DNA from: an uncultured Phycisphaeraceae bacterium
GTDB lineage: Bacteria; Planctomycetota; Phycisphaerae; Phycisphaerales; Phycisphaeraceae
Reading direction: 5' to 3'
Assembly: GCA_937988825.1 (NCBI GenBank)
Contig: CALKHT010000056.1
Location: forward strand, 1-64,000
Length of the DNA: 64,000 nt
The notes beneath the pieces were generated by a model. It saw nothing but the letters and a program-made list of their open reading frames with translations, did not search any database and had not been told where the DNA came from. The first letter of the stretch is position 1, and every line of letters starts with the position of its first letter. Below, piece after piece: positions 1 to 64,000 of the stretch. The translations under genes and the position numbers were made by a program.

Positions 1-818
1 CGGTTGTTGCGGTTGATGATGCGGCGATACAGGTCGTTCAGGTCGCTGGTGGCGAAGTTGCCGCTTTCCAGCAGAACCAGCGGGCGAAGGTCAGGCGGGA
101 TCACGGGGATCACATCCATGACCATCCACTCGGGCCGGTTCTCGCTCTTGCGGATCTGCTCGACGATCTTCAGCCGCTTGGACAGATCCTTGATCTTCTG
201 CTTGGAGCGGGTGTTCTTCAGTTCAGCGCGCAGCTCGGCGTTAAGCGCATCAAGGTCCAGCCGCAGCAGCAACTCCTTGATGGCCTCGGCGCCCATGTTG
301 GCGGTGAAGGCGTGACCATACTCTTCGCGAGCCTTGCGGAACTCGTCCTCGGTGAGGACCTGCCGCTCCTTGAGCGGGGTGTCACCCGGATCGATGACGA
401 CGTAATCCTGGAAGTAGATGACCTTTTCCAGGTCGCTGGTCTTCATGCCCAGCAGGTTGCCCAGGTGGCTGGGAATGGCCTTGAAGAACCAGATGTGCAC
501 AATGGGCGCCGCCAGGTTGATGTGGCCCATGCGCTTGCGACGCACGCGGCTGTGAGTCACCTTCACGCCGCAGCGATCGCAGATGATGCCCTTGAACTTC
601 GTGCCCTTGTACTTACCGCAGGCGCACTCGTAGTCGCGTTCAGGCCCAAAGATACGTTCGCAGAACAGGCCGTCCTTCTCCGGCCGGTAGGTGCGGTAGT
701 TGATGGTTTCGGGTTTCTTCACTTCGCCGAAGCTCCACGACCGAATGTCGTTGGGGCTGGCGAGCGTGATCTTGACCGAACCGTAATCGTTTACGCGATC
801 GTAGAATGCTTCAGCCAT
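1..818 (-). CDS. rpoC: DNA-directed RNA polymerase subunit beta' (N-terminal part; the gene continues beyond the window start)
   Basis: Manual reverse-complement translation from the ATG at 818-816 gives [59 protein letters not shown]...[21 protein letters not shown]...[18 protein letters not shown], the canonical beta' N-terminus with its zinc-binding motif. The listed + strand ORFs here (4..315, 312..1010) are its antisense. Confidence 0.9.
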
Positions 819-880
819 AATTCTTGTTCGCTCCGCTTCGAGCGTGTTCGTTCTTTCCTGTCCTGCACCAGCGATCCGCC

Positions 881-1132
881 TTACGGTCTGGCGGGCACGA
901 TCATGATTTCCTCACCAAATCTCTTGCGGAGATCGCCCTCAATCGCTTCGATGACGTCGACGAACTCCAGTGCCGAAACGCCCTCGGCTGTCGGGGTGAC
1001 GATCAGATGAAGCCAGTCGCCCTCCTGCACATAGTCATCCGCGATGGCCAGGGACTGAGCAGCACGCTGCTGCGACTGCGCCAACAGTCGCCTCGCTTCG
1101 ACGATGACAATTTGTGGGGCCGCTGCAATCAT
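881..1132 (-). CDS. Small protein (83 aa), possibly a degenerate minimal-nucleotidyltransferase (MNT)-like partner of the adjacent HEPN ORF
   Basis: Start ATG overlaps the HEPN ORF stop (ATGA overlap). The C-terminal ...[17 protein letters not shown] resembles the MNT C-terminal ...LGRKVDLV... motif, but the N-terminal GS..G..D.D catalytic motif is not intact. Confidence 0.4.
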
Positions 1133-1356
1133 CTGCTCTTTCCAATATGAAGCAGGTGCGCCGTCACCATTTGCGGCAGTGTCTCGTGAGACCAGGTTCC
1201 CAGATGCGGTCGGGGGCTCAACCCCTTTTCAACCAGCATATGAGTGACCCGGGCGTAGGCTGCATAGTAGGCCCGACTCGCACAGGATCGCCATCGCTTT
1301 TCCTTCCTCAGCAATGACGCGGCTTCAAAGCCTTCCTGTGCCACCTTCCGCCACAC
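1129..1356 (-). CDS. HEPN-domain protein (75 aa)
   Basis: FEAASLLRKEKRWRSCASRAYYAAYARVTHMLVEKGLSPRPHLGTW matches the N-terminal HEPN pattern (L..A..LL..G.Y..A.F.A.QA.EKALKALL...G......H.L). GTG start is preceded by GGAGAA directly after the rpoB stop codon. Confidence 0.6.
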   Translation of the reverse strand: MWRKVAQEGFEAASLLRKEKRWRSCASRAYYAAYARVTHMLVEKGLSPRPHLGTWSHETLPQMVTAHLLHIGKSR

Positions 1357-1380
1357 AGTTTCTCCTTAAACCTGCCATCA

Positions 1381-4300
1381 TCACAGGATGCTGCCGCCGT
1401 CCAGCGAAGCTTTTTCCAGCGTGATGTTCAGGCCCAGGCCCTTGATTTCGTTGCACAGCACGTCGAACGCCACGGGCATACCCGCTTCCAAGGTGTTGGT
1501 GCCCTTGACCATCGATTCGTAAATCTTGGTGCGGCCCTCGACGTCGTCGCTCTTGACCGTCAGCAGTTCCTGCAGGATGTAGGCTGCGCCGTACGCTTCC
1601 AGCGCCCACACTTCCATTTCGCCGAAACGCTGACCACCCGTGCGCGCCTTGCCACCCAGCGGCTGCTGCGTGATGAGGCTGTACGGCCCCGTCGCACGAG
1701 CGTGGATCTTGTCGTCGACCAGGTGGTGCAGCTTCAGCAGGTACATGTAGCCCACCGCCGTCTTCTGGTCGAACGGTTCGCCCGTGCGGCCGTCGTAGAG
1801 CTGCACCTTGCCACCCTTGGGCATCTTGGTCAGCAGTTCGCGAGCGCCTGGCGCCTGCTTCTTTTCCGCCAGTTCAGCCAGCCGCTTGTCCACGTACTGG
1901 TTGGCTTCGTCGATCGCAGCGTGGATTTCTTCTTCCGTCGCACCGTCGAAGACCGGGGTGATCGCCTGGAAGCCCAGCACGCCGCACGCCCAGCCCAGGT
2001 GCAATTCGAGAATCTGGCCCACGTTCATGCGGCTGGGCACGCCCAGCGGGTTGAGCAGCACGTCGACCGGCGTGCCGTCCTCCAGGAACGGCATGTCCTC
2101 TTCCGGCACGATGCGGGCGATAACACCCTTGTTACCGTGACGGCCGGCCATCTTGTCACCGACGCTCAGCGGCCGCTTCGTCGCCAGATACACCTTCACC
2201 ATTTCCAGCACGCCCGAAGGCAGCTCGTCACCACGCTTCATGTGCGCCAGCTTACGAGCCTTTTCCTTCTGCACCGCCTGGATGCGCGGCCAGAACTGGT
2301 TGTAAATCTGCTCGGCCTTGGCTTTGACTTCCTTGTTGCCCTTGACCCAGTCCAGCGTGAAGTCGTTGATCTGCTCCAGCACCACTTCCGTGATGTCCGA
2401 AGCACCCACCTTCTGACGCGTCGACGGGTCGACCATGGCTGTACCCGTCAGCTCATTGATCTGATCCACCATCTGGCGGAACAGGTGAGCCGCACGGGCG
2501 TCCATGTCCATTTCATACTGCCGCATCTCCTTCTTGAGCTGCTTCTTCTGCTCTTCGTTGAGGTGCATGCGGCGGCTGAAACGCTTGGCGCCGATCACGA
2601 TCCCTTCCGTACCGGCCGGAACCTCCAGCGAGTCGTTCTTCACGTCCTCACCGGCGCGGCCGAAGATGGCGTGCAGCAGTTTCTCTTCCGGCGAAAGTTC
2701 GGTCTTGCTCTTGGGCGAGACCTTACCCACCAGAATGTCGCCCGGCCGCACGTACGAACCGATGCGGATGATGCCGTTCTCATCCAGACGCGAAAGCTGC
2801 TTCTCGCTGACGTTGGGGATGTCGCGGGTGAATTCCTCGCGGCCCAGCTTCGTCTCACGAATCTCGACGTCGAACTCCTCGATGTGGATCGAGGTGAACA
2901 CATCGTCCTTCACCAGACGCTCGCTGATGACGATCGCGTCCTCGAAGTTGTAGCCGTCGAACGTGTTGAACGCGACCAGCACGTTCTTGCCCAGCGCCAG
3001 TTCGCCGTTTTGCGTCGCGGCGCCGTCGGCAATGATCTGGCCAGCCTTGACCTTCTGCCCCAGCTTTACGATCGGCTTCTGGTTCAGGCAGGTCCGCTCG
3101 TTCAGACCCACGAACTTGCGCAGTTCGTATTCGTCCGCGTTGTCGATGACGATACGGCGGGCATCCACTTCGGTCACGGTGCCCGCGTTCTTGGCGCGAA
3201 CCACCATGCCCGAATACTTCGGAACTTCCTTCTCCAGACCCGTCGCAACGCACGGCGGTTCGGTCTTGATCAGCGGCACCGCCTGACGCTGCATGTTCGA
3301 ACCCATCAGCGCGCGGTTCGCGTCGTCGTGCTCCAGGAACGGAATCAGCGACGCCGACACACCCACGATCTGCTTCGGGCTGATGTCCACGTACTCGATT
3401 TCTGACGAATCGACCTGCGCCAGATCGCCGTCGACGCGCGCCAGCACCAGCCCCTTGGCGAGCTTGCCATCCGGCTCGATCAGGTCAGTCGGCCCCAAGG
3501 TCAGCTTCATTTCCTCGTCAGCACGCAGGTAAACCGCCTCGTCGCTGACCTTGCCGTTGACCACCTTGCGGTAAGGCGTCTTGAGGAAGCCGTATTCGTC
3601 GATCTGCGCGTAAATGCCCAGCGACGCGATCAGGCCGATGTTCGTGCCTTCCGGCGTTTCGATGGGGCAGATGCGGCCGTAGTGCGAGATGTGCACGTCG
3701 CGCACCTCGAAGCCGGCGCGTTTACGGTTCAGACCGCCCGGGCCCAGCGCCGACAGACGCCGCTCGTGCGTCAGCGTTGACAGCGGGTTGGTCTGGTCCA
3801 CCACCTGCGACAGCTCGCCCCGGCCGAAGAAATGCTCGATCGCGCTGCTGATCGACTTGGAGTTGATCAGATCTGCGATCTTGGCGATTTCGTCCGGATC
3901 CTTGACGCTCATGCGTTCCTGCACGGTGCGGCGGAGCTTGAGGAAGCCCTTGCGCATCTCTTCGACCGCCAGCTCGTCCAGCGTGCGCAGACGCCGGTTG
4001 CCCAGGTGGTCGATGTCGTCCACGTGAGCCTTGTTGCGGTTGGAACGCAGGTCCAGGATGTACTTGATGACGTTCAGGAAGTCATCCGCACGGAGCTGCA
4101 TCTCCGTCTCGGGGACATCCAGGTCAAACTTGCGGTTGATGCGGAATCGGCCGACCTTGCCCAGGCGGTAGCGGTTGGGGTCGAAGAACTTCTCGGCGAA
4201 GAGCTGCCGTGCCTTTTCCACCTGCGGCGGGTTGCCCGGACGCAGCCGCGCGTACAGCGCCAGCAGCGCCGCCTCGTGCTCGGTCACGGGGCTGCCCGGG

Positions 4301-5169
4301 TCCATCTGGTGTTCATCAGCGATCGTGTTGAGGATCAGCTCGTCATCCACGTGCACGATCACATCCAGCGTCTTGAGGTTGGACGCCTGCACGCGTTCAA
4401 TCGCATCACCGATGGGCCGACCAGCCGAAACGATCTCCTCGCCGGTGTCGGTGTCGACGATGGCGGCCACGGCGTAGTGCTCCGGCCGCAGATCCGTCAC
4501 CTTCACCGTCTGCACGTCGTAGAACGTGCGCAGCAGGGTTTCGGTGGTCGAGTATTTCTCATCGATCGCCCGCAGGAAGGTCGTCGCGGGGATCTTGGTC
4601 GACTGGTCGATGCGCATCTGGAGGACGTCCTTCTTGGACACCTCCAGCTCGATCCACGAGCCGCGCTCGGGAATGATGCGGGCCGAGTGCAGCGGGCGGT
4701 CCGCCTCCGCCGAGGCGATCGAGAAGTCCACGCCCGGCGAACGGTGCAACTGGTTGACAATGACGCGCTCGGCACCGTTGATGATGAACTCGCCACCACC
4801 CATCAGCACGGGGATTTCGCCGAGGTAGATTTCCTCCTCAGGAATCTCCGCCACGTCCTTGCGGACCATACGCACGCCGATGCGGAAGGGCATGCCGTAG
4901 GTCAGGCGCAGCTCGCGGCACTCATCGGGGGTGTAGCGCGGCTCATCGAGCTTGTAGTAAAGGTACTCCAGCCTCGTGTTCCCGTCGTAGCTTTCGATGG
5001 GAAACACTTCGCGCAACAGCGCTTCCAGCCCCAGTTCCGGGTCACGCTGATCGTGTGGTTTATTTAACTGAAGAAATCGGTCATAAGCTGCGGTTTGCAC
5101 CTCGACCAGATTGGGTATAGGCAGAGCATCACCACGCTTAGCGTAGTTGCGCACCGAATTCAGCTGCAT
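1381..5169 (-). CDS. rpoB: DNA-directed RNA polymerase subunit beta
   Basis: 1262-aa ORF; [35 protein letters not shown]-terminus and conserved blocks throughout (e.g. [23 protein letters not shown]). Confidence 0.97.
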
Positions 5170-5534
5170 CGATCACCTCGATCAAGCCAGGTTAAAGCCA
5201 GAAAATACAATATGTTAAGTGGACCCCGACACCGCCTTCAGTACGTCGCAAGCACATCAGTATATTCAACACCCGCCCTTTTCACAAGGCCGGTTGGGGG
5301 AAATTTCAGGAATCAGCCCGCTTCAGGGCTTGACATTTTACCAACTTTCGATCCACAAGCCCGATAATCGGCGCATTCCACGAAAGTTCACAAGCTTTCC
5401 ACAGAGGTTTCCACGAAAGAGAAAGGTACACAGGCACACCGGCACGAAGCGCTGGCAATCACCCCCTTCTCAGGCTTCGCGACCTCAGCCATTGTCAATC
5501 GCTTTTTGATTATTGCTTATTGATTGCTGATCTT

Positions 5535-5981
5535 TCACACCCGCCCGTAGATGTACTGACGCATGTAATGAATCGTTTCCTCCTGCGTCTGGGCGTCGTG
5601 GGCGTTGAGGTCGCCAATCGAGATCAGCCCCAGCACCCGCCGGGCCTCGTCGACGACGGGCAGGTGGCGGATGCGGCGGTCCTTGAACACCGTTCGTGCG
5701 TCGCCCAGGGGGGTATCGGGCCGACAGCAGGTGACTGGTTGTGTCATGACCTCGCGCACGAGCGTGCGGGCCGGATCCCGCCGGGGCACCACCACTCGTC
5801 GCAGCACATCGCGTTCGGTGAACATACCGACGATCTGTCCCGCCTCCTCCACCACCAGTGCCCCGATGCGATGGCGGTTCATCAACTGGGCCGCCTCCTG
5901 CACGGTGGCGTCCGGCTCCACGCAATAAACCGTCGCACCCTTGTACACCAGGATGTCCTGAACCGTAGACGACGTCGACAT
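5535..5981 (-). CDS. CBS-domain pair protein
   Basis: 148 aa; two CBS-like repeats (VMT.PVTCCRPDTPLGDARTVFKDRRIRHLPVVDE...VLGLISIGDL). Confidence 0.7.
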   Translation of the reverse strand: MSTSSTVQDILVYKGATVYCVEPDATVQEAAQLMNRHRIGALVVEEAGQIVGMFTERDVLRRVVVPRRDPARTLVREVMTQPVTCCRPDTPLGDARTVFKDRRIRHLPVVDEARRVLGLISIGDLNAHDAQTQEETIHYMRQYIYGRV

Positions 5982-6238
5982 GGCTGCGCTCCTTCAGCGA
6001 AGGGAAATGGAAAGTTTCGGAGACGCTTGCTTTTTATTGTAATTCCCGCCCCCAGCCGCACCAAGAGAAAACTCAGGTTTCTCCCGGTTAAAGTGCGTTT
6101 TCAGGGATCCCCCGATGGACGGGGGAGGTTTAAGGTCAAAGTTCGAGGTTTAGAAATGCTCGTCAGTGTGATCGAACCATCAGGCGCGCTGCATCACCGC
6201 TTGCGTCTTCGAGCTGCTGAATCGCGAACCGCAATCAA

Positions 6239-6733
6239 TCAGAACAGTCTTCCCTGATCCGGCCTGTCAGGTTCGGGGGAAGTGTCGATCATCTCGCGCA
6301 CTTCGTTGAGCAGGTCATCAATATCGCGGAACTGCTTGTAGACGCTGGCGTAGCGCACATAGGCAACCTGGTCCAGCCGCTTGAGCTTTTCCGCGACGAT
6401 GCGGCCGATGTCGATCGCATTGACTTCCTTGTCGTAGGTGCGGAAGACCTGTTCCTCGACCTCCTCGACCAGCTCGTTGATCGCCTCGGCGCTGACGGGG
6501 CGCTTGTAGCACGCCTTCTGCAGGCCGGCGAGCACCTTTTCCCGGTCGAAGGGCACCCGTGAGCCATCCTTCTTGATGACGGCGATGCGGTTGGTTGATT
6601 CGATGTGCTCGTAGGTGGTGAAGCGGCGATTGCAGCTCAGGCACTCCCGTCGCCGACGAATCGCCCGGCCCCCATCGGTGGCGCGCGAGTCGATCACCTT
6701 GTCATCCTGACTCTGGCAGTATGGGCACCGCAT
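6239..6733 (-). CDS. nrdR: Transcriptional repressor NrdR
   Basis: MRCPYCQSQDDKVIDSRATDGGRAIRRRRECLSCNRRFTTYE zinc ribbon followed by an ATP-cone; 164 aa. Confidence 0.9.
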   Translation of the reverse strand: MRCPYCQSQDDKVIDSRATDGGRAIRRRRECLSCNRRFTTYEHIESTNRIAVIKKDGSRVPFDREKVLAGLQKACYKRPVSAEAINELVEEVEEQVFRTYDKEVNAIDIGRIVAEKLKRLDQVAYVRYASVYKQFRDIDDLLNEVREMIDTSPEPDRPDQGRLF

Positions 6734-6842
6734 AACCGCTCATAGTTTAGCGAGGTTACGCGCCGGGGCGAGATGAAGATGTGCGGACGCAGCGGCCGTG
6801 GGTTGCTTGGACGGGGCAACCTCAACGCGGTAGGCTTGGGGC

Positions 6843-7688
6843 ATGGCCATTCGTCTGATCATGCTCGGGGACATCGTGGGCACGCCGGGGCGTCAGGCGG
6901 TGGCGCAGTGTGTGCCGGGGTTGCGTGAGCGGTACGCGGCGGACCTGGTGATCGCCAACGCGGAGAACGCCGCCAACGGTTCGGGTCTGACGCCTGAGCT
7001 TTACAGCAAGATCTGCCGGGCTGGCGTCGACGCGGTGACGCTGGGCGACCACATCTACCGCAAGAAGCAGATCGTGCACACACTGGAAACGGCGTCGAAC
7101 ATCACCCGGCCGGCCAACCTGCCCGCCGCCGCACCGGGTAAACCGTGGATGCGACTGGACATTCCGGGCAAGCGCAGCCTCTTTGTCGTCACCGTGCTGG
7201 GCAGGCTTTTCATGTCGCTGCCGGCGGACAACCCGTTCACCACGCTGGACACCGTGCTCGCTTCGCTGCCCGAGATGGACCCGATCGTGCTGGTGGAGGT
7301 TCACGCCGAGGCGACCAGCGAGAAGCAGGCGCTTGGCTGGTATCTGAATGGCCGTGTGGCTGCGGTGGTCGGCACGCACACACACGTTCCCACAGCTGAC
7401 GCCCGCATCATGCCCGCGACCACCCCGCTGGATCCAACCCGCCGGCCCGGCACCGCTTACATCACCGACATCGGGATGTGCGGCCCGCATGAATCGGTCA
7501 TCGGCCGGTCCATCGAACCGGTGGTCAAACAGATGGCCACATCGATGTACGCCTCGTTCGACGTCCCGCCGGGCGACCCGCGAGTGAACGGTGTTTTCAT
7601 CGAGATTGACGAGTCGACCGGCCGCGCCACCGCCATCGAGCGCATCGAGCAGTCAGCCGATCCCAACGCCCCGCCCTTCGTGGCGTAA
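6843..7688 (+). CDS. YmdB-like metallophosphoesterase (2',3'-cyclic-nucleotide phosphodiesterase family)
   Basis: MAIRLIMLGDIVGTPGRQAV...DLVIANAENAANGSGLTPE...VTLGDHIY, a typical YmdB/TIGR00282 N-terminus. Confidence 0.75.
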   Translation: MAIRLIMLGDIVGTPGRQAVAQCVPGLRERYAADLVIANAENAANGSGLTPELYSKICRAGVDAVTLGDHIYRKKQIVHTLETASNITRPANLPAAAPGKPWMRLDIPGKRSLFVVTVLGRLFMSLPADNPFTTLDTVLASLPEMDPIVLVEVHAEATSEKQALGWYLNGRVAAVVGTHTHVPTADARIMPATTPLDPTRRPGTAYITDIGMCGPHESVIGRSIEPVVKQMATSMYASFDVPPGDPRVNGVFIEIDESTGRATAIERIEQSADPNAPPFVA

Positions 7689-7804
7689 CTCACGCGGTTA
7701 TCGGATTTCCCACTTTGCCCAATCGCTGTGCCTGCGGGGATTCTCCCCCGGCGTTTCTTCACGGGGTTAAGCCGGCCAGATCGGGTCCCGATAAGTTCAC
7801 AGTC

Positions 7805-8806
7805 ATGAGCACCGACCATCTCCCAGTGGTTGCGATGCGAGAGCAGCCAGCGGCGGCGCGGCCGTGGTGGTCGCTGCGCGCGTGGGAGGATGTGCCCCTG
7901 GCACGCAAGTTCGGGTTGCTGCTCACCTTGACGGCGGTGAGCGGCTGGGGGATGGGCGTGGCGCAGGCATCGCTGAACCAGCTCTGGCCGGCGGTGCTGG
8001 GCATCGGGGTGCTCCTCCTCGTCATCACCGGGCTGGCGCATCGCTGGATCTGGCAGCCGCACGAACTGCTGGTGAGACAGGTCGAAGCGCTGCGACTGCG
8101 ACGACGGGCGGCAGCGTTGCGACACCTGCCCGTCGACCGGGGCGATGAGATCGGCCAGATGGCGCGCTCGATTCAGGAGATCGGCCTGATGGCGATCCAG
8201 TCGATGGCGGAGGTGCGCCAGCTTCGCCGGACGCTCGACCACCGCATCGCCACTGCCACCCGCGTCGCCTGCGGGCAGCTCGAGCAGCTTGCCATGCGCG
8301 ACCCGCTGACGGACCTGGCCAACCGGCGTTTCCTTGATGAGCAGCTCCGACCGCTGCTCGTCACCGCCGGCCGCAACGGCGAGGAGTTCGCCTGCGTGCT
8401 CATCGATTTGGACAACTTCAAGCGAGTGAACGACACGCTGGGTCATGCAGCTGGCGATGAGCTGCTGATCTTCGTGGCGGGGCTGATCCGCGCGGTGATC
8501 CGCCGGGAGGATTACGCCGTGCGGCTGGGCGGCGACGAGTTCGCCGTGTTCATGCCGGGCTGTCCGCCCCACCGCGCGCTGGCGATGGCGGAGCAACTGA
8601 CGGCACTCTTCCGCCAGCAGATGCGCACCACCATGCCCGCGGAACTGGGCTGCGACCTGTCCATCGGCATCGCATCGCTGCAGTCGGATGTGATCGCGAC
8701 GGGGCAGAACCTGCCTGACAATCCCGATCAGGCGCTGATCGAGCTGGCGGACCGTCGGCTGTACGATGCAAAACATCAGGGCAAGGGCAGGATCGTGTCG
8801 ATGTGA
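7805..8806 (+). CDS. Diguanylate cyclase (GGDEF) with N-terminal TM/HAMP-like region
   Basis: RLGGDEF active-site motif, DPLTDLANRRF...DLDNFKRVNDTLGH...RLYDAKHQGKGR. The ORF is listed from 7715; the ATG at 7805 (MSTDHL) is the more plausible start. Confidence 0.8.
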   Translation: MSTDHLPVVAMREQPAAARPWWSLRAWEDVPLARKFGLLLTLTAVSGWGMGVAQASLNQLWPAVLGIGVLLLVITGLAHRWIWQPHELLVRQVEALRLRRRAAALRHLPVDRGDEIGQMARSIQEIGLMAIQSMAEVRQLRRTLDHRIATATRVACGQLEQLAMRDPLTDLANRRFLDEQLRPLLVTAGRNGEEFACVLIDLDNFKRVNDTLGHAAGDELLIFVAGLIRAVIRREDYAVRLGGDEFAVFMPGCPPHRALAMAEQLTALFRQQMRTTMPAELGCDLSIGIASLQSDVIATGQNLPDNPDQALIELADRRLYDAKHQGKGRIVSM

Positions 8807-8925
8807 GGCGATCAGACGGCAACGCCAAGCGGCAAGCGGTTTTGCTGCCGCGGTCGCCGTAGTGTAAGTGGACTGTCCTTCATCAACGCCTTACGATCTG
8901 CGATCCTGAACTGTGAGGCACGATC

Positions 8926-10467
8926 ATGGGTGATACGGGCAAGCTGACCAAGAACATGGACGATATCGTCGCGCTGTGCCGACGCCGCGGCTTCATCTGG
9001 CAGTCGTCGGAGATCTACGGCGGGATCAACGGCTTCTGGGATTACGGTCCGCTGGGCGCCGAACTCAAGCGCAACCTGAAGAACGCCTGGTGGCACGACA
9101 TCGTCCGCTGCCCGCCCCTGGGGCCCGATGGCAAGCCCGTCCGCATCGTTCCGCTGGACACCACCATCATCATGCACCCCAGAGTGTGGGAAGCCAGCGG
9201 TCACGTGGCCGGATTCAACGACCCGATGGTCGACGACAAGGAGACCAAGCATCGCTACCGGGCCGATCACCTGCTCGTGCTTTCCTATAAAGGTGATGAT
9301 GGTTCAGGTGAAATGTTCGCGTTCGTGGAAGGCGATGAGGAAAGCGAAGCCAAAGCGCGCAGGAAGCTAAGCAAACGTTATCGCGTCGACGCTTCCACCA
9401 CCGATGTCGGGGTGACACCGCTGCCCGCTATTGCCACGGCGGACTATGCACGTATCGTCGGCCCGGATGCGACCAAGCCCGGCACGCTCACCGAGCCGCG
9501 GCAGTTCAACCTGATGTTCGACACCTACGTCGGCGCGATTCGCGATGAGGACAACCGGGCGTACCTGCGGCCCGAAACGGCGCAGGGCATTTTCACCCAG
9601 TTCTGGAACGTGGTGGACACGCAGCGTGTGAAGGTGCCGTTCGGCATCGCGCAGCAGGGCAAGGCGTTCCGCAACGAGGTGACCCCGCGCAACTTCACCT
9701 TCCGCAGCCGCGAGTTCGAGCAGATGGAGATCGAGTTCTTCATCCATCCGACGGAGGCGGCTGACTGGTACGAATACTGGCGCGACCGGCGGTACCAGTG
9801 GTGGCTGTCGATCGGTCTGAGCGGCGCCAACCTGCAGCTTCGCGCTCACAGCAAGGATGAACTGGCGCACTACGCCAGGGAAGGCGCGGGCACCAGCGAC
9901 ATCGAATACCGCTTCCCCTTCACCGCACCGGGCTTCGGCGAACTGGAGGGCGTCGCCCACCGCAGCGACTACGACCTGCGGCAACACGCCAAATACAGCG
10001 GCAGGGGCGACAGGATGATGTACTTCGATCAGGAGAAGAACGAACGCTACTTCCCGCACGTGGTGGAGCCTTCCGCCGGCGCGGATCGCGGCACGCTGGC
10101 GCTGCTGTGCGAGGCGTACACGCCCGACCCCTCGCGGCCGAGCCAGGTCTATATGAAGTTCCACCCACGCATGGCGCCGATCAAGGCGGGCATCTTCCCG
10201 CTGGTGAACAAGGATGGCATGCCCGAGGTGGCGGAGAACCTCTACAACGCCCTGCGCACGCGTTACGCGGTCGAGCTGGATGTAAAGCAAAACATCGGCA
10301 AACGCTACGCGCGCATGGACGAAGCGGGCACGCCCTTCTGTATCACGATCGACGGCGACACGCTCAAGGACCAGACTGTCACCATCCGCGATCGCGACAC
10401 GCTCGAGCAGGTGCGGGTGAACATCGGTCAGGTCAAGGCGTTCCTCGCTGACCGCATCGGCGAATAA
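8926..10467 (+). CDS. glyS: Glycine--tRNA ligase (dimeric class II type)
   Basis: 513 aa; N-terminal IVALCRRRGFIWQSSEIYGGINGFWDYGPLGAELKRNL and class II motifs. Confidence 0.9.
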   Translation: MGDTGKLTKNMDDIVALCRRRGFIWQSSEIYGGINGFWDYGPLGAELKRNLKNAWWHDIVRCPPLGPDGKPVRIVPLDTTIIMHPRVWEASGHVAGFNDPMVDDKETKHRYRADHLLVLSYKGDDGSGEMFAFVEGDEESEAKARRKLSKRYRVDASTTDVGVTPLPAIATADYARIVGPDATKPGTLTEPRQFNLMFDTYVGAIRDEDNRAYLRPETAQGIFTQFWNVVDTQRVKVPFGIAQQGKAFRNEVTPRNFTFRSREFEQMEIEFFIHPTEAADWYEYWRDRRYQWWLSIGLSGANLQLRAHSKDELAHYAREGAGTSDIEYRFPFTAPGFGELEGVAHRSDYDLRQHAKYSGRGDRMMYFDQEKNERYFPHVVEPSAGADRGTLALLCEAYTPDPSRPSQVYMKFHPRMAPIKAGIFPLVNKDGMPEVAENLYNALRTRYAVELDVKQNIGKRYARMDEAGTPFCITIDGDTLKDQTVTIRDRDTLEQVRVNIGQVKAFLADRIGE

Positions 10468-10496
10468 CAACCCATCGAAGCCCCCGGACGCAGTCC

Positions 10497-11063
10497 GTGG
10501 GTATCAGGACATCCCCCATGACCGCATCGCGCGAGGGAAAGGTTGCCTATCGCGGCATACGATTTGATGTTCACGCGCTGACGCTGCCGGGCCGGGATGG
10601 CGGCACGTTTCGGCGCGACGTCGTGGCGATGGCGGATGCCGTCGTCGTCCTGCCACTGCTGGATGAAGAAACGGTGGTGATGATCCGCAATGAGCGGATC
10701 GCCGCAGGTCGAACGCTGTGGGAGCTGTGTGCCGGCACGCTTGAGGAAGGCGAGGAGCCACGCCTCTGTGCCGAGCGGGAGCTGATCGAGGAGACCGGCT
10801 ACCGTGCGGGGCACATGGAAGCACTGACGGCGTTTTACACCTGCCCGGGCATCTGCACGGAGTACATGTACGCGTATCTGGCGCGCGACCTGACACACGT
10901 GGGGCAGGACCTGGACGAGAACGAGATGATCGACGTTCACGTCATGAAGCTGACCGAAGTGATGCGGATGATCCGTAATGGCGATATCCAGGACGCCAAG
11001 ACGATTGCGACACTGCTCTTTTATGACCGATTCATCAAAGGTGAGGGGAAAGGCCAAACGTGA
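10497..11063 (+). CDS. NUDIX hydrolase (ADP-ribose pyrophosphatase-like)
   Basis: NUDIX box ...GTLEEGEEPRLCAERELIEETGY; the start may be the internal M at 10518. Confidence 0.75.
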   Translation: MGIRTSPMTASREGKVAYRGIRFDVHALTLPGRDGGTFRRDVVAMADAVVVLPLLDEETVVMIRNERIAAGRTLWELCAGTLEEGEEPRLCAERELIEETGYRAGHMEALTAFYTCPGICTEYMYAYLARDLTHVGQDLDENEMIDVHVMKLTEVMRMIRNGDIQDAKTIATLLFYDRFIKGEGKGQT

Positions 11064-11111
11064 TGGGGATGACGTAAAGGTGGCCGGTCGCGGCCGCGAT
11101 GAGCGGATGCG

Positions 11112-11981
11112 TTGATGCGATTGCCCAGACGAGATGAATACCGACCGATCAGTGCCCGGCCGCGCCACAGCCCGCGGTCGTTGGTCGTGTGGCTGATCGG
11201 ACTGAACCTGTTCATCTTCGGCCTGGATGGTCTGCTGCTGAGCAATGGCATCGGCGTGCAGCAGACAATCAATGGTGTTCCGCTCACCATTCAGGGCAGG
11301 CCGGTCATTTCCCCCCTGCTGCAGTATCTGGGCCACTTTTCCGTCGATCTTGCCATCTTTAAGGGGCATATCTGGCGTTTCATTACGTTCCAGTTCCTGC
11401 ACGCGAACCTGGCGCATCTGGGGTTCAATATGATTTCACTGTACTTCTTCGGCCCGATGGTCGAGAAGTACTGGGGGGCGTACCGATTCCTGGCGTTTTA
11501 CCTGCTGTGCGGCGCGGCGGGGGCGCTGGCATATCTGGGGCTGTGGGGCGCCGGAATGGTCGAATCGACGGCCGGCCAGCCCCTTGTTGGCGCTTCGGCA
11601 GGCATTTTCGGCGTGCTCATCGCCGGGGCGATCCTGGCGCCGGATGCCCGTGTCATGCTGCTGATCCCGCCCATTCCGATGCGACTGCGCACGTTGGCGC
11701 TGATCGCGGTGGGCATCGGAGTTTACACGGTGGTGTGGCATGGCGATGAACCGGGTTCCAACGCCGGGGGACAGGCGGCCCATCTGGGCGGAGCAGCATT
11801 GGGGTATGTCCTGATGCAGCATCCGGGCTGGCTGGGGCTGAAGCGACGCAAGCGAAGGAAACGACGCAAGGGGTTTGCAGCCGATCCTGATGAGCAAAAC
11901 CCGGATCCGCATGAGGCCGCCCCGACAGACAACGTGCCAGGGCCAGCTAAGATAGATCAGGGCAACGTAAGCCTCGACTGA
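11112..11981 (+). CDS. Rhomboid family intramembrane serine protease
   Basis: Multi-TM; catalytic GASAGIFGV (GxSG) and AHLGG histidine motif; basic C-terminal tail. Confidence 0.8.
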   Translation: MMRLPRRDEYRPISARPRHSPRSLVVWLIGLNLFIFGLDGLLLSNGIGVQQTINGVPLTIQGRPVISPLLQYLGHFSVDLAIFKGHIWRFITFQFLHANLAHLGFNMISLYFFGPMVEKYWGAYRFLAFYLLCGAAGALAYLGLWGAGMVESTAGQPLVGASAGIFGVLIAGAILAPDARVMLLIPPIPMRLRTLALIAVGIGVYTVVWHGDEPGSNAGGQAAHLGGAALGYVLMQHPGWLGLKRRKRRKRRKGFAADPDEQNPDPHEAAPTDNVPGPAKIDQGNVSLD

Positions 11982-12003
11982 CGTGCAATGATGACGGTGA
12001 GCC

Positions 12004-12873
12004 ATGGGCTGGAATGATCGATCCTACTACTACCGTGAGAACCCCCGCATGGCGCTGGGCGGGGGGTTCAGCCGTTTCAGTGCGGTGACGTGGATCATCA
12101 TCATCAACGTGGTCGTGTTCCTGCTGGACAGCGTGCTTTGGAACTCGGCCCGTGGCAGTTCCTTCGCCCCTGTCCGGTGGGGCTATTTCAGCGTGGATAC
12201 CGCCATCCTCGGCGGACAGGTCTGGCGCTGGATCACCTTCCAGTTCCTGCACGCTGACATCTGGCACATCTTCTTCAACATGTTGGTGCTCTTTTTTTTC
12301 GGCCCGATGATCGAGGGCTACTGGGGCAGAACGCGATTTGTGATCTATTACCTGCTTTGCGGCATGGCGGGGGCGCTGCTGTTTGTCTTTTTCGTCATGG
12401 TGCCGGGGCTGCTGAATGTCAGCGCGGCTTCGCCGCTGGTGGGGGCCTCAGCGGGTGTATTTGGCGTGCTGGTCGGCTGTGCCATCGTCGCGCCGAATCA
12501 GCGGATCATGCTCCTCTTCCCGCCCATTCCCATGCAGATTCGCACACTGGTGCTGATCGTGCTGGGCTTCGCGGTGTTGGGCGTGCTGGTCGGCTCACTT
12601 AACGCGGGCGGTGACGCGGCCCACCTGGGCGGCGCGGCACTGGGGGCACTGCTCATGAAGAATCCGCGGTTGATCAGCTGGCTGAACATGCGCGGCGTGC
12701 GCTCGCGCTGGGAAGCCAGCCGCTGGCAGCGTCAGCAGCGACGCCTCGCCGCGGAAGAGGAGGAGATCGGCCGCATCCTGCAAAAGGTCAAGGACCACGG
12801 ACTGCACAGTCTCACCCGTCACGAAAAGCGGATGCTGCAGCGCGAAACAGACCGGCTGCGCAGCGCAGGGTGA
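12004..12873 (+). CDS. Rhomboid family intramembrane serine protease (tandem paralog)
   Basis: GASAGVFGVLVG and AHLGGAALG motifs; same architecture as the upstream paralog. Confidence 0.8.
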   Translation: MGWNDRSYYYRENPRMALGGGFSRFSAVTWIIIINVVVFLLDSVLWNSARGSSFAPVRWGYFSVDTAILGGQVWRWITFQFLHADIWHIFFNMLVLFFFGPMIEGYWGRTRFVIYYLLCGMAGALLFVFFVMVPGLLNVSAASPLVGASAGVFGVLVGCAIVAPNQRIMLLFPPIPMQIRTLVLIVLGFAVLGVLVGSLNAGGDAAHLGGAALGALLMKNPRLISWLNMRGVRSRWEASRWQRQQRRLAAEEEEIGRILQKVKDHGLHSLTRHEKRMLQRETDRLRSAG

Positions 12874-12941
12874 CACGTTTTCATTGCATCACGCGCCATC
12901 TCCACACGAAGCGCGGGGGACCCGGGAAACCGACAGCCGTG

Positions 12942-14144
12942 TTACTTTAGCGGGCGCATCTGCCAGATGGCGCTGTTGGGGCCATCGGGGATGAGGTAGA
13001 GGTAGCCATCCGGGCCCTGCTGGACGTCGCGGATGCGGGTTTGCAGGGGGATGCGCTCTTCCTCGACGACGCGGCCGTTCTCGATCTTCACGCGGATGAG
13101 CGCCTGCGATGACAGGCCACCGATGAACGCGCTGCCCTTCCATTCGGGGAACACATCACCGGTGTAGAACGTCATGCCCGAGGGAGAGATCACCGGCGTC
13201 CAGACGCGCACCGCATCGGTGAACTCCGGCCGGGTGTCCGGGTTGGGAATCGGCGTGCCGTCGTAGTTGATACCCCAGCTCACGACGGGCCAGCCGTAGT
13301 TTTTGCCCGCCTCCACCTTGTTCAGCTCATCACCGCCCAGTGGGCCCATCTCCACCACCCACAGGTCTCCCGTGGCGGGATCGATCGCCGCCGCCTGCAT
13401 GTTGCGATGACCCAGCGACCAGATTTCCGGCTTCGCACCGTCTCGGCCAACGAACGGGTTGTCCTTCGGCACGGAACCGTCATCGTTCAGGCGAATCACC
13501 TTGCCCAGATGGTTATTCAGGTCCTGTGCGGGCTGGAACTGAAAGCGGTCGCCGATCGTGAGGAAGATCTGATTTTTGTCGTTGAAGACGATGCGGCTGC
13601 CGTAGTGCAGACCGCGCGGCACCCAGGGCTCGTGAACGAACAGTTCCTGGAAGTTCTCGATGCGGTCGTTGACGAATCGGCCGCGACCCAGCGCGGTGGC
13701 GCTGGTGTTGTCCGGACCGGCCTTGACGTAGGAAAAGTAGACGAACTGGTTCTCGTTGAACCTGGGGTGTACCGCGACATCGAGCAGGCCACCCTGCCCC
13801 TCGACATAGATTTCCGGCAGACCGGGAATCGGGTCAGACACCTTTCCCTCTTTGTCGACGACGCGCAGCCGACCGGGTTTCTCGGTCACGAGCAGTCGGC
13901 CGTCGGGCAGGAACGCGATCCCCCAGGGTCGATCCAGCCCGGTGGCGTAGATACGCACGCTGGTCGGCCCCGCGGCGGTGAGATCGGAGCGGACCTGCCG
14001 CCCCACCTGCGCCTCAACCTGTGATGCAACCAGAACCTGCGCGAGCACGGCGGCAGCCAACATCCAGCGGCGATACAGCATGTCTGAATCCTTATTCCGG
14101 GAAGCAATACGTGCCAAACACGTGCAGATTCTATACCAGATCAC
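12942..14144 (-). CDS. PQQ-dependent soluble sugar (glucose/sorbosone) dehydrogenase, secreted
   Basis: Signal peptide (MLYRRWMLAAAVLAQVLVASQVEA) and beta-propeller SGDH-like blocks (GLDRPWGIAFLPDGRLLVTEKPGRLRVV, HLGKVIRLNDDGSVPKDNPF). Confidence 0.75.
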   Translation of the reverse strand: MIWYRICTCLARIASRNKDSDMLYRRWMLAAAVLAQVLVASQVEAQVGRQVRSDLTAAGPTSVRIYATGLDRPWGIAFLPDGRLLVTEKPGRLRVVDKEGKVSDPIPGLPEIYVEGQGGLLDVAVHPRFNENQFVYFSYVKAGPDNTSATALGRGRFVNDRIENFQELFVHEPWVPRGLHYGSRIVFNDKNQIFLTIGDRFQFQPAQDLNNHLGKVIRLNDDGSVPKDNPFVGRDGAKPEIWSLGHRNMQAAAIDPATGDLWVVEMGPLGGDELNKVEAGKNYGWPVVSWGINYDGTPIPNPDTRPEFTDAVRVWTPVISPSGMTFYTGDVFPEWKGSAFIGGLSSQALIRVKIENGRVVEEERIPLQTRIRDVQQGPDGYLYLIPDGPNSAIWQMRPLK

Positions 14145-14159
14145 CCGCGGCGATAAGGT

Positions 14160-16007
14160 TTACGCGCTCGAAACCATGTTCATGGACCGCTCCAGTGTTG
14201 CCAGCTCCGCCTTCCACGCCTGGCGGGTGGCATCATCGACGTTCGGATCGGGCAGCAGCGAGCGGCGGGTGCAATTGACCAGCGCCTGCAGCGTCTGATA
14301 CCGGCGGGTGGTGTCGATGTCGGCGGGCAGGCAGTCGCGGATCACCTCCAGCACCTGGTCGGTATCAATTTCGCCACGACACCGGGCCATCAGCAGCGAC
14401 CGCAGCGCAGCGAACGCGGCTGCGGAATAGTCAGCGGTGAGTTCATCGACCCGTGAAAGCAGCGCATCGTCCATCTCAGGCAGCACGGGTTTCAGGCACC
14501 AGCGAATGAAGGCTCTGCGGTCCTCGGAGCCGGGTTCGGGGTCGAGGACGGGAATGATGAGATCGCCCACCCGGCCGGGCCGTCGCAGGTCAGGGCTGAG
14601 CCGTTCGATGCGGGCGGTCATGAGCAGCCAGACGACGCGACCGCGCAGTTTCGGGTCGCTCATGAGCGCCTGGATCTTGCCGGTGAGGCGTCGCTCAGTG
14701 GGATGGGCGTCCGCACCGACGCCGCCGAACTGCGTGTCCGCCTCATCGACGAAGATGATGACCTTGCCCAGTGCTTCGAGTACCCGGCGAAGCTTCTCGA
14801 AGATGACATCCGTCTGCCCGAAGTACTGGCTGCGAATATTCTTGAGCACGAGCACGGGCAGCCCCAGTGCTCCGGCCACCGCTTCAAAGATGAACGTCTT
14901 GCCTGAGCCAATCGGCCCCGCCACCGCCGCACCGGGCAGAGCATCCGGACCGGTCGAACGAATGCGCGGGATGAACTCCTCCTGCAGGAACGCACGCAGG
15001 CGCGAATGGCCCACCACATCATCAAGCGTGTGACTGGGTTTCTTGAACTCGACGACATCCTCGCCCAGCGTCGCGGTGATGTGGCGTTCGACACGATCAA
15101 TCACATCGGTCGCGGTGATGGGCTTGCCGTGATGAGCAGCGCCCAGCAGCAGTTGTCGCAGCGCGTGCAGCGACAGCCCGGCCGAGAGTTGTGCCAGCTC
15201 GCGCGGCGTGATGACCATATCGACGGGACGTTGCGCGGTGAAATGCTCGATGAAGAACAGCCGCTCGTTCTCATCCGGCGGTGGCACCTCGACACTGAGC
15301 ATCTGCGGCAATGTCGCGATGCGTGGGTGAATCGCGTGGCGCGAATCCGCCAGGAGAACCACGCTGTCATCGCCTTCCATGAAGGCCGGGTCGCAGAACC
15401 AGTCCTGACAAATGGCAATGCGCTGGCGGTCCCCCGGCGAAAGGCGTGTGATGTCGCCATCAGCCGCGGGCAGCAGCATGTCCGCTGCCTCGATGAGGAT
15501 GAGCAGCCGAAAGCGCTTGCCGTTGGCCGGTTGAGCGCGCGAGCAGAGCGTAAGCTGGCGCAGCACCTCCAGCGCCGCGGTGGGTCGACCGGTCGCATCA
15601 GCGATCAGACGATCGAACTGATCCTCCAGCGATTCCCGCCGGGCACGCGCAGCCTCATCGGTGAGCGACTGCAGAATGAGCTGATCGAGCGATTGGCCTG
15701 TCTTCCAGCGAATCCACGCATCGCGCAGCACCTGCCGATCCCGATCGTGCAGGCACCGGATCGGCCCGTTCAGTTCATAAACCAGAACAATGACCCCCTC
15801 CACGGAACATCGGCTGCACAGATACGGCACCAGCGGCACATACCGCTGAGATGACTCCAGATAAAAAAGACCATGCACCTCCCCCGACAGCAAGACGGAT
15901 CGCGACTGCCCTGCATTAATGATGCGGGCCAGCCGGGAAAAAAAGTCATGTTTGGGAGGGGCAACGAGAGTCATGGTTGAAAGAAAGGCACGAAGACACG
16001 GAGGCAC
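14160..16007 (-). CDS. AAA ATPase of the classical clade (Vps4/FtsH/Cdc48-like) with a roughly 350-aa N-terminal domain of unknown function
   Basis: Walker A GPIGSGKT, Walker B IIFVDEAD, second region of homology LMTARIERLSPDLRRPGRVGDLIIPV (compare TNRPD.LDPAL.RPGRFDR). Sits directly downstream of the PspA-like gene on the same strand. Confidence 0.7.
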   Translation of the reverse strand: MPPCLRAFLSTMTLVAPPKHDFFSRLARIINAGQSRSVLLSGEVHGLFYLESSQRYVPLVPYLCSRCSVEGVIVLVYELNGPIRCLHDRDRQVLRDAWIRWKTGQSLDQLILQSLTDEAARARRESLEDQFDRLIADATGRPTAALEVLRQLTLCSRAQPANGKRFRLLILIEAADMLLPAADGDITRLSPGDRQRIAICQDWFCDPAFMEGDDSVVLLADSRHAIHPRIATLPQMLSVEVPPPDENERLFFIEHFTAQRPVDMVITPRELAQLSAGLSLHALRQLLLGAAHHGKPITATDVIDRVERHITATLGEDVVEFKKPSHTLDDVVGHSRLRAFLQEEFIPRIRSTGPDALPGAAVAGPIGSGKTFIFEAVAGALGLPVLVLKNIRSQYFGQTDVIFEKLRRVLEALGKVIIFVDEADTQFGGVGADAHPTERRLTGKIQALMSDPKLRGRVVWLLMTARIERLSPDLRRPGRVGDLIIPVLDPEPGSEDRRAFIRWCLKPVLPEMDDALLSRVDELTADYSAAAFAALRSLLMARCRGEIDTDQVLEVIRDCLPADIDTTRRYQTLQALVNCTRRSLLPDPNVDDATRQAWKAELATLERSMNMVSSA

Positions 16008-16150
16008 GAAGGAAAGGCGCAGGCAAATGAATTAGCTACCACACGGGCGACTACATCGCGCCTCTTCTGAATTACTCATTGCCAATTGCTTATTGCTTAC
16101 TGCTTATTCCATTCCCAACTGATTACTTATTACTGATTATTGATTACTCC

Positions 16151-16972
16151 TCATTCCGGCAGTCTCGGCTCACCCACCCGCGCCTCAGCATCCCGCCCGT
16201 CCGATTCCTCCGCCAGCCCGATCAGCGCATCGAACTCATCGGCGATCCGCGTTGACTGGGCATATCGAATGAACTCTGCCTCCTGCGCCCTGGTGTCGGT
16301 GCCAGCCAGTTCCTTGGACACGCGGGCCCTGGCCTTGAGTTCCTGTCGCATCTGACGCATGTCCGCCAGCTCGCGCGAGGTGCGGTCCCTGCTGATGCCC
16401 GCGAGCATGTCGTTGAGTTCCGCCTCTTCCTTGGCGGTGATCACCTCGGCGACGGCCTCGGCCTGCTCGCTGCGCAGCTTCTCGATCTCACGCAGCATCT
16501 GCGTCAACTGAATCTTGTGGCCGGCGATGGTGCTGTCCATCTCCTGCACCTCCGCCTCCAGTTCGCTGATGCGCGGTGTCTTTTCCTCGATCTTCGATCT
16601 GAAATCCTGATAGGCCAACATGCATTTGCGATAGTCCTCGCTGGCCTTGATCTGCTCCAGCGTGGCCCCATTGGCCTTCATCTGCTCGACCACCGTACGC
16701 GCTTTGGCCGCCGCCCCTTCCTTGAGCTGCTCCAGATGAGCGATCGCCTCCGATTCCGCCTTGATCTTGCTCATCTTCGCCTCGTGCTGCACGATCAGCC
16801 GGGCGATGGCGTCCTTGTACTGGCGAATCGACTCGGTCTTGCTGGCGATGATCTGATCGTACGTCGCCTTCACCACGTGCGGGCTGGTCGACAGCGCGCT
16901 GCGGGCAGCATCGATGCGGCCGGTGATCAGATAACCCAGGGCGCGAAAGTAACGGCCGACGGCTTTGAACAT
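16151..16972 (-). CDS. PspA/IM30 (Vipp1/LiaH)-family protein (ESCRT-III superfamily)
   Basis: 273 aa, coiled-coil throughout. N-terminal amphipathic MFKAVGRYFRAL resembles the PspA/Vipp1 alpha0 (MGLFDRLGRVVRANL), and heptad-rich E/A/K/Q repeats run the length of the protein. Family call from pattern only. Confidence 0.55.
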   Translation of the reverse strand: MFKAVGRYFRALGYLITGRIDAARSALSTSPHVVKATYDQIIASKTESIRQYKDAIARLIVQHEAKMSKIKAESEAIAHLEQLKEGAAAKARTVVEQMKANGATLEQIKASEDYRKCMLAYQDFRSKIEEKTPRISELEAEVQEMDSTIAGHKIQLTQMLREIEKLRSEQAEAVAEVITAKEEAELNDMLAGISRDRTSRELADMRQMRQELKARARVSKELAGTDTRAQEAEFIRYAQSTRIADEFDALIGLAEESDGRDAEARVGEPRLPE

Positions 16973-17001
16973 GCTTGGACTCCTTCGACAGCCCCCCCGC
17001 T

Positions 17002-20000
17002 TCAGGACTGATCGGCTGGATCGCCCGATTCAGGCTGGTTTTTCTCCAGACGCTGGATGATGTCATCGTACCGCGCCGCGATCGTACGCAGCGAGCGTTC
17101 CATCTCGCCCAACTGGCCCGGCTGACCGGCGACAAGACGGCTGAGCGGCTCCATCCACGCCCTCATCAGCGCGAACTGCTCCTTCATCACATACAGGAAG
17201 GTCGCGGGCACCTTGTTGATGACACGGACCTCAAAGGGAACTGCCGCATCACCGTTGCCGGGGGCACCAGTGGATGGCTTACTGACACCGGGGGCCGGTT
17301 TGTCTTCGGCGGCATTGATCGGGGCGGGTGGCAGCACGGCACCGGAACGCTGGGCGATCTGCTGCATCAGCTCGCGGATCGCGTCGAGCGTGGTGGCGTC
17401 CAGCCGCGCTTCAACCGGCGCGGTGCGTGCGGCGATATCTCGCCCGGCCGCCAACGCGGCAATCGCATCGCGGATCGCGGTGATGCTCTGCACGAAGCTG
17501 GCAAGCTGCTCCGCCACAGGGGTCAGGTCGATGCGTGGCGGTTCAACATCACGCCGGCCGTTGACCGCTTCCAGCCTTGAGAGTCCCTGCGCCAGTGCGC
17601 CGTGGATATCGCCCAGATTCTGGTTCAGTCCCGCCATCTGCGACAACACCGCCGCGGTCTTGTCGTCGCCGCCAAGGGCACGCACCGAGTTGTTGCGCAC
17701 GAACGTGCGTTTGATTTTCTCCCAGCGGGCCTTTTCTTCCTCGGTGAGCCAGCCCATCATTTCGCGGAACTTGAGCAGGTTCGCTTCCGCACCGGTGGTG
17801 AGCGTCTGGGCATCCTGCTCGTAGCTGGCCATGATGAGCGTGCGCAGTTCCTGATCATTCATCACCGGCATCACCTTCTCAGCGATGCGGTTCATATTGC
17901 GATAGGAACCCTGCAGCAGGAATGGTGGCTCGGTGCGGTACTGATCCTCCTGACCGGCGGAAGCGATGTACTGCTGATTCACGCGCAGGATCACATCGCG
18001 CACGATGATGAGCTTCTTCATCACGCTCACCATCTCTTCGATTTCCTCGCGGCTGTAGTTGCCTTCAAACTCGATGTTTTCCCGGCTGTCGGTCTCGGCA
18101 ATGCGGATGACGTTGTAGACGTCCGCCTGACTGCGCGTTGCCAACGGGTTGAGTGTCGGGTTCGATGTGAGGCAGTTCTCCAGGTACGACATCTTAAAGG
18201 CTTCGGCGTGGTCGCCGATAATGTCACCCAGGTTGTAGGTGTCCGCACGGTTGGCGAGCATGTCGGGAATCCTGAACTTCTCGCCGGATTCGGTGTATGG
18301 GTTGCCCGCCATGACGATGGCGACCTTGCGGCCGCGAAAATCGTAGGTACGCGTGCGCCCCTTGTAGACACCCTCGATCCGCCGCTGAGCATCGCAGAGG
18401 CTGATGAACTTCTGCAGGAACTCCGGGCTGGTGTGCTGGATGTCGTCGATGTAGATCATCACGTTGTCGCCCATCTCGAAGGCGAGGTTGAGCTTTTCCA
18501 GCTCCTCGCGGGCGGCGGCGTTGGTGGCCTCTGCAGGGTCGATCGACGTGACGTTGTGCCCGATCGCCGGGCCATTGATCTTCATGAAGATGACGCCCAG
18601 CCGACTGGCGATGTACTCCATGAGCGTCGTCTTGCCGTAGCCTGGCGGCGAGATAAGCAGCAGCAGCCCGTTACGATCGGTGCGCGTACCCGAGCCAGCC
18701 GTACCCATCTGCTTGGCAAGGTTGTTACCAATGAGTGACAGGAAAACTTCGTTGATGAGCCGGTTACGCACGAAGGAGGTGAGTACCTTCGGTGTGAACT
18801 CCTCGATGCGCATCTCGGCGCGGGCGCGCTCAATGATCTCGTGCTTGAGCGCGGCGTAGGCCTGGTACTTCGGCACGGTGACCCGGGCGAAGTGGTTAAG
18901 CCGGGCCATGAAGGCGTTGAAGTCGAGCGTAAGCCGTCCTTCCTGAATGGTCGGGTGCGTGCCGACGAGACCTTCGATGACCGTGCGCGTGCTGACACCG
19001 ATGATACGTGTCGGCTTGACGCCACCTTCGGCGATGCGTGCGGCCGCTTCATCCACGTAGGGTTGCGCCTCACTGCGACGCGGCTCATCCAGTGTTGCAA
19101 CGTAAGCACGCAGCCAGTCACGGATGAGGGCGAACTGCCGGCGGGGATGGCCCTCCAGCGCCTCGACCGCTTCATCGAAGGCTGAGGCCTTGCGGCGCGA
19201 TTTGAGATCCGTGTTGAACGCTTCGACGAGGTTCGCGGCATCGGGGCTGACCACGAAGGCCTGCGCCGGATTGGCAAGCTCATGGCAAAGATAGGCCGCG
19301 GCCTCCTCCGCCAATGCCGGATCGAACAGGTTGTGCGGATGCTGCTCAGCGAAGGCGGTAATGAGCGGCACCAGCTCACGCTGCACACGCTGGTCCAGTC
19401 CGTTGCCGGTGAAAAGCTCGCGTGCCTTGCCCAGGCCGATCGCGTGTGCGGCCAGCGCCTTCTTGTGCACACCATCGCTCATCACGTGCCAGAAGACCGA
19501 CGCCAGCGCACGCGCCGATGGGCTGTAGCGCAGCAGGCCGATCGTCAGTTGCATTCGCAGCAGTTCGCGCAGAATGCGGGCCGCGTCGACATCGTGCACA
19601 CCCTTGGTGTACCCCTCACTGTAGCGCGGGCTCATGAACTGGCGCACCTGCTCGACCAGTACCGATTCATCTTCGGTGAGCATCGCTTCGATCTCGGCTG
19701 GTTCTCGCGCGGCAAGTTCCTGGAACATCAGCCAGGCCAGGTACTCAGCACGATACACCGCGTGATTTTCAGAGACGATTTCCTGCGACCAGACGTCCCG
19801 TGTCGCTTCCAGACGCGCATCCTCGATCGGCTCAAAAAACTGCGTGCCGGTCAGGTGCAACTGCATCCGGTTGTCTCGGGTGATGATCGTCAGGTCGATC
19901 GGCTGCGTGTTGACAGAAAAGACGTGCCGACCGAAGCGTATCGTGTTGCGTCCGCCTTCCTGCAGTTCGATCCGATCCTTGAGCTGGCGAACCGCTTCCT

Positions 20001-22554
20001 CGCGAATGCTCTTGAGGCGTGACTGAATGTCATCGACGCGCACGGTGTCGTTCAGCGCGGCCAGCTCTTCGCAGATGTCGCGAATCTTGTCGATGAGCAT
20101 ATCGCTGGCGAAGTAGCTGTTGATCGCCACGATCTCATTCATTCCCTGCACGCGCGAGCGGATGCTGTTGAGGATGCGCGTAGCTGCCTGCCCCAGTGCG
20201 TCAGCGCGGCGGTTGCGCTTCTCCACCAGTTGCAGCTTGCGATTCTCGAACGCGTTGTAGATTTCCTCTCGCTTCTCCGTAAGCTGCAGCACGAACTCGT
20301 CAAACTCGGCGAATCGGCCTTCCAGATCCTCAAGCTGCACCATGATGCGCGTGAGGTACTGATCCACCTTCTCCGGCTCGTCAGCCAGATCAAGATAATT
20401 CGCCACCGACTGGCTCAGCAGCTTCAACTGGCTGTTGAACTCGGCAATGCCTTCGGATCGCCCCAGTTCCTGCTGTTTGTTGCGCAGACGCGAGCGCGTG
20501 GCATTGATGTGACCGAAGATTTCGGAAATGGAATCGACAATCTCGGTGCGTTTGGTCGTGTCATCAATGCGAAGGTTGCTGACGACCTCGATGAGCATTT
20601 CCAGCTCATCGGCACTCTTTTGCACCTGCTGGGCCAGTTCACGCGCTTCAGTCAGTTTGGTCAGACTGTCGATACGGGCATCGTGTTCACGGGCCGCGAG
20701 ACGATAGGGATCGAGCGATGCGGGGTCCAGCAGATGCGCCACGCAGCGTTCGGACAGACTGTCTGTCTGCCGACGCACCGCATCTTCCAGTTCATCCACG
20801 CGGGCCAGGTCGACGTAACGCAGATCGCGCAGGGCGATCACCCGCCCGCGAATCTCGCGCAGGGCGGTCATCGCCTCGACAAAGACAAGGATGTTGTCGT
20901 AGATGCGGGTCGCGTTGCGGCTGACAAGCTCCTCCACCTCACGGGCGAGTTTATCGGTCTGCCGCTGCGTGTCCCGCCGGATACGCGTGACCTTTTCGTA
21001 TTCGCCCACGGCAGCCTGCGCAGCACTGCGAATCTCGCGCAGGGGTTCGGCGAGTTTCGCCGCCTCCTCGTGATCAAGCCAGAACCAGGCGTCGAGCAGA
21101 TCGGTGGTGGTGCGAACCAGATCGAGATACAGATCCGCGTAAGGATCCTTACGGTTGATGAGTTCAAGCACCTCGACGCACTCGGCCATGGCACGCACGA
21201 CATCGCGATTGCCGATCTTGTAGAGGAACGACTTGCGATCCATGTGGCTGACATGGTCAGGGCCGACAAAAGGTGTCTGCCACACCTGCACCGCGTGATG
21301 CTTCTGCGGCTCGCCGTGCTCGGGTGCCTTGAAGAAGATGAGCCGCCCGTCACCAAAGAAGGCGTATCCGTTGCTCACCAGCGGCGTCTGCACCGTCTGC
21401 TCGATGAGGTTGTAGGCGAGGATAACGTAATCGCCCGATTCGCGGTTGTAGAAGATGTAGGCGAAGTCCTCACCATTGGGCGAGGCAATACGCCGCTCAA
21501 AGAGCAGATCATCGGGCAGATTGGGAAAGCGCTGATACTTACCTGACGCCAGGTAGTACCCATGGGCGAAAAGCAGGCCATGATCCTCCGGCAGCAGCAC
21601 GCACGCTTTGCCGATGCTGTCCTCTCGAACCACCTCCTGAAGCTTCGCGTTATAGATGAAATAGCGGTAAGCGTTCTCCTGGTACGGGCGAATCTTCAGC
21701 AGGACCAGGTGGCCCACGCGAACGAAGTAGATCTCCGCATCGTCCAGCGTCTGATCCGGGTTCTCGACCGGCTCGCTGTAGATGCCTTCACCTGTGTCGG
21801 TGCTGTCCTCCACTTTGATGGTCAGATCGCCACGGATGGTTTCGACAAATACGATGTCCTCGATCGAATAGTGCGGGTACGCGCCCTGTGTCTGCATGTC
21901 GCGCGTGGCGCGCCGCCATTCGAATTCGTGTTGCGGCGGATAGCGCACCTCATGATCAGACCGGTTGCCGCAATACTTCAGCCCGTCGCCACGTACTGCC
22001 CATTTGAACGTCTTGATGTCGGTCACATCCCGACCAACACGAAAGACCATGTAAATGTGCGGCCCATCGCGAAAGAATCTTGCGAAGATCGCATTCTTGT
22101 AAAAGCGGAACAGATCCGCGAAATCCTTGCGGAAATCGTCACTGTCCAGCAGTGACAGGTCTTCCTCGTGGAACGTGCCACCCTCCAGGCGATAGGCTGC
22201 GAACACATCGCTGATCTCCACGTTCGTCTTAAGGCCGAAGTGGACGTTGAAACCCATGAGAAATCGGCCGCCTATCTCGACGATGTCGCGCGGGATACAG
22301 TGATGCGCAGTAGTGATGCGATCACTGTCGGTGAGGGCGAAGTCGATGGAGCCGAACACCTGTTTGCGCCGCGCATTGAGCCTGTCCAGCCGTTCACGCA
22401 GATCCCGGCCGTGCGCCTCAAGGCGCCTGCGGATGACCTCGTAGGCGCCCTGATCGATCTGCGCCTCGGCGGCATGCGATGGCCCGGCCACAGACGACTG
22501 TGTCGCTGCGTCGTGAGTGACTTCTTCAGGTTGAGACGCGGTGGTTCTTGCCAT
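17002..22554 (-). CDS. Giant (1850 aa) protein with a central MoxR/AAA_5-like ATPase domain and extensive coiled-coil regions
   Basis: LLLISPPGYGKTTLMEYIASRLG (Walker A), MIYIDDIQH (Walker B), AIVMAGNPYTE...IPDMLANRADTYNL (sensor/NP motif typical of the AAA_5/MoxR/dynein-like clade). Long coiled-coil stretches span about residues 480-900. No other domain recognised by eye. Confidence 0.6.
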   Translation of the reverse strand: MARTTASQPEEVTHDAATQSSVAGPSHAAEAQIDQGAYEVIRRRLEAHGRDLRERLDRLNARRKQVFGSIDFALTDSDRITTAHHCIPRDIVEIGGRFLMGFNVHFGLKTNVEISDVFAAYRLEGGTFHEEDLSLLDSDDFRKDFADLFRFYKNAIFARFFRDGPHIYMVFRVGRDVTDIKTFKWAVRGDGLKYCGNRSDHEVRYPPQHEFEWRRATRDMQTQGAYPHYSIEDIVFVETIRGDLTIKVEDSTDTGEGIYSEPVENPDQTLDDAEIYFVRVGHLVLLKIRPYQENAYRYFIYNAKLQEVVREDSIGKACVLLPEDHGLLFAHGYYLASGKYQRFPNLPDDLLFERRIASPNGEDFAYIFYNRESGDYVILAYNLIEQTVQTPLVSNGYAFFGDGRLIFFKAPEHGEPQKHHAVQVWQTPFVGPDHVSHMDRKSFLYKIGNRDVVRAMAECVEVLELINRKDPYADLYLDLVRTTTDLLDAWFWLDHEEAAKLAEPLREIRSAAQAAVGEYEKVTRIRRDTQRQTDKLAREVEELVSRNATRIYDNILVFVEAMTALREIRGRVIALRDLRYVDLARVDELEDAVRRQTDSLSERCVAHLLDPASLDPYRLAAREHDARIDSLTKLTEARELAQQVQKSADELEMLIEVVSNLRIDDTTKRTEIVDSISEIFGHINATRSRLRNKQQELGRSEGIAEFNSQLKLLSQSVANYLDLADEPEKVDQYLTRIMVQLEDLEGRFAEFDEFVLQLTEKREEIYNAFENRKLQLVEKRNRRADALGQAATRILNSIRSRVQGMNEIVAINSYFASDMLIDKIRDICEELAALNDTVRVDDIQSRLKSIREEAVRQLKDRIELQEGGRNTIRFGRHVFSVNTQPIDLTIITRDNRMQLHLTGTQFFEPIEDARLEATRDVWSQEIVSENHAVYRAEYLAWLMFQELAAREPAEIEAMLTEDESVLVEQVRQFMSPRYSEGYTKGVHDVDAARILRELLRMQLTIGLLRYSPSARALASVFWHVMSDGVHKKALAAHAIGLGKARELFTGNGLDQRVQRELVPLITAFAEQHPHNLFDPALAEEAAAYLCHELANPAQAFVVSPDAANLVEAFNTDLKSRRKASAFDEAVEALEGHPRRQFALIRDWLRAYVATLDEPRRSEAQPYVDEAAARIAEGGVKPTRIIGVSTRTVIEGLVGTHPTIQEGRLTLDFNAFMARLNHFARVTVPKYQAYAALKHEIIERARAEMRIEEFTPKVLTSFVRNRLINEVFLSLIGNNLAKQMGTAGSGTRTDRNGLLLLISPPGYGKTTLMEYIASRLGVIFMKINGPAIGHNVTSIDPAEATNAAAREELEKLNLAFEMGDNVMIYIDDIQHTSPEFLQKFISLCDAQRRIEGVYKGRTRTYDFRGRKVAIVMAGNPYTESGEKFRIPDMLANRADTYNLGDIIGDHAEAFKMSYLENCLTSNPTLNPLATRSQADVYNVIRIAETDSRENIEFEGNYSREEIEEMVSVMKKLIIVRDVILRVNQQYIASAGQEDQYRTEPPFLLQGSYRNMNRIAEKVMPVMNDQELRTLIMASYEQDAQTLTTGAEANLLKFREMMGWLTEEEKARWEKIKRTFVRNNSVRALGGDDKTAAVLSQMAGLNQNLGDIHGALAQGLSRLEAVNGRRDVEPPRIDLTPVAEQLASFVQSITAIRDAIAALAAGRDIAARTAPVEARLDATTLDAIRELMQQIAQRSGAVLPPAPINAAEDKPAPGVSKPSTGAPGNGDAAVPFEVRVINKVPATFLYVMKEQFALMRAWMEPLSRLVAGQPGQLGEMERSLRTIAARYDDIIQRLEKNQPESGDPADQS

Positions 22555-22662
22555 CTTTGATCAGAAAAGACCGCCGGGGAACAAGCGTCGCTCCACTCGT
22601 TCATTCACGCCCGCAAGGCGGAGCGTCCGATTCCGTTACGCTCCGCCGTGACGCATGCTTCA

Positions 22663-24804
22663 TCACGCCCGCTGGCTGCCCGTGGGAATCGTCACACCGA
22701 GAGTGGTGAGCTTCTGGTCAGCGTACCCCGCCTCCCGCGACAGGCTCAGCAGCTTACGCAGCTCCGCCGTGAAGCCCTCATCCTTCGACTGCGCCAGCAC
22801 CTTGCCGATGAGTGCCGCGATCGAGAGGTTCTTCACATCCTCACTGTCGATCCCTGAATCACGGATGATGTCGGCAATGCGCTGCGGCAGCGAGCGGTCG
22901 TCGCCGTCGCCGTTTCCATTGCCGTTGAGCAGCGAGTTCGACAGGCGCGACAGGTGCTCGGAATTGTTGACGAATCGGTCAAGCTGCTTGCCGCGTGTGA
23001 TGGCGTTGAGGATGGTGTCGAAGAACACCGCCTCGCCGCCCACGATGTCGATCTTCGCCGTCTTGAGTGCCTCGGCAAGCACCTTCGCCTGCTCGGCCGC
23101 GATCTCCCGCATGACGTCGATCTGACGCAGTTCGACCTGAAGCTGCTTGTTGAGGTTGAGCTTGAATTCTTCGTGCTCCTTGCCCACACCGTCGAGCTTT
23201 TTCATCGCTTCGGCCTTGGCGGCGACACCCTCGGCTTCGGACGCATACTTCTGCCGCATGACCTCAGCTTCGGCTTCGCCCTGGGCACGAATCGCTTCGG
23301 CCTTGGCGCGCTCGCCCGCCGCCTCCGCCTCCAGCTTCTTCTGCACCACTTCCGCTTCGGCGGCACCATACTTCTGCAACGCGCTGGCCTTGGCGTGCAT
23401 CACCTCCGCTTCCGCCAGGCCGTGCGCTGCGACCTCCGCCTGCACCGCCTCGGCCAGCTTCATCTTGCCCAGCGCTTCCTTCTCTGCCGCCTGACGCCGT
23501 GCCTCGGCCTCGATGAGAATCTCGTCCGCCTCGAACTGGCTGGCCAGCTTACTCGCCTCGGCCTTCTTCACCTCGCGGACCTTGTCCTCCTCGGCCTGCG
23601 CCGTTGCAGCTGTCACCCGCACCGCCTTGGCGCGCTCGGCCGCCATGATCTCTTCCGTGTCGCGGATCTTCTGCTGTTCCTCAACCACCGCGCGCTCGAC
23701 GATGACACGCTCGCGAATCACATCCTGAATCTTCTTGCGCTCGACCTCCAGCGCCTTTTCCTTCTCGATCCGCGCCAGTTCCACCACGCGCAGACGTTCG
23801 GTCTCCTCCAGTTCCTGCTCGCGTTTGACACGCTCCAGTTCCACCGCGTCGGTGCGTTCCTTGGCGCGCTGCGCGACGAGAATCTGCCGCGCCTTGTTCT
23901 GCTCGGCAACGCCCAGTTCCTCCTCCGTGGTGATGCGGGCACGCTCCGCCTTGTAACGCTCCTCCTGCACCACCTTTTCCGCTTCGGCCTGTTCGCGGGC
24001 ACGCACGGCCGCCACCTCGCGGGCCTGCCGTGCTTCCGCCTCAGCCTGCTGACGCTCCAGCTCCAGAATCACTTCGCGCGCTTCGACATCCTGTTTCTTG
24101 ATCGTCTTTTCCTTTTCACGCAGGATGCTGTTGGCGACGATCGCTTCGCGCGCGGTCAGATCGGTGATCTTCTTGATACCTTCCGCGTCCAGGATGTTGT
24201 TCGGATCCAGCTGGTTGAGATCGGTCTGCTCGAGGTAGTCGATGGCTGCGTCATCCAGCACGTAACCGTTCAGGTCGGTACCGATGTGCTGGAGAATCTC
24301 GTTCTTGAAACGTTCGCGTTCAGTGTAAAGCTCGGTGAAGTTGAACGACTTGCCCACCGTCTTGAGCGCTTCGGAGAACTTGGCGTCGAAAAGTTCAATC
24401 AGTGCGTTGATGTCCGATGCCCGGCGGCAGCCGATCGACTGTGCGACCTGCAGTACGTCCGCCGCCACATTGTTCACGCGAACGAAGAACGCCACCTTGA
24501 TGTCCGCACGGACATTGTCCTTGCAGATCAGGCCCTCGGAGCCATGACGATAAATCTCGATCCGTTTGACCGAGATGTCCATGAACTCCTTGCGATGGAT
24601 AACGGGCACCACGATCATGCCCGAGAAGCTGACGCGGGTCTGGCCAATCCCCGTGCGCACCAGCGCTGTGCCCTGTTCCACCTTGACGTAGAACTTGGCG
24701 ATCATCGCCAACACGCCAAAGAGGATGATGAAAACGAAAATGACGGCCGTCACAATCGTCATCGTCAGGGTACCGGCCGCGAGCATTAGTGGGACACTGG
24801 TCAC
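22663..24804 (-). CDS. Flotillin-like SPFH/band-7 protein (YqiK/FloT type)
   Basis: N-terminal TM followed by an SPFH domain, then a very long EA-rich (ERQQAEAEARQAREVAAVRAREQAEAEK...) flotillin-type repeat region; 713 aa. Confidence 0.8.
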   Translation of the reverse strand: MTSVPLMLAAGTLTMTIVTAVIFVFIILFGVLAMIAKFYVKVEQGTALVRTGIGQTRVSFSGMIVVPVIHRKEFMDISVKRIEIYRHGSEGLICKDNVRADIKVAFFVRVNNVAADVLQVAQSIGCRRASDINALIELFDAKFSEALKTVGKSFNFTELYTERERFKNEILQHIGTDLNGYVLDDAAIDYLEQTDLNQLDPNNILDAEGIKKITDLTAREAIVANSILREKEKTIKKQDVEAREVILELERQQAEAEARQAREVAAVRAREQAEAEKVVQEERYKAERARITTEEELGVAEQNKARQILVAQRAKERTDAVELERVKREQELEETERLRVVELARIEKEKALEVERKKIQDVIRERVIVERAVVEEQQKIRDTEEIMAAERAKAVRVTAATAQAEEDKVREVKKAEASKLASQFEADEILIEAEARRQAAEKEALGKMKLAEAVQAEVAAHGLAEAEVMHAKASALQKYGAAEAEVVQKKLEAEAAGERAKAEAIRAQGEAEAEVMRQKYASEAEGVAAKAEAMKKLDGVGKEHEEFKLNLNKQLQVELRQIDVMREIAAEQAKVLAEALKTAKIDIVGGEAVFFDTILNAITRGKQLDRFVNNSEHLSRLSNSLLNGNGNGDGDDRSLPQRIADIIRDSGIDSEDVKNLSIAALIGKVLAQSKDEGFTAELRKLLSLSREAGYADQKLTTLGVTIPTGSQRA

Positions 24805-24871
24805 TTGGCACCTCCGGGTTGATTCAAATTCAATACAGGTTGTTCATTCACTCATGCGTGGGCGACAGTGT

Positions 24872-25576
24872 TCACGACGATTGTCCGGGTTTTGGCATCG
24901 TGTCTGACGCCTGCGGGTGATCGTGCGACGCATCCTGCCAGAAGCCGCGAACCACATACACATTCGATTTCGCGTCCTGGCCGATCACCACCGCCTCATC
25001 GCCCTTGCTGAGCATTGTGCGATCGTCGCTCGTCCTCACGTTTAATCGCAGCGGCGCACCATTGGTCGGAATCTCCACCTGACCGAGCCGATGCGTAACG
25101 GTGAGCGACACCACGGTGCCACGCCGACCGATCAGGTCCAGTTTCTGTTCCGCCTCCTCCTGTTCCTTCATCCGAGCGAAAAGCGCCTTAAGCGGCAGCG
25201 TCAAAACCTTCGTCAGCAGCAGCGAGCCGATCACCATCGGCACCAGCGCCGCCAGTTGCAGCAGCCCACCCCACTTGCCAATCAACGGGTAACTGAGCAC
25301 CCCCACCATCCAGAACGCGAGGATGAACACCGACCAGAGCACCAGCACCGGCACCGTGCCTATGTGGAAGAACCGCAGGATCGAAGCGCCAATGCCCGCT
25401 TGCAGCATGCCGTGCGGCGTGTCCGTATCCAGATCCAGATCAGTGTCCAACCCCGTATCCGCGTCGAAGTCAAAGTCGAGGCTGTCGATACCCACCGCCC
25501 CCAGGATCACGACCAGCCAGTACAAGGTCGTCAACCCCAGCAATACGGACGCGATGAGATTGAGCATGCTGCCGGT
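24872..25576 (-). CDS. NfeD/YqiJ-like membrane protein with C-terminal OB-fold (flotillin partner)
   Basis: Multi-TM N-terminal half and C-terminal ...GTVVSLTVTHRLGQVEIPTNGAPLRLNVRTSDDRTMLSKGDEAVVIGQ... OB-fold-like segment, as in YqiJ/NfeD proteins encoded upstream of flotillins. The listed ORF extends to 25690; the ATG at 25576 (MLNLIASVLL) is the more plausible start. Confidence 0.6.
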   Translation of the reverse strand, partial: TGSMLNLIASVLLGLTTLYWLVVILGAVGIDSLDFDFDADTGLDTDLDLDTDTPHGMLQAGIGASILRFFHIGTVPVLVLWSVFILAFWMVGVLSYPLIGKWGGLLQLAALVPMVIGSLLLTKVLTLPLKALFARMKEQEEAEQKLDLIGRRGTVVSLTVTHRLGQVEIPTNGAPLRLNVRTSDDRTMLSKGDEAVVIGQDAKSNVYVVRGFWQDASHDHPQASDTMPKPGQSS

Positions 25577-25941
25577 ACACGCTTCGATGAACTCCGCCAC
25601 GGCTGCACCTCCTCGACCGCGGTCCACTATAGCGGCGGGCCCATTCCCGCAGATGAGAAAATGAAGGATCGCGATCCCACTGATGCGCAAAAAAATGAAT
25701 AGCTCAAATATGCCCCCGCAAAACGACTGGCGACGACATGGCCCGAGCTATCAGCGTAGCCGAAGTTGGAACGGGATGAAAGGGGTGATCGGGGATGGCG
25801 TGGAGGGAGGGAGATGAGGATTAACAGAACCGCCGCACTGAATTTCTCCCTCTCCCCGCGGGGGAAAGGGTCAGGGTGAAGGGGCGAAGGTCCACCGGCG
25901 CCAATCCCAGCGACGCTGTCCGAACACCGCTGCGCCGTACG

Positions 25942-27996
25942 CTACTTATGCCCCAGCACCGCCACGCCGTCCCACATGCGCGGCGGAGCATCGATGTACT
26001 GGCGGCAGCGGGCTGCCAGGGTCGCCGACGCCGGGTCGCCGTATCGTTTGACCAGCGCCTCAAACCGTGCCGCTGCCTCGGTGAAATGGCCCTCAAAGTA
26101 GATCGCCAGTGCCCGCTCGTATGCGTCGCGCAGGAGCAGCAACCGTTCATCAACCTCGCCCGACACACCCAGTAGCTCGAACACATCCGTCGGATGTGCC
26201 CTGCCTTTGACGACCACGCGGTCGAGCTGCCGCCAGTGGAACTGATCACCTGTGCTTTGCTGAACCGCATCGGACGCCAGCAGGTGCGTGCCATACACCT
26301 TGTTGAGCGATTCGAGGCGGCTGGTGAGATTGACGCCGTCGCCCATCGCAGTGTAGGTCAGATGATCAGCAGTGCCGACGTTTCCCACGACAACGCGGTC
26401 AGTGTGTAGACCGATGCGCTGCTCCAGCAGGATACGGCCATCGCGCTGGCGTTGCTCGTTGACCTCGCGCAGACGTCGCTGCGAATCGAGTGCCGCCCGA
26501 CATGCCGCAGCGGAATGGTCCGGCACCGGCAGCGGCGCGTTGAAGAAGGCGAAGATGCCATCGCCGACGAACTGCACCAGCGTACCCTTGTGCCGCGCCA
26601 GCGCATCGGCGGTTGTTTCAAAGTAGGCGGACAAATCCTCCACGACACGATCAGGTGTGCGCGACTCGCTGTGCCAGGTGAAGTTCGCCAGATCGCTGAA
26701 CATCATTGTGACCTCGCGCACCTGTCCGCCGAGCTTCGCTTCCTCACCGTTGGCGAGCAGCGACCTCACAAGCTCGGCCGGCACATAACGTGAGAAAGAC
26801 CTTAGTCCCGCCTTCATGCGTTCCGCCGCAGCAATAACGGTGGTTACCTCGGCAATGCGTGAGGGTTGCATCGCCTCGCCGGTCAAATCGAACCGGCCGA
26901 TGCGATCCAGCTCCTGTGACACCTCGCGCAGCGGTCGGGTCATGCGCTGCGTGAAGCGATAGCCCAGCACAATCGCGGTGAGCACCGCCAGTGCGCCAAT
27001 GCTCGACGCCCAGATGGCGTTGTAGCGGGCGACATGCAGGTACTCATCGGTCGGCACAAGCACGGCGAGCATGATCTGTCCGCCACCACCGAGACTGATG
27101 TGGTCGACCAGCGTGGCATACGCCTGCCCACCGAACGATAACACCCGGCGGTGCGTACCGTTATCTTCCATCACTGCGGCCCGCAGTTCTGCCGGGGTGG
27201 GCACGGTCACATCATCCTGCGGTGCGGTGCCGGCAATGAGCTGGCCTTGTGGCGAGAGAATGAAAATGCTGCCGGCTGAATCACCGCGCGTTTCTTCAAG
27301 AAAATGTTGCAGGGCCGTGACGGTCAGGTCGATCGTCAGCACACCGCGCAGCTCGCCATCCTTCGTGTAGATGGGCAGGCTTGTGGTGATCCCGCGTTCC
27401 TCGACGCCATAAAAGGTGTAAGGTTCGCTCCACGCGATGCCGCGGGCCCGCACCGCGTCCTGATACCAGGGACGATTGCGTGGATCGAAGTCTGGCGGCC
27501 CGGGGCCGTCGTAAACCAGTTGGCCATCACGCATGAGATAGTCGTACGCTTCGGGACCATCGTCCGCGACGGAGTAGTTGACGATGATCTCACCATCGGG
27601 CCGACGATTCGCCCCCACGAAAAGGCCATCCGATTCCTGTCCGTAGGAAACCCACTCCAGCCCCTCATCGGTGGCGATCACCCGCGCCAGTGCCATACCC
27701 ACCGCCTGCCAGTCCAGCGGCGGCGTCAGCAACAGTTCCTGATGGCCAGCCAGATAAAGCAGCACCGATTCAGCGCTGCGAATGCGGGCATCCACCTTGT
27801 GTCGCACCGATGTGGCTGTGCTGGCCAGATATCGATTGCTCAGATCCTCCACCGACTGGCGGGTGGATATGTACGCCACCGTCGCAACAACCAGCACCGT
27901 ACCGAGCAGTGTGCTCAGCAGGAGCATCAGCACCGCCGTGCGCAGACGAAACGTCATGCGCTCGCGCGATTGAAACTTGTTCCGACGTCGCGGCAT
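25942..27996 (-). CDS. Class III adenylate/guanylate cyclase with periplasmic Cache-like sensor and TM/HAMP region
   Basis: N-terminal TM, a large periplasmic domain, a second TM, then the CHD catalytic core (TMMFSDLANFT...LVQFVGDGIFAFFNAP...GLHTDRVVVGNVGT...YTAMGDGVNLTSRLE), followed by a C-terminal helical region. Confidence 0.8.
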   Translation of the reverse strand: MPRRRNKFQSRERMTFRLRTAVLMLLLSTLLGTVLVVATVAYISTRQSVEDLSNRYLASTATSVRHKVDARIRSAESVLLYLAGHQELLLTPPLDWQAVGMALARVIATDEGLEWVSYGQESDGLFVGANRRPDGEIIVNYSVADDGPEAYDYLMRDGQLVYDGPGPPDFDPRNRPWYQDAVRARGIAWSEPYTFYGVEERGITTSLPIYTKDGELRGVLTIDLTVTALQHFLEETRGDSAGSIFILSPQGQLIAGTAPQDDVTVPTPAELRAAVMEDNGTHRRVLSFGGQAYATLVDHISLGGGGQIMLAVLVPTDEYLHVARYNAIWASSIGALAVLTAIVLGYRFTQRMTRPLREVSQELDRIGRFDLTGEAMQPSRIAEVTTVIAAAERMKAGLRSFSRYVPAELVRSLLANGEEAKLGGQVREVTMMFSDLANFTWHSESRTPDRVVEDLSAYFETTADALARHKGTLVQFVGDGIFAFFNAPLPVPDHSAAACRAALDSQRRLREVNEQRQRDGRILLEQRIGLHTDRVVVGNVGTADHLTYTAMGDGVNLTSRLESLNKVYGTHLLASDAVQQSTGDQFHWRQLDRVVVKGRAHPTDVFELLGVSGEVDERLLLLRDAYERALAIYFEGHFTEAAARFEALVKRYGDPASATLAARCRQYIDAPPRMWDGVAVLGHK

Positions 27997-28229
27997 TCTC
28001 CCTGAATCCTGCCCGTCCCGGCGTCAGTTGAAGCGCTCAAACGCGCTCACAATCACAAAACAACCTGAGTATCGGATCCGCCAGGTCGCCAAGAGCCGCC
28101 CTTTCCGTCTTTGTTCCTCCGGCGACGGTCGCCAGCTCAGCTTCCGACAGTAATCACTCATGGTCATGATTTTCCATAGGACCGCGCCCCGCGTAACCGT
28201 CGATGGGCCGCGCGGCGCATGATGGTGCA

Positions 28230-28523
28230 TCAGAACCGCGTGATGAATCGCAGCGAGTTTTCCGCTTCGGAAGATTCAACGATGCCCTGAAGCAGATGGC
28301 CCACCAGACCGCCCGCTACGCCGGCGAGCTGTTCCTCACTCAGTTCGCCGCCGGACGAGCCGGACATGCCGGCCTGCAGCTCCTTCAGCGTCAGGGCAAT
28401 GCCCGCGCGGTTCGCAATCGCAACCACATCCTGCGGCGACTGTGCCTGCGCCAGCGCAGCCCGAAACGTCTCATCTTCCTTCGCTTTTCGCGTCAGTTCC
28501 TTCAGTGAGGCGGAAATCCCCAT
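28230..28523 (-). CDS. Nif11-like leader peptide precursor (RiPP/bacteriocin-type, double-glycine leader)
   Basis: MGISASLKELTRKAKEDETFRAALAQAQSPQDVVAIANRAGIALTLKELQAG... is a Nif11-type leader ending ELSEEQLAGVAGG. Predicted core is LVGHLLQGIVESSEAENSLRFITRF (no Cys). Confidence 0.75.
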   Translation of the reverse strand: MGISASLKELTRKAKEDETFRAALAQAQSPQDVVAIANRAGIALTLKELQAGMSGSSGGELSEEQLAGVAGGLVGHLLQGIVESSEAENSLRFITRF

Positions 28524-28540
28524 GATCAGGTTCCTTCAGA

Positions 28541-28756
28541 TCAACGTTTGAAGAACAGAGGGTCCGCGTAGATCGCATCGGCGTAGATCGCGTCGGACTG
28601 ATGCTGGGTAGGCTGCTGGATACCGCCAGCAGCGTTCTCCAGTTCCGCATCGGTCAGCTCTTCGCGAATCGGCCCCTGCTGAAGATTTGGCCTCGATTGT
28701 TCTGACGGAGAAAGGTTGCCATGGTCACGCTTCATGGAAGTTCTCCAATCGTTCAA
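28541..28756 (-). CDS. Double-glycine leader peptide precursor
   Basis: Leader ends EELTDAELENAAGG; core is IQQPTQHQSDAIYADAIYADPLFFKR. Likely start is the internal ATG (MKRDHG, about 28735), preceded by GGAGAA. Confidence 0.65.
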   Translation of the reverse strand: MNDWRTSMKRDHGNLSPSEQSRPNLQQGPIREELTDAELENAAGGIQQPTQHQSDAIYADAIYADPLFFKR

Positions 28757-28789
28757 GATGAGTGCAAGCGGTTCAGATGACCGATCGGG

Positions 28790-28972
28790 TCAGATCTCCC
28801 GTTTACCCTCGACCGACAGCGAGCCGGATGTCGTCCGGGAATCAGCCTGCTCAAAGAAGGGCAGATAACCACCCGCCACCTCTTTCAGTTGCTCGTCGGT
28901 CAGTTCCTTCGAGGTGTCTCGCGTTGGCTGCTTCTCGGGTTTGTCGGTTTTCACTTTCGGTACTCCTTTCAT
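28790..28972 (-). CDS. Double-glycine leader peptide precursor
   Basis: Leader ends ELTDEQLKEVAGG; core is YLPFFEQADSRTTSGSLSVEGKREI. AAGGAG precedes an in-frame GTG (alternative start MKTDKPEK). Confidence 0.65.
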   Translation of the reverse strand: MKGVPKVKTDKPEKQPTRDTSKELTDEQLKEVAGGYLPFFEQADSRTTSGSLSVEGKREI

Positions 28973-29227
28973 TTATACATCGCGGCGTGACCATGTTGGC
29001 ACGGTGAGCATCGGAGATGCCTGCGAGCGGCTTGACCGAAGGTGGGCGTGAAACGTGCCCTGCCGCGGGGACACAACCTTTTGCACCGATTTGGCAAGCT
29101 GCGCGATTCCGATTGCGCCGATCAGGCAATCTGTAACGGTTGGTTATGCCGCGCTGACCACAAGCCGATACGTGCCTAGAGCAACGACTTCCACGAGGAG
29201 GTCCAGATCAGGAGGCGCAGGTCATCA

Positions 29228-30922
29228 GTGCATTGCGATTATCGGTCCATTCGCGGGTCACGATGTTCGACCACGCTGTCACTGGGACTGCTGGCGATCA
29301 GCGCGCTGTCACCGGGGTGTACCGGCCCGCTGGATCATGCGCTCGATGAGGCAGTGCGTCGCCGACTGGGGCCCATCGAGCGCATCGCGCTGGAGGAGCA
29401 CAGCGCCGAACCGACCATCACCGCGGCGCAGGCAGCCGAGGCTGGCGCGGAGCCGATAACCGATCCACAACCGCCCGATACCGTGCGTGAGATCACCATT
29501 GAAGAGGTTCGCGCTACGGCCCTGCGATACAACCTGGGCCTGCAGGTGGAGCGGCTCGATCCGCTCATCGCGGCGGAGATCCTGACGGAGGAAGAAGCCC
29601 GCTTCGAGGCAGTCTTCTTCGGCAACACGCGCTACGCTGATACCGACCCGCGCATCAATCGCGAAGTACCTTCGCTCGGTTCGCCCGGCGTTGAGCAGTG
29701 GGCCAGCGAAGTGGGCATCGAGGTGCCGCTTCGCACCGGCGGAACCGCGACCGTCAGCACCAGCCACTTCGCCCAGGGGGTGAAGCTGCCGGGCGTCGCG
29801 GATGAACATGAGATCGCTGCTCGCTTTTCGATCAGTCAGCCGCTGCTTCGCAATGCGGGCTATGCGGTAAATCAGGCGCCAATTCGTGTGGCGGCGGCGC
29901 AACATTATCAGGCGTCGGCGCGCACACGGCTGGCCGCCATTCGCGTCATGACAGAGGCGGAGCGCGCCTACTGGCGATTTGCCTTCACCGCTCGGCAGGT
30001 GGAGGTTCAGCGCCAGCTTTACGAAAACGGGCTGGAGCAGCTTCGTCGAGCGCAACGGCTGGCGGAGGAAGGTGTGGTGGCTGGCATCGAGGCTGAACGC
30101 GCCCGGGCCGGCCTGTCGCGCCATGTCGATGCGGTCATCGTTGCGGAAACGCAGCGGCGACAGGCCGAACGCCAGCTTAAACGCATCATGAATCATCCCG
30201 ATCTGCCGGTGGATGGTCCGACGACATTGATTCCCGTCAGCGATCCCAACCCGATCTACCTCGCGCTGGATGCGGAGAACTTCACGCGTCACGCGATGCA
30301 GCACCGCATGGAAATGCTCGACCTGGAACTGCAACTGGCGATCGACGCGATTCAGGTTGACCTGGCACGCAACCGCACGCTGCCGCTGGTCGCGCTGCAG
30401 TTCGATTACTCCTTTCGCGGCACGCATAACTCTGCCGGTCGGGCGTTCAACGCAATGCTGCACGACGACATAAGTGACTGGCTCGTGGGAGCCGAGGTGC
30501 GCATTCCGCTGGGTAACGAAGCAGCGCGGGCGGCGTTGCGCCGCGCACTATTGCAACGGCTGCGAACGGCTGGCAGCAAGGCAGACCAGGTCGAACAGAT
30601 CAAGCAGGACGTTCACGATGCGCTGGACCAGTTGCAGCAGAACTGGCGTCGCATCCTCGCTGCACGGCGGGAAGTCGTGCTGCAGGGCCGCATTTATGAA
30701 GCGGAGCAACGTCAGTTCCAGGCGGGCACCGTCACGATGACAGAGGTGCTCGATGCCGCCCAGTTCCTTGCGGACGCCCAGATTCGCGAGATCGATGCAC
30801 TGACGGATTACGAGATCGCAAAGGTAGAGTTCGCCTACGCCACCGGCACGGTGCTGGGTCACGGACGGGTGCACTGGGAAGGCGATCAAACATACGAACG
30901 GCTTCTTCCATCGGAACGCTGA
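29228..30922 (+). CDS. TolC/NodT-family outer-membrane efflux lipoprotein
   Basis: Lipobox LLAISALSPGC followed by the two-repeat coiled-coil/beta-barrel TolC architecture; 564 aa. Confidence 0.75.
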   Translation: MHCDYRSIRGSRCSTTLSLGLLAISALSPGCTGPLDHALDEAVRRRLGPIERIALEEHSAEPTITAAQAAEAGAEPITDPQPPDTVREITIEEVRATALRYNLGLQVERLDPLIAAEILTEEEARFEAVFFGNTRYADTDPRINREVPSLGSPGVEQWASEVGIEVPLRTGGTATVSTSHFAQGVKLPGVADEHEIAARFSISQPLLRNAGYAVNQAPIRVAAAQHYQASARTRLAAIRVMTEAERAYWRFAFTARQVEVQRQLYENGLEQLRRAQRLAEEGVVAGIEAERARAGLSRHVDAVIVAETQRRQAERQLKRIMNHPDLPVDGPTTLIPVSDPNPIYLALDAENFTRHAMQHRMEMLDLELQLAIDAIQVDLARNRTLPLVALQFDYSFRGTHNSAGRAFNAMLHDDISDWLVGAEVRIPLGNEAARAALRRALLQRLRTAGSKADQVEQIKQDVHDALDQLQQNWRRILAARREVVLQGRIYEAEQRQFQAGTVTMTEVLDAAQFLADAQIREIDALTDYEIAKVEFAYATGTVLGHGRVHWEGDQTYERLLPSER

Positions 30923-30924
30923 GC

Positions 30925-31464
30925 ATGCGCAAGGTGCTTTATATCCTGGCGGACCTTTCCGACAGCGACGTGGACTGGCTTGCCCAGGTGGGAACTCACC
31001 GGCAGGTGGTGGACGGCGAAGCAATCATCCGACAGGGCGAACCCGCCACGCACCTTTTCATCGTGATCGACGGTCGACTGGCTGTGCAGGCGGCGGACGG
31101 CTCCACCGTCGCCATCCTCGAACAGGGGGAAGTGGTGGGCGAGCTGTCGTTCCTTGATTCGCGCCCCCCCACGGCGACCGTCGTGGCACGCGGGCCCGCA
31201 CTGGTGCTGGCGATCGATCGTCAGGTGCTGTCACGCAAGCTTGCCTCCGACCATTCATTCGCGGCCGGGTTCTATCGCGCGCTGGGTGTCTTTCTGGCCA
31301 GTCGTCTGCGCCAGACGATGGCGAGCATGGCTGCGCCGAAAGGACGCATGCTCGACGACGATGTGGAAGACCCGGATGAGATCGACCCCGCCCTGCTCGA
31401 TTCGATGGCGCTGGCGGGCAAGCGATTCGAAATGCTGCTGAACCGGTTCCGCAGCGCAGGGTAA
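30925..31464 (+). CDS. Cyclic-nucleotide-binding domain protein
   Basis: GEVVGELSFLDSRPPTATVVARGPALVLAIDRQVL is a CAP-family cNMP-binding signature; 179 aa; start one codon after the TolC-like stop. Confidence 0.75.
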   Translation: MRKVLYILADLSDSDVDWLAQVGTHRQVVDGEAIIRQGEPATHLFIVIDGRLAVQAADGSTVAILEQGEVVGELSFLDSRPPTATVVARGPALVLAIDRQVLSRKLASDHSFAAGFYRALGVFLASRLRQTMASMAAPKGRMLDDDVEDPDEIDPALLDSMALAGKRFEMLLNRFRSAG

Positions 31465-31470
31465 TCAGGC

Positions 31471-32886
31471 ATGTATAGTCAGAAGGCGCTGGAACATCAC
31501 AATACGCCCGAGCAGCTTGATCAGTTGCTGCGCATCACCGGACGGCGAAGCTGGCTGCCGCTGTCGGTGCTGGCGTTCGCGCTGGCGGGCGTGCTGGTGT
31601 GGTCGATCGTCGGGCAGATTCCGCTGACAGTGGATGGTTACGGCGTCCTGGTGCGGCCGCGACGCATGGTGTCATTTCAGGCGCCGGGCACGGGACAGAT
31701 TCTGGAGCTGCGCGTAAATGCCGGCGATCGCGTGGAAGCTGGGCAGGTCATCGCTGTGCTGCATCAGCCGGAGATACGCCAGCAGTTGGAACAGGCAGAA
31801 GCGCGACTGGCGGAACTGCGCATGCGCCACGACCGGCTGAACCCGCTGCTGCTTCAACGACGCGATCTGCGTCAGCGCGCCATCGAGGAACAGCGCCGGC
31901 TTCTCAAGGAACAGATCGCCTCGGCCACACGCATGGCGGAACTGCAGCGCGAAAAGGCAGACAGCTACATCGCCCAGCAGCAGGACAACATCCAGCGGCT
32001 GCTGGAAACCACACGCAGCCTGGGGCATGCACTTGAGGAACGTTACAAGACCTATCAGAACCTGCGAGTCGAGGGCCTGGTTGATGAAAACGCGCTGCTC
32101 GGAGCGAGACAGCAACTGATCGACAACCGCGTGCGGCTGGCGGACCTGGAACTCAACGCACATGAAGTGGAACTTCGCCGGCTCGAAGCCGAACGCGAAC
32201 ATCGCGACCAGCTTCACCGTGTCGAAGAGTTGCAGGCCCGATTGCACGAACTGGAAGCTGAAGCCTCCGAGGAGATGCGTGCGTTCGAGGAACGCACCAG
32301 CGATGAAGAACTGGCGATCCAGCAACTCGAACAGGAGATCGCACGCTATCGGCAGCAACTCGAAACGCGCGGCAGGCTCGTCAGTCAGTACACCGGCCGG
32401 GTCATCGAAATCACCGGCACCGTCGGGCAGTACGTACGCGAGGGCGAGCGGCTCGGCGCGATCGAGGCGGATGATCCGGAAGGCAATCTGATGGCGGTCG
32501 CGTACTTCGATGTGGGTCATGGCAAACTGTTGCGGCCGGACATGGAAATCCGCATCACACCCACAACCGTACAGCGCGAGCGGCACGGCTCGATCATCGG
32601 CCGCATCACTGAGGTGTCCAGCTTCCCCGTTACCACTGATGCAGTAACCAACGTGGTGGGCAACCATCAGATCGCCCGCGAACTGACCGGCGATCGCAGT
32701 TGCATTCAGGCTTTTTCGATCATGCTGCCCGATCCTCAGGCGCCAAGCGGTTACCGCTGGACATCGGGGCACGGGCCGGATGTCCGCATCACGCCGGGCA
32801 CCACCGTGAGCATTCGTGCGACGACGGAACATCGTCGGCCGATCAGCTTCGTCATCCCCCTGCTGAGGCAATGGAGTGGACTCTGA
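31471..32886 (+). CDS. HlyD-family membrane fusion/secretion protein (NHLM-type bacteriocin secretion protein)
   Basis: N-terminal TM (WLPLSVLAFALAGVLVWSIV), long coiled coil, C-terminal beta domain; 471 aa. Confidence 0.75.
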   Translation: MYSQKALEHHNTPEQLDQLLRITGRRSWLPLSVLAFALAGVLVWSIVGQIPLTVDGYGVLVRPRRMVSFQAPGTGQILELRVNAGDRVEAGQVIAVLHQPEIRQQLEQAEARLAELRMRHDRLNPLLLQRRDLRQRAIEEQRRLLKEQIASATRMAELQREKADSYIAQQQDNIQRLLETTRSLGHALEERYKTYQNLRVEGLVDENALLGARQQLIDNRVRLADLELNAHEVELRRLEAEREHRDQLHRVEELQARLHELEAEASEEMRAFEERTSDEELAIQQLEQEIARYRQQLETRGRLVSQYTGRVIEITGTVGQYVREGERLGAIEADDPEGNLMAVAYFDVGHGKLLRPDMEIRITPTTVQRERHGSIIGRITEVSSFPVTTDAVTNVVGNHQIARELTGDRSCIQAFSIMLPDPQAPSGYRWTSGHGPDVRITPGTTVSIRATTEHRRPISFVIPLLRQWSGL

Positions 32887-35080
32887 CCGCCAGACAACTT
32901 CTCGCTTCAGCCGGGTGAAAACACCCACTGTGCTCCAATTGGAGGCGGTGGAGTGCGGCGCAGCTGCGCTGGCGATGGTGCTGGCGTACCACGGGCGCAT
33001 CGTGCCGCTGGTCACGCTTCGGCGGGACTGCGGCGTGTCACGCGATGGCAGCAAGGCGGCGAACATCCTGCGGGCCGCGCGCAAGCACGGGATGCAGGCC
33101 AAGGGTTTCTCCAAATCGGTTGAGGCGCTGCGCGCGATCAAGCCGCCGACCATTCTTTTCTGGGAGTTCAACCACTTCGTCGTCTGCGAAGGTTTCGGAA
33201 AGGACAAGGTCTACATCAACGACCCTGCAAGCGGACACCGCACCGTAAGTCTGGAGGAGTTCGAACGCTCCTATACGGGCGTGGTGCTGGTGATGGAGCC
33301 GGGGCCGGAGTTTCAGAAGGGTGGCCGACGCCCCAGCGTGATCGGCGCGATTCGCCGTCGGCTGACGGGCAGCATGTCCGCCATCGTGTACTGCATTCTC
33401 GCAGGGTTACTGCTGGTGATTCCCGGGCTGGCAATTCCCGCGTTGACGCAGGTGTTTATCGATCGTGTCGTCATCGAAGCGAGGGCGGACTGGCTGCGCC
33501 CGCTGATCGTCGCGCTCATCGTGGGCATTCTGCTGCAGGTTGGGATCAAGACCCTGCAGTTGCAGATTCTGCGGCGGCTGCGTGTGGCACTGTCGGTGGG
33601 GATGTCCGCCCGATTCATGCGGCATTTGCTCGATCTGCCTGCATCATTCTACGCTCAGCGGTTTCCCGGTGAGATCGCCAACCGATCACAGATCAACGAG
33701 ACAATCGCAGACACCCTGTCCGGTCGACTCACACAGACGGTGATTGACGTCACGATGATCGTCTTTTACGCCGCGGTCATGTTCTATTACGACGCGGTGC
33801 TGACGGGCATTGGCGTGACATTCGCAGCCATCAACTTCATCGTGCTGCAGAAGATGTCGAGCCTGCGCGTCGAATCAAACATGGTGCTGCTGCACAATCA
33901 GGGTGCCGCTCAGGGCGTCGCCATGGCGGGTCTGCAGAGCATCGAAACCATCAAGGCGGGAGGCGATGAAAACGGCTTCTTCGCGCGATGGGCGGGTTAT
34001 CAGGCCAAGGCTGCCAACGCACGGCAGGCACTGGAGCTGGCGAACCGACCGCTTACCGTGCTACCCACGTTGCTCAGCAGTCTCGCGATGGCGGCGATCC
34101 TAAGCATCGGCGCGTTTCGCATCATCGAAGGACATCTGAGCATCGGAATGCTCGTCGCGTTCCAGATGCTCATGACCAGCTTCATGACGCCCATGACCAA
34201 TCTGATGGGGTTCGGTCAGACATTGCAGGAGATGCGCGCGGACCTGGATCGCCTGGACGATGTGCTGGACCATGAAACCGTCACCGCCCGGAAAAACCTC
34301 ACCGCGCAGGCGTCTGCCGATGACGCCACGGCCATCCGCCTCAGAGGCCGTATCGAACTGCGCAATGTCACGTTCGGCTACAGTCCGTTGGAGGAACCCT
34401 TCATTCGCGATTTCAATCTGACCATCGAACCGGGTGAGCATGTTGCGCTGGTCGGCGGTTCCGGATCGGGGAAAACAACCATCGGACGACTCATCAGCGG
34501 CGAATACCAGCCATGGGAAGGCGAAATCCTTTTCGACGGCAAACCGATGCATGAAATCGACCCCGCCGTCATGATCAACTCGTTCGCCACGGTCGATCAG
34601 GAACTGTTCCTCTTCGAAGGCACCGTGCGCGACAATCTCACATTGTGGGATCCGACCGTACCCGATGCCAATCTGCACGCGGCCTGCGAGGATGCGGCGA
34701 TTCACGACACCATTCTCGCGCTGCCCGGCGGATACGACGGACAGCTCGCCGAAGGCGGCACGAATCTCAGCGGCGGTCAGCGCCAACGGCTGGAAATCGC
34801 CCGCGCGCTGGTGAACAACCCCTCGATTCTTCTGCTCGATGAGGCGACCAGTGCCCTTGATAACGAAACGGAACGCTTTGTCGTGGATCGCCTGCGCATG
34901 CGAGGCTGCTCGTGCATCGTCATTGCACATCGTCTGAGCACCATCCGCCATTGCAGCCGCATTGTCGTGCTGGAAAAGGGCCGAATTGTCGAGCAGGGCA
35001 CGCACGATGAACTGATCGCGGCCGACGGCCGGTATGCGCAACTGATCCGTTGCGGCGAAGAGGAGGGAGTGCTGAGCTGA
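32876..35080 (+). CDS. Peptidase-containing ABC transporter (C39 peptidase domain, TMD and NBD; bacteriocin/double-glycine peptide exporter)
   Basis: N-terminal C39 motif QLEAVECGAAALAMVLAYHG, six-helix TMD, Walker A GGSGSGKTT, ABC signature LSGGQRQRL; 734 aa. Confidence 0.85.
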   Translation: MDSDRQTTSRFSRVKTPTVLQLEAVECGAAALAMVLAYHGRIVPLVTLRRDCGVSRDGSKAANILRAARKHGMQAKGFSKSVEALRAIKPPTILFWEFNHFVVCEGFGKDKVYINDPASGHRTVSLEEFERSYTGVVLVMEPGPEFQKGGRRPSVIGAIRRRLTGSMSAIVYCILAGLLLVIPGLAIPALTQVFIDRVVIEARADWLRPLIVALIVGILLQVGIKTLQLQILRRLRVALSVGMSARFMRHLLDLPASFYAQRFPGEIANRSQINETIADTLSGRLTQTVIDVTMIVFYAAVMFYYDAVLTGIGVTFAAINFIVLQKMSSLRVESNMVLLHNQGAAQGVAMAGLQSIETIKAGGDENGFFARWAGYQAKAANARQALELANRPLTVLPTLLSSLAMAAILSIGAFRIIEGHLSIGMLVAFQMLMTSFMTPMTNLMGFGQTLQEMRADLDRLDDVLDHETVTARKNLTAQASADDATAIRLRGRIELRNVTFGYSPLEEPFIRDFNLTIEPGEHVALVGGSGSGKTTIGRLISGEYQPWEGEILFDGKPMHEIDPAVMINSFATVDQELFLFEGTVRDNLTLWDPTVPDANLHAACEDAAIHDTILALPGGYDGQLAEGGTNLSGGQRQRLEIARALVNNPSILLLDEATSALDNETERFVVDRLRMRGCSCIVIAHRLSTIRHCSRIVVLEKGRIVEQGTHDELIAADGRYAQLIRCGEEEGVLS

Positions 35081-37977
35081 TGATCGCCCGGCAGGACATC
35101 GCACTCTCTGCGCCTCAGCCGCTGATGCGACAGATTGTTCGACAGCGGTCGATGCTGCTGAACGAGCCGGACACGGTGTGGATCGTTGAATCGGGCACCG
35201 CGCTTGTTTTTGCCACGATGGTCGAGGGTGATCGGCCCGTCGGTTCCCGGCGAAACCTCTTTCGCGTCAGTGATGGCGACCTGATCGCCTCGATCGCGAC
35301 AGCCCAGCTCGCACTACGGACATTGATGCTCTTCGCCATCAGCGATCTACGGCTGCGCGAGATGTCGCGGGCGGAACTCGCCGAGCGCTGCCAAAGTGAT
35401 ACGAAGATCCGTGAGGCGGTCGATCACTGGCTCTGCCGTCTTGCCGAACTGCTTGAACAGAATGCTCCGCCCGCCGGGGCGGAACGGCTCGATGAAAACA
35501 CGCCGCGCATCGAACTGGAAGCGGGTCGGGCGCTGCGTGTTGCGGGTGATGACTGGCGCTGGCTGGTGATCGAGTGCGGGGCGGTGCGAATCAACGGCGT
35601 CACCAAAATGACCGTGGCGGCAAACGAAACGCCAGTACCGATCGGTGCTGGATTCTGGCTCCAAACCACGCAGTCTACCACGTTGCGCCCGCTCACCGAT
35701 GAGGAGCGTTTCGCCACGCACAGCCTCACCGCAAGCCTGTCGTGGATGCACACACTTGTGCAACGAAGACTGGCTGCGCTTGATGAAGAAGACGCCCAGC
35801 GTGAGCGCATGCGCATCACTTCGCGGCAGTTCGTGCAGCGAGGACTGGTCACGGCCGCGATGGACGAGGTGCGTTCGATTCTTCACCCCACAACATCGCT
35901 GCCACACCGTGAAACGCCGCTGCTCAGCGCGATGGCGGTGATCGGCCAGACGCTGGGTGTCGAAGCACAGCCCCCCGCTGCTTCGGAAGACCTCAGCCTC
36001 GTCAAGGACCCGATCGACGCGATCGCGCGCGCCATGCGCATCCGTCATCGGCGTGTCACGCTGACCGGCGTGTGGTGGAAGGACGACTGCGGCCCGCTGC
36101 TGACGACCGACAGGGAAACACAGAACCCCATCGCGCTTATCAAGCCGACCGTCGGGCCATACCTGGCGGTTGATCCGACCGCGAGCACCACTCAGCCCGT
36201 CGATGCCACGATTGCCGCGCGCCTCGTCTCACAGGCAACGATGTTCTACCGTCCACTGCCCGCATCGGTGACACGGCCGTGGCAACTGCTGTCACTGGCG
36301 CGACAGCGGCAGGGGCTGGACATCGCATTCGTGATCGCACTGTCACTGGTGACGACACTGCTGGGTTTCCTCACACCCATCGCGACCGGCCGACTGATGG
36401 ACCTTGCGATTCCCGATGCCAACGCCCGGCTGGTCGTGGAACTGGGACTGGGGCTTGCCGCGGCGGCTGGGGGCATCGCATTACTACAGATTGCCCAGGC
36501 AGTGCTGGCTGTGCGAATCGCCGTGCGTGCGGAAACCACGCTCGAAGCGGGCGTGTGGGATCGTCTGCTCAGGCTTCGCCCGCGCTTCTTCAGCCGATTC
36601 TCCACCGGCGATCTGCTCATGCGTGCCTCCGCCATCACGCAGATCAGCCGCGAGATCAACGGCGTCACCATGCGCTCGCTGCTCACCAGTCTCATGGGCC
36701 TGCTTAACCTCGCGCTACTCTTTTATTACAGCGCGAAGCTGGCAATGATCGCGATGGTGCTCGTCATCATCGTCGCGCTGGTCACCGGTATCTGCGGCGG
36801 CCTCGTCGGCAGCTACGCCCGACAGCTCATGCAACTGCGTGGCCGAATCTTCGGCATGGTCGTGCAGATTGTCTGCGGCGTCAGCAAGCTCCGTGTCGCC
36901 CAGGCGCAGGAACGCGCCTTTGCCGTCTGGATGCGGCGTTATGCCGAGCAGGTTCGGCTGATCTTCCGCGCTCATCGCGCCCAGGATGTACTGGCGGTGT
37001 TCAACCACGTGCTGCCCACGATCAGCTCGGTCGCGCTGTTCTGGTTCGCCGCGTCCATGCTGCTCGTGGAGGAGGGCAGCACAGTCCAGTCGCTGACGAT
37101 CGGCGCGTTTCTGGCGTTCAATACAGCTATGGGCGTCTTCATCGGCAGCGCGACGGAACTGAGCCTCACGCTGGTGGGACTGGTCGATACGCTCATCAAC
37201 AGCCGGCGTCTCGCCCCGATCCTCGCCGCGGAGCCAGAGGTGCGCCACGAAGCTGCCGACCCTGGCCGACTCACCGGCCATATCAGCCTCTCGCGTGTCC
37301 ATTTCCGCTACCACCCCGACGGCCCGAAGATTCTCGACGGCATCGACCTGGTTGCCGAACCGGGCCAGTTCATCGCACTCACCGGCCCATCCGGCTGCGG
37401 CAAAAGCACCATCCTGCGACTGCTGCTGGGCTTTGAAACACCCGAATCCGGCGTCATCGCCTACGATGGACAGGACCTGGCGGGCCTGGACGTCACGGCA
37501 GTACGGCGGCAGATCGGCGTCGTCCTGCAGTCCAGCCGAATCAACACCGGCTCGATTTTCGATAACATCAGTGGTGGGCTGGCCGTCTCCATGGAGGAGG
37601 CCTGGGAAGCCGCCGAGGACGCCGGACTGGCCGACGACATCCGCGACATGCCCATGGGAATGCACACCATGATCAGCGAGGGCGGCGGCAACATCTCCGG
37701 CGGTCAGCGCCAGCGCCTGTTCATCGCCCGTGCGCTGGTCAAGCAGCCACGCATCCTGCTACTCGACGAAGCGACCAGTGCGCTGGATAATCGTACCCAG
37801 CAGATCGTCAGCCGCAGTCTGGCGCGACGCAACGTGACCCGGATCGTCATCGCCCATCGTCTGAGCACCATTCGCGATGCCGATCGAATCTACATCCTCG
37901 AACACGGACGCATTGTCGATCAGGGAACCTACGATCAACTGAAGCGAACACACGAACTGTTCGTCATGGCAGCCTGA
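35050..37977 (+). CDS. ABC transporter ATP-binding/permease protein with a large (about 300 aa) N-terminal non-peptidase domain (second NHLM-type exporter component)
   Basis: TMD followed by Walker A GPSGCGKST and signature ISGGQRQRL; 975 aa. No C39 Cys motif at the N-terminus. Confidence 0.8.
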   Translation: MRRRGGSAELMIARQDIALSAPQPLMRQIVRQRSMLLNEPDTVWIVESGTALVFATMVEGDRPVGSRRNLFRVSDGDLIASIATAQLALRTLMLFAISDLRLREMSRAELAERCQSDTKIREAVDHWLCRLAELLEQNAPPAGAERLDENTPRIELEAGRALRVAGDDWRWLVIECGAVRINGVTKMTVAANETPVPIGAGFWLQTTQSTTLRPLTDEERFATHSLTASLSWMHTLVQRRLAALDEEDAQRERMRITSRQFVQRGLVTAAMDEVRSILHPTTSLPHRETPLLSAMAVIGQTLGVEAQPPAASEDLSLVKDPIDAIARAMRIRHRRVTLTGVWWKDDCGPLLTTDRETQNPIALIKPTVGPYLAVDPTASTTQPVDATIAARLVSQATMFYRPLPASVTRPWQLLSLARQRQGLDIAFVIALSLVTTLLGFLTPIATGRLMDLAIPDANARLVVELGLGLAAAAGGIALLQIAQAVLAVRIAVRAETTLEAGVWDRLLRLRPRFFSRFSTGDLLMRASAITQISREINGVTMRSLLTSLMGLLNLALLFYYSAKLAMIAMVLVIIVALVTGICGGLVGSYARQLMQLRGRIFGMVVQIVCGVSKLRVAQAQERAFAVWMRRYAEQVRLIFRAHRAQDVLAVFNHVLPTISSVALFWFAASMLLVEEGSTVQSLTIGAFLAFNTAMGVFIGSATELSLTLVGLVDTLINSRRLAPILAAEPEVRHEAADPGRLTGHISLSRVHFRYHPDGPKILDGIDLVAEPGQFIALTGPSGCGKSTILRLLLGFETPESGVIAYDGQDLAGLDVTAVRRQIGVVLQSSRINTGSIFDNISGGLAVSMEEAWEAAEDAGLADDIRDMPMGMHTMISEGGGNISGGQRQRLFIARALVKQPRILLLDEATSALDNRTQQIVSRSLARRNVTRIVIAHRLSTIRDADRIYILEHGRIVDQGTYDQLKRTHELFVMAA

Positions 37978-38020
37978 AACCGGAACCAATACGCGCGACC
38001 ACGACTGTCGCCTGCAACAC

Positions 38021-38680
38021 ATGGCTGAAGGCCTCACCAACCCGACGATCGTCCGTGACGCCGACCTGGAGCGCGCCATCGCCGCCCTTTACGACGCCCG
38101 GCTCCCCTACCACAACTTCGAGCACGCGCTGGCCAACCTGGAAACGTGCCAAAAGCTCATTGACCACTGCATTCAGGTCGGCCGCGATGTGGACGCAACC
38201 ACCATCTACCTCGCCACCCTGCTGCACGATGCCGGCTTCCAGGATGACGAGCAGGCACTGGGCCAGCCTTCCAAGGAAGCCTGGGCCGCCGAACTGGCCG
38301 AACGGCTGCTGCGCAACTTCAACGTGCCCGAAGCAACCATCCAAGCGGTGCGGCAGGCGATCCTCGCCACAGCCTGCGGTCAGCCGTGCCCCACGCTGGA
38401 AGCCTCCATCGTGAAAGCAGCCGACCTGGCGGGACTGGCAGCCGACTACCCCATCTTCGTACGCAACGCTCACCGCCTGTGGCGCGAACAAATGCTGTTG
38501 ACCGGCCAGTCCATCACCTGGGACCAGTGGCGTCAACGCGCCCTGAGCGTGCTGGACCTATACATCGAGGACCTGGCCGCCTGTGCCGCACGACTGCCCG
38601 CCCCCGCTCTTGCGAACGCGGCCATCACCGCCCGCGCCAACTGCGATCGCCTGCGCGAGGAACCCGCCCCGACCGCGTGA
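38021..38680 (+). CDS. HD-domain phosphohydrolase
   Basis: YHNFEHALANLE...LLHDAGF is an H...HD...D metal-binding pattern; 219 aa. Confidence 0.6.
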   Translation: MAEGLTNPTIVRDADLERAIAALYDARLPYHNFEHALANLETCQKLIDHCIQVGRDVDATTIYLATLLHDAGFQDDEQALGQPSKEAWAAELAERLLRNFNVPEATIQAVRQAILATACGQPCPTLEASIVKAADLAGLAADYPIFVRNAHRLWREQMLLTGQSITWDQWRQRALSVLDLYIEDLAACAARLPAPALANAAITARANCDRLREEPAPTA

Positions 38681-38776
38681 ATCGTGAACGCCTGGTGGAA
38701 TCATCACCAGGCCACAAGTCGCCCCTCAACACAACATTGCAAACCCCTGCGCTACAGTGCTAGAATCACTGCCCAC

Positions 38777-38849
38777 GCGGGCGTAACTCAATTGGTAGAG
38801 TGTCAGCCTTCCAAGCTGAATGTTGCCGGTTCGAGCCCGGTCGCCCGCT
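38777..38849 (+). tRNA. tRNA-Gly (anticodon UCC)
   Basis: Manual fold: acceptor GCGGGCG/CGCCCGC, D-arm ACTC-AATTGGTA-GAGT, anticodon stem TCAGC/GCTGA with loop CTTCCAA (U33, anticodon TCC, A37), T-arm GCCGG-TTCGAGC-CCGGT. Confidence 0.85.
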
Positions 38850-39049
38850 TTTCTGACCATTTCGCAACCCGGGAATGACAGGTAATAGCAAGCGAGGCAG
38901 CTGCCTTATCCAATGCTCTGGCAAAGGGTCAGAGTACCTGTGCCAAGCCGGTCGATCGGCCCTCAGATGCGCCAGATCACGCCGCCACCTCTAAGAAAAA
39001 GTGTGATATGACATGTCAAAAAATTCACAAATATTGAAAAATCCACTAT

Positions 39050-39093
39050 TGACACCATGGTTTTGACATGTCATCATCAGGTTCCGCCATATA
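39050..39093 (+). promoter_or_regulatory. Candidate sigma70-like promoter in an AT-rich region, flanked by two TGACATGTCA palindromes
   Basis: TTGACA hexamers at 39050 and 39063 with CATATAC about 18-19 nt downstream. Perfect 10-bp palindrome TGACATGTCA at 39009-39018 and 39064-39073. Confidence 0.35.
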
Positions 39094-39178
39094 CCCTGGC
39101 GGGAATGACTGGCCGAGCCGCCTTCATTTTTGTGTGCTCGGTTGACTGGGGAGATGGCCTCGACGCAAGTGCGGGGCT

Positions 39179-41311
39179 GTGAACGAGCTGCCCGAAGCAG
39201 CGGACCCATTCCGAACTACTTTGTACAACAAGAGGTGCACCGTGCGAGAACTCAGACACTACGGGGTGGCGATTCTCATTGGCCTGGCGTTCGCGCACGT
39301 GGCTGCCGGCGCGATCACCGTGGACACCAACGCCCTGACGATCACGGGCGACGGCGACGACGACCCATATGCCTTCAAGGGTGTGCCGTTCTACGCCGAG
39401 GTGGTCGATGGGATTGCGCGGTTCTACATCGCGGGCAACATGTACCTGGACGCGGGGGAGATTCTGCGCGGGGCAGGTAATCGGCCAGCTTCCTTTATTG
39501 TCGGCGGCGATGCCTCAATTGCCCCTAGCGCAAAGATTGATTTTTCAGCCTACGGACGCGTGGCGGTGGGTGGTGGCGGCGACGGCGGCTTCGGGGGTTA
39601 CGGCGGCGAAGGTGGACTGGGTGGTGCTCACCCGGTGCTGATCGACGGCTACCGCGTCGGCGGTGAAGGTGGAGCCGGAGGACAAAACGGTGATGTGGGT
39701 TCAGATCGCACTGGTGGCCACGACCGCTACGGCGAACCGGGCCAACCGGGCCAGGGCGGATATCACGGACAAGGTGGAAAGCAAGGGGCCCCTGCCGGCT
39801 ACGGCCAGCACGGGTTCAACAACGACTACTGGCCCCTGGCCCCCGAACAACCGACGCCCGGCGGCCCCGGTGCCCTGGCACTTTCTTCCGGCGGTCACGG
39901 CGGTGCGGGTGGCGCGATCGATTGGATCCTTTACGTTTTGGGCGAAATCCCAGTAGGCACCCTAGACAACGCAACGCCGGGTGGACAGGGGCCGAACGGA
40001 TTCAACGGAACCCCCGGCGCGAATGGTGCCGATGGTCAGGGCGGAAAGCACTGGGCTGCGAACCCCACCGACCTGGTGGGTGGCAACGGCGGTGAAGGTG
40101 GGGCTGGTGGTGGCGGCGGCGGCGGTGGATCCAGCGGCGCCGGCGGTGGCGGCGGCGGGGCCGGCGGCGACGGTGGTGAAGGGTTCGGCAAGGGCGGCAA
40201 AGGTGGCTGGGGTGGAGCCGGTGGCGATGGCGGCAACGGCGGTAGCGGCGGCGATGGCGGCGGCGGCGGCGGTGCCTTCGAGCTGTATGTCTTTGGCCGG
40301 CTGACGATCTCCGGCGAACTGCTCGCCCGAGGTGGCTACGGCGTCATGGGAGAACCCGGCTCCGACGGTTGGCACGGTACCTCCGGAAATCCTGGTCAAG
40401 CTGGTGAGTACCAGGACAATCTCATCATCGATTTCACCGGCGATGACGGTGCAGTCGGCGGCTGGGGCGGTAACGGCGGCTGGGGCGGCGATGGCGGTAA
40501 CGGCGGTCGCGGCGGCGGCGGCGCTGGCGGCACCATCAAGATCATCGCCACCCAACTCTCCTTCCGTGGCAACCCGGTATTCGACACCCAGGGTGGCAAT
40601 CATGACACGAGCAGCGCGGGTGACGATGGCCGCGTCATCTTCGGTGCCAACCTCCCCTACACCGTGCTGGGCCAGACGGTCGCGCAGAGCACCTACCACA
40701 CCACCGGGCCCTACAGCCGAAATCCCCTGGCCAGCAGCGCATCTCAACCCGTCTACGCACCGCGCATGCTTGACATCGTTGGCGGCGCGGATTCGTATGG
40801 GCTGCACCTGTTCCTCAATGCCCATTCACTTACGGGCGAGCTGGGTGATCTCGTCACAGCAGTACGTGACGCCGGCCACGTTGCGCTGCTCGTTAAACTC
40901 GACAGCAGCGTGCAACTTACCGGTGGCGAATACCTCGGACACGATGTGTACGCGCTCATCAACCTCACCGATGAGCCGATCACCAATCCCATGCTGAAGC
41001 TGTCCGCTCTCAGCGAACTGCAACCACTGCTCATCGGCGGCTGGATGAACGACCCGAACTTTGGCGGCAGCGGTCCGCAAGCGCTGACGGAACTTGATGC
41101 CTACGCCATCTACCTCGCTCTCATTCCCGAAGAATACATTGGCGAAGGAGCCGTCCACATCGAATGGCGCGGCGAGCAGTGGGGCGGCTACTGGACCGAC
41201 CTGCAGGCCGGCAGCAACGTTGCCTACGCACTGGGCATCATCCCCGAACCCAGCACTGGGGTGATCGTGATGGCACTCGGCGCCGCCATGCTGCGACGCC
41301 GACGCCGGTGA
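39179..41311 (+). CDS. Glycine-rich secreted repeat protein with C-terminal PEP-CTERM sorting signal
   Basis: N-terminal signal-like ILIGLAFAHVAAGA; long GGxGGxGG repeat tracts; C-terminal ...GIIPEPSTGVIVMALGAAMLRRRRR (PEP motif, TM helix, Arg cluster). Confidence 0.75.
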   Translation: MNELPEAADPFRTTLYNKRCTVRELRHYGVAILIGLAFAHVAAGAITVDTNALTITGDGDDDPYAFKGVPFYAEVVDGIARFYIAGNMYLDAGEILRGAGNRPASFIVGGDASIAPSAKIDFSAYGRVAVGGGGDGGFGGYGGEGGLGGAHPVLIDGYRVGGEGGAGGQNGDVGSDRTGGHDRYGEPGQPGQGGYHGQGGKQGAPAGYGQHGFNNDYWPLAPEQPTPGGPGALALSSGGHGGAGGAIDWILYVLGEIPVGTLDNATPGGQGPNGFNGTPGANGADGQGGKHWAANPTDLVGGNGGEGGAGGGGGGGGSSGAGGGGGGAGGDGGEGFGKGGKGGWGGAGGDGGNGGSGGDGGGGGGAFELYVFGRLTISGELLARGGYGVMGEPGSDGWHGTSGNPGQAGEYQDNLIIDFTGDDGAVGGWGGNGGWGGDGGNGGRGGGGAGGTIKIIATQLSFRGNPVFDTQGGNHDTSSAGDDGRVIFGANLPYTVLGQTVAQSTYHTTGPYSRNPLASSASQPVYAPRMLDIVGGADSYGLHLFLNAHSLTGELGDLVTAVRDAGHVALLVKLDSSVQLTGGEYLGHDVYALINLTDEPITNPMLKLSALSELQPLLIGGWMNDPNFGGSGPQALTELDAYAIYLALIPEEYIGEGAVHIEWRGEQWGGYWTDLQAGSNVAYALGIIPEPSTGVIVMALGAAMLRRRRR

Positions 41312-41401
41312 ACGGTATGGGCGGCAGCGCACACTGATTGCAGTTGAATGACAAATGCCAGATGACGAACGCCACGATTGGCAGAGCTTCGTCATTCGCC
41401 T

Positions 41402-42460
41402 TTAGGTATTCGTCATTCCTTCCTCCCTGCTCACCGTGATGCGCCATCGATCCCGCCCTATCTGCTCCATCGCGACCGACACGTCCAGGAATTGGCCGAT
41501 CAGCTCGGCGTGTGTTGTGGTGTGGAGGCTGGGCTTGAGCGTGATGTATGAGCCGCGGCCGGCGATCGCCAGCGGTAGCAGCAACTGGTCAGCCAGGTAC
41601 TCACCCACCGGCACATCCGCGCTCAGATAGCGCTGGCACTGCATGATTGCCCGGCTGGCTACCTTTTCCGCCGGCACGCCACGCTCGCCGAATCCCGCGA
41701 ACAACTCCGTGATGTGCTCGCTCGCCACCGCCAGCATCACGATGTTGCCCGGGCCCGGCGTATCGCGATGTTCCACGACGTGCAGTGAATCCTCCGGCCA
41801 GTCCAGTTGCGACCGCACCTCGTTCAGCTCGCGCTCCGCAATGTGCCTCGGCAGGTTGGCAACAATGGCGGTCGCCCTTCGGATGCGAATCGCGCCGCGT
41901 TCGAGCAGATCGAAACCAAGTAATTTGCCCGTCGTGCTCGGCTCGATGTGAACAGTGAAGCGTCCGCCGCCAGCCGGATAGAACCCCGGCCGTTCGAGCG
42001 ACACCGTCACACGCGGCCCCATCCGGTTGACCAGCGGCAGATACACCTGCTCCAGAAAGTCGTACGGCGGCGCAAACGGATTATGCGTGCCACCCTCCAG
42101 TGTCAGGATCGACGCTTCCTTCGCCAGCACCAGCGCAGGCAGCACCGTCTGCAGCACAAGTGTCGTGCTTCCAGCCGTTCCAACGTTGAAGTGATACTCC
42201 CTGCTATGCACCTTCCCCGGTGTAAACGAAAGCGCAGCCGACCCCACCGCATCGCCCTGCACCTCAGCCGCGCACACCTGCGCCGCTGCCCGCACCGCCG
42301 TCAGATGCTGCCGCATCAACCCCGGCTTCGGCCGCCGCGCGCGAATCCGCTCCATCCGAAACGGCGTCCCGGTCACCATGCTCAGCGCCAGTGCCGACCG
42401 CAACACCTGCCCACCGCCCTCCCCGCGCGAGCCATCAATTGTCACAGCACCCATTTTCAT
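41402..42460 (-). CDS. rtcA: RNA 3'-terminal phosphate cyclase
   Basis: MKMGAVTIDGSRGEGGGQVLRSALALSMVTGTPFRMERIRARRPKPGLMRQHLTAVRAA... and the HxGxG region (FNVGTAGSTTLVLQTVLPAL). Confidence 0.85.
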   Translation of the reverse strand: MKMGAVTIDGSRGEGGGQVLRSALALSMVTGTPFRMERIRARRPKPGLMRQHLTAVRAAAQVCAAEVQGDAVGSAALSFTPGKVHSREYHFNVGTAGSTTLVLQTVLPALVLAKEASILTLEGGTHNPFAPPYDFLEQVYLPLVNRMGPRVTVSLERPGFYPAGGGRFTVHIEPSTTGKLLGFDLLERGAIRIRRATAIVANLPRHIAERELNEVRSQLDWPEDSLHVVEHRDTPGPGNIVMLAVASEHITELFAGFGERGVPAEKVASRAIMQCQRYLSADVPVGEYLADQLLLPLAIAGRGSYITLKPSLHTTTHAELIGQFLDVSVAMEQIGRDRWRITVSREEGMTNT

Positions 42461-42826
42461 GGGGTTCAGTATCGCTTCCCTCCACCCCTGTTCAATGAAA
42501 TGAGTCAGTATGGTTCAAACCTTCGATGGTTCTCCGACGGCTACAAAGCGAGTGAATGCTGGCGTTTCAAATGCATCAGCATCATCAATACCGCCGACAA
42601 CCGCGATAATGTCACCCCCTTCACCAAAGCCTGATCACCATCTCAGCCCAACACCCTCTAGGGGTTCACTTCTCATTTCCAACCTTCACAACCGATTAAG
42701 ATGCCGCTTTATGTCCTCATTACCGGATGTGTTGATGTCAAATCGATCGGATCTTGTGAATAAGTCACAGGCTTATCCCATTAGCCATCTGCCGCGCAAC
42801 TCTTAGACATCCCAACGTCATCCCCC

Positions 42827-43753
42827 TCATTCCGCGAACATCGCCTCGACAAATCGTGCGGGGTCGAAGGGTTGGACGTCTTCGGGGCGTTCGCCGACGC
42901 CGATGAATTTGACGGGGATGTTCAGTTCCTCGCGGATGGCGACGACGATGCCGCCGCGGGCGGTGCCGTCGAGTTTGGCCAGGAAAATGCCGGTCACGTC
43001 GATCGCTTCGGTAAAGACCTTGGCCTGATTGATGGCGTTCTGGCCGGTGGTGGCGTCGAGAACGAGGATGACTTCGTGCGGGGCGCCGGGGATTTTCTTG
43101 TTCACCACGTTGCGGATCTTGGTGAGCTGACGCATGAGGTGGTCCTGCGTGTGCAGGCGGCCGGCGGTGTCGACGATGAGCACATCCACGCCGCGCGCCA
43201 GTGCCGCATCGCAGGCGTCGAAGGCGACGGCTGCAGGGTCGCCGCCCTGCTTGCCCTTGATCACATCGACGCCCAGACGCTTGGACCAGATTTCCAGTTG
43301 CTCCACCGCTGCGGCGCGGAACGTGTCGCACGCAGCGAGCATGACCGACCTGCCCTCGTCGCGCAGACTCTTGGCGATCTTGGCGATGCTGGTCGTCTTG
43401 CCCGCGCCGTTCACCCCCGCGACGAGGATGACCGTCGGCGTGCCCGGCTCGGCAAAATGAAGCTGGCGATCCTCCTGCGGCCAGTAGGCGCTGAGCTGAT
43501 TCTTGAGGTATTCCAGAGCGTCGTCGCCGGTCTCGATCTCGCTGCGTTCCCAGGCGGCCCGCAGGTCGGCCACCAGTTCCATGCTTGTGCGCACGCCGAT
43601 GTCCGACTGGATCATCCGCGCTTCCAGTTCGTCGAGCAGTTCAGCAGAAAGCTGCTTGCCGGTGAGGATGGTGCGCAGTGAACCGACGAACCCCTGCCGC
43701 GTGCGCGTCAGGCCCTGTTTGATCTTCTCGAAAGCGGCTTTGAATAGACCCAT
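42827..43753 (-). CDS. ftsY: Signal recognition particle receptor FtsY (NG domain only)
   Basis: [18 protein letters not shown] (G1), DTAGRLH (G3), and the [22 protein letters not shown] region; 308 aa. Confidence 0.85.
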
Positions 43754-43888
43754 ATCACCTGAATCTTAGCAAAGCCCGGGACGGGAGGATGCGGAGGAGG
43801 GAGGGGAACAGAAGGCCGCGGAGGGGAGAAAGAATTGGAGGGAGGGGTTCTGACGACGCAGCGTTTGCCCGGCGGATAAACTGCCGCC

Positions 43889-44758
43889 ATGGAACTGCGA
43901 TTTCCGCATGGTCACACACTGGCGCTGGATCGACCCCGAATCATGGGGGTGCTGAATGTGACGCCGGACAGCTTTTCCGATGGCGGGCGGTTCACCGATC
44001 TGTCCGCTGCACTCGCCCACGCCGGGGCGATGCTCGACGAGGGCGTGGACATCGTCGACATCGGCGGGGAATCGACCCGGCCCGGGTCGCAGCGCGTTGG
44101 CGCGGCTGAGCAGATCGCCCGCGTGGGGCCGGTGGTGACGGCGGTGCGGCGACTGATCGATGAGCGGGGCGCATCGGCTGCGATCAGCATCGACACGACG
44201 CTCGCCCCCGTGGCCGAAGCGGCACTCGACGCTGGTGCCGACATGCTCAACGACATTTCCGCCGGGCGGGATGACCCGGGCATGTTCGAGCTGGCAGCCC
44301 GGCGAGGTGTGCCGATCGCGATCATGCACATGCTGGGCGAGCCGGCCACCATGCAGGTCAACCCTACCTATACCGATGTGGTGGCCGAGGTGCGGGCCTT
44401 CCTGCTGGAACGTGCGGCTGCGGCTGAGCGGGCAGGCGTCGACCGCTCCCAGATCGTCATCGACCCGGGTATTGGCTTCGGCAAGACGCTCGACCACAAC
44501 CTCACCCTGCTGGCCCACCTGGATGAGTTGGTGGCGACGGGCTACCCGGTTCTGCTGGGCACCTCCCGCAAGCGATTCCTGCGCATGATCTGCGGCATCG
44601 GGGAGGCTGGGCCATCAACGGAACTGGCGATCGCAACCAGCGCAACCACAGCCCTGGGTGTCGCGGCGGGTGTGCGGCTGTTCCGCGTCCACGATGTGTC
44701 GCCAAACCGCATTGCAGCCGACGTCGCCTGGGCGGTCTCGCAATCACGGAATCCCTGA
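43889..44758 (+). CDS. folP: Dihydropteroate synthase
   Basis: IMGVLNVTPDSFSDGG, DIVDIGGESTRPG, pterin-binding barrel motifs; 289 aa. Confidence 0.85.
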   Translation: MELRFPHGHTLALDRPRIMGVLNVTPDSFSDGGRFTDLSAALAHAGAMLDEGVDIVDIGGESTRPGSQRVGAAEQIARVGPVVTAVRRLIDERGASAAISIDTTLAPVAEAALDAGADMLNDISAGRDDPGMFELAARRGVPIAIMHMLGEPATMQVNPTYTDVVAEVRAFLLERAAAAERAGVDRSQIVIDPGIGFGKTLDHNLTLLAHLDELVATGYPVLLGTSRKRFLRMICGIGEAGPSTELAIATSATTALGVAAGVRLFRVHDVSPNRIAADVAWAVSQSRNP

Positions 44759-44896
44759 GCGAGGGCTGTCACCGCCTGGGGTCACATCGACCGTCATAGA
44801 AAAGCACAACGCCGGGGCACCGTGCGGCCTCGGGGTGAACAATCACCTACGAGGTCCGTGCGGCGTCCCGGCGTTGCTGAAAAGTCATCCGCCCAA

Positions 44897-45247
44897 TTAC
44901 TTGGAGGCGTACTGCTCGGGTTCAGCCTTGAACTTGGCCACGCAGTTCTTGCAGCAGAAGCCGTACACCTTGCCGTTGTAGGAAACGCGCATGCCCTCCG
45001 TGGGGATCGCCTTACCGGAGACGAGGCACTCGGCGTTCACCGGCACCGCATCGTCCGCTGCATCGCTCACGCTCGCACCGGCATCATCCGAGGGAGCTTC
45101 GGGCGTTTCAGGGGCCTCGGGTGTTTCGGGCGTCGGCGTCTGGGGGGCAGGCTGCCGCTCACGGCTGCCGCTCGATTCGGATTCGCCGCCGCACGCGGTC
45201 AGACAGAAGCAAAGCATCAGGGCTGCCAAGAGGCTCAGGTAACGCAT
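44897..45247 (-). CDS. YHS-domain lipoprotein (putative metal-binding)
   Basis: Lipobox CFCLTAC; PETPEAPETPEAP low-complexity linker; C-terminal CLVSGKAIPTEGMRVSYNGKVYGFCCKNCVAKFKAEPEQY (YHS/TRASH-like). Confidence 0.6.
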   Translation of the reverse strand: MRYLSLLAALMLCFCLTACGGESESSGSRERQPAPQTPTPETPEAPETPEAPSDDAGASVSDAADDAVPVNAECLVSGKAIPTEGMRVSYNGKVYGFCCKNCVAKFKAEPEQYASK

Positions 45248-45755
45248 CGTCGTCTCCTTTCAGAAAGTCGCAGAATGGAAGCCACCGGATGAATGTTGCC
45301 GTCATTATACAGGGTTGAACCGCCTCGAGTTGAAGGAAATCAGGAAAAAGCAAACGACAGGTCGCATTGACTTTTTCGTACCACCCGTGCCTTCTCCTTA
45401 ATTAGTGTCGATTCGCGTTCAGTTCGCGGTTCTCAAACCCATTCCGAACGCCTCCCGAACAGCAAAGACCGGTTACTGGACGTGTCTGGCGTGTGAAATC
45501 AGCGCTAATATTCGGCCGATTACCGGACGCCCGGCGGCGTTTCTGAACGTAAACATTTGTGTTTTCTGGGTTAACCGAGCTGACGGGTGAAAGAAGAATC
45601 CTTCAAGCCTGCGCGGGGTCTTGGGCGATAGTTCTAGTGTAGAAGGTAAAACTGCACTCCCTGTGGAAAACCTGTAGAATTGGCGAAGCGTGGCGTGACA
45701 CGCGGCCGCTACCCCCGGGTTGCCGGGGCCCGAGGGATGTGCCTGAGGAGTTCGA

Positions 45756-46034
45756 GTGATGAACGACATTGGCCCAATCGGATCGGCAGGAGCCGCAGCC
45801 CTGGGGCCCGCCGGCCGCCCCGGACGCCCCAGCGTCAGGACCGAGCCACCCGCCCGCCGAGGCAGTGACAGCGTCGAACTGTCTCAGCACGCCCGCCTGC
45901 TGAGCAAACTGGCCAAACTGCCCGACATCCGCCAGGATCTGGTCGACCGTGTCCGCCAGCAGATCGCCGACGGCACCTACGAAACCGCTGAAAAGATCGA
46001 CATTGCGATCGACAACCTCATTGAGGATCTGTGA
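45756..46034 (+). CDS. flgM: Anti-sigma-28 factor FlgM
   Basis: 92 aa; disordered N-terminus and C-terminal ...IRQDLVDRVRQQIADGTYETAEKIDIAIDNLIEDL, the typical FlgM C-terminal helix pattern. Confidence 0.7.
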   Translation: MMNDIGPIGSAGAAALGPAGRPGRPSVRTEPPARRGSDSVELSQHARLLSKLAKLPDIRQDLVDRVRQQIADGTYETAEKIDIAIDNLIEDL

Positions 46035-46091
46035 TTCATCACTGCTGACACAGTGGTTACATCCACCGCACAGAAACAATTAAATCGATAG

Positions 46092-46121
46092 AAAACCGCC
46101 GGTTTATCCGGCGGTTTTTTT
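46092..46121 (+). terminator. Rho-independent terminator (A-tract/GC hairpin/T-tract) downstream of flgM
   Basis: AAAACCGCCGG-TTTAT-CCGGCGG-TTTTTTT: 7-bp GC stem, 5-nt loop, 7 T. Confidence 0.75.
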
Positions 46122-46330
46122 ATTGACGATCGAATGATTTCTCACCTCGTCAACTGCGAAAATTCGACGTAGAACCGCGAATAAACACGAATGAACACGA
46201 ATTAGGCGAAAACATCTCCCCCTCCATTCATTCGCGTCTCTTCGCGTTTATTCGCGGTTGACAATTCAGTCTTATACCTGACATGGTCGCTGAAACGACA
46301 AAGCCGATCATTGATGATTGATTACTCCAC

Positions 46331-47467
46331 TCAGCTCTTCTCCCGATACTCCGTCGGGCTCATGCCCACGAGGCGGTGGAAGGTGCTGGTGAAGTGGCCG
46401 TGGCTGGCGAAGCCGGCTCTTGTGGCGATGGTGCCGATGGGCAGTCGCGTCGAGCGCAGCAGCCACTTGGCCACCTGCAACTGTTTGCCCTGCAGGTAAT
46501 GCTTGGGACTCACGCCCACCTGCTTGGAGAACATGCGGTGGAAGTGGAACGGACTGATATGCACCGCCTGGGCGATGCGCGACAGCGACGGCGACTGCTG
46601 ATACTCCTCGTGCATGAAGGCGATCGCACGGGCGATGCGTTCATCAGGCACAACCGACACGGTGGGCAGGTCGCCCTGTTCCAGCGGCCGCAGCTCGATG
46701 TACCAGTGCACCGCGTCGGGCGAATCGATCATGCGCCGGCGGGTCGCGCGGATCCAGTAGGGCTGATCCGCCAGCTTGATGGCGAAATCGCGCGTCACGT
46801 TGTCCGCCAGGTTCGGCCAGCGCTGCTGGATGATCGGGTGCATCTGCTGCAGCAGGTCATCGAGCATGCCCGGCTGCGTGAGCAGTGTGGCGGAGGTCTG
46901 CGGGTCCGCCAGGATGAGGCGGTTGTCGTGTCCGATGAGGATGCGGCCGCAGTCCGCCTCATCAGGACGGTTGAATATGGTCTGCCACGAGCGCAGGATC
47001 AGTTCGCCCTGTCGCTGCTCGTGCTCGTTGAACGATTCGTTGCGTCGCGCCAGGAGCATCCACCACCATCGCTGCTCGATGAGCGATTCAGGAGCCACGA
47101 CCATCATGACGTGGACCGATTCGCAGAGGGTGGATCGCTCTTCGGGTGGCGAATCCGGCCCGCAGATGGCGACGCCGCGCTTCTTGGCCGCTGCCAGCAA
47201 TGGATCGGTCTTTTGTTCCTGCTCAAACCAGTTGCGCAGGACATCGCTGGCCAGTCCGTGACTGATCAGCACTTCGTCGATCCATGGTTTTCGTCCGTGC
47301 AGGACGCCCACAGCAAGAGCGTCGCACGCGATCTGCGAGCTGACTTCCTGGTAGCACGCTTCGGCGCTACCGCTCCATGGGGTGGTGTGCCCGGTCGTGA
47401 TGTCTGGCGGCCTGATCATGTTGCACCATCCGGTGGGTTTTGACCCCCGGAGAAGCACCGCTCGCAC
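46331..47467 (-). CDS. AraC-family transcriptional regulator
   Basis: C-terminal dual HTH (SLSRIAQAVHISPFHFHRMFSKQVGVSPKHY...IGTIATRAGFASHGHFTSTFHRLVGMSPTEYR); N-terminal ligand-binding-like domain. Confidence 0.8.
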   Translation of the reverse strand: MRAVLLRGSKPTGWCNMIRPPDITTGHTTPWSGSAEACYQEVSSQIACDALAVGVLHGRKPWIDEVLISHGLASDVLRNWFEQEQKTDPLLAAAKKRGVAICGPDSPPEERSTLCESVHVMMVVAPESLIEQRWWWMLLARRNESFNEHEQRQGELILRSWQTIFNRPDEADCGRILIGHDNRLILADPQTSATLLTQPGMLDDLLQQMHPIIQQRWPNLADNVTRDFAIKLADQPYWIRATRRRMIDSPDAVHWYIELRPLEQGDLPTVSVVPDERIARAIAFMHEEYQQSPSLSRIAQAVHISPFHFHRMFSKQVGVSPKHYLQGKQLQVAKWLLRSTRLPIGTIATRAGFASHGHFTSTFHRLVGMSPTEYREKS

Positions 47468-47748
47468 CAGTCGTTAACCCGGGCTGGGGCATGTCTTGCC
47501 CGACGCTTTCCTGCGGCAGCGTCACGAACGGGCAGGACCTCGGCCGCAATCCCCTTCCTGGAGCCTCCGACTCGAACGAGGAGCCGCTTCTCCGAGTACC
47601 GGACCGGACGAGGCGGCGCTGTCCGCAAGCCGTGGCAGCACGCCGCTCCAACTCGCCGCACGCCCGATTTCGCCCGGGCGGGTCCGGCTGTCGCAGAATC
47701 ATATACGCAAGAAGGGTCAAGGTGAAACGTCGAAATGAATTCTTTTTA

Positions 47749-48306
47749 TCAGTCTTGCACCGACCCTTCCCCGGTGGGTGGATTCTCCAGTCGCCAGTCA
47801 TACCGACCGTCGCGGCAGTCAATATGTGCGGCGAAAAAACGCCCCCGGAACCGCCGAAACAGCGGCCAGATCACCTTTCGGTCTGTTTCAGGGATCGCCA
47901 GCGACTCCACCGCCTCGAGGTCGTGCCACTCCAACCGCCCCTCTTCAAAGGTCATGCGCTCGACCCGTACCGGCCGAGTGACTTCATAAAGGAACATCAA
48001 CCAATGAGTGCGATTGTCGAAGGCGGTCTCCGAGACGATGCCGGTGAGGTGAATGTCCGCCAGCGGCACCTCGATGCCCGCCTCTTCGCGAATCTCGCGC
48101 AGGGCACAGGCGGTCGGGCTTTCGCCGGCCACCATGTCCAGCTTTCCCCCGATGGGCGAATAAAGATCCTGGTTCGGCTCCTTCCACCGATGCAGCAGCA
48201 GCACCCGCCCCTGCTCATCGAAGAGATAGCACAGCACAGCAATTTTGTAGGGCAATGGATTCACGGGGAGGATGATAGGTGGAAGGGGAGAATAAGCAAT
48301 AAGCAA
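47749..48306 (-). CDS. NUDIX hydrolase
   Basis: NUDIX box GGKLDMVAGESPTACALREIREEAGIEV; 185 aa. Confidence 0.75.
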   Translation of the reverse strand: MLIAYSPLPPIILPVNPLPYKIAVLCYLFDEQGRVLLLHRWKEPNQDLYSPIGGKLDMVAGESPTACALREIREEAGIEVPLADIHLTGIVSETAFDNRTHWLMFLYEVTRPVRVERMTFEEGRLEWHDLEAVESLAIPETDRKVIWPLFRRFRGRFFAAHIDCRDGRYDWRLENPPTGEGSVQD

Positions 48307-48475
48307 TGGTCAATAAGCAATTGTAAATGGCGCTGAACCATTACCCATTGCCAATTGCTTATTCAACCGCGACAAGTCGCGTCGCCTCGTAAGAAGCTCG
48401 CGGAAAGCAGGTATCGTGGTAGTCGCAAGATGCGCCTACACGTCATCAAACACCCAATCGCCCGATTCCTCGCCC

Positions 48476-48889
48476 TCATTCCTCCGTGGGAGCAGGGAAC
48501 GCCGGGGCGTCGGCGGATTCGGTCCAGTCCTCGACGTTGTCCAGGTGGAGCTGGGAGGGGCAGGTCTTGCGATAGCCCAGTTTGCGAATGACTTCCAGGA
48601 CCTCGGTCCAGGTGGGGAAAGGCTTGTCGTTGACGCGTTTATAGGCGTCGATGGCGGCGACGAACAGGAACTGCTCCTGCGTCATCTGGCCTTCTTCGGC
48701 GGATTTCATGAAGTCAGAACGACGACGGCCTGGACCGCGACGGCGTTCCAGGCCGGTGTACGTGCGACGGTCAACCACGTTCTGACGCCGATCACCTCCC
48801 CGGCGTCGTTCCACGAGGGTCAGGTCGCTTTTGGGTTGTTCGGCCATGCTTGATCTCCCAGGGGCGTCGGACCGATCGGGCCCGACCAT
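48476..48889 (-). CDS. Hypothetical arginine-rich protein
   Basis: RRRGGDRRQNVVDRRTYTGLERRRGPGRRRSDF basic tract plus a conserved-looking C-terminal FLFVAAIDAYKRVNDKPFPTWTEVLEVIRKLGY; likely start MAEQPK at 48848. Confidence 0.4.
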   Translation of the reverse strand: MVGPDRSDAPGRSSMAEQPKSDLTLVERRRGGDRRQNVVDRRTYTGLERRRGPGRRRSDFMKSAEEGQMTQEQFLFVAAIDAYKRVNDKPFPTWTEVLEVIRKLGYRKTCPSQLHLDNVEDWTESADAPAFPAPTEE

Positions 48890-48907
48890 CCCGTGGGAGG
48901 TCAGGCC

Positions 48908-49162
48908 TCAATCGTCATCCTCATCTTCGAAGTCGTCGTCGTCGAAGTCCTCGTCATCGTCGTCGAAGAGGTCTTCGTCGTCGTCGAAGTCGTCGTCGTA
49001 GTCTTCGTCCTCATCCTCATCGTCAAAAAAGTCGTCGTCCTCCAGATCGTCTTCGTCGTCGATCATGAGAACGGCGTCGTCGTCCCAGGGCTGGGTGGCG
49101 TTGAACGTGAGCGTATCGCTCGCCAACCCGGTGAACGTGTCCAGTTCCAAGAGTTCAGCCAT
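48908..49162 (-). CDS. Hypothetical extremely acidic (D/E-tail) small protein
   Basis: About 30 ordinary N-terminal residues followed by about 55 residues that are almost entirely D/E/F (DDEDDLEDDDFFDDEDEDEDYDDDFDDDEDLFDDDDEDFDDDDFEDEDDD); only 16-18 bp upstream of the Arg-rich ORF on the same strand. Confidence 0.45.
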   Translation of the reverse strand: MAELLELDTFTGLASDTLTFNATQPWDDDAVLMIDDEDDLEDDDFFDDEDEDEDYDDDFDDDEDLFDDDDEDFDDDDFEDEDDD

Positions 49163-49487
49163 GACGTTTTCTCCAACAAATTTTGATTGTCGATGCGTCG
49201 TGTTTTCCGGACCTGATGGTCCGTGGTCTGGTGTGTTGGGAAGCCCAGTGGGATAGGTTCGGAGGTCCCCCTCCCGGCTTGGCCCGGCGTAAACCGGCGG
49301 TTACACTAGCGGCCGCCGGCCATTTGTCAATGGCCCGCTCGCCGACCGGTGGAAAAATTCGGTGTCGCCCCGATCGCCGGGCATTCGGGGCCGTTTTCCC
49401 TCGGCCGGACCGACCGTATACGTATCATGCCCCGGGACGTGAACGCAAGGGAAAAGGCGGACGTCCACCCCGGCTTTTTTTGAAGTT

Positions 49488-49955
49488 TTGCCCAGGAGCG
49501 GCGACGTGTCACGAACGGTGAAGGCTGACGGGTCTCACTTTGTCGCCGCGGCAGGCGCCTGGCTGGTGCCGGGGCTGGGCCACTGGCTGTTGGGTGAGCG
49601 GCGCCGGGCGGCTGTCATCGGGCCGGCCATCGCCCTGCTGTGGTTCCTGGGCATCCTGATCGGCGGCATCGGTGTCATCGATGCCAAACGCAATCAGTGG
49701 TGGTTCCTCGGTCAGATGCTCACCGCTCCCTCCATCCTCGTCGATCAGGCCCGCCAGCGGATCACCGTCGAACGGACCGACCCGCACGATGTTCAGCCCC
49801 TGAGCTACGTCCCCCCGCTGGGACGCACTGCTGAACAGGGCGTCCTCTTCACCGCCCTGGCGGGGATGCTGAACCTGCTGGCGATTCTGGACGTCATGCA
49901 TCGGCCGTTGCACGACCATGCCCCGGCGGCACGGCTGTTTGGAGAACGATCATGA
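49488..49955 (+). CDS. Hypothetical membrane protein
   Basis: Several TM helices; likely GTG start at 49506 preceded by AGGAG. Confidence 0.4.
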   Translation: MPRSGDVSRTVKADGSHFVAAAGAWLVPGLGHWLLGERRRAAVIGPAIALLWFLGILIGGIGVIDAKRNQWWFLGQMLTAPSILVDQARQRITVERTDPHDVQPLSYVPPLGRTAEQGVLFTALAGMLNLLAILDVMHRPLHDHAPAARLFGERS

Positions 49956-50212
49956 CGGGCGTGGGGATCGCGACGATGATGACGATCGTGCCGACGCTGG
50001 CGTGGAAGCCGCTGCTGGAGCCGATGCAGCTCGATGATGTGTGGCTGGTGCTGCTTCTGCCGCTGGTGTTCATCATCGCACTGGTGTACAAGACGATCCG
50101 GCTGAACGATTTAAGGCGGCTGTGGCACCAGACGGCCTACATGTCGGCCCAGATTCTGGTGTTTCTGGTCGCTTCCGCCGCAGTGCTGTGGGTGATCACA
50201 CACACGGTTTAG
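49952..50212 (+). CDS. Hypothetical small membrane protein
   Basis: Start overlaps the upstream stop (ATGA); two or three hydrophobic helices. Confidence 0.35.
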   Translation: MTGVGIATMMTIVPTLAWKPLLEPMQLDDVWLVLLLPLVFIIALVYKTIRLNDLRRLWHQTAYMSAQILVFLVASAAVLWVITHTV

Positions 50213-50264
50213 GATGGCCGGCCGATTGGCGCCCAACTCCAAGTCCTTTGCCTGAGACCGATTG

Positions 50265-51321
50265 GATGCACGACGTCCTGCGACAGCTTGCCGAAGGCCA
50301 ACTGCTGACCACGGAACAGACGGTGGCCGCGTTCGAGGCGATCATGACCGGCCGGGCAACGCCCGCCCAGACCGGAGCGCTGCTGGCGATGCTGCAGATG
50401 CGTGGTCCCACGGTGGACGAGATCGTGGGTGCGGTTCAGGTGATGCGCGACAAGGTGACGCCGGTCGTGGTGCCGGAGGGGCTGACGGTGGTCGACACGT
50501 GCGGCACGGGGGGTGACCACTGCCGAACGTTCAACATTTCGACCGCAGCCGCAATTGTGGCAGCGGGGGCGGCCCGGCCTCACAATGTCGCCATCGCCAA
50601 GCATGGCAATCGGGCGGTCACCAGCCAGTCCGGTTCCAGCCAGGTCCTCGAAGCGCTGGGCGTGAAGCTGAACGTGCGTGGCGAAACGCTGACGCGGTGT
50701 CTGGATGAGGCGGGGCTGTGCTTCTGCTTCGCTCCGCTGCACCATCCGGCGATGAAACATGCCGCGCCGGTGCGCGGTGAACTGGGCTTTCGCACGATCT
50801 TCAACCTGCTGGGTCCTCTGACCAACCCGGCCGGGGCGCGGCGGCAGGTCATCGGGGTGTTCCAGCGCGAACTGGTCGACACCATCGCCCAGGTGCTCGT
50901 GCGGCTGGGGACTGAACACGCGATGGTGGTGCACGGCCGGGTGGAAGACTGCCCGACGGGGCTGGATGAGATCACCACCACGGGTATCACCGACATCGCC
51001 ACCGTGCGGGATGGGAAGATCGACCGGACGGAACTGGACTGCGAGCGGCTGAACCTGCCACGCGTGCAGTTGGAGGTGCTGCAGGTGGACAGCCCGCAGA
51101 TGAGCGCCGAGATGATCCGCTACGTACTCAGCGGCGCCACGGGCCCGGCGCGGGACATTGTCTGCATCAACGCAGCGGCGGCCCTGGTGGTGGCTGACAT
51201 CGTCCGCGAACTGGGCCCGGGGCTGGAACTGGCACAGCGGGCCATCGACAACGGCGATGCCCTGCGGGCGCTGGAAACGCTGGTCGAGGTCACCCAGGCG
51301 GACGCCACCGCGCTGGCGTGA
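50265..51321 (+). CDS. trpD: Anthranilate phosphoribosyltransferase
   Basis: VVDTCGTGGD, NISTAAAIVAAGAG, AKHGNRAVTSQSGSSQVLEALG motifs. The listed ORF starts at 50041; the ATG at 50265 (MHDVLRQLAEG) is the more plausible start. Confidence 0.85.
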
Positions 51322-51809
51322 GCGCAGGCACCAACCTTTCAACCACTTCCGGAGGATTCAACATGTCAACGCAACCCGACCAGGTTGGCCAAACCGCGTC
51401 CCACGCCACTTCGGGCAACCTCGTGCTGACGCTGCTGGCAGCCATGGGGGCGTGTCTTGTTGGGGCGGCGACATGGGCGGGGGTGACATACATCTTCTTG
51501 TCAAAAACGGGGGCACTGCTCATTGGGCTGGGTTCGTTCATTGCCGCGTGGATCGTGGGGTTGGCAGTGCGGAAGGTGGCTGGTCAGGTGACGCGGCGTG
51601 AACAGGCGATCGCGGCGGGGTTTTCCGTTCTGGCAGCCATTGGTGGCATCATCGGGTTGATGATGCTGTCCACGGGCAAGTCGCTGCCCGTTCTTTTTTC
51701 AGAAGCGGAACGGCAGGCCACTTACAACACAATGTTCGACTTCTGGCAGCTCGTGTCGTGGGCCATCGCGGGGGGATGTGGGTGGTATTTCGCGCAACGC
51801 AACGCCTGA
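51318..51809 (+). CDS. Hypothetical membrane protein
   Basis: Four predicted TM helices; overlaps the trpD stop. Confidence 0.4.
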   Translation: MSAGTNLSTTSGGFNMSTQPDQVGQTASHATSGNLVLTLLAAMGACLVGAATWAGVTYIFLSKTGALLIGLGSFIAAWIVGLAVRKVAGQVTRREQAIAAGFSVLAAIGGIIGLMMLSTGKSLPVLFSEAERQATYNTMFDFWQLVSWAIAGGCGWYFAQRNA

Positions 51810-51833
51810 CGGTCGTGCCGCTACAATGCCGCG

Positions 51834-52550
51834 ATGGCTGTTGAGGCTGTGGAAATCGTAAGTCTTGCGCTGGAAACGTCGGCTCGGCAGGGTGAGGTGG
51901 CGCTGGGACGCAGCGATGCGCTTTTGGGGGTACGACCTATCCCGGTGCCGCCGCGTGGGAAGGAGCACCGCGTCGACTTGATAGTGGCGGTGGACGAGTT
52001 TTGCCGGGAGCATGGCGTGGGGCCGGGCGATTTGAGCGAGGTATATGTTTCGATTGGGCCTGGTTCCTTCACGGGGCTGCGCAACGCCGTAACCACAGCG
52101 AAGATGCTGTCGCTGACACTGGGGGTGCGGATCGTCGCGGTGCCGACAACCGATGTGCTGGTGGAGAACGCCCCGGCCGACCTGCCGCATGTGGCGGTGT
52201 GTGTAAACACGAAGCGCGACACGGTTTACGCTGCGGAATATCGGCGCGTGGGTGACCGGTGGGAGCTGGTTCGTCCGGCGGCGACGCTGCCGATGACGCA
52301 GGTGCTGGCACAGGGGGCGCGGCCGCTGGCGATTCTGGGCGACAGACATTTACCGGAGGTGGAGCTGCCCACGGATGTGCATCGGCTGGATGAGGCGCTG
52401 GCGCAGCCACGGGCGGAAGTCGTCTGGCGTCTGGGCCGGGCGATGGCGAAGGCGGGCCGATTCACCGATCCGCTGGAACTGCTACCCTTGTACGCCCGCC
52501 CGCCGGAAGCGGTGGAGCTGTGGGAAGCGCGCGCCCGGACCGCCAGATGA
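51834..52550 (+). CDS. tsaB: tRNA threonylcarbamoyladenosine biosynthesis protein TsaB (YeaZ-like)
   Basis: EVYVSIGPGSFTGLRNAVTTAKMLSLTLGVRIVAVPT is a Kae1/YeaZ-family core lacking the metal-binding histidines. Confidence 0.7.
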   Translation: MAVEAVEIVSLALETSARQGEVALGRSDALLGVRPIPVPPRGKEHRVDLIVAVDEFCREHGVGPGDLSEVYVSIGPGSFTGLRNAVTTAKMLSLTLGVRIVAVPTTDVLVENAPADLPHVAVCVNTKRDTVYAAEYRRVGDRWELVRPAATLPMTQVLAQGARPLAILGDRHLPEVELPTDVHRLDEALAQPRAEVVWRLGRAMAKAGRFTDPLELLPLYARPPEAVELWEARARTAR

Positions 52551-52653
52551 CATCAATGGGGCACCTGTCCCGCCGAATTGTCCTGCCATGGCGCGCCTGG
52601 CGGGATCCGCAACCTATAATCCCCGCCCGGTTTCCTTCTATAGATGGAAGATC

Positions 52654-54033
52654 ATGCTGCCAAAAGTTGTCATCGTGGGTCGCCCGAACGTGGGCAAGTC
52701 GAGTCTGCTGAACCTGTTGGCGGGAAGGCGGGTGAGCATTGTCGATCCGACGGCCGGGGTGACGCGCGATCGGGTGAGCACGACGGTGCTGATCCCTTCG
52801 CCGGAGGTGAAGGACGTCGGCCGGGCGGTGGAGCTGATCGACACGGGCGGCTTCGGCATCGAGGATGTGGACAACCTGACCGCCCAGGTGGAGCGCCAGA
52901 TCGCCGCGGGGCTGGCCGAGGCGGACGTGGTGCTTTTCGTTGTCGACGCGCAGAAGGGGCTGATGCCGCTGGATGAGAAGGTCGCCCGACTGCTGCGCAC
53001 GGGCAACACACGTGCGCCGATTCTACTGGTTGCCAACAAGGTCGATGATGAAAGCTACCTGCTGCACATCCACGAAATGACGCGGCTGGGCTTTGGCGAG
53101 CCGATCCCGCTTTCCGCCACCACCAGCTTCAACAAGCGCAGTTTCCTGGAGACGCTGTGGGATCATCTGCCACCAGAGGCCGGCGCGGAGGATGTCGAAA
53201 AGCATCTGGATCCGGGTGTGCTGATCGCCATCGTGGGCAAGCGCAACGCGGGTAAAAGCACGCTGGTTAACGCACTGGCCGGCGGTGAACGGGTGATTGT
53301 CAGCGAGGTGGAGGGCACGACGCGCGATTCGATCGACGTACGGTTTGAAATCGGCGACCGCGTCTTCACTGCAATCGACACCGCGGGCATGCGCAAGACC
53401 AAGTCGATCAAGGATGACATCGAGTATTACAGCATGCATCGCTCGCTGCGTTCGATTCGTCGCGCGGATGTGGCGCTGCTGTTGATTGATGCGACGGTGC
53501 CCACGAGTCAGGTGGATCGCCAGCTCGGCAACGAGATTCTCAATCACTATCGCCCGTGCGTGATTGTGGTGAATAAGTGGGATCTGGTGCAGGATAAGCA
53601 CACGCAGGAGGAGTATGCCGAGTATCTGGACAAAGCGCTGCAGGGGCTGAACTTCGCGCCGATCGCGTTCATCAGTGCGAAGAACAACGAGGGTGTGCGC
53701 GATCTGGTGGCCATGGCGCTGAACCTGCACGAACAGGCAGGTCATCGCGTGCCCACGGCTGAACTGAACCGCGTGATGCAGCAGATTCTTTCAGAACGCG
53801 GGCCGGCAGCCAAGGGCGGCCGACATGCCAAGATCTACTATGCCACACAGCTTGATGTGCATCCGCCCACCATCGGCCTGTTCGTCAACGATGTGGACCT
53901 TTTCGACAACAACTACCAGCGCTACCTTATCAATCGTCTGCGCGACCATCTGCCCTACAGCGAAGTGCCGATCAAACTGCTGATCCGCCCGCGACGACGC
54001 GCACCGGAGGATGCGGAGATCGCGGAAGAATGA
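52654..54033 (+). CDS. der: Ribosome biogenesis GTPase Der (EngA)
   Basis: Two GTPase domains (GRPNVGKSSLLN...DTGG; GKRNAGKSTLVN...DTAGMR) plus a KH-like C-terminus. The ATG at 52654 (MLPKVVIVG) is the chosen start; the listed ORF starts at 52375. Confidence 0.85.
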   Translation: MLPKVVIVGRPNVGKSSLLNLLAGRRVSIVDPTAGVTRDRVSTTVLIPSPEVKDVGRAVELIDTGGFGIEDVDNLTAQVERQIAAGLAEADVVLFVVDAQKGLMPLDEKVARLLRTGNTRAPILLVANKVDDESYLLHIHEMTRLGFGEPIPLSATTSFNKRSFLETLWDHLPPEAGAEDVEKHLDPGVLIAIVGKRNAGKSTLVNALAGGERVIVSEVEGTTRDSIDVRFEIGDRVFTAIDTAGMRKTKSIKDDIEYYSMHRSLRSIRRADVALLLIDATVPTSQVDRQLGNEILNHYRPCVIVVNKWDLVQDKHTQEEYAEYLDKALQGLNFAPIAFISAKNNEGVRDLVAMALNLHEQAGHRVPTAELNRVMQQILSERGPAAKGGRHAKIYYATQLDVHPPTIGLFVNDVDLFDNNYQRYLINRLRDHLPYSEVPIKLLIRPRRRAPEDAEIAEE

Positions 54034-54202
54034 ATGTGGAGGGAACCGCGAAGAATGCGAATAGGGGCGAAAAAGAATTCGGCATAAAGATACGAACAGT
54101 AGTTATGAAGTGACGCAACTTGTCGCGCTATTGTTTCTTCATTCGCGTCCATTCGTGATTCGCTTTCGAATTTATTTCGGGCTTCGGATTTCGGATTTTC
54201 CT

Positions 54203-54901
54203 ATGTCTACCTCCCTCGCTTCGCGCATTGATCACACGTTGCTCGCGCCGGAAGCCGGTCGGCCCGCGATTCACAAGCTGGTCACCGAGGCGATTCAGTA
54301 TGGGTTCGCGGTGGTGTGTGTGAACGGTATCTTCGCTGCTGATGTGGTTCGCATGTTGCGCGCGGAGACGCAGGGGGCGGTCAAATCGTGCGCGGTGGTG
54401 AACTTTCCGTTCGGCGCCAGCACGCCGACCGTCAAGGCGATCGAGGCGACGATGCTGGCGAAGGATGGGGTGGATGAACTCGATTTCGTGGCGCACCTGC
54501 CGCATCTGCTGAAGAAGGATCTTCATGCGGCAAAGACTGAGTTTCTGGAAATTGTGAAGGCGGCACGCTCAGCCAACCCGCGCATCATCATCAAGGCCAT
54601 CATCGAATCAGCCCTTCTGATGCGCGATGTGGACGCGGCTGAGGCGGAAGCGCGCATCGCCATCGCCTGTCAGGCGGCCCGCGAATCGGGTTGTGACTTC
54701 ATCAAGACGTCGACCGGCTTCCACCCGGCCGGTGGCGCGACCGTCGAGGCTGTCGCGCTCATGAAGAAGCACTCCGGCGGGTTGTACGTCAAGGCGTCCG
54801 GCGGCATCCGCACACGCGAGGATGCGATGCGCATGCTCGATGCCGGGGCAGACCGACTGGGCTGCTCCGCCAGCGTCGCGATTGTGTCGGACAAGAGCTG
54901 A
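54203..54901 (+). CDS. deoC: Deoxyribose-phosphate aldolase
   Basis: IDHTLLAPEA...VCVNG...VNFPFG...DFIKTSTGF...VKASGGIRT (Schiff-base Lys context). Confidence 0.8.
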   Translation: MSTSLASRIDHTLLAPEAGRPAIHKLVTEAIQYGFAVVCVNGIFAADVVRMLRAETQGAVKSCAVVNFPFGASTPTVKAIEATMLAKDGVDELDFVAHLPHLLKKDLHAAKTEFLEIVKAARSANPRIIIKAIIESALLMRDVDAAEAEARIAIACQAARESGCDFIKTSTGFHPAGGATVEAVALMKKHSGGLYVKASGGIRTREDAMRMLDAGADRLGCSASVAIVSDKS

Positions 54902-54904
54902 ATG

Positions 54905-55628
54905 TCACGCGATTGCATGATTCGACTCACGCATCGCAAGCACTGCTTCGGCAATGCGAAGGTCAAGTTCGGTGTCGATGTCGATCACTTCGTGTTCCTC
55001 AGTGACAATCGCCCGGCGGTCACGGCCGAGGAACTGATGCGGATGGGCCGGGTCGACATCGAAAAGACTCGCGCGCGTCACCGCGATCACGCCACTGTTG
55101 AGCATGTAGACGGGCGGCAGATCCTGTCGACGGTAGATTTCGTTGGGCTGATAGTGTTCCAGTTGATCGCCATCAGGTCCGGTCAGCCGACGCATCCATA
55201 ACGGATGCCGTGCACCAACCGGATAGACACATTGCACGCTGTCAGCCCCGGTATCACGCAACTTCGTCAGGGCGCGGTCGGTCAGGTCGTGCGGCCGAAT
55301 CGGCACATTGGCATAAAGAATCGCGACATGGCTGCATGTCTGGTTTGTCGTGTTTTCCCATGCGGCAACGCCGTGTCGCGCAGCAGCATCGACCGTCGCG
55401 GTGTCGCTGGCGAGTTCAGCCGGTCGCTCAAAGCAGTGGACGCCATGCGCCCGACCGACTTCGAGGATTTCCGGATCATCGGAACTGAGCACCACATCGT
55501 CGATCAGCCGTGACTGTTTGGCGTGTTCGATCGTCCATGCGACAAGCGGTCGACCGCCCAGCAGACGCAGATTCTTGCGCGCCAGGCCGCGACTGCCACC
55601 ACGTCCGATGATGACGGCCAGATTCATC
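54905..55628 (-). CDS. CMP-nonulosonic acid (N-acylneuraminate/pseudaminate-type) cytidylyltransferase
   Basis: MNLAVIIGRGGSRGLARKNLRLLGGRPLVAWTI... matches the NeuA/PseF/KdsB-family N-terminus; about 240 aa. Confidence 0.7.
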
Positions 55629-55631
55629 ACA

Positions 55632-57323
55632 TCACGCCCGATACCACTGTCGACAGTTGCCGCACAACGGCGAGGCTTCCCACGCGCCCTGGGCATGCTG
55701 CCTGCGCAGCGGCTGCAATGCGTGCCAGAGTTGCGCCACCGGCTGATCGCCCGCGTTGCCCGCAGCGGCCCGGCCGAACCAGTCCTGATCGCACTGCGCA
55801 ACCGAACCATCGCACAGAATCGTCATCCGTCGTGTGATCTGCCGACACGGATATCGCCGCGGCGGCGCCAATGGCAACACACTCTGGTCTGCAATCACAC
55901 CGCCACCATCCGTGGGCGACTCAATCACTGCATGACGCGTGTAGTAGATCCAGCGATCAAAGAAGCTTTCCAGATCGCCAACGTTATCCGCCGTCTTGAT
56001 CATACGCGGCACGATCCAGGGCACACCAGGTTGCACTGCCGTGTTCGTTGCATCAGCCGAGCGGCGGTTGCGTTCGTTCAACAATGTCTCGATCGCCTTG
56101 ATCACATCGCCGAAACGATCCACACCCATGACGCGCCGGTAGGTTGCGGCACAATCGGCGTTCAGTCGCACGGTAACGACATCCACCGGCAGATCGAGCA
56201 GGCGAAGAAAGACATCCGGCTCGACGAGCAGATCGGTTTCGACGGCAATGCCGAACACACCCGCCATGTGAGCCGCGACGATGATGTCGGCGAAGTCCTC
56301 GTGCAGCAGCGGATCGCCCATGCCACCGAGCGTGAGCGCCACATCGCCCGCCTCGCCAAGCTGCTGCACGATGCGCATCGCGGTCTGCGTAGGTATTGGA
56401 TCGCGTGAAAGATCGATGTGATGTTGCGGCACGATAGGCCCATTTGCCAGTCGCCTGGTGTTCAGTTCCAGCGTCACCTGCTGCGGCATATCGGCAAAAC
56501 CCAGCAGGGCTGCATCAGCCTGGCCGTTGGACGCCATCGCATGGAATGCGTTGACAATCGCCTGAGCATCGGCCTGCACGAGTGCTTCATCATCGAATCG
56601 TGCGGCAACGGCACGCAACATCGCGATGCTGCGCGGTGTGTCGTAAATGAAACGGCGGGCACAATTGCGGATTGCCGGGGCGATCTGCACACAGACATCC
56701 CGACCGATCGGATCGGCCTGTGGTCGTTTGGGATCGTAGGCGATCACCTGACCGAAGGTAGCCAGCGTCCCCGCCATCTGCTCGAGCAGTTCCGCGCTGA
56801 CCGCCACACCCGTCAGCCCGGGCGGCGCCTGTGTGAAGGTCATGCGCATCGCCTCGGGGTGCTCCAGATTCAGCGCCAGTACCCGCGAGCAAAGTTCCGC
56901 ATCAAGGAAGGGCCAGTCGCCGCCCGCGAGCAGTGCACTGGTCGCGCCATGTTCGCGCATCGCGGCGAGAATCGGCGCGGCGGGCAACAGCTCATCGTAA
57001 CAAAGCGCCCCGCCCAGTCCGCCGCGCCAGTTGGGCAGCGCCCACTTTCGCGATGCGATGCGCATGGCGCTGTAACGATCCGTCAATCCATCCGCATCGG
57101 CGAAGGTGTGTACCGGCTTATCGAAGGCGCAACCCTCCAATAGCGGCTGCATATCCTGTCCGGTGGGGTGCACAATGACCACCGATTCCACGCGGCGCAC
57201 CTTCGCTGCCCGCCCCACCGTGTGCGCCAGCACCGTGCGATCACCCAATCGTTCGTTCAGCCGCGACGGCAGCCCCAGCCGGGTGCGTTGAAGGTCAGCG
57301 ATGATGACGGCAATGGCAGCCAT
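55632..57323 (-). CDS. Hypothetical fusion protein: N-terminal SpsF/cytidylyltransferase-like region, central radical-SAM-like barrel lacking CxxxCxxC, C-terminal Cys-rich SPASM-like tail
   Basis: AVIIADLQRTRLGLPSRL (compare IpARmgSsRLPgK of SpsF-type NTases); LTLGGMGDPLLHEDF... (G.GEPLL-like); C-terminal CDGSVAQCDQDW...CGNC. Confidence 0.35.
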   Translation of the reverse strand: MAAIAVIIADLQRTRLGLPSRLNERLGDRTVLAHTVGRAAKVRRVESVVIVHPTGQDMQPLLEGCAFDKPVHTFADADGLTDRYSAMRIASRKWALPNWRGGLGGALCYDELLPAAPILAAMREHGATSALLAGGDWPFLDAELCSRVLALNLEHPEAMRMTFTQAPPGLTGVAVSAELLEQMAGTLATFGQVIAYDPKRPQADPIGRDVCVQIAPAIRNCARRFIYDTPRSIAMLRAVAARFDDEALVQADAQAIVNAFHAMASNGQADAALLGFADMPQQVTLELNTRRLANGPIVPQHHIDLSRDPIPTQTAMRIVQQLGEAGDVALTLGGMGDPLLHEDFADIIVAAHMAGVFGIAVETDLLVEPDVFLRLLDLPVDVVTVRLNADCAATYRRVMGVDRFGDVIKAIETLLNERNRRSADATNTAVQPGVPWIVPRMIKTADNVGDLESFFDRWIYYTRHAVIESPTDGGGVIADQSVLPLAPPRRYPCRQITRRMTILCDGSVAQCDQDWFGRAAAGNAGDQPVAQLWHALQPLRRQHAQGAWEASPLCGNCRQWYRA

Positions 57324-57344
57324 GAGCGGTCACTACTTTCCAAT

Positions 57345-59285
57345 TCACCTCGACGAGGCTGTTGCCACAGCAGGCCGACCCGCGTTCGCCCGTTGCAAAC
57401 GGTCGCGCAAACGCTTGCGAGCCTCGCTGAAAATGTTCAGTGCCTCATCACACGCCTGAATCATCCAGTCGATATTGTCAATATCGCGTTCGATCTGCTC
57501 CGCCTGCTTCGTGAAGGCATCGGCCGTATCGCTGCCCTGAATGCGGCGATCGGCCCGCGCTCGCCGGAACGCGCCCACCACATTCAGATCGTTCACCAGC
57601 GCAAATGCCTCGTTCAGTTCACCATGCACGCGTCGCTGAATCTGCCGCACCTTCGCGAAAAGCTTGTCCGAACGCATCCGATCGCGCTGATGTTCGAGCA
57701 ACTGTCGTAACAGTGGAATCGTTTTGCGCGAGAGGTGCTGCAGTTCACGCACCTCATCGATGCGGCGATCCAGCAGCTCAGCCGCGGCCCGCAGTTTTGT
57801 TACATTCAGCTCGGCGGGTGCCTGTGGCAGGGGCGGCACATCGCGTGTCGCATATTGTTGCAGTGCCTCCGCCAGCGTCATCACCGTGGTGCGCTTCTTA
57901 GGCAGGCCGCCTTCCGTCGCGTCGATGACCAATTGCGGCGCTTCGATGAAATCGCGCTCGAACTGCTTGAGATAGGTCACCATCTGCTCATCGGAGAAGA
58001 TGGGCCGATCGTGTACGTCCACCATGCGCTTGAGGTGGCCCTTGTGGCGCACGATGCGCTGCCATTCGAGCATATCGATCGTGTTGAACGGGTTCAGTTC
58101 GCACGCCCACACATCGTGAATCGCGGTGCCGGGACAGTAGTAAAGCCCATCGGAAAAGCCCAGATCCTGGCCGATCATGATGATCGGGTCGCAGCCCAGA
58201 TGTTGCGCCAGGTAGAACGACAGATGCGCAACGGTCGCGCCCTCCTTCATCTTCATGATGGTCGGCGCCAGATCGCCCAACATGCGATCGAGGAATCGGC
58301 TGCTCGTCACGCGCACCGGACCGGGGAATGCTTCCAGAATCGTCGGATGCGCCTTGGGCTCGGCCACCAGCGTGACATCGGGCAGCGGTGGCAGATCCTC
58401 ATAGAAGCGCCGGGAGATTTCCGAGTAATCCAGCGCCGTGACGAAGTCCGGCCGGATCCCGCGATCCAGCAGCGGCTTGAGCGTCGTCTGGGCGGCGATC
58501 ACCACGACGCGCTTGCGCACCGCCGGGTCGCGCAGCAGATCGACGTTCTTCGCAAGGCTCGGCCCCGCGCCGACGCACACGGCCGGGTAGCCCTTCGCCG
58601 CGTTGTGTAACTCGTTGATCGTCGCGCCGGCTGCGTAAAAGGGCAGATTGCTCGACTGGTTGAAACAGGTGCGTGTCGCGTTCACCAGTGCGGTGGCGAC
58701 GTTGGTGCGGCAGTAGGCGAGTACCTCCGTCACCAGCGAGGTGAAGCTGGAGATCGCCTCGGCGTGCCGCTGCCGCGTGGGTGGATGCGTGACCAGCACC
58801 GCCCCCTGCGTAACGGTAGCGGAGAAGCGATCGATGCGTTGCAGCAATCCGCCGCGATCGATCTCGCCTGTCACAAGAATGACGTTGGGACTTCGCAGCC
58901 AGCGCGAGTGATCCACGCGTTCCAGCACCGCCCGCAGCACCGGCAGGTCCGGCTCAAAGACGATGATCAGCGCGTTGCCATTGATCTTCTGCGCCAGGTG
59001 CGCCACATGATGCCCCACCGCCATGCCCAGCATGACGATGCAGGCGTGTTTGGTCAGATCAACCGGTGCGATGATGCGGGTTGCCTCCGCCAGTGGGTCG
59101 TACCGGCTGGCTAGCTGCAGCGTGCGGCCGTCCTCCACCACCGCTGCGGACAACAGCCCCTTGGGCGAGGTGGTCCAGGTCAGTGTGGCGGGCGCGGTCG
59201 CGGCAATGCGGTCCGCCAGCTCCGCGTCGCGCAGGCGCAGCGCAGCCAGATTCGCCGCCAGAACTTGTCCGGTCGATTCACTCAT
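57345..59285 (-). CDS. Motility-accessory-factor (Maf/DUF115) family glycosyltransferase, flagellin nonulosonic-acid glycosylation type
   Basis: DUF115/MptE-like core with VCVGAGPSL and IMIGQDLGF motifs; 646 aa with a C-terminal coiled coil. Confidence 0.65.
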   Translation of the reverse strand: MSESTGQVLAANLAALRLRDAELADRIAATAPATLTWTTSPKGLLSAAVVEDGRTLQLASRYDPLAEATRIIAPVDLTKHACIVMLGMAVGHHVAHLAQKINGNALIIVFEPDLPVLRAVLERVDHSRWLRSPNVILVTGEIDRGGLLQRIDRFSATVTQGAVLVTHPPTRQRHAEAISSFTSLVTEVLAYCRTNVATALVNATRTCFNQSSNLPFYAAGATINELHNAAKGYPAVCVGAGPSLAKNVDLLRDPAVRKRVVVIAAQTTLKPLLDRGIRPDFVTALDYSEISRRFYEDLPPLPDVTLVAEPKAHPTILEAFPGPVRVTSSRFLDRMLGDLAPTIMKMKEGATVAHLSFYLAQHLGCDPIIMIGQDLGFSDGLYYCPGTAIHDVWACELNPFNTIDMLEWQRIVRHKGHLKRMVDVHDRPIFSDEQMVTYLKQFERDFIEAPQLVIDATEGGLPKKRTTVMTLAEALQQYATRDVPPLPQAPAELNVTKLRAAAELLDRRIDEVRELQHLSRKTIPLLRQLLEHQRDRMRSDKLFAKVRQIQRRVHGELNEAFALVNDLNVVGAFRRARADRRIQGSDTADAFTKQAEQIERDIDNIDWMIQACDEALNIFSEARKRLRDRLQRANAGRPAVATASSR

Positions 59286-59418
59286 GCGGGCTTGGAACTG
59301 TTATCGGAGCGATGCGCCGCACCGCTTGAAAGTGGGTGGGCGGCTCTTCCGTCGTTCCAGCGGGCACTGACGATGCATCGGCCTTGCAGCCTCGGCGTTC
59401 CTGAACGATGATCATGGC

Positions 59419-60033
59419 ATGATGATCGCCCAGGTGTCGCTGCAGCGTCCGCCCTTCGTGCAGAACCTGCTGTTCGAGAATCCCTGGCCGCTGGTGATCG
59501 TGTTTCTGCTGACCGGCGTGACGATCGTCTTCGCCTCCCGGGGGCGCGGCGGATCGCGGCCGATGGTCATCGCAGGCTTGCTGTTCGCTGCCGCGCTGGG
59601 TGTCTATGCACTGACGTCACTCGTCACCACCACGCGCGAGCAGCTTGCCGAGCAGACGCGCGAACTGGTGCGGCGGGCGGGCACCGGCTCCAGTGCTTCG
59701 CTGGGTCAGCTTTTCACCGAACACGCCGTGCTCGCCGGGCCGGACGGCACTGTCTGGGTCAACCCCCTCAGCGCGATTCTCACCGAGTATGAAGGTGTCG
59801 TGCGACGCCACACCATGACCCACACCATCCGCAGCATCGACGCGGAACACACCGGCGGCAATCGCGGCCGAACGCTGCTGTTGGTCAGTTCCCGCGTACA
59901 CGAACTGGAACGTGCCATCCCCACACAGTGGCTGTTCGTCTGGCAGCGCGATGACGATGGCACGTGGCGCGTCATCGAAGCGCACTTCCTGCGCTTCGGC
60001 ACGCACCCGCCCACTCAGGGCATGTGGCGCTAA
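59419..60033 (+). CDS. Hypothetical membrane-anchored protein (NTF2/SnoaL-like C-terminal fold suggested)
   Basis: Two N-terminal TM helices; C-terminal WLFVWQRDDDGTWRVIEAHF, the kind of motif seen in NTF2-like/DUF4440 domains. Confidence 0.3.
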   Translation: MMIAQVSLQRPPFVQNLLFENPWPLVIVFLLTGVTIVFASRGRGGSRPMVIAGLLFAAALGVYALTSLVTTTREQLAEQTRELVRRAGTGSSASLGQLFTEHAVLAGPDGTVWVNPLSAILTEYEGVVRRHTMTHTIRSIDAEHTGGNRGRTLLLVSSRVHELERAIPTQWLFVWQRDDDGTWRVIEAHFLRFGTHPPTQGMWR

Positions 60034-60084
60034 CATTCAACCGGGGATACGTCGCCTAGTGCGGCCCCTACAAGGAACCGTTTC

Positions 60085-61026
60085 ATGAAACCGATCACCC
60101 GCACGCTTGCTTTTCTTTTCGTTGCTGTGTTGCTGACCGTACCGGCCCGCGCACAGGAAAGCACGGCCAACCTCCAGCCGAACTTCGTCGCCGGGCAGGT
60201 CAGCCGATTTGAACTGTGGTCGCTGCGTCAGCAGCACGTGACGATGCAGGTCGGTCGCGGCTCACGCGAGGCGGACACGCGCATCGAGATGAACGGCCAG
60301 ATTACCTGGACGGTCGACCGCGTCGAACCTACGGGCGGCGCGACCTGCACACTCGTCATCGACTGGCTCACGCTCAACGTCATCGCGCCGGATGGCAGCG
60401 TCATGAACAACGACTCGCGCCAGCCGCGCGGCGATATCGAAGTTGCTCATGGCATGTTGCGCGCGATGACCGGCACACCGCTCACCTTTACCGTCGCGGC
60501 GGACGGCTCAATCCTTTCCGTGCGTGGCCACGAGGCGGTCAACGCTCGCCTGCCTGAAGGTGCCCGAGCTTTGCCCGAAGCCGACTTTATGGAAATGGCG
60601 GTCGGCCTCGCCACCCTTCCTCACGCGCCCGCCGAAGCGACCATTGGCTCCGTGTGGAACCACACGTTCACCTCGTCACACGATCTTGGATGGATGAACG
60701 AGGAGTCACGTTACCAACTGGCGGGTATCGAGGAGATCGCCGGCATCTCCGTCGCGATGGTAAATACCACATCCAAACTGCGGCTGGAACCCGACCTCCA
60801 GAAGATGGGCGTCCCGCCCGAGGTACCGGTCACCGTTCGGATGAACAATGCCTCGTCGCAGGGGCAGATCATGTTCGACCTGTCCCGCCGCGAAGTCATC
60901 GGCCGCAACCATACGCAGTCCACCAGCATCCAGATCGAAACCCCCATTCCCAACACGCCCCAGCGCATCGTGCAGACGATCGACGAAACAGTCCAGAGCC
61001 AGGTGTTGCGCATCGCGGAGGAATGA
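60085..61026 (+). CDS. Hypothetical secreted protein
   Basis: Signal peptide MKPITRTLAFLFVAVLLTVPARAQE; no recognisable domain. Confidence 0.4.
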   Translation: MKPITRTLAFLFVAVLLTVPARAQESTANLQPNFVAGQVSRFELWSLRQQHVTMQVGRGSREADTRIEMNGQITWTVDRVEPTGGATCTLVIDWLTLNVIAPDGSVMNNDSRQPRGDIEVAHGMLRAMTGTPLTFTVAADGSILSVRGHEAVNARLPEGARALPEADFMEMAVGLATLPHAPAEATIGSVWNHTFTSSHDLGWMNEESRYQLAGIEEIAGISVAMVNTTSKLRLEPDLQKMGVPPEVPVTVRMNNASSQGQIMFDLSRREVIGRNHTQSTSIQIETPIPNTPQRIVQTIDETVQSQVLRIAEE

Positions 61027-61049
61027 TGCCAAGGGAGAAGACACAGCCA

Positions 61050-61276
61050 TGCAATGCAACCTCGATGCACGCGGCAAGGCGGTGCGACTGATCAGTGGCA
61101 TCATCGTAACGTTCATCGGCGTGGTGCTGGTGGCGCTGCTTCTGCTGGATGTGGTCGATTCGGGCTGGGCGTGGACCGGCGCGGTGGTGGCGCTATTGCT
61201 GGGCGCGTTTCAGATTTTTGAAGCCCGCAAGGGCTGGTGCGTGATCCGCGCGATGGGATTCCGCACCCCGATCTGA
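61050..61276 (+). CDS. DUF2892-like small inner-membrane protein (YgaP C-terminal-like)
   Basis: Two TM helices and the C-terminal GWCVIRAMGF motif (GWC...). Uses the internal M of listed ORF 60848..61276. Confidence 0.45.
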
Positions 61277-61415
61277 TGCAGTGAGTAATCAGTCATCAAT
61301 AATAAGTAATCATTAATCAATGAAGTCGTTCGCGGCTTCGAGCGGTCGTACTCTGGCGAATGGGCGCCAATAGATCGACCGATCCCCGCCACTTCCGCGA
61401 TACAATAAACATCCG

Positions 61416-62189
61416 ATGAACCTCGCAGGTACACTCGATCACGACTTGCGATGTCTCTCCTGCGGCTACAACCTCCGGGGACTGCCAACCGAAGGTTCCT
61501 GCCCGGAATGTGGCTCTTCCATCCAGACCAGCGTTGACGCTTATGCGATATACGGCCGGCAGAACGTGCAGGAAGTCGCCAGAGAGGCGTTGATCAGCCT
61601 GACCATATCCGCCGCCATGGTGCCGGCTACAACGGTTTGCTTGCCATTCTTTTTTATCACCGTTACCACGCTGGCGGCTTTTAATTTCGGTGTCGCGTAC
61701 AGTATTCTGCGACTCCGCCAAATGCTTGGGATCGGGAAACCAAAACGTGAGAAATGGATTTTCTCTGTGCTGGCATCGCTCACTTATGGTGGTTTGGCGG
61801 GGATTATTATTACGCGGCTGTTTCCTGTCATGAACATCTGGTCGTTCCATCGGCCAGGCCCGATCTTCATCGTCGGACTAATCGCCATCCAGGCCACTGG
61901 TCCGATGCTCGCATACCTCGGCCACCTTCTGCCCGAAACATTCGCCAACTGGCCCACCCGCCTCATGCTCAAAACGATGCACCTGCTCACCGCAGCTACT
62001 ACCCTCGCAGCGATTGCCTTGACGTTCAATATTGCGTGGGCTTTTTTGGGGGATGCTTATGGGTATGCGAATACGCTTGTGCTTATCTACAGCTATATCT
62101 TTCTCAACATACTTTGCATCGCGTGGATTATCGTCTTCCTCATCCTTTGCCGCAGGGTGAAAAAACTTGCGCATCCCAAACCAGCCTGA
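61416..62189 (+). CDS. Hypothetical polytopic membrane protein with N-terminal zinc-ribbon motif; low-GC codon usage
   Basis: CLSCGYNLRGLPTEGSCPECG followed by about 6 TM helices. Gene GC is visibly lower than its neighbours (many TTT/ATT/AAA codons). Confidence 0.5.
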   Translation: MNLAGTLDHDLRCLSCGYNLRGLPTEGSCPECGSSIQTSVDAYAIYGRQNVQEVAREALISLTISAAMVPATTVCLPFFFITVTTLAAFNFGVAYSILRLRQMLGIGKPKREKWIFSVLASLTYGGLAGIIITRLFPVMNIWSFHRPGPIFIVGLIAIQATGPMLAYLGHLLPETFANWPTRLMLKTMHLLTAATTLAAIALTFNIAWAFLGDAYGYANTLVLIYSYIFLNILCIAWIIVFLILCRRVKKLAHPKPA

Positions 62190-62257
62190 AGGGACAATGG
62201 TGTGTGCGTGTATAGATGTTTGCGACTTAGCGCGTCTGTGCCGAGGATGTACCCCAT

Positions 62258-62872
62258 TCATTTCACGCCAACACCACAATACGTATATCCACCCAATCGT
62301 GTTACCCCTTTCAGATAGAACTCGTCCATTGTCTGAATCGTCAGTGCATTGGTAATGATCGCACGCATATCGCGGTTGAGGTTGCATCCGCCGCCAACGG
62401 CGCGGTTGATCGGGTTGAGTCGGTGTTGCCAGCGTTGCAGGTTCAGGTTGTCGCGCGCCAGGCCATGCTCCACGAAAAGGAATCGCCCGCCGGGTGTGAG
62501 CACACGCCGCACCTCGCGCATCGCCGCCGCCACATCGTCGATGCTGCACAGCGTCCAGGTGCTGATCACCGTGTCGAACGTGTCATCCTCAAACGGCAGT
62601 CGCTCGGCTGACGCGGTGTAGTGATCGATGAGCACGTCCGTCTCAGCCGCACGTCGCTGCGCGAATCGATGCATGCCCGGGTTCACATCCACACTGCTGA
62701 TGTGTCGCACCGCAGCCGGATAATAGGAAAGGTTCAGCCCTGTCCCCAGGCCGATCTCCAGCACGCGCCCGGCCGCCTGCCCCACCACCCGCTGTCGCAT
62801 CCGCGCATGGGACTCCGACCGCATCACGCGGTCGATTATCCACGGCAACACACAGCGACCATAAACACCCAT
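62258..62872 (-). CDS. Class I SAM-dependent methyltransferase
   Basis: VLEIGLGTGLN (motif I), DTVISTWTLCS, GGRFLFVEH (Methyltransf_11-like). Confidence 0.7.
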   Translation of the reverse strand: MGVYGRCVLPWIIDRVMRSESHARMRQRVVGQAAGRVLEIGLGTGLNLSYYPAAVRHISSVDVNPGMHRFAQRRAAETDVLIDHYTASAERLPFEDDTFDTVISTWTLCSIDDVAAAMREVRRVLTPGGRFLFVEHGLARDNLNLQRWQHRLNPINRAVGGGCNLNRDMRAIITNALTIQTMDEFYLKGVTRLGGYTYCGVGVK

Positions 62873-62931
62873 GTATCCATTGTACGACAGCTACTTGCTG
62901 CTTCCCGCAGCAACACATCGGTACAATCAAT

Positions 62932-63960
62932 ATGACCGCCGCCAGCACGATGTGCGATGCATACAACCTCCGGGGACTTCCTGCTGATGGCTCCTGTCCG
63001 GCGTGCGGCTGCATTGTCAGCTACCGATTCAGTCAACGCATCTCTCAGCCACACGTTATCCTGACGTACATGGGGCTTCTCGTTTTATTCGCGGTGGCGG
63101 CGCTGGTGATCGTGCTGGTGGGCACGACGACGCTGGTGCGCCGCATGATTCGGCCGCACCGCAAGAGCCTGGCCTTCGCAATTGCACGGCAGTTACCCAC
63201 GGAGCCGGCGGAGCTGGGGCTGACCGGCGAGGAGATCACACTCCGGTATGAGGATGGTACGAGCGCACCGGGGTGGGTGATCAAGGGAAAGTCGCCCGAG
63301 GGGCCGCTGGTCGTACTGACGCATGGCTGGGCGAACAGCCGGTACGGGTCACTGTCGAAGGCGACGGCGTATGTGCCCTATGCCAGTCGGGTGGTGGTCT
63401 ATGATGTGCGCGGCCATGGTGATTCCACCGCGCACACGACCACGCTGGGTGTGCGCGAGGCGGAGGATCTGCTGCAACTGCTCAATCAGGTCAACCGCGA
63501 CGGCCGACCGGTTGTACTCGTTGGTTCTTCGATGGGGTCGACGGCAACACTGCGGGCGGCGGCTGCGTTGTCGCGCGACGATGCGCCGCATCGACTGGCG
63601 GCAGTGATCCTGGACGGCCCTTACTGCCGCGATGCCGAACCGGTGGCAGCCCGGCTGCGACGCGATCGCCTGCCCGCTCAGCCCTTCGCCTGGCTGGCAA
63701 CGCAGGTGCTGCGACAGCTCATCCCCGGCTATGGCAGCTACGACGGCCCGCAACTGGCAGCCCAACTGCGATGCCCGCTGCTCGTGCTGCACGGCTGCGA
63801 CGACCCGATCTGTAACATCGCCTCCGGTCGACGCATCGCCCAGTCGGCACCGCGCGGCCGCATCGTCGAGTTCCCCGGCGCCGGCCACGGCGGACTCTGG
63901 CATGTGGATGCGAAGCGCTATGCTGAGGCGTTGCGCAGTACCTTGTTTGCAGGGGAATAA
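62932..63960 (+). CDS. Alpha/beta hydrolase with N-terminal zinc-ribbon-like motif and TM anchor
   Basis: N-terminal CDAYNLRGLPADGSCPACG, one TM helix, then VLTHGWANS...GSSMGS (GxSxG nucleophile elbow)...LHGCDDP...GAGHG. Confidence 0.65.
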   Translation: MTAASTMCDAYNLRGLPADGSCPACGCIVSYRFSQRISQPHVILTYMGLLVLFAVAALVIVLVGTTTLVRRMIRPHRKSLAFAIARQLPTEPAELGLTGEEITLRYEDGTSAPGWVIKGKSPEGPLVVLTHGWANSRYGSLSKATAYVPYASRVVVYDVRGHGDSTAHTTTLGVREAEDLLQLLNQVNRDGRPVVLVGSSMGSTATLRAAAALSRDDAPHRLAAVILDGPYCRDAEPVAARLRRDRLPAQPFAWLATQVLRQLIPGYGSYDGPQLAAQLRCPLLVLHGCDDPICNIASGRRIAQSAPRGRIVEFPGAGHGGLWHVDAKRYAEALRSTLFAGE

Positions 63961-64000
63961 ACGCCAGGGCGCCAAGACTCCTTGACGTCGAAGCTCAATC

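Follow-up and report, generated by a model that had tools for sequence, protein, structure and literature searches.

Thousands of double-glycine-leader peptides encoded beside NHLP-type pumps are annotated as RiPP precursors, and many of them have no visible tailoring enzyme or known function. The leader of the NHLP and Nif11 families tracks the transport cassette more strongly than it tracks tailoring enzymes of any kind (Haft, Basu & Mitchell 2010, PMC2887384). The cleavage-site logo from that work places acidic residues at positions 1, 4 and 6, Leu at 2 and 7, Ser/Thr at 3, Val/Leu at 10 and Gly-Gly at 12-13 (PMC2887384). Cyanobacterial "group V" clusters have the architecture of the locus described here, with about three precursors each, and in Prochlorococcus a stand-alone LanM acts in trans (Wang 2011, PMC3140520). 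HetC of Nostoc PCC 7120 is a PCAT bearing a CNB domain, which bound ppGpp/GTP rather than cAMP in vitro (PMC10986499); it is the only studied CNB domain on a PCAT. Nothing relevant was found in the literature searched on TIGR03896, on "bacteriocin-type transport-associated" proteins or on cyclase-linked PCATs.

The locus described here lies in a 64,000-nucleotide stretch (the window) of a contig from an uncultured Phycisphaeraceae bacterium. It is an uncharacterised variant of the known NHLP/Nif11 export system, of which the cyclase and HD-protein context is the less expected part. The NHLP/Nif11 double-glycine recognition motif is present in the leaders, the genes of the pump qualify as full NHLP export family members, and the C39 residues are intact. 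On balance we lean toward the view that the products of three small genes, pepA, pepB and pepC, are substrates of the divergent tripartite exporter, and that their export involves little or no tailoring and is gated by a nucleotide. The features of the locus are as follows.

25942-27996, minus strand: membrane sensor nucleotide cyclase (TM, periplasmic dCache_1/PDC, TM, class III adenylate/guanylate cyclase domain)
28037-28153, minus strand: fourth precursor cassette, a relic; leader motif LLSEAELATVAGG, core TKTERAALGDLADPILRLFCDCERV (25 aa, 2 Cys)
28230-28523, minus strand: pepA, Nif11-type precursor, 97 aa; PF07862 and TIGR03798 matches, ribosome-binding site AAGGA
28541-28735, minus strand: pepB, short-leader double-glycine precursor, 64 aa; open reading frame, ribosome-binding site, independent gene calls
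28790-28972, minus strand: pepC, short-leader double-glycine precursor; open reading frame, ribosome-binding site, independent gene calls
28973-29227, no strand: divergent intergenic region, 255 bp, between pepC and the exporter operon; promoters presumed
29228-30922, plus strand: TolC-like outer-membrane exit duct, first operon gene; PF02321 OEP, 6.6e-32
30925-31464, plus strand: single-CNB protein, 179 aa, of the "bacteriocin-type transport-associated protein" family; PF00027, 4.8e-20
31471-32886, plus strand: HlyD-type periplasmic adaptor of the NHLP system; TIGR03794, 327.5 bits (cut-off 156.2)
32876-35080, plus strand: ABC1, C39 peptidase/permease/ATPase (PCAT); TIGR03796, 1078.6 bits (cut-off 853.3), PF03412, 1e-34
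35080-37977, plus strand: ABC2, permease/ATPase without a peptidase domain; TIGR03797, 879.7 bits (cut-off 709.4)
38021-38680, plus strand: HD-domain protein, 43 nt after ABC2; PF01966 HD, 1.2e-4

A sequence-only reading of this DNA had proposed three tandem double-glycine-leader reading frames, one of them Nif11-type, and both points hold. The minus-strand frames at 28230-28523 (pepA), 28541-28756 (pepB) and 28790-28972 (pepC) are real, each with a ribosome-binding site and each called independently on about 60 public contigs. The likely start of pepB is the ATG at 28735, with GGAG 9 nt upstream (the open reading frame itself reaches 28756), and the 64-aa product is called on 62 public contigs. 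For pepC, the probable start is the GTG at 28954, with AAGGAG 8-9 nt before it; this yields 54 aa, the form called on public contigs, where four near-identical variants occur. Profile searches score pepA at 35.8 bits against Pfam Nif11 (PF07862; cut-off 23.8) and at 49.2 bits against TIGR03798 (cut-off 32.3). pepB and pepC have no Nif11 match and are not members of TIGR03798 or PF07862, and neither falls in any Pfam family.

The pepA leader comprises 72 aa and ends in ELSEEQLAGVAGG, after which comes the core LVGHLLQGIVESSEAENSLRFITRF (25 aa). The pepB leader ends in EELTDAELENAAGG and is followed by IQQPTQHQSDAIYADAIYADPLFFKR (26 aa, with DAIYA duplicated), and the pepC leader ends in KELTDEQLKEVAGG and is followed by YLPFFEQADSRTTSGSLSVEGKREI (25 aa). 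All three leader ends fit EL[ST][DE]x[EQ]Lxx[VA]AGG and match the logo of Haft and colleagues; in pepA, as in a Nif11 precursor, a GG cleavage motif fitting the logo precedes a short core. Six-frame translation of the 64 kb contains this pattern three times, always at the peptide genes, and 200 shuffles contain none. The consensus originally written for these leaders stands at its double-glycine end in all three, and fails at its literal Glu in position 5, where pepB has Ala.

A fourth precursor cassette, absent from the sequence-only reading, is located within the spacer between pepA and the cyclase gene. It is on the same strand as pepA-C and reads LSEAELATVAGG then TKTERAALGDLADPILRLFCDCERV (28153-28037). 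We regard this cassette as a frameshifted relic, since a TGA interrupts its frame two codons upstream and the candidate start (MTMSD) belongs to a different frame; it is not called as a gene on public contigs. The two Cys residues of its core hint at a thioether past and count against the reading preferred below. With the relic included, the leader motif is represented by three intact copies and one relic, all within 28037-28972 on the minus strand, with no further copy in the window and none in 200 shuffles. The spacer itself (233 nt) has ordinary RNA structure (z=0.2), no Rfam family and no convincing terminator or sigma-70 promoter, and the intergenic region at 28973-29227 shows no sigma-70 consensus match and no Rfam family.

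The three cores have the lengths noted earlier and indeed contain no Cys. Their description as Ser/Thr-poor was mistaken, as Ser plus Thr amount to 16% in pepA, 8% in pepB and 24% in pepC. A P-[LF]-F-F motif ascribed to two cores is present in pepB (PLFF) and missing from pepC (LPFFE). The DAIYA repeat reported in the second core is genuine and corresponds to a 15-bp tandem repeat of 2.1 copies at 28566-28596. Each core has a net charge of -1 and the pI values range from 4.9 to 5.5; two of the three are hydrophilic (GRAVY -0.5 and -0.6). The N-terminal stretch of the pepA core is amphipathic, with a maximum muH of 0.78 over 11 residues. Computed monoisotopic masses of the unmodified cores are 2814.50, 3035.51 and 2816.40 Da for pepA, pepB and pepC, respectively.

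Homologue searches with the precursors gave no core-level family. The search with pepA recovered only strain variants, whose changes in pepA are confined to the leader, and one chimera; strain variants carry no more than 3 nt differences over 1.3 kb. Its own sequence aside, pepB had no match sharing 5-residue words among 5.8 billion clusters. When the precursors of 160 ABC1-anchored loci were compared with pepA-C, likeness was found in the leader only and none in the cores. The start of the pepA core resembles LVGDFIKGWVT of precursor P0143, and that of pepC resembles FLPYFER of P0138, a precursor from a sister organism. Two further precursors (P0002 and P0137) have a leader identical to that of pepA and different C-termini, which suggests that they may be pepA paralogues encoded elsewhere.

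The exporter operon is divergent from the peptide genes and encodes the TolC-like protein, the single-CNB protein and then the three-gene cassette of Haft 2010. Gaps and overlaps from TolC to ABC2 are 6 nt or less. TIGR03794, TIGR03796 and TIGR03797 are all matched above their equivalog cut-offs by contiguous genes (31471-37977), while the TolC-like protein falls below the cut-off of TIGR01844. Residues of the ABC1 C39 site, read directly, are intact: Cys in VECGAAAL, His in FNHFVV and Asp in INDPA. These observations agree with the earlier proposal that the peptides are putative double-glycine-leader substrates of the adjacent C39 transporter, with nothing in the 64 kb that appears able to tailor them. 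The ATG at 35080 gives ABC2 a length of 965 aa, as called on public contigs. It has an N-terminal extension of about 280 aa in which residues 39-116 weakly match cNMP_binding (17.6 bits, E=0.0039, sub-threshold), and this N-terminus has no PDB sequence match. As a metagenome probe HlyD found no relatives, and ABC1 probes of genomes and metagenomes found proteins of at most 63% identity in mostly unrelated cluster types.

The CNB protein scores 143.3 bits against TIGR03896, under the cut-off of 161.05, and aligns to profile positions 139-317 of 317 only. It is not the two-CNB form of that family, having one CNB domain; its kin are a large sister group of single-domain proteins, 628 clusters in all. 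Its best PDB matches are PKG and PKA CNB domains (E ~1e-18). Its phosphate-binding cassette, GELSFLDSRPPTAT, is non-canonical: compared with GE...PR[ST]A[ST], the Glu and the [ST]A[ST] are retained and Pro occupies the position of the Arg that makes contact with the cyclic phosphate. An Arg is located two residues earlier (SRPPTAT) family-wide, and RPP[STNA]A[ST] is present in about 110 of 120 family members. The Pro at the canonical Arg position and the binding of ppGpp/GTP instead of cAMP by the HetC CNB domain (PMC10986499) both count against the reading preferred below.

On the other side of the peptide genes, 233 nt downstream of them and in the same orientation, the cyclase combines dCache_1 (3.6e-18) with Guanylate_cyc (1.5e-18) among its Pfam domains. 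The HD protein that follows ABC2 could tentatively be taken as a candidate cyclic-nucleotide phosphodiesterase. Its score against PDEase_I is 18.6 bits, below the cut-off of 24.8, and its PDB sequence matches are PDE10A catalytic domains only, all weak (E ~0.25-0.7). An AlphaFold model built from the single sequence was of low quality (pLDDT 59.5), and designed helical bundles were all that Foldseek matched to it.

No RiPP tailoring enzyme is encoded in the 64-kb window, whether lanthionine synthetase, YcaO, ATP-grasp or similar. The earlier statement to this effect therefore stands for the window as a whole, with the correction that it does contain one radical-SAM/SPASM gene (55632-57323), 27 kb away. 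We rejected this gene as a maturase: it is spiro-SPASM-like, has an NTP-transferase-like fusion, adjoins a Maf/PseD flagellin-glycosylation gene and is separated from the locus by housekeeping genes. FlgM and Maf flagellar genes are both present in the window. Spliceotide-type modification at the IYA repeats was likewise rejected, as there is neither an XYG motif nor a splicease. Nor do the genes resemble lanthipeptide, TOMM or sactipeptide precursors, with zero Cys in the three intact cores and no LanM/LanB/LanKC, YcaO or rSAM-SPASM maturase nearby. Since the cores are Cys-free, thioether, thiazole and sactionine chemistries are excluded. The Ser/Thr content of the pepC core makes dehydration, glycosylation or ester linkage possible.

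Comparison with other loci shows that the association with a cyclase recurs. Three unrelated loci combine the same cassette with a cyclase and a phosphodiesterase-like gene. One of these (L088) encodes a peptide, CNB, HlyD, ABC1, ABC2, an MBL protein (PDEase_II, 51.5 bits, cut-off 23.7) and an FHA-cyclase; another (L173, from a Planctomycetes MAG) has a GAF-cyclase, a 48-aa GA-leader peptide, the cassette and two Metallophos genes; and the third (L174) has an FHA-GAF-cyclase, a 68-aa peptide, the cassette and MBL. All three have Cys-free GG- or GA-leader peptides, with no tailoring gene in the surrounding 10 kb or so. Of 15 CNB-bearing loci, 3 contained a cyclase domain, compared with none of the 155 others retrieved (Fisher p=6e-4, biased sample); the comparison as a whole covers four cyclase-linked loci. 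In the nearest relative (L178, about 70% nucleotide identity), the cyclase orthologue is 72% identical and is directly followed by a Nif11 precursor, so this adjacency is kept in a different gene order. Sister loci also have analogous short-leader peptides at the position of pepB and pepC.

The closest relatives of the CNB protein on long contigs (54-60% identity; L167, L170, L175, L176 and L177) reside in clusters dense with tailoring enzymes (LanM, LanB, B12-rSAM, halogenase, arginase and cupin hydroxylases), and thus the same pump type also serves modified peptides. For this reason, and because the window is nearly the whole known contig (longest 65.7 kb), the step by which the sequence-only reading had gone from absent enzymes to unmodified products is not supported. 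Its view that such a locus is unusual for Nif11/NHLP systems must also be abandoned: Cys-free cores occur in 24 of the 47 nearest Nif11-leader relatives (1.84 billion representatives searched), and tailoring-free cassettes were already published as group V (Wang 2011).

In our preferred reading, the C39 domain would cut after Gly-Gly during transport and three Cys-free, slightly acidic peptides of 25-26 aa would be released outside the cell. Given the coincidence of an export tag, an adjoining complete pump and a signalling enzyme, the peptides probably leave the cell largely or wholly unmodified. Gene neighborhoods are consistent with such export with little or no tailoring. They also suggest that the adjacent Cache-sensor cyclase may make a nucleotide second messenger that gates export. 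Readout of this messenger may fall to the separate CNB protein and to the CNB-like N-terminal part of ABC2, and its removal to the HD protein. The chemistry of the cores fits a signal or another non-lytic role better than a pore-forming bacteriocin.

Several alternatives were weighed against this reading. That pepB and pepC are chance reading frames and pepA is the sole real gene is extremely improbable. Neither belongs to a Pfam family, and the search of 5.8 billion clusters for shared 5-residue words gave no homologue of pepB, but their leader motif of 12-13 residues is confined to this locus and absent from the shuffles, both have correctly spaced Shine-Dalgarno sites and core lengths like that of pepA, the start of the pepC core recurs in P0138, and sister loci have analogous short-leader peptides. 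Possible, albeit well short of even, is that the three genes encode RiPP precursors of the ordinary kind, tailored in trans via the Nif11 or short leaders by enzymes from elsewhere in the genome, the local cassette only cleaving and exporting; candidates would be an epimerase, hydroxylase, arginase, acyltransferase, dehydratase or glycosyltransferase. Such enzymes are conceivable because the window (about 64 kb) is nearly all of the known 65.7 kb. There is precedent in the stand-alone LanM serving group V cassettes and in ProcM with the prochlorosins, which are Nif11 precursors, and the CNB-bearing cassette type serves heavily tailored clusters (54-60% CNB identity). The pepC core is Ser/Thr-rich, all cores contain Arg, Lys, Asp or Glu, and P0002 and P0137 join other C-termini to the same pepA leader. 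However, no candidate enzyme is present in the 64 kb, the Cys-free cores exclude thioether, thiazole and sactionine products and lack an XYG splice motif, cyclase-linked sister loci are also devoid of tailoring genes, and two of the three precursors are short-leader types with no Nif11 domain for enzyme docking.

We consider it unlikely that the products are unmodified antibacterial peptides, namely class II microcin-like toxins leaving via PCAT/HlyD/TolC as microcin V does by CvaAB-TolC. The export architecture and GG leader match, the pepA core has its amphipathic stretch (maximum muH 0.78 over 11 residues), and the pepC leader weakly matches NCBIfam models of class IIb bacteriocins and plantaricins, below their cut-offs. 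Against this, all cores have a charge of -1 and a pI of 4.9-5.5, two are hydrophilic, their length is just 25-26 aa, and no gene for a small membrane immunity protein adjoins them, the spacer holding only the relic. On the same grounds, the class-II-bacteriocin-like function first proposed is not favored. Similarly improbable is that the exported cores are autoinducing signals that bind the periplasmic dCache domain of the cyclase, raise cyclic nucleotide and feed back on export via the CNB proteins. The sensor cyclase is co-oriented and immediately downstream of the peptide genes, its adjacency to a precursor survives rearrangement in the nearest relative, and the cores are nearer to peptide pheromones than to toxins in size and chemistry. 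However, no ligand can be inferred for the dCache domain, and the sensors of the other cyclase-linked loci are cytoplasmic GAF or FHA domains rather than extracellular ones, implying that the general link is from cyclase to pump and not from peptide to cyclase.

The preferred reading, of nucleotide-gated export with little or no tailoring, has an extended form to which we give little credence. The locus would give a Gram-negative bacterium a complete peptide communication circuit of its own, gated by a second messenger, in which a Cache cyclase signals through CNB readers to a PCAT/HlyD/TolC pump that releases unmodified 25-aa signals, and an HD phosphodiesterase resets the system. If true, the cyclase might sense the exported peptides themselves, and the circuit would parallel the peptide quorum sensing of Gram-positive bacteria, with a cyclic nucleotide as messenger. 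Across phyla the circuit would reappear, the cyclase sensor (Cache, GAF, FHA) and the phosphodiesterase (HD, MBL, metallophosphatase) both having undergone non-orthologous replacement. More broadly, this locus and its sisters point to a sub-type that can be set apart, in which the pump is wired to second-messenger enzymes, not tailoring, and the cargo is Cys-free. Should the sub-type hold, the cyclase input and CNB ligand would be a handle for activating silent peptide export, exact product masses are predicted, and the locus would be a testable candidate for peptide signalling in Gram-negative bacteria. For genome mining, a Nif11 leader should not be equated with a lanthipeptide, since about half of the nearest relatives have Cys-free cores.

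Among described systems, the NHLP/Nif11 (N11P) families (PMC2887384) are matched by the membership of pepA in TIGR03798, by leaders that fit the cleavage-site logo, by cores of 25-26 aa compared with a reported average of about 26, and by a TIGR03794/03796/03797 cassette above equivalog cut-offs that adjoins the precursors. The locus differs in that pepB and pepC are short-leader peptides lacking a Nif11 or NHLP domain, nearby genes include neither TOMM nor LanM machinery, the operon contains a TolC gene, and the locus is flanked by a sensor cyclase on one side and an HD protein on the other. The parts of group V (Wang, Fewer & Sivonen 2011, PMC3140520) are present here as HlyD, a short C39-ABC, a peptidase-less ABC, a stand-alone CAP_ED protein and GG precursors, with the N-terminal CAP_ED-like region of ABC2 weakly seen. 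As in group V, there are about three GG precursors of mixed type and no tailoring enzyme inside the cluster. However, the host, judged by the FlgM and Maf flagellar genes, is not cyanobacterial, the CAP_ED protein has one domain instead of two, and the cyclase and phosphodiesterase-like neighbors have no counterpart described for group V. Prochlorosins (ProcA/ProcM of Prochlorococcus MIT9313) similarly have a Nif11-type leader, hypervariable short cores and the same type of export cassette, with a tailoring enzyme unlinked to many precursors. Their cores contain Cys and Ser/Thr for lanthionine rings, whereas the present cores are Cys-free and no LanM is visible.

Class II microcins exceed these peptides in length and come with an immunity gene. 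They (for example microcin V, with CvaA/CvaB/TolC) are Gram-negative GG-leader peptides, cleaved and exported in one step by a PCAT, an HlyD-family adaptor and TolC with no tailoring, as the preferred reading proposes for the peptides of this locus. The GG leader and PCAT/MFP/TolC export are found here and an adjacent immunity gene is not; moreover, the cores are 25-26 aa, acidic and mostly hydrophilic, and the pump includes a second ABC subunit and putative CNB regulators. HetC resembles the exporter as proposed here, being a peptidase-ABC protein whose activity depends on a CNB-type domain and which is proposed to export a signalling peptide (PMC10986499). It carries the CNB domain as part of the PCAT itself and has no known substrate gene, whereas here the CNB protein is separate, and putative substrates and a cyclase are both encoded in the immediate neighborhood. 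Finally, Gram-positive pheromones (ComC/ComAB, BlpC, plantaricin A) are short unmodified GG-leader peptides processed and exported by C39-ABC proteins with a sensor encoded adjacently. Those systems use a histidine kinase and response regulator, whereas this one has a Cache-cyclase and putative CNB readers, set in a Gram-negative envelope with a TolC duct.

The three tandem precursor genes pepA, pepB and pepC are real. The leader end that they share, EL[ST][DE]x[EQ]Lxx[VA]AGG, occurs three times in the six-frame translation of the 64 kb, each time at one of these genes, and not once in 200 shuffles. This pattern agrees with the logo that Haft et al. 2010 published for the cleavage site (PMC2887384), in which residues 1, 4 and 6 are acidic, 2 and 7 are Leu, 3 is Ser/Thr, 10 is Val/Leu and 12-13 are Gly-Gly. 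The features of the locus, including a fourth cassette, are as follows.

25942-27996, minus: membrane protein with periplasmic dCache and class III adenylate/guanylate cyclase domains (domain matches)
28037-28153, minus: relic of a fourth cassette with a GG leader, within the 233 bp that separate pepA from the cyclase gene
28230-28523, minus: pepA, small ORF with a Nif11 match
28541-28756 (longest ORF), minus: pepB, small ORF
28790-28972, minus: pepC, small ORF in tandem with pepB and pepA
29228-30922, plus: TolC-like duct, first gene of the exporter operon
30925-31464, plus: single cyclic-nucleotide-binding (CNB) protein, 179 aa
Exporter operon: HlyD adaptor, TIGR03794, 327.5 bits (cut-off 156.2)
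Exporter operon: ABC1, C39-peptidase ABC, TIGR03796, 1078.6 bits (cut-off 853.3)
Exporter operon: ABC2, without peptidase, TIGR03797, 879.7 bits (cut-off 709.4)
43 nt after ABC2, plus: HD-domain protein (domain match)

In Pfam and NCBIfam profile searches, pepA matches Nif11 (35.8 bits, cut-off 23.8) and TIGR03798, "Nif11-like leader peptide family RiPP precursor" (49.2 bits, cut-off 32.3), and no family matched pepB or pepC. Shine-Dalgarno sites favor ATG 28735 as the start of pepB (64 aa) and GTG 28954 as that of pepC (54 aa), and independent gene calls on ∼60 public metagenome contigs carrying this locus give the same two proteins. The predicted cores (25, 26 and 25 aa, all Cys-free) are those given in the sequence-only reading, and the DAIYA duplication of pepB is present as a 15-bp tandem repeat. 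Other details of that reading required correction. Its literal leader pattern misses pepB, which has Ala where Glu is needed; its P-[LF]-F-F motif is found in pepB (PLFF) but not in pepC (LPFFE); and the cores are not uniformly Ser/Thr-poor, with contents of 16% (pepA), 8% (pepB) and 24% (pepC).

A slightly relaxed leader pattern yields four matches in the window, all within 28037-28972 on the minus strand, and none in 200 shuffles. The additional cassette, previously missed, consists of LLSEAELATVAGG and, after it, the 25-aa core TKTERAALGDLADPILRLFCDCERV; core length is 25-26 aa in all four cassettes, relic included. It is a frameshifted relic, as a TGA interrupts the frame two codons upstream and the plausible start, MTMSD, is in a different frame. 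Its core carries two Cys as a C-D-C pair, and the cassette set points to a turnover of cores by birth and death and to an ancestor that contained Cys.

With pepA as the query, an exhaustive HMMER search through 1.84 billion representatives returned 52 hits. Cores are Cys-free in 24 of the 47 short relatives with a recognizable GG site. A Nif11 core without Cys is therefore not unusual, and the earlier view of the locus as unusual for Nif11/NHLP systems is not supported. Two hits show kinship at the level of the core: that of P0143 (LVGDFIKGWVT) resembles pepA (LVGHLLQGIV), and that of P0138 (FLPYFER...) resembles pepC (YLPFFEQ...). P0138 is from the same sample as L168, the closest relative of the locus (∼70% nucleotide identity over TolC-CNB-HlyD), and is encoded on L178 (1-1436, Logan SRR17161169) directly downstream of an orthologue of the window cyclase (72% amino acid identity), whereas in the window the precursors precede the cyclase. 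Its Nif11 domain is of the pepA type, its leader end is like that of pepB (87% nucleotide identity across 38 nt) and its core begins like that of pepC, such that leaders and cores appear to be shuffled between cassettes. Two further proteins, P0002 (806-bp ENA contig) and P0137 (180 aa), are identical to pepA over their first 51-60 residues and then diverge, one into a WXG100-like helical segment with ...SELAGG at the contig end and the other into a low-complexity tail that is secretin-like. Either paralogues reuse an identical Nif11 leader here, or the two are assembly chimeras.

A 255-bp spacer separates pepC from the divergently transcribed, tightly packed exporter operon. The C39 domain of ABC1 retains its catalytic Cys, His and Asp, and ABC2 is extended at its N-terminus by ∼280 aa, in which a CNB match stays below threshold (E=0.0039). 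Immediately 3′ of pepA on the same strand is the dCache-cyclase gene. The cyclase gene is in turn directly followed on this strand (22663-25690) by genes for a 272-aa membrane protein of the YqiJ_N (NfeD-like) type and a 713-aa protein that matches flotillin faintly, which may be co-transcribed with it.

Essentially all plausible ORFs of the 64 kb, which is nearly the whole of the longest known contig (65.7 kb), were compared with Pfam and NCBIfam. No RiPP tailoring enzyme was found, and the earlier statement that none is nearby thus holds for the entire window. Flanking genes are housekeeping or unrelated (rpoB/C, NrdR, ProRS-type synthetase, rhomboids, GSDH, RtcA, FtsY, FolP, TrpD, Der, DeoC, FlgM, an NfeD/flotillin-like pair and giant AAA/DUF3686 ATPases). 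The only radical-SAM/SPASM protein was rejected as a peptide maturase: it is spiro-SPASM-like (108 bits, cut-off 250), lies 27 kb from the peptide genes beside a Maf/PseD flagellin-modification gene, and is read as serving sugar or flagellin chemistry. It carries an N-terminal NTP-transferase-like region, and its surroundings look like a flagellin-glycosylation islet, which with the nearby FlgM gene implies a flagellated host that is not a cyanobacterium. These and other flanking features are listed here.

11112-12873, plus: side-by-side pair of rhomboid-protease paralogues, 289 aa each
14160-22554, minus: large set of ATPase genes, with a 1850-aa DUF3686/DUF7902/AAA_5 ATPase, then a 273-aa protein without family and a 615-aa AAA ATPase
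39179-41311, plus: 710-aa protein, 500 nt beyond the HD gene, without a Pfam match, GC at second codon positions unusually high (0.55), C-terminal PEP-CTERM sorting signal
45756-46034, plus: FlgM
48893-49186, both strands: overlapping opposite ORFs, very low second-position GC (0.16-0.19), no family match, composition odd for this genome
55632-57323, minus: radical-SAM/SPASM protein
55632-59285, minus: the islet, with the Maf/PseD-like protein

The family of the CNB protein comprises 628 clusters at E<=1e-5, many annotated "bacteriocin-type transport-associated protein", and neighborhoods were taken where the contig of a member is long. A cyclase is also present at three unrelated loci.

L088: GG peptide, CNB, HlyD, ABC1, ABC2, metallo-beta-lactamase (class II cAMP-phosphodiesterase match, 51.5 bits, cut-off 23.7), FHA-cyclase
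L173 (Planctomycetes MAG): GAF-cyclase, 48-aa peptide (...LKKVSGA/GVTQTPT...), cassette, two metallophosphoesterases
L174: FHA-GAF-cyclase, 68-aa peptide, cassette, MBL hydrolase

All three have Cys-free, hydrophilic peptides and no tailoring gene within ∼10 kb. At the corresponding position, two short contigs (L105, L087) encode between one and four Cys-free GG peptides in tandem, all rich in Lys/Gly/Pro. Among the 170 loci fetched, a cyclase domain occurs in 3 of 15 with a CNB protein and 0 of 155 others (Fisher p=6e-4, for a small sample of loci that are not independent). Six CNB-bearing cassettes without a cyclase lie in richly tailored clusters.

L167: rSAM, NHLP, LanM, GNAT, cupin
L170: cupin, arginase
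L175: Trp halogenase
L176: LanB, B12-rSAM
L177: JmjC, glycosyltransferase
L107: LanM, ATP-grasp

In L171 and L172, also without a cyclase, no classical tailoring enzyme was found. The window CNB protein is nearer to some tailored-set members (60%) than to the cyclase-linked set (47-53%), and the cyclase link is thus, judged by sequence, a recurring arrangement rather than a single clade. Genes for DUF7005, small FHA and OEP-SPOR outer-membrane proteins recur directly after ABC2 in tailoring-rich relatives (L167, L170, L172, L175, L176) but are absent from the window and the cyclase-linked loci. Upstream, genes for Ser/Thr kinases recur in L088 and L172, and L032 has one for a PP2C phosphatase.

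With the leader motif, pump families and protease site in place, established PCAT knowledge predicts that C39 cuts behind Gly-Gly while the peptide is exported in a single step via HlyD and TolC. The gene neighborhoods further suggest that export would be gated by a nucleotide messenger from the cyclase, read by the CNB protein and the ABC2 N-terminus and broken down by the HD protein, whose phosphodiesterase matches are sub-threshold. The ligand may be neither cAMP nor cGMP: comparison of the window protein with 120 homologues gives a conserved but non-canonical phosphate-binding cassette, F[LV]DSRPP[STNA]A[ST], whose RPP[STNA]A[ST] part is present in ∼110 of 120 members and has Pro aligned at the canonical cyclic-phosphate-binding Arg position of PKA/PKG/CRP. 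The CNB domain of HetC, the sole PCAT-linked one studied, bound ppGpp/GTP and not cAMP (PMC10986499).

The peptides would leave with little or no tailoring. This earlier proposal is plausible and gains comparative support from the cyclase-linked sister loci; enzymes encoded outside the window could act in trans, which we regard as the less likely case. The accompanying proposal of class-II-bacteriocin-like or signaling peptides fares unevenly. Each core has a net charge of -1 and a pI of 4.9-5.5, pepB and pepC are hydrophilic with an amphipathic stretch only in pepA, and no immunity-like gene adjoins the peptide genes, all of which speaks against class II bacteriocins or microcins of the classical, pore-forming sort; a signaling role would be compatible. 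At this locus the dCache domain makes a loop of autoinduction an attractive idea, but the sister loci give it no support because their cyclases have cytoplasmic GAF/FHA sensors.

The locus falls within a known kind of system. Its exporter is the same three-gene set (TIGR03794/03796/03797) with which NHLP/Nif11 leaders co-occur more strongly than with any tailoring enzyme (Haft 2010, PMC2887384), and its architecture is that of "group V" of Wang et al. 2011, in which a short C39-ABC is accompanied by a second ABC that bears CAP_ED, by CAP_ED proteins that stand alone and by ∼3 precursors of mixed type (PMC3140520). The literature searched contained no description of a cyclase/phosphodiesterase link for NHLP cassettes, and the locus belongs to an apparently undescribed sub-type, in which cyclase and phosphodiesterase-like genes take the place of tailoring enzymes.
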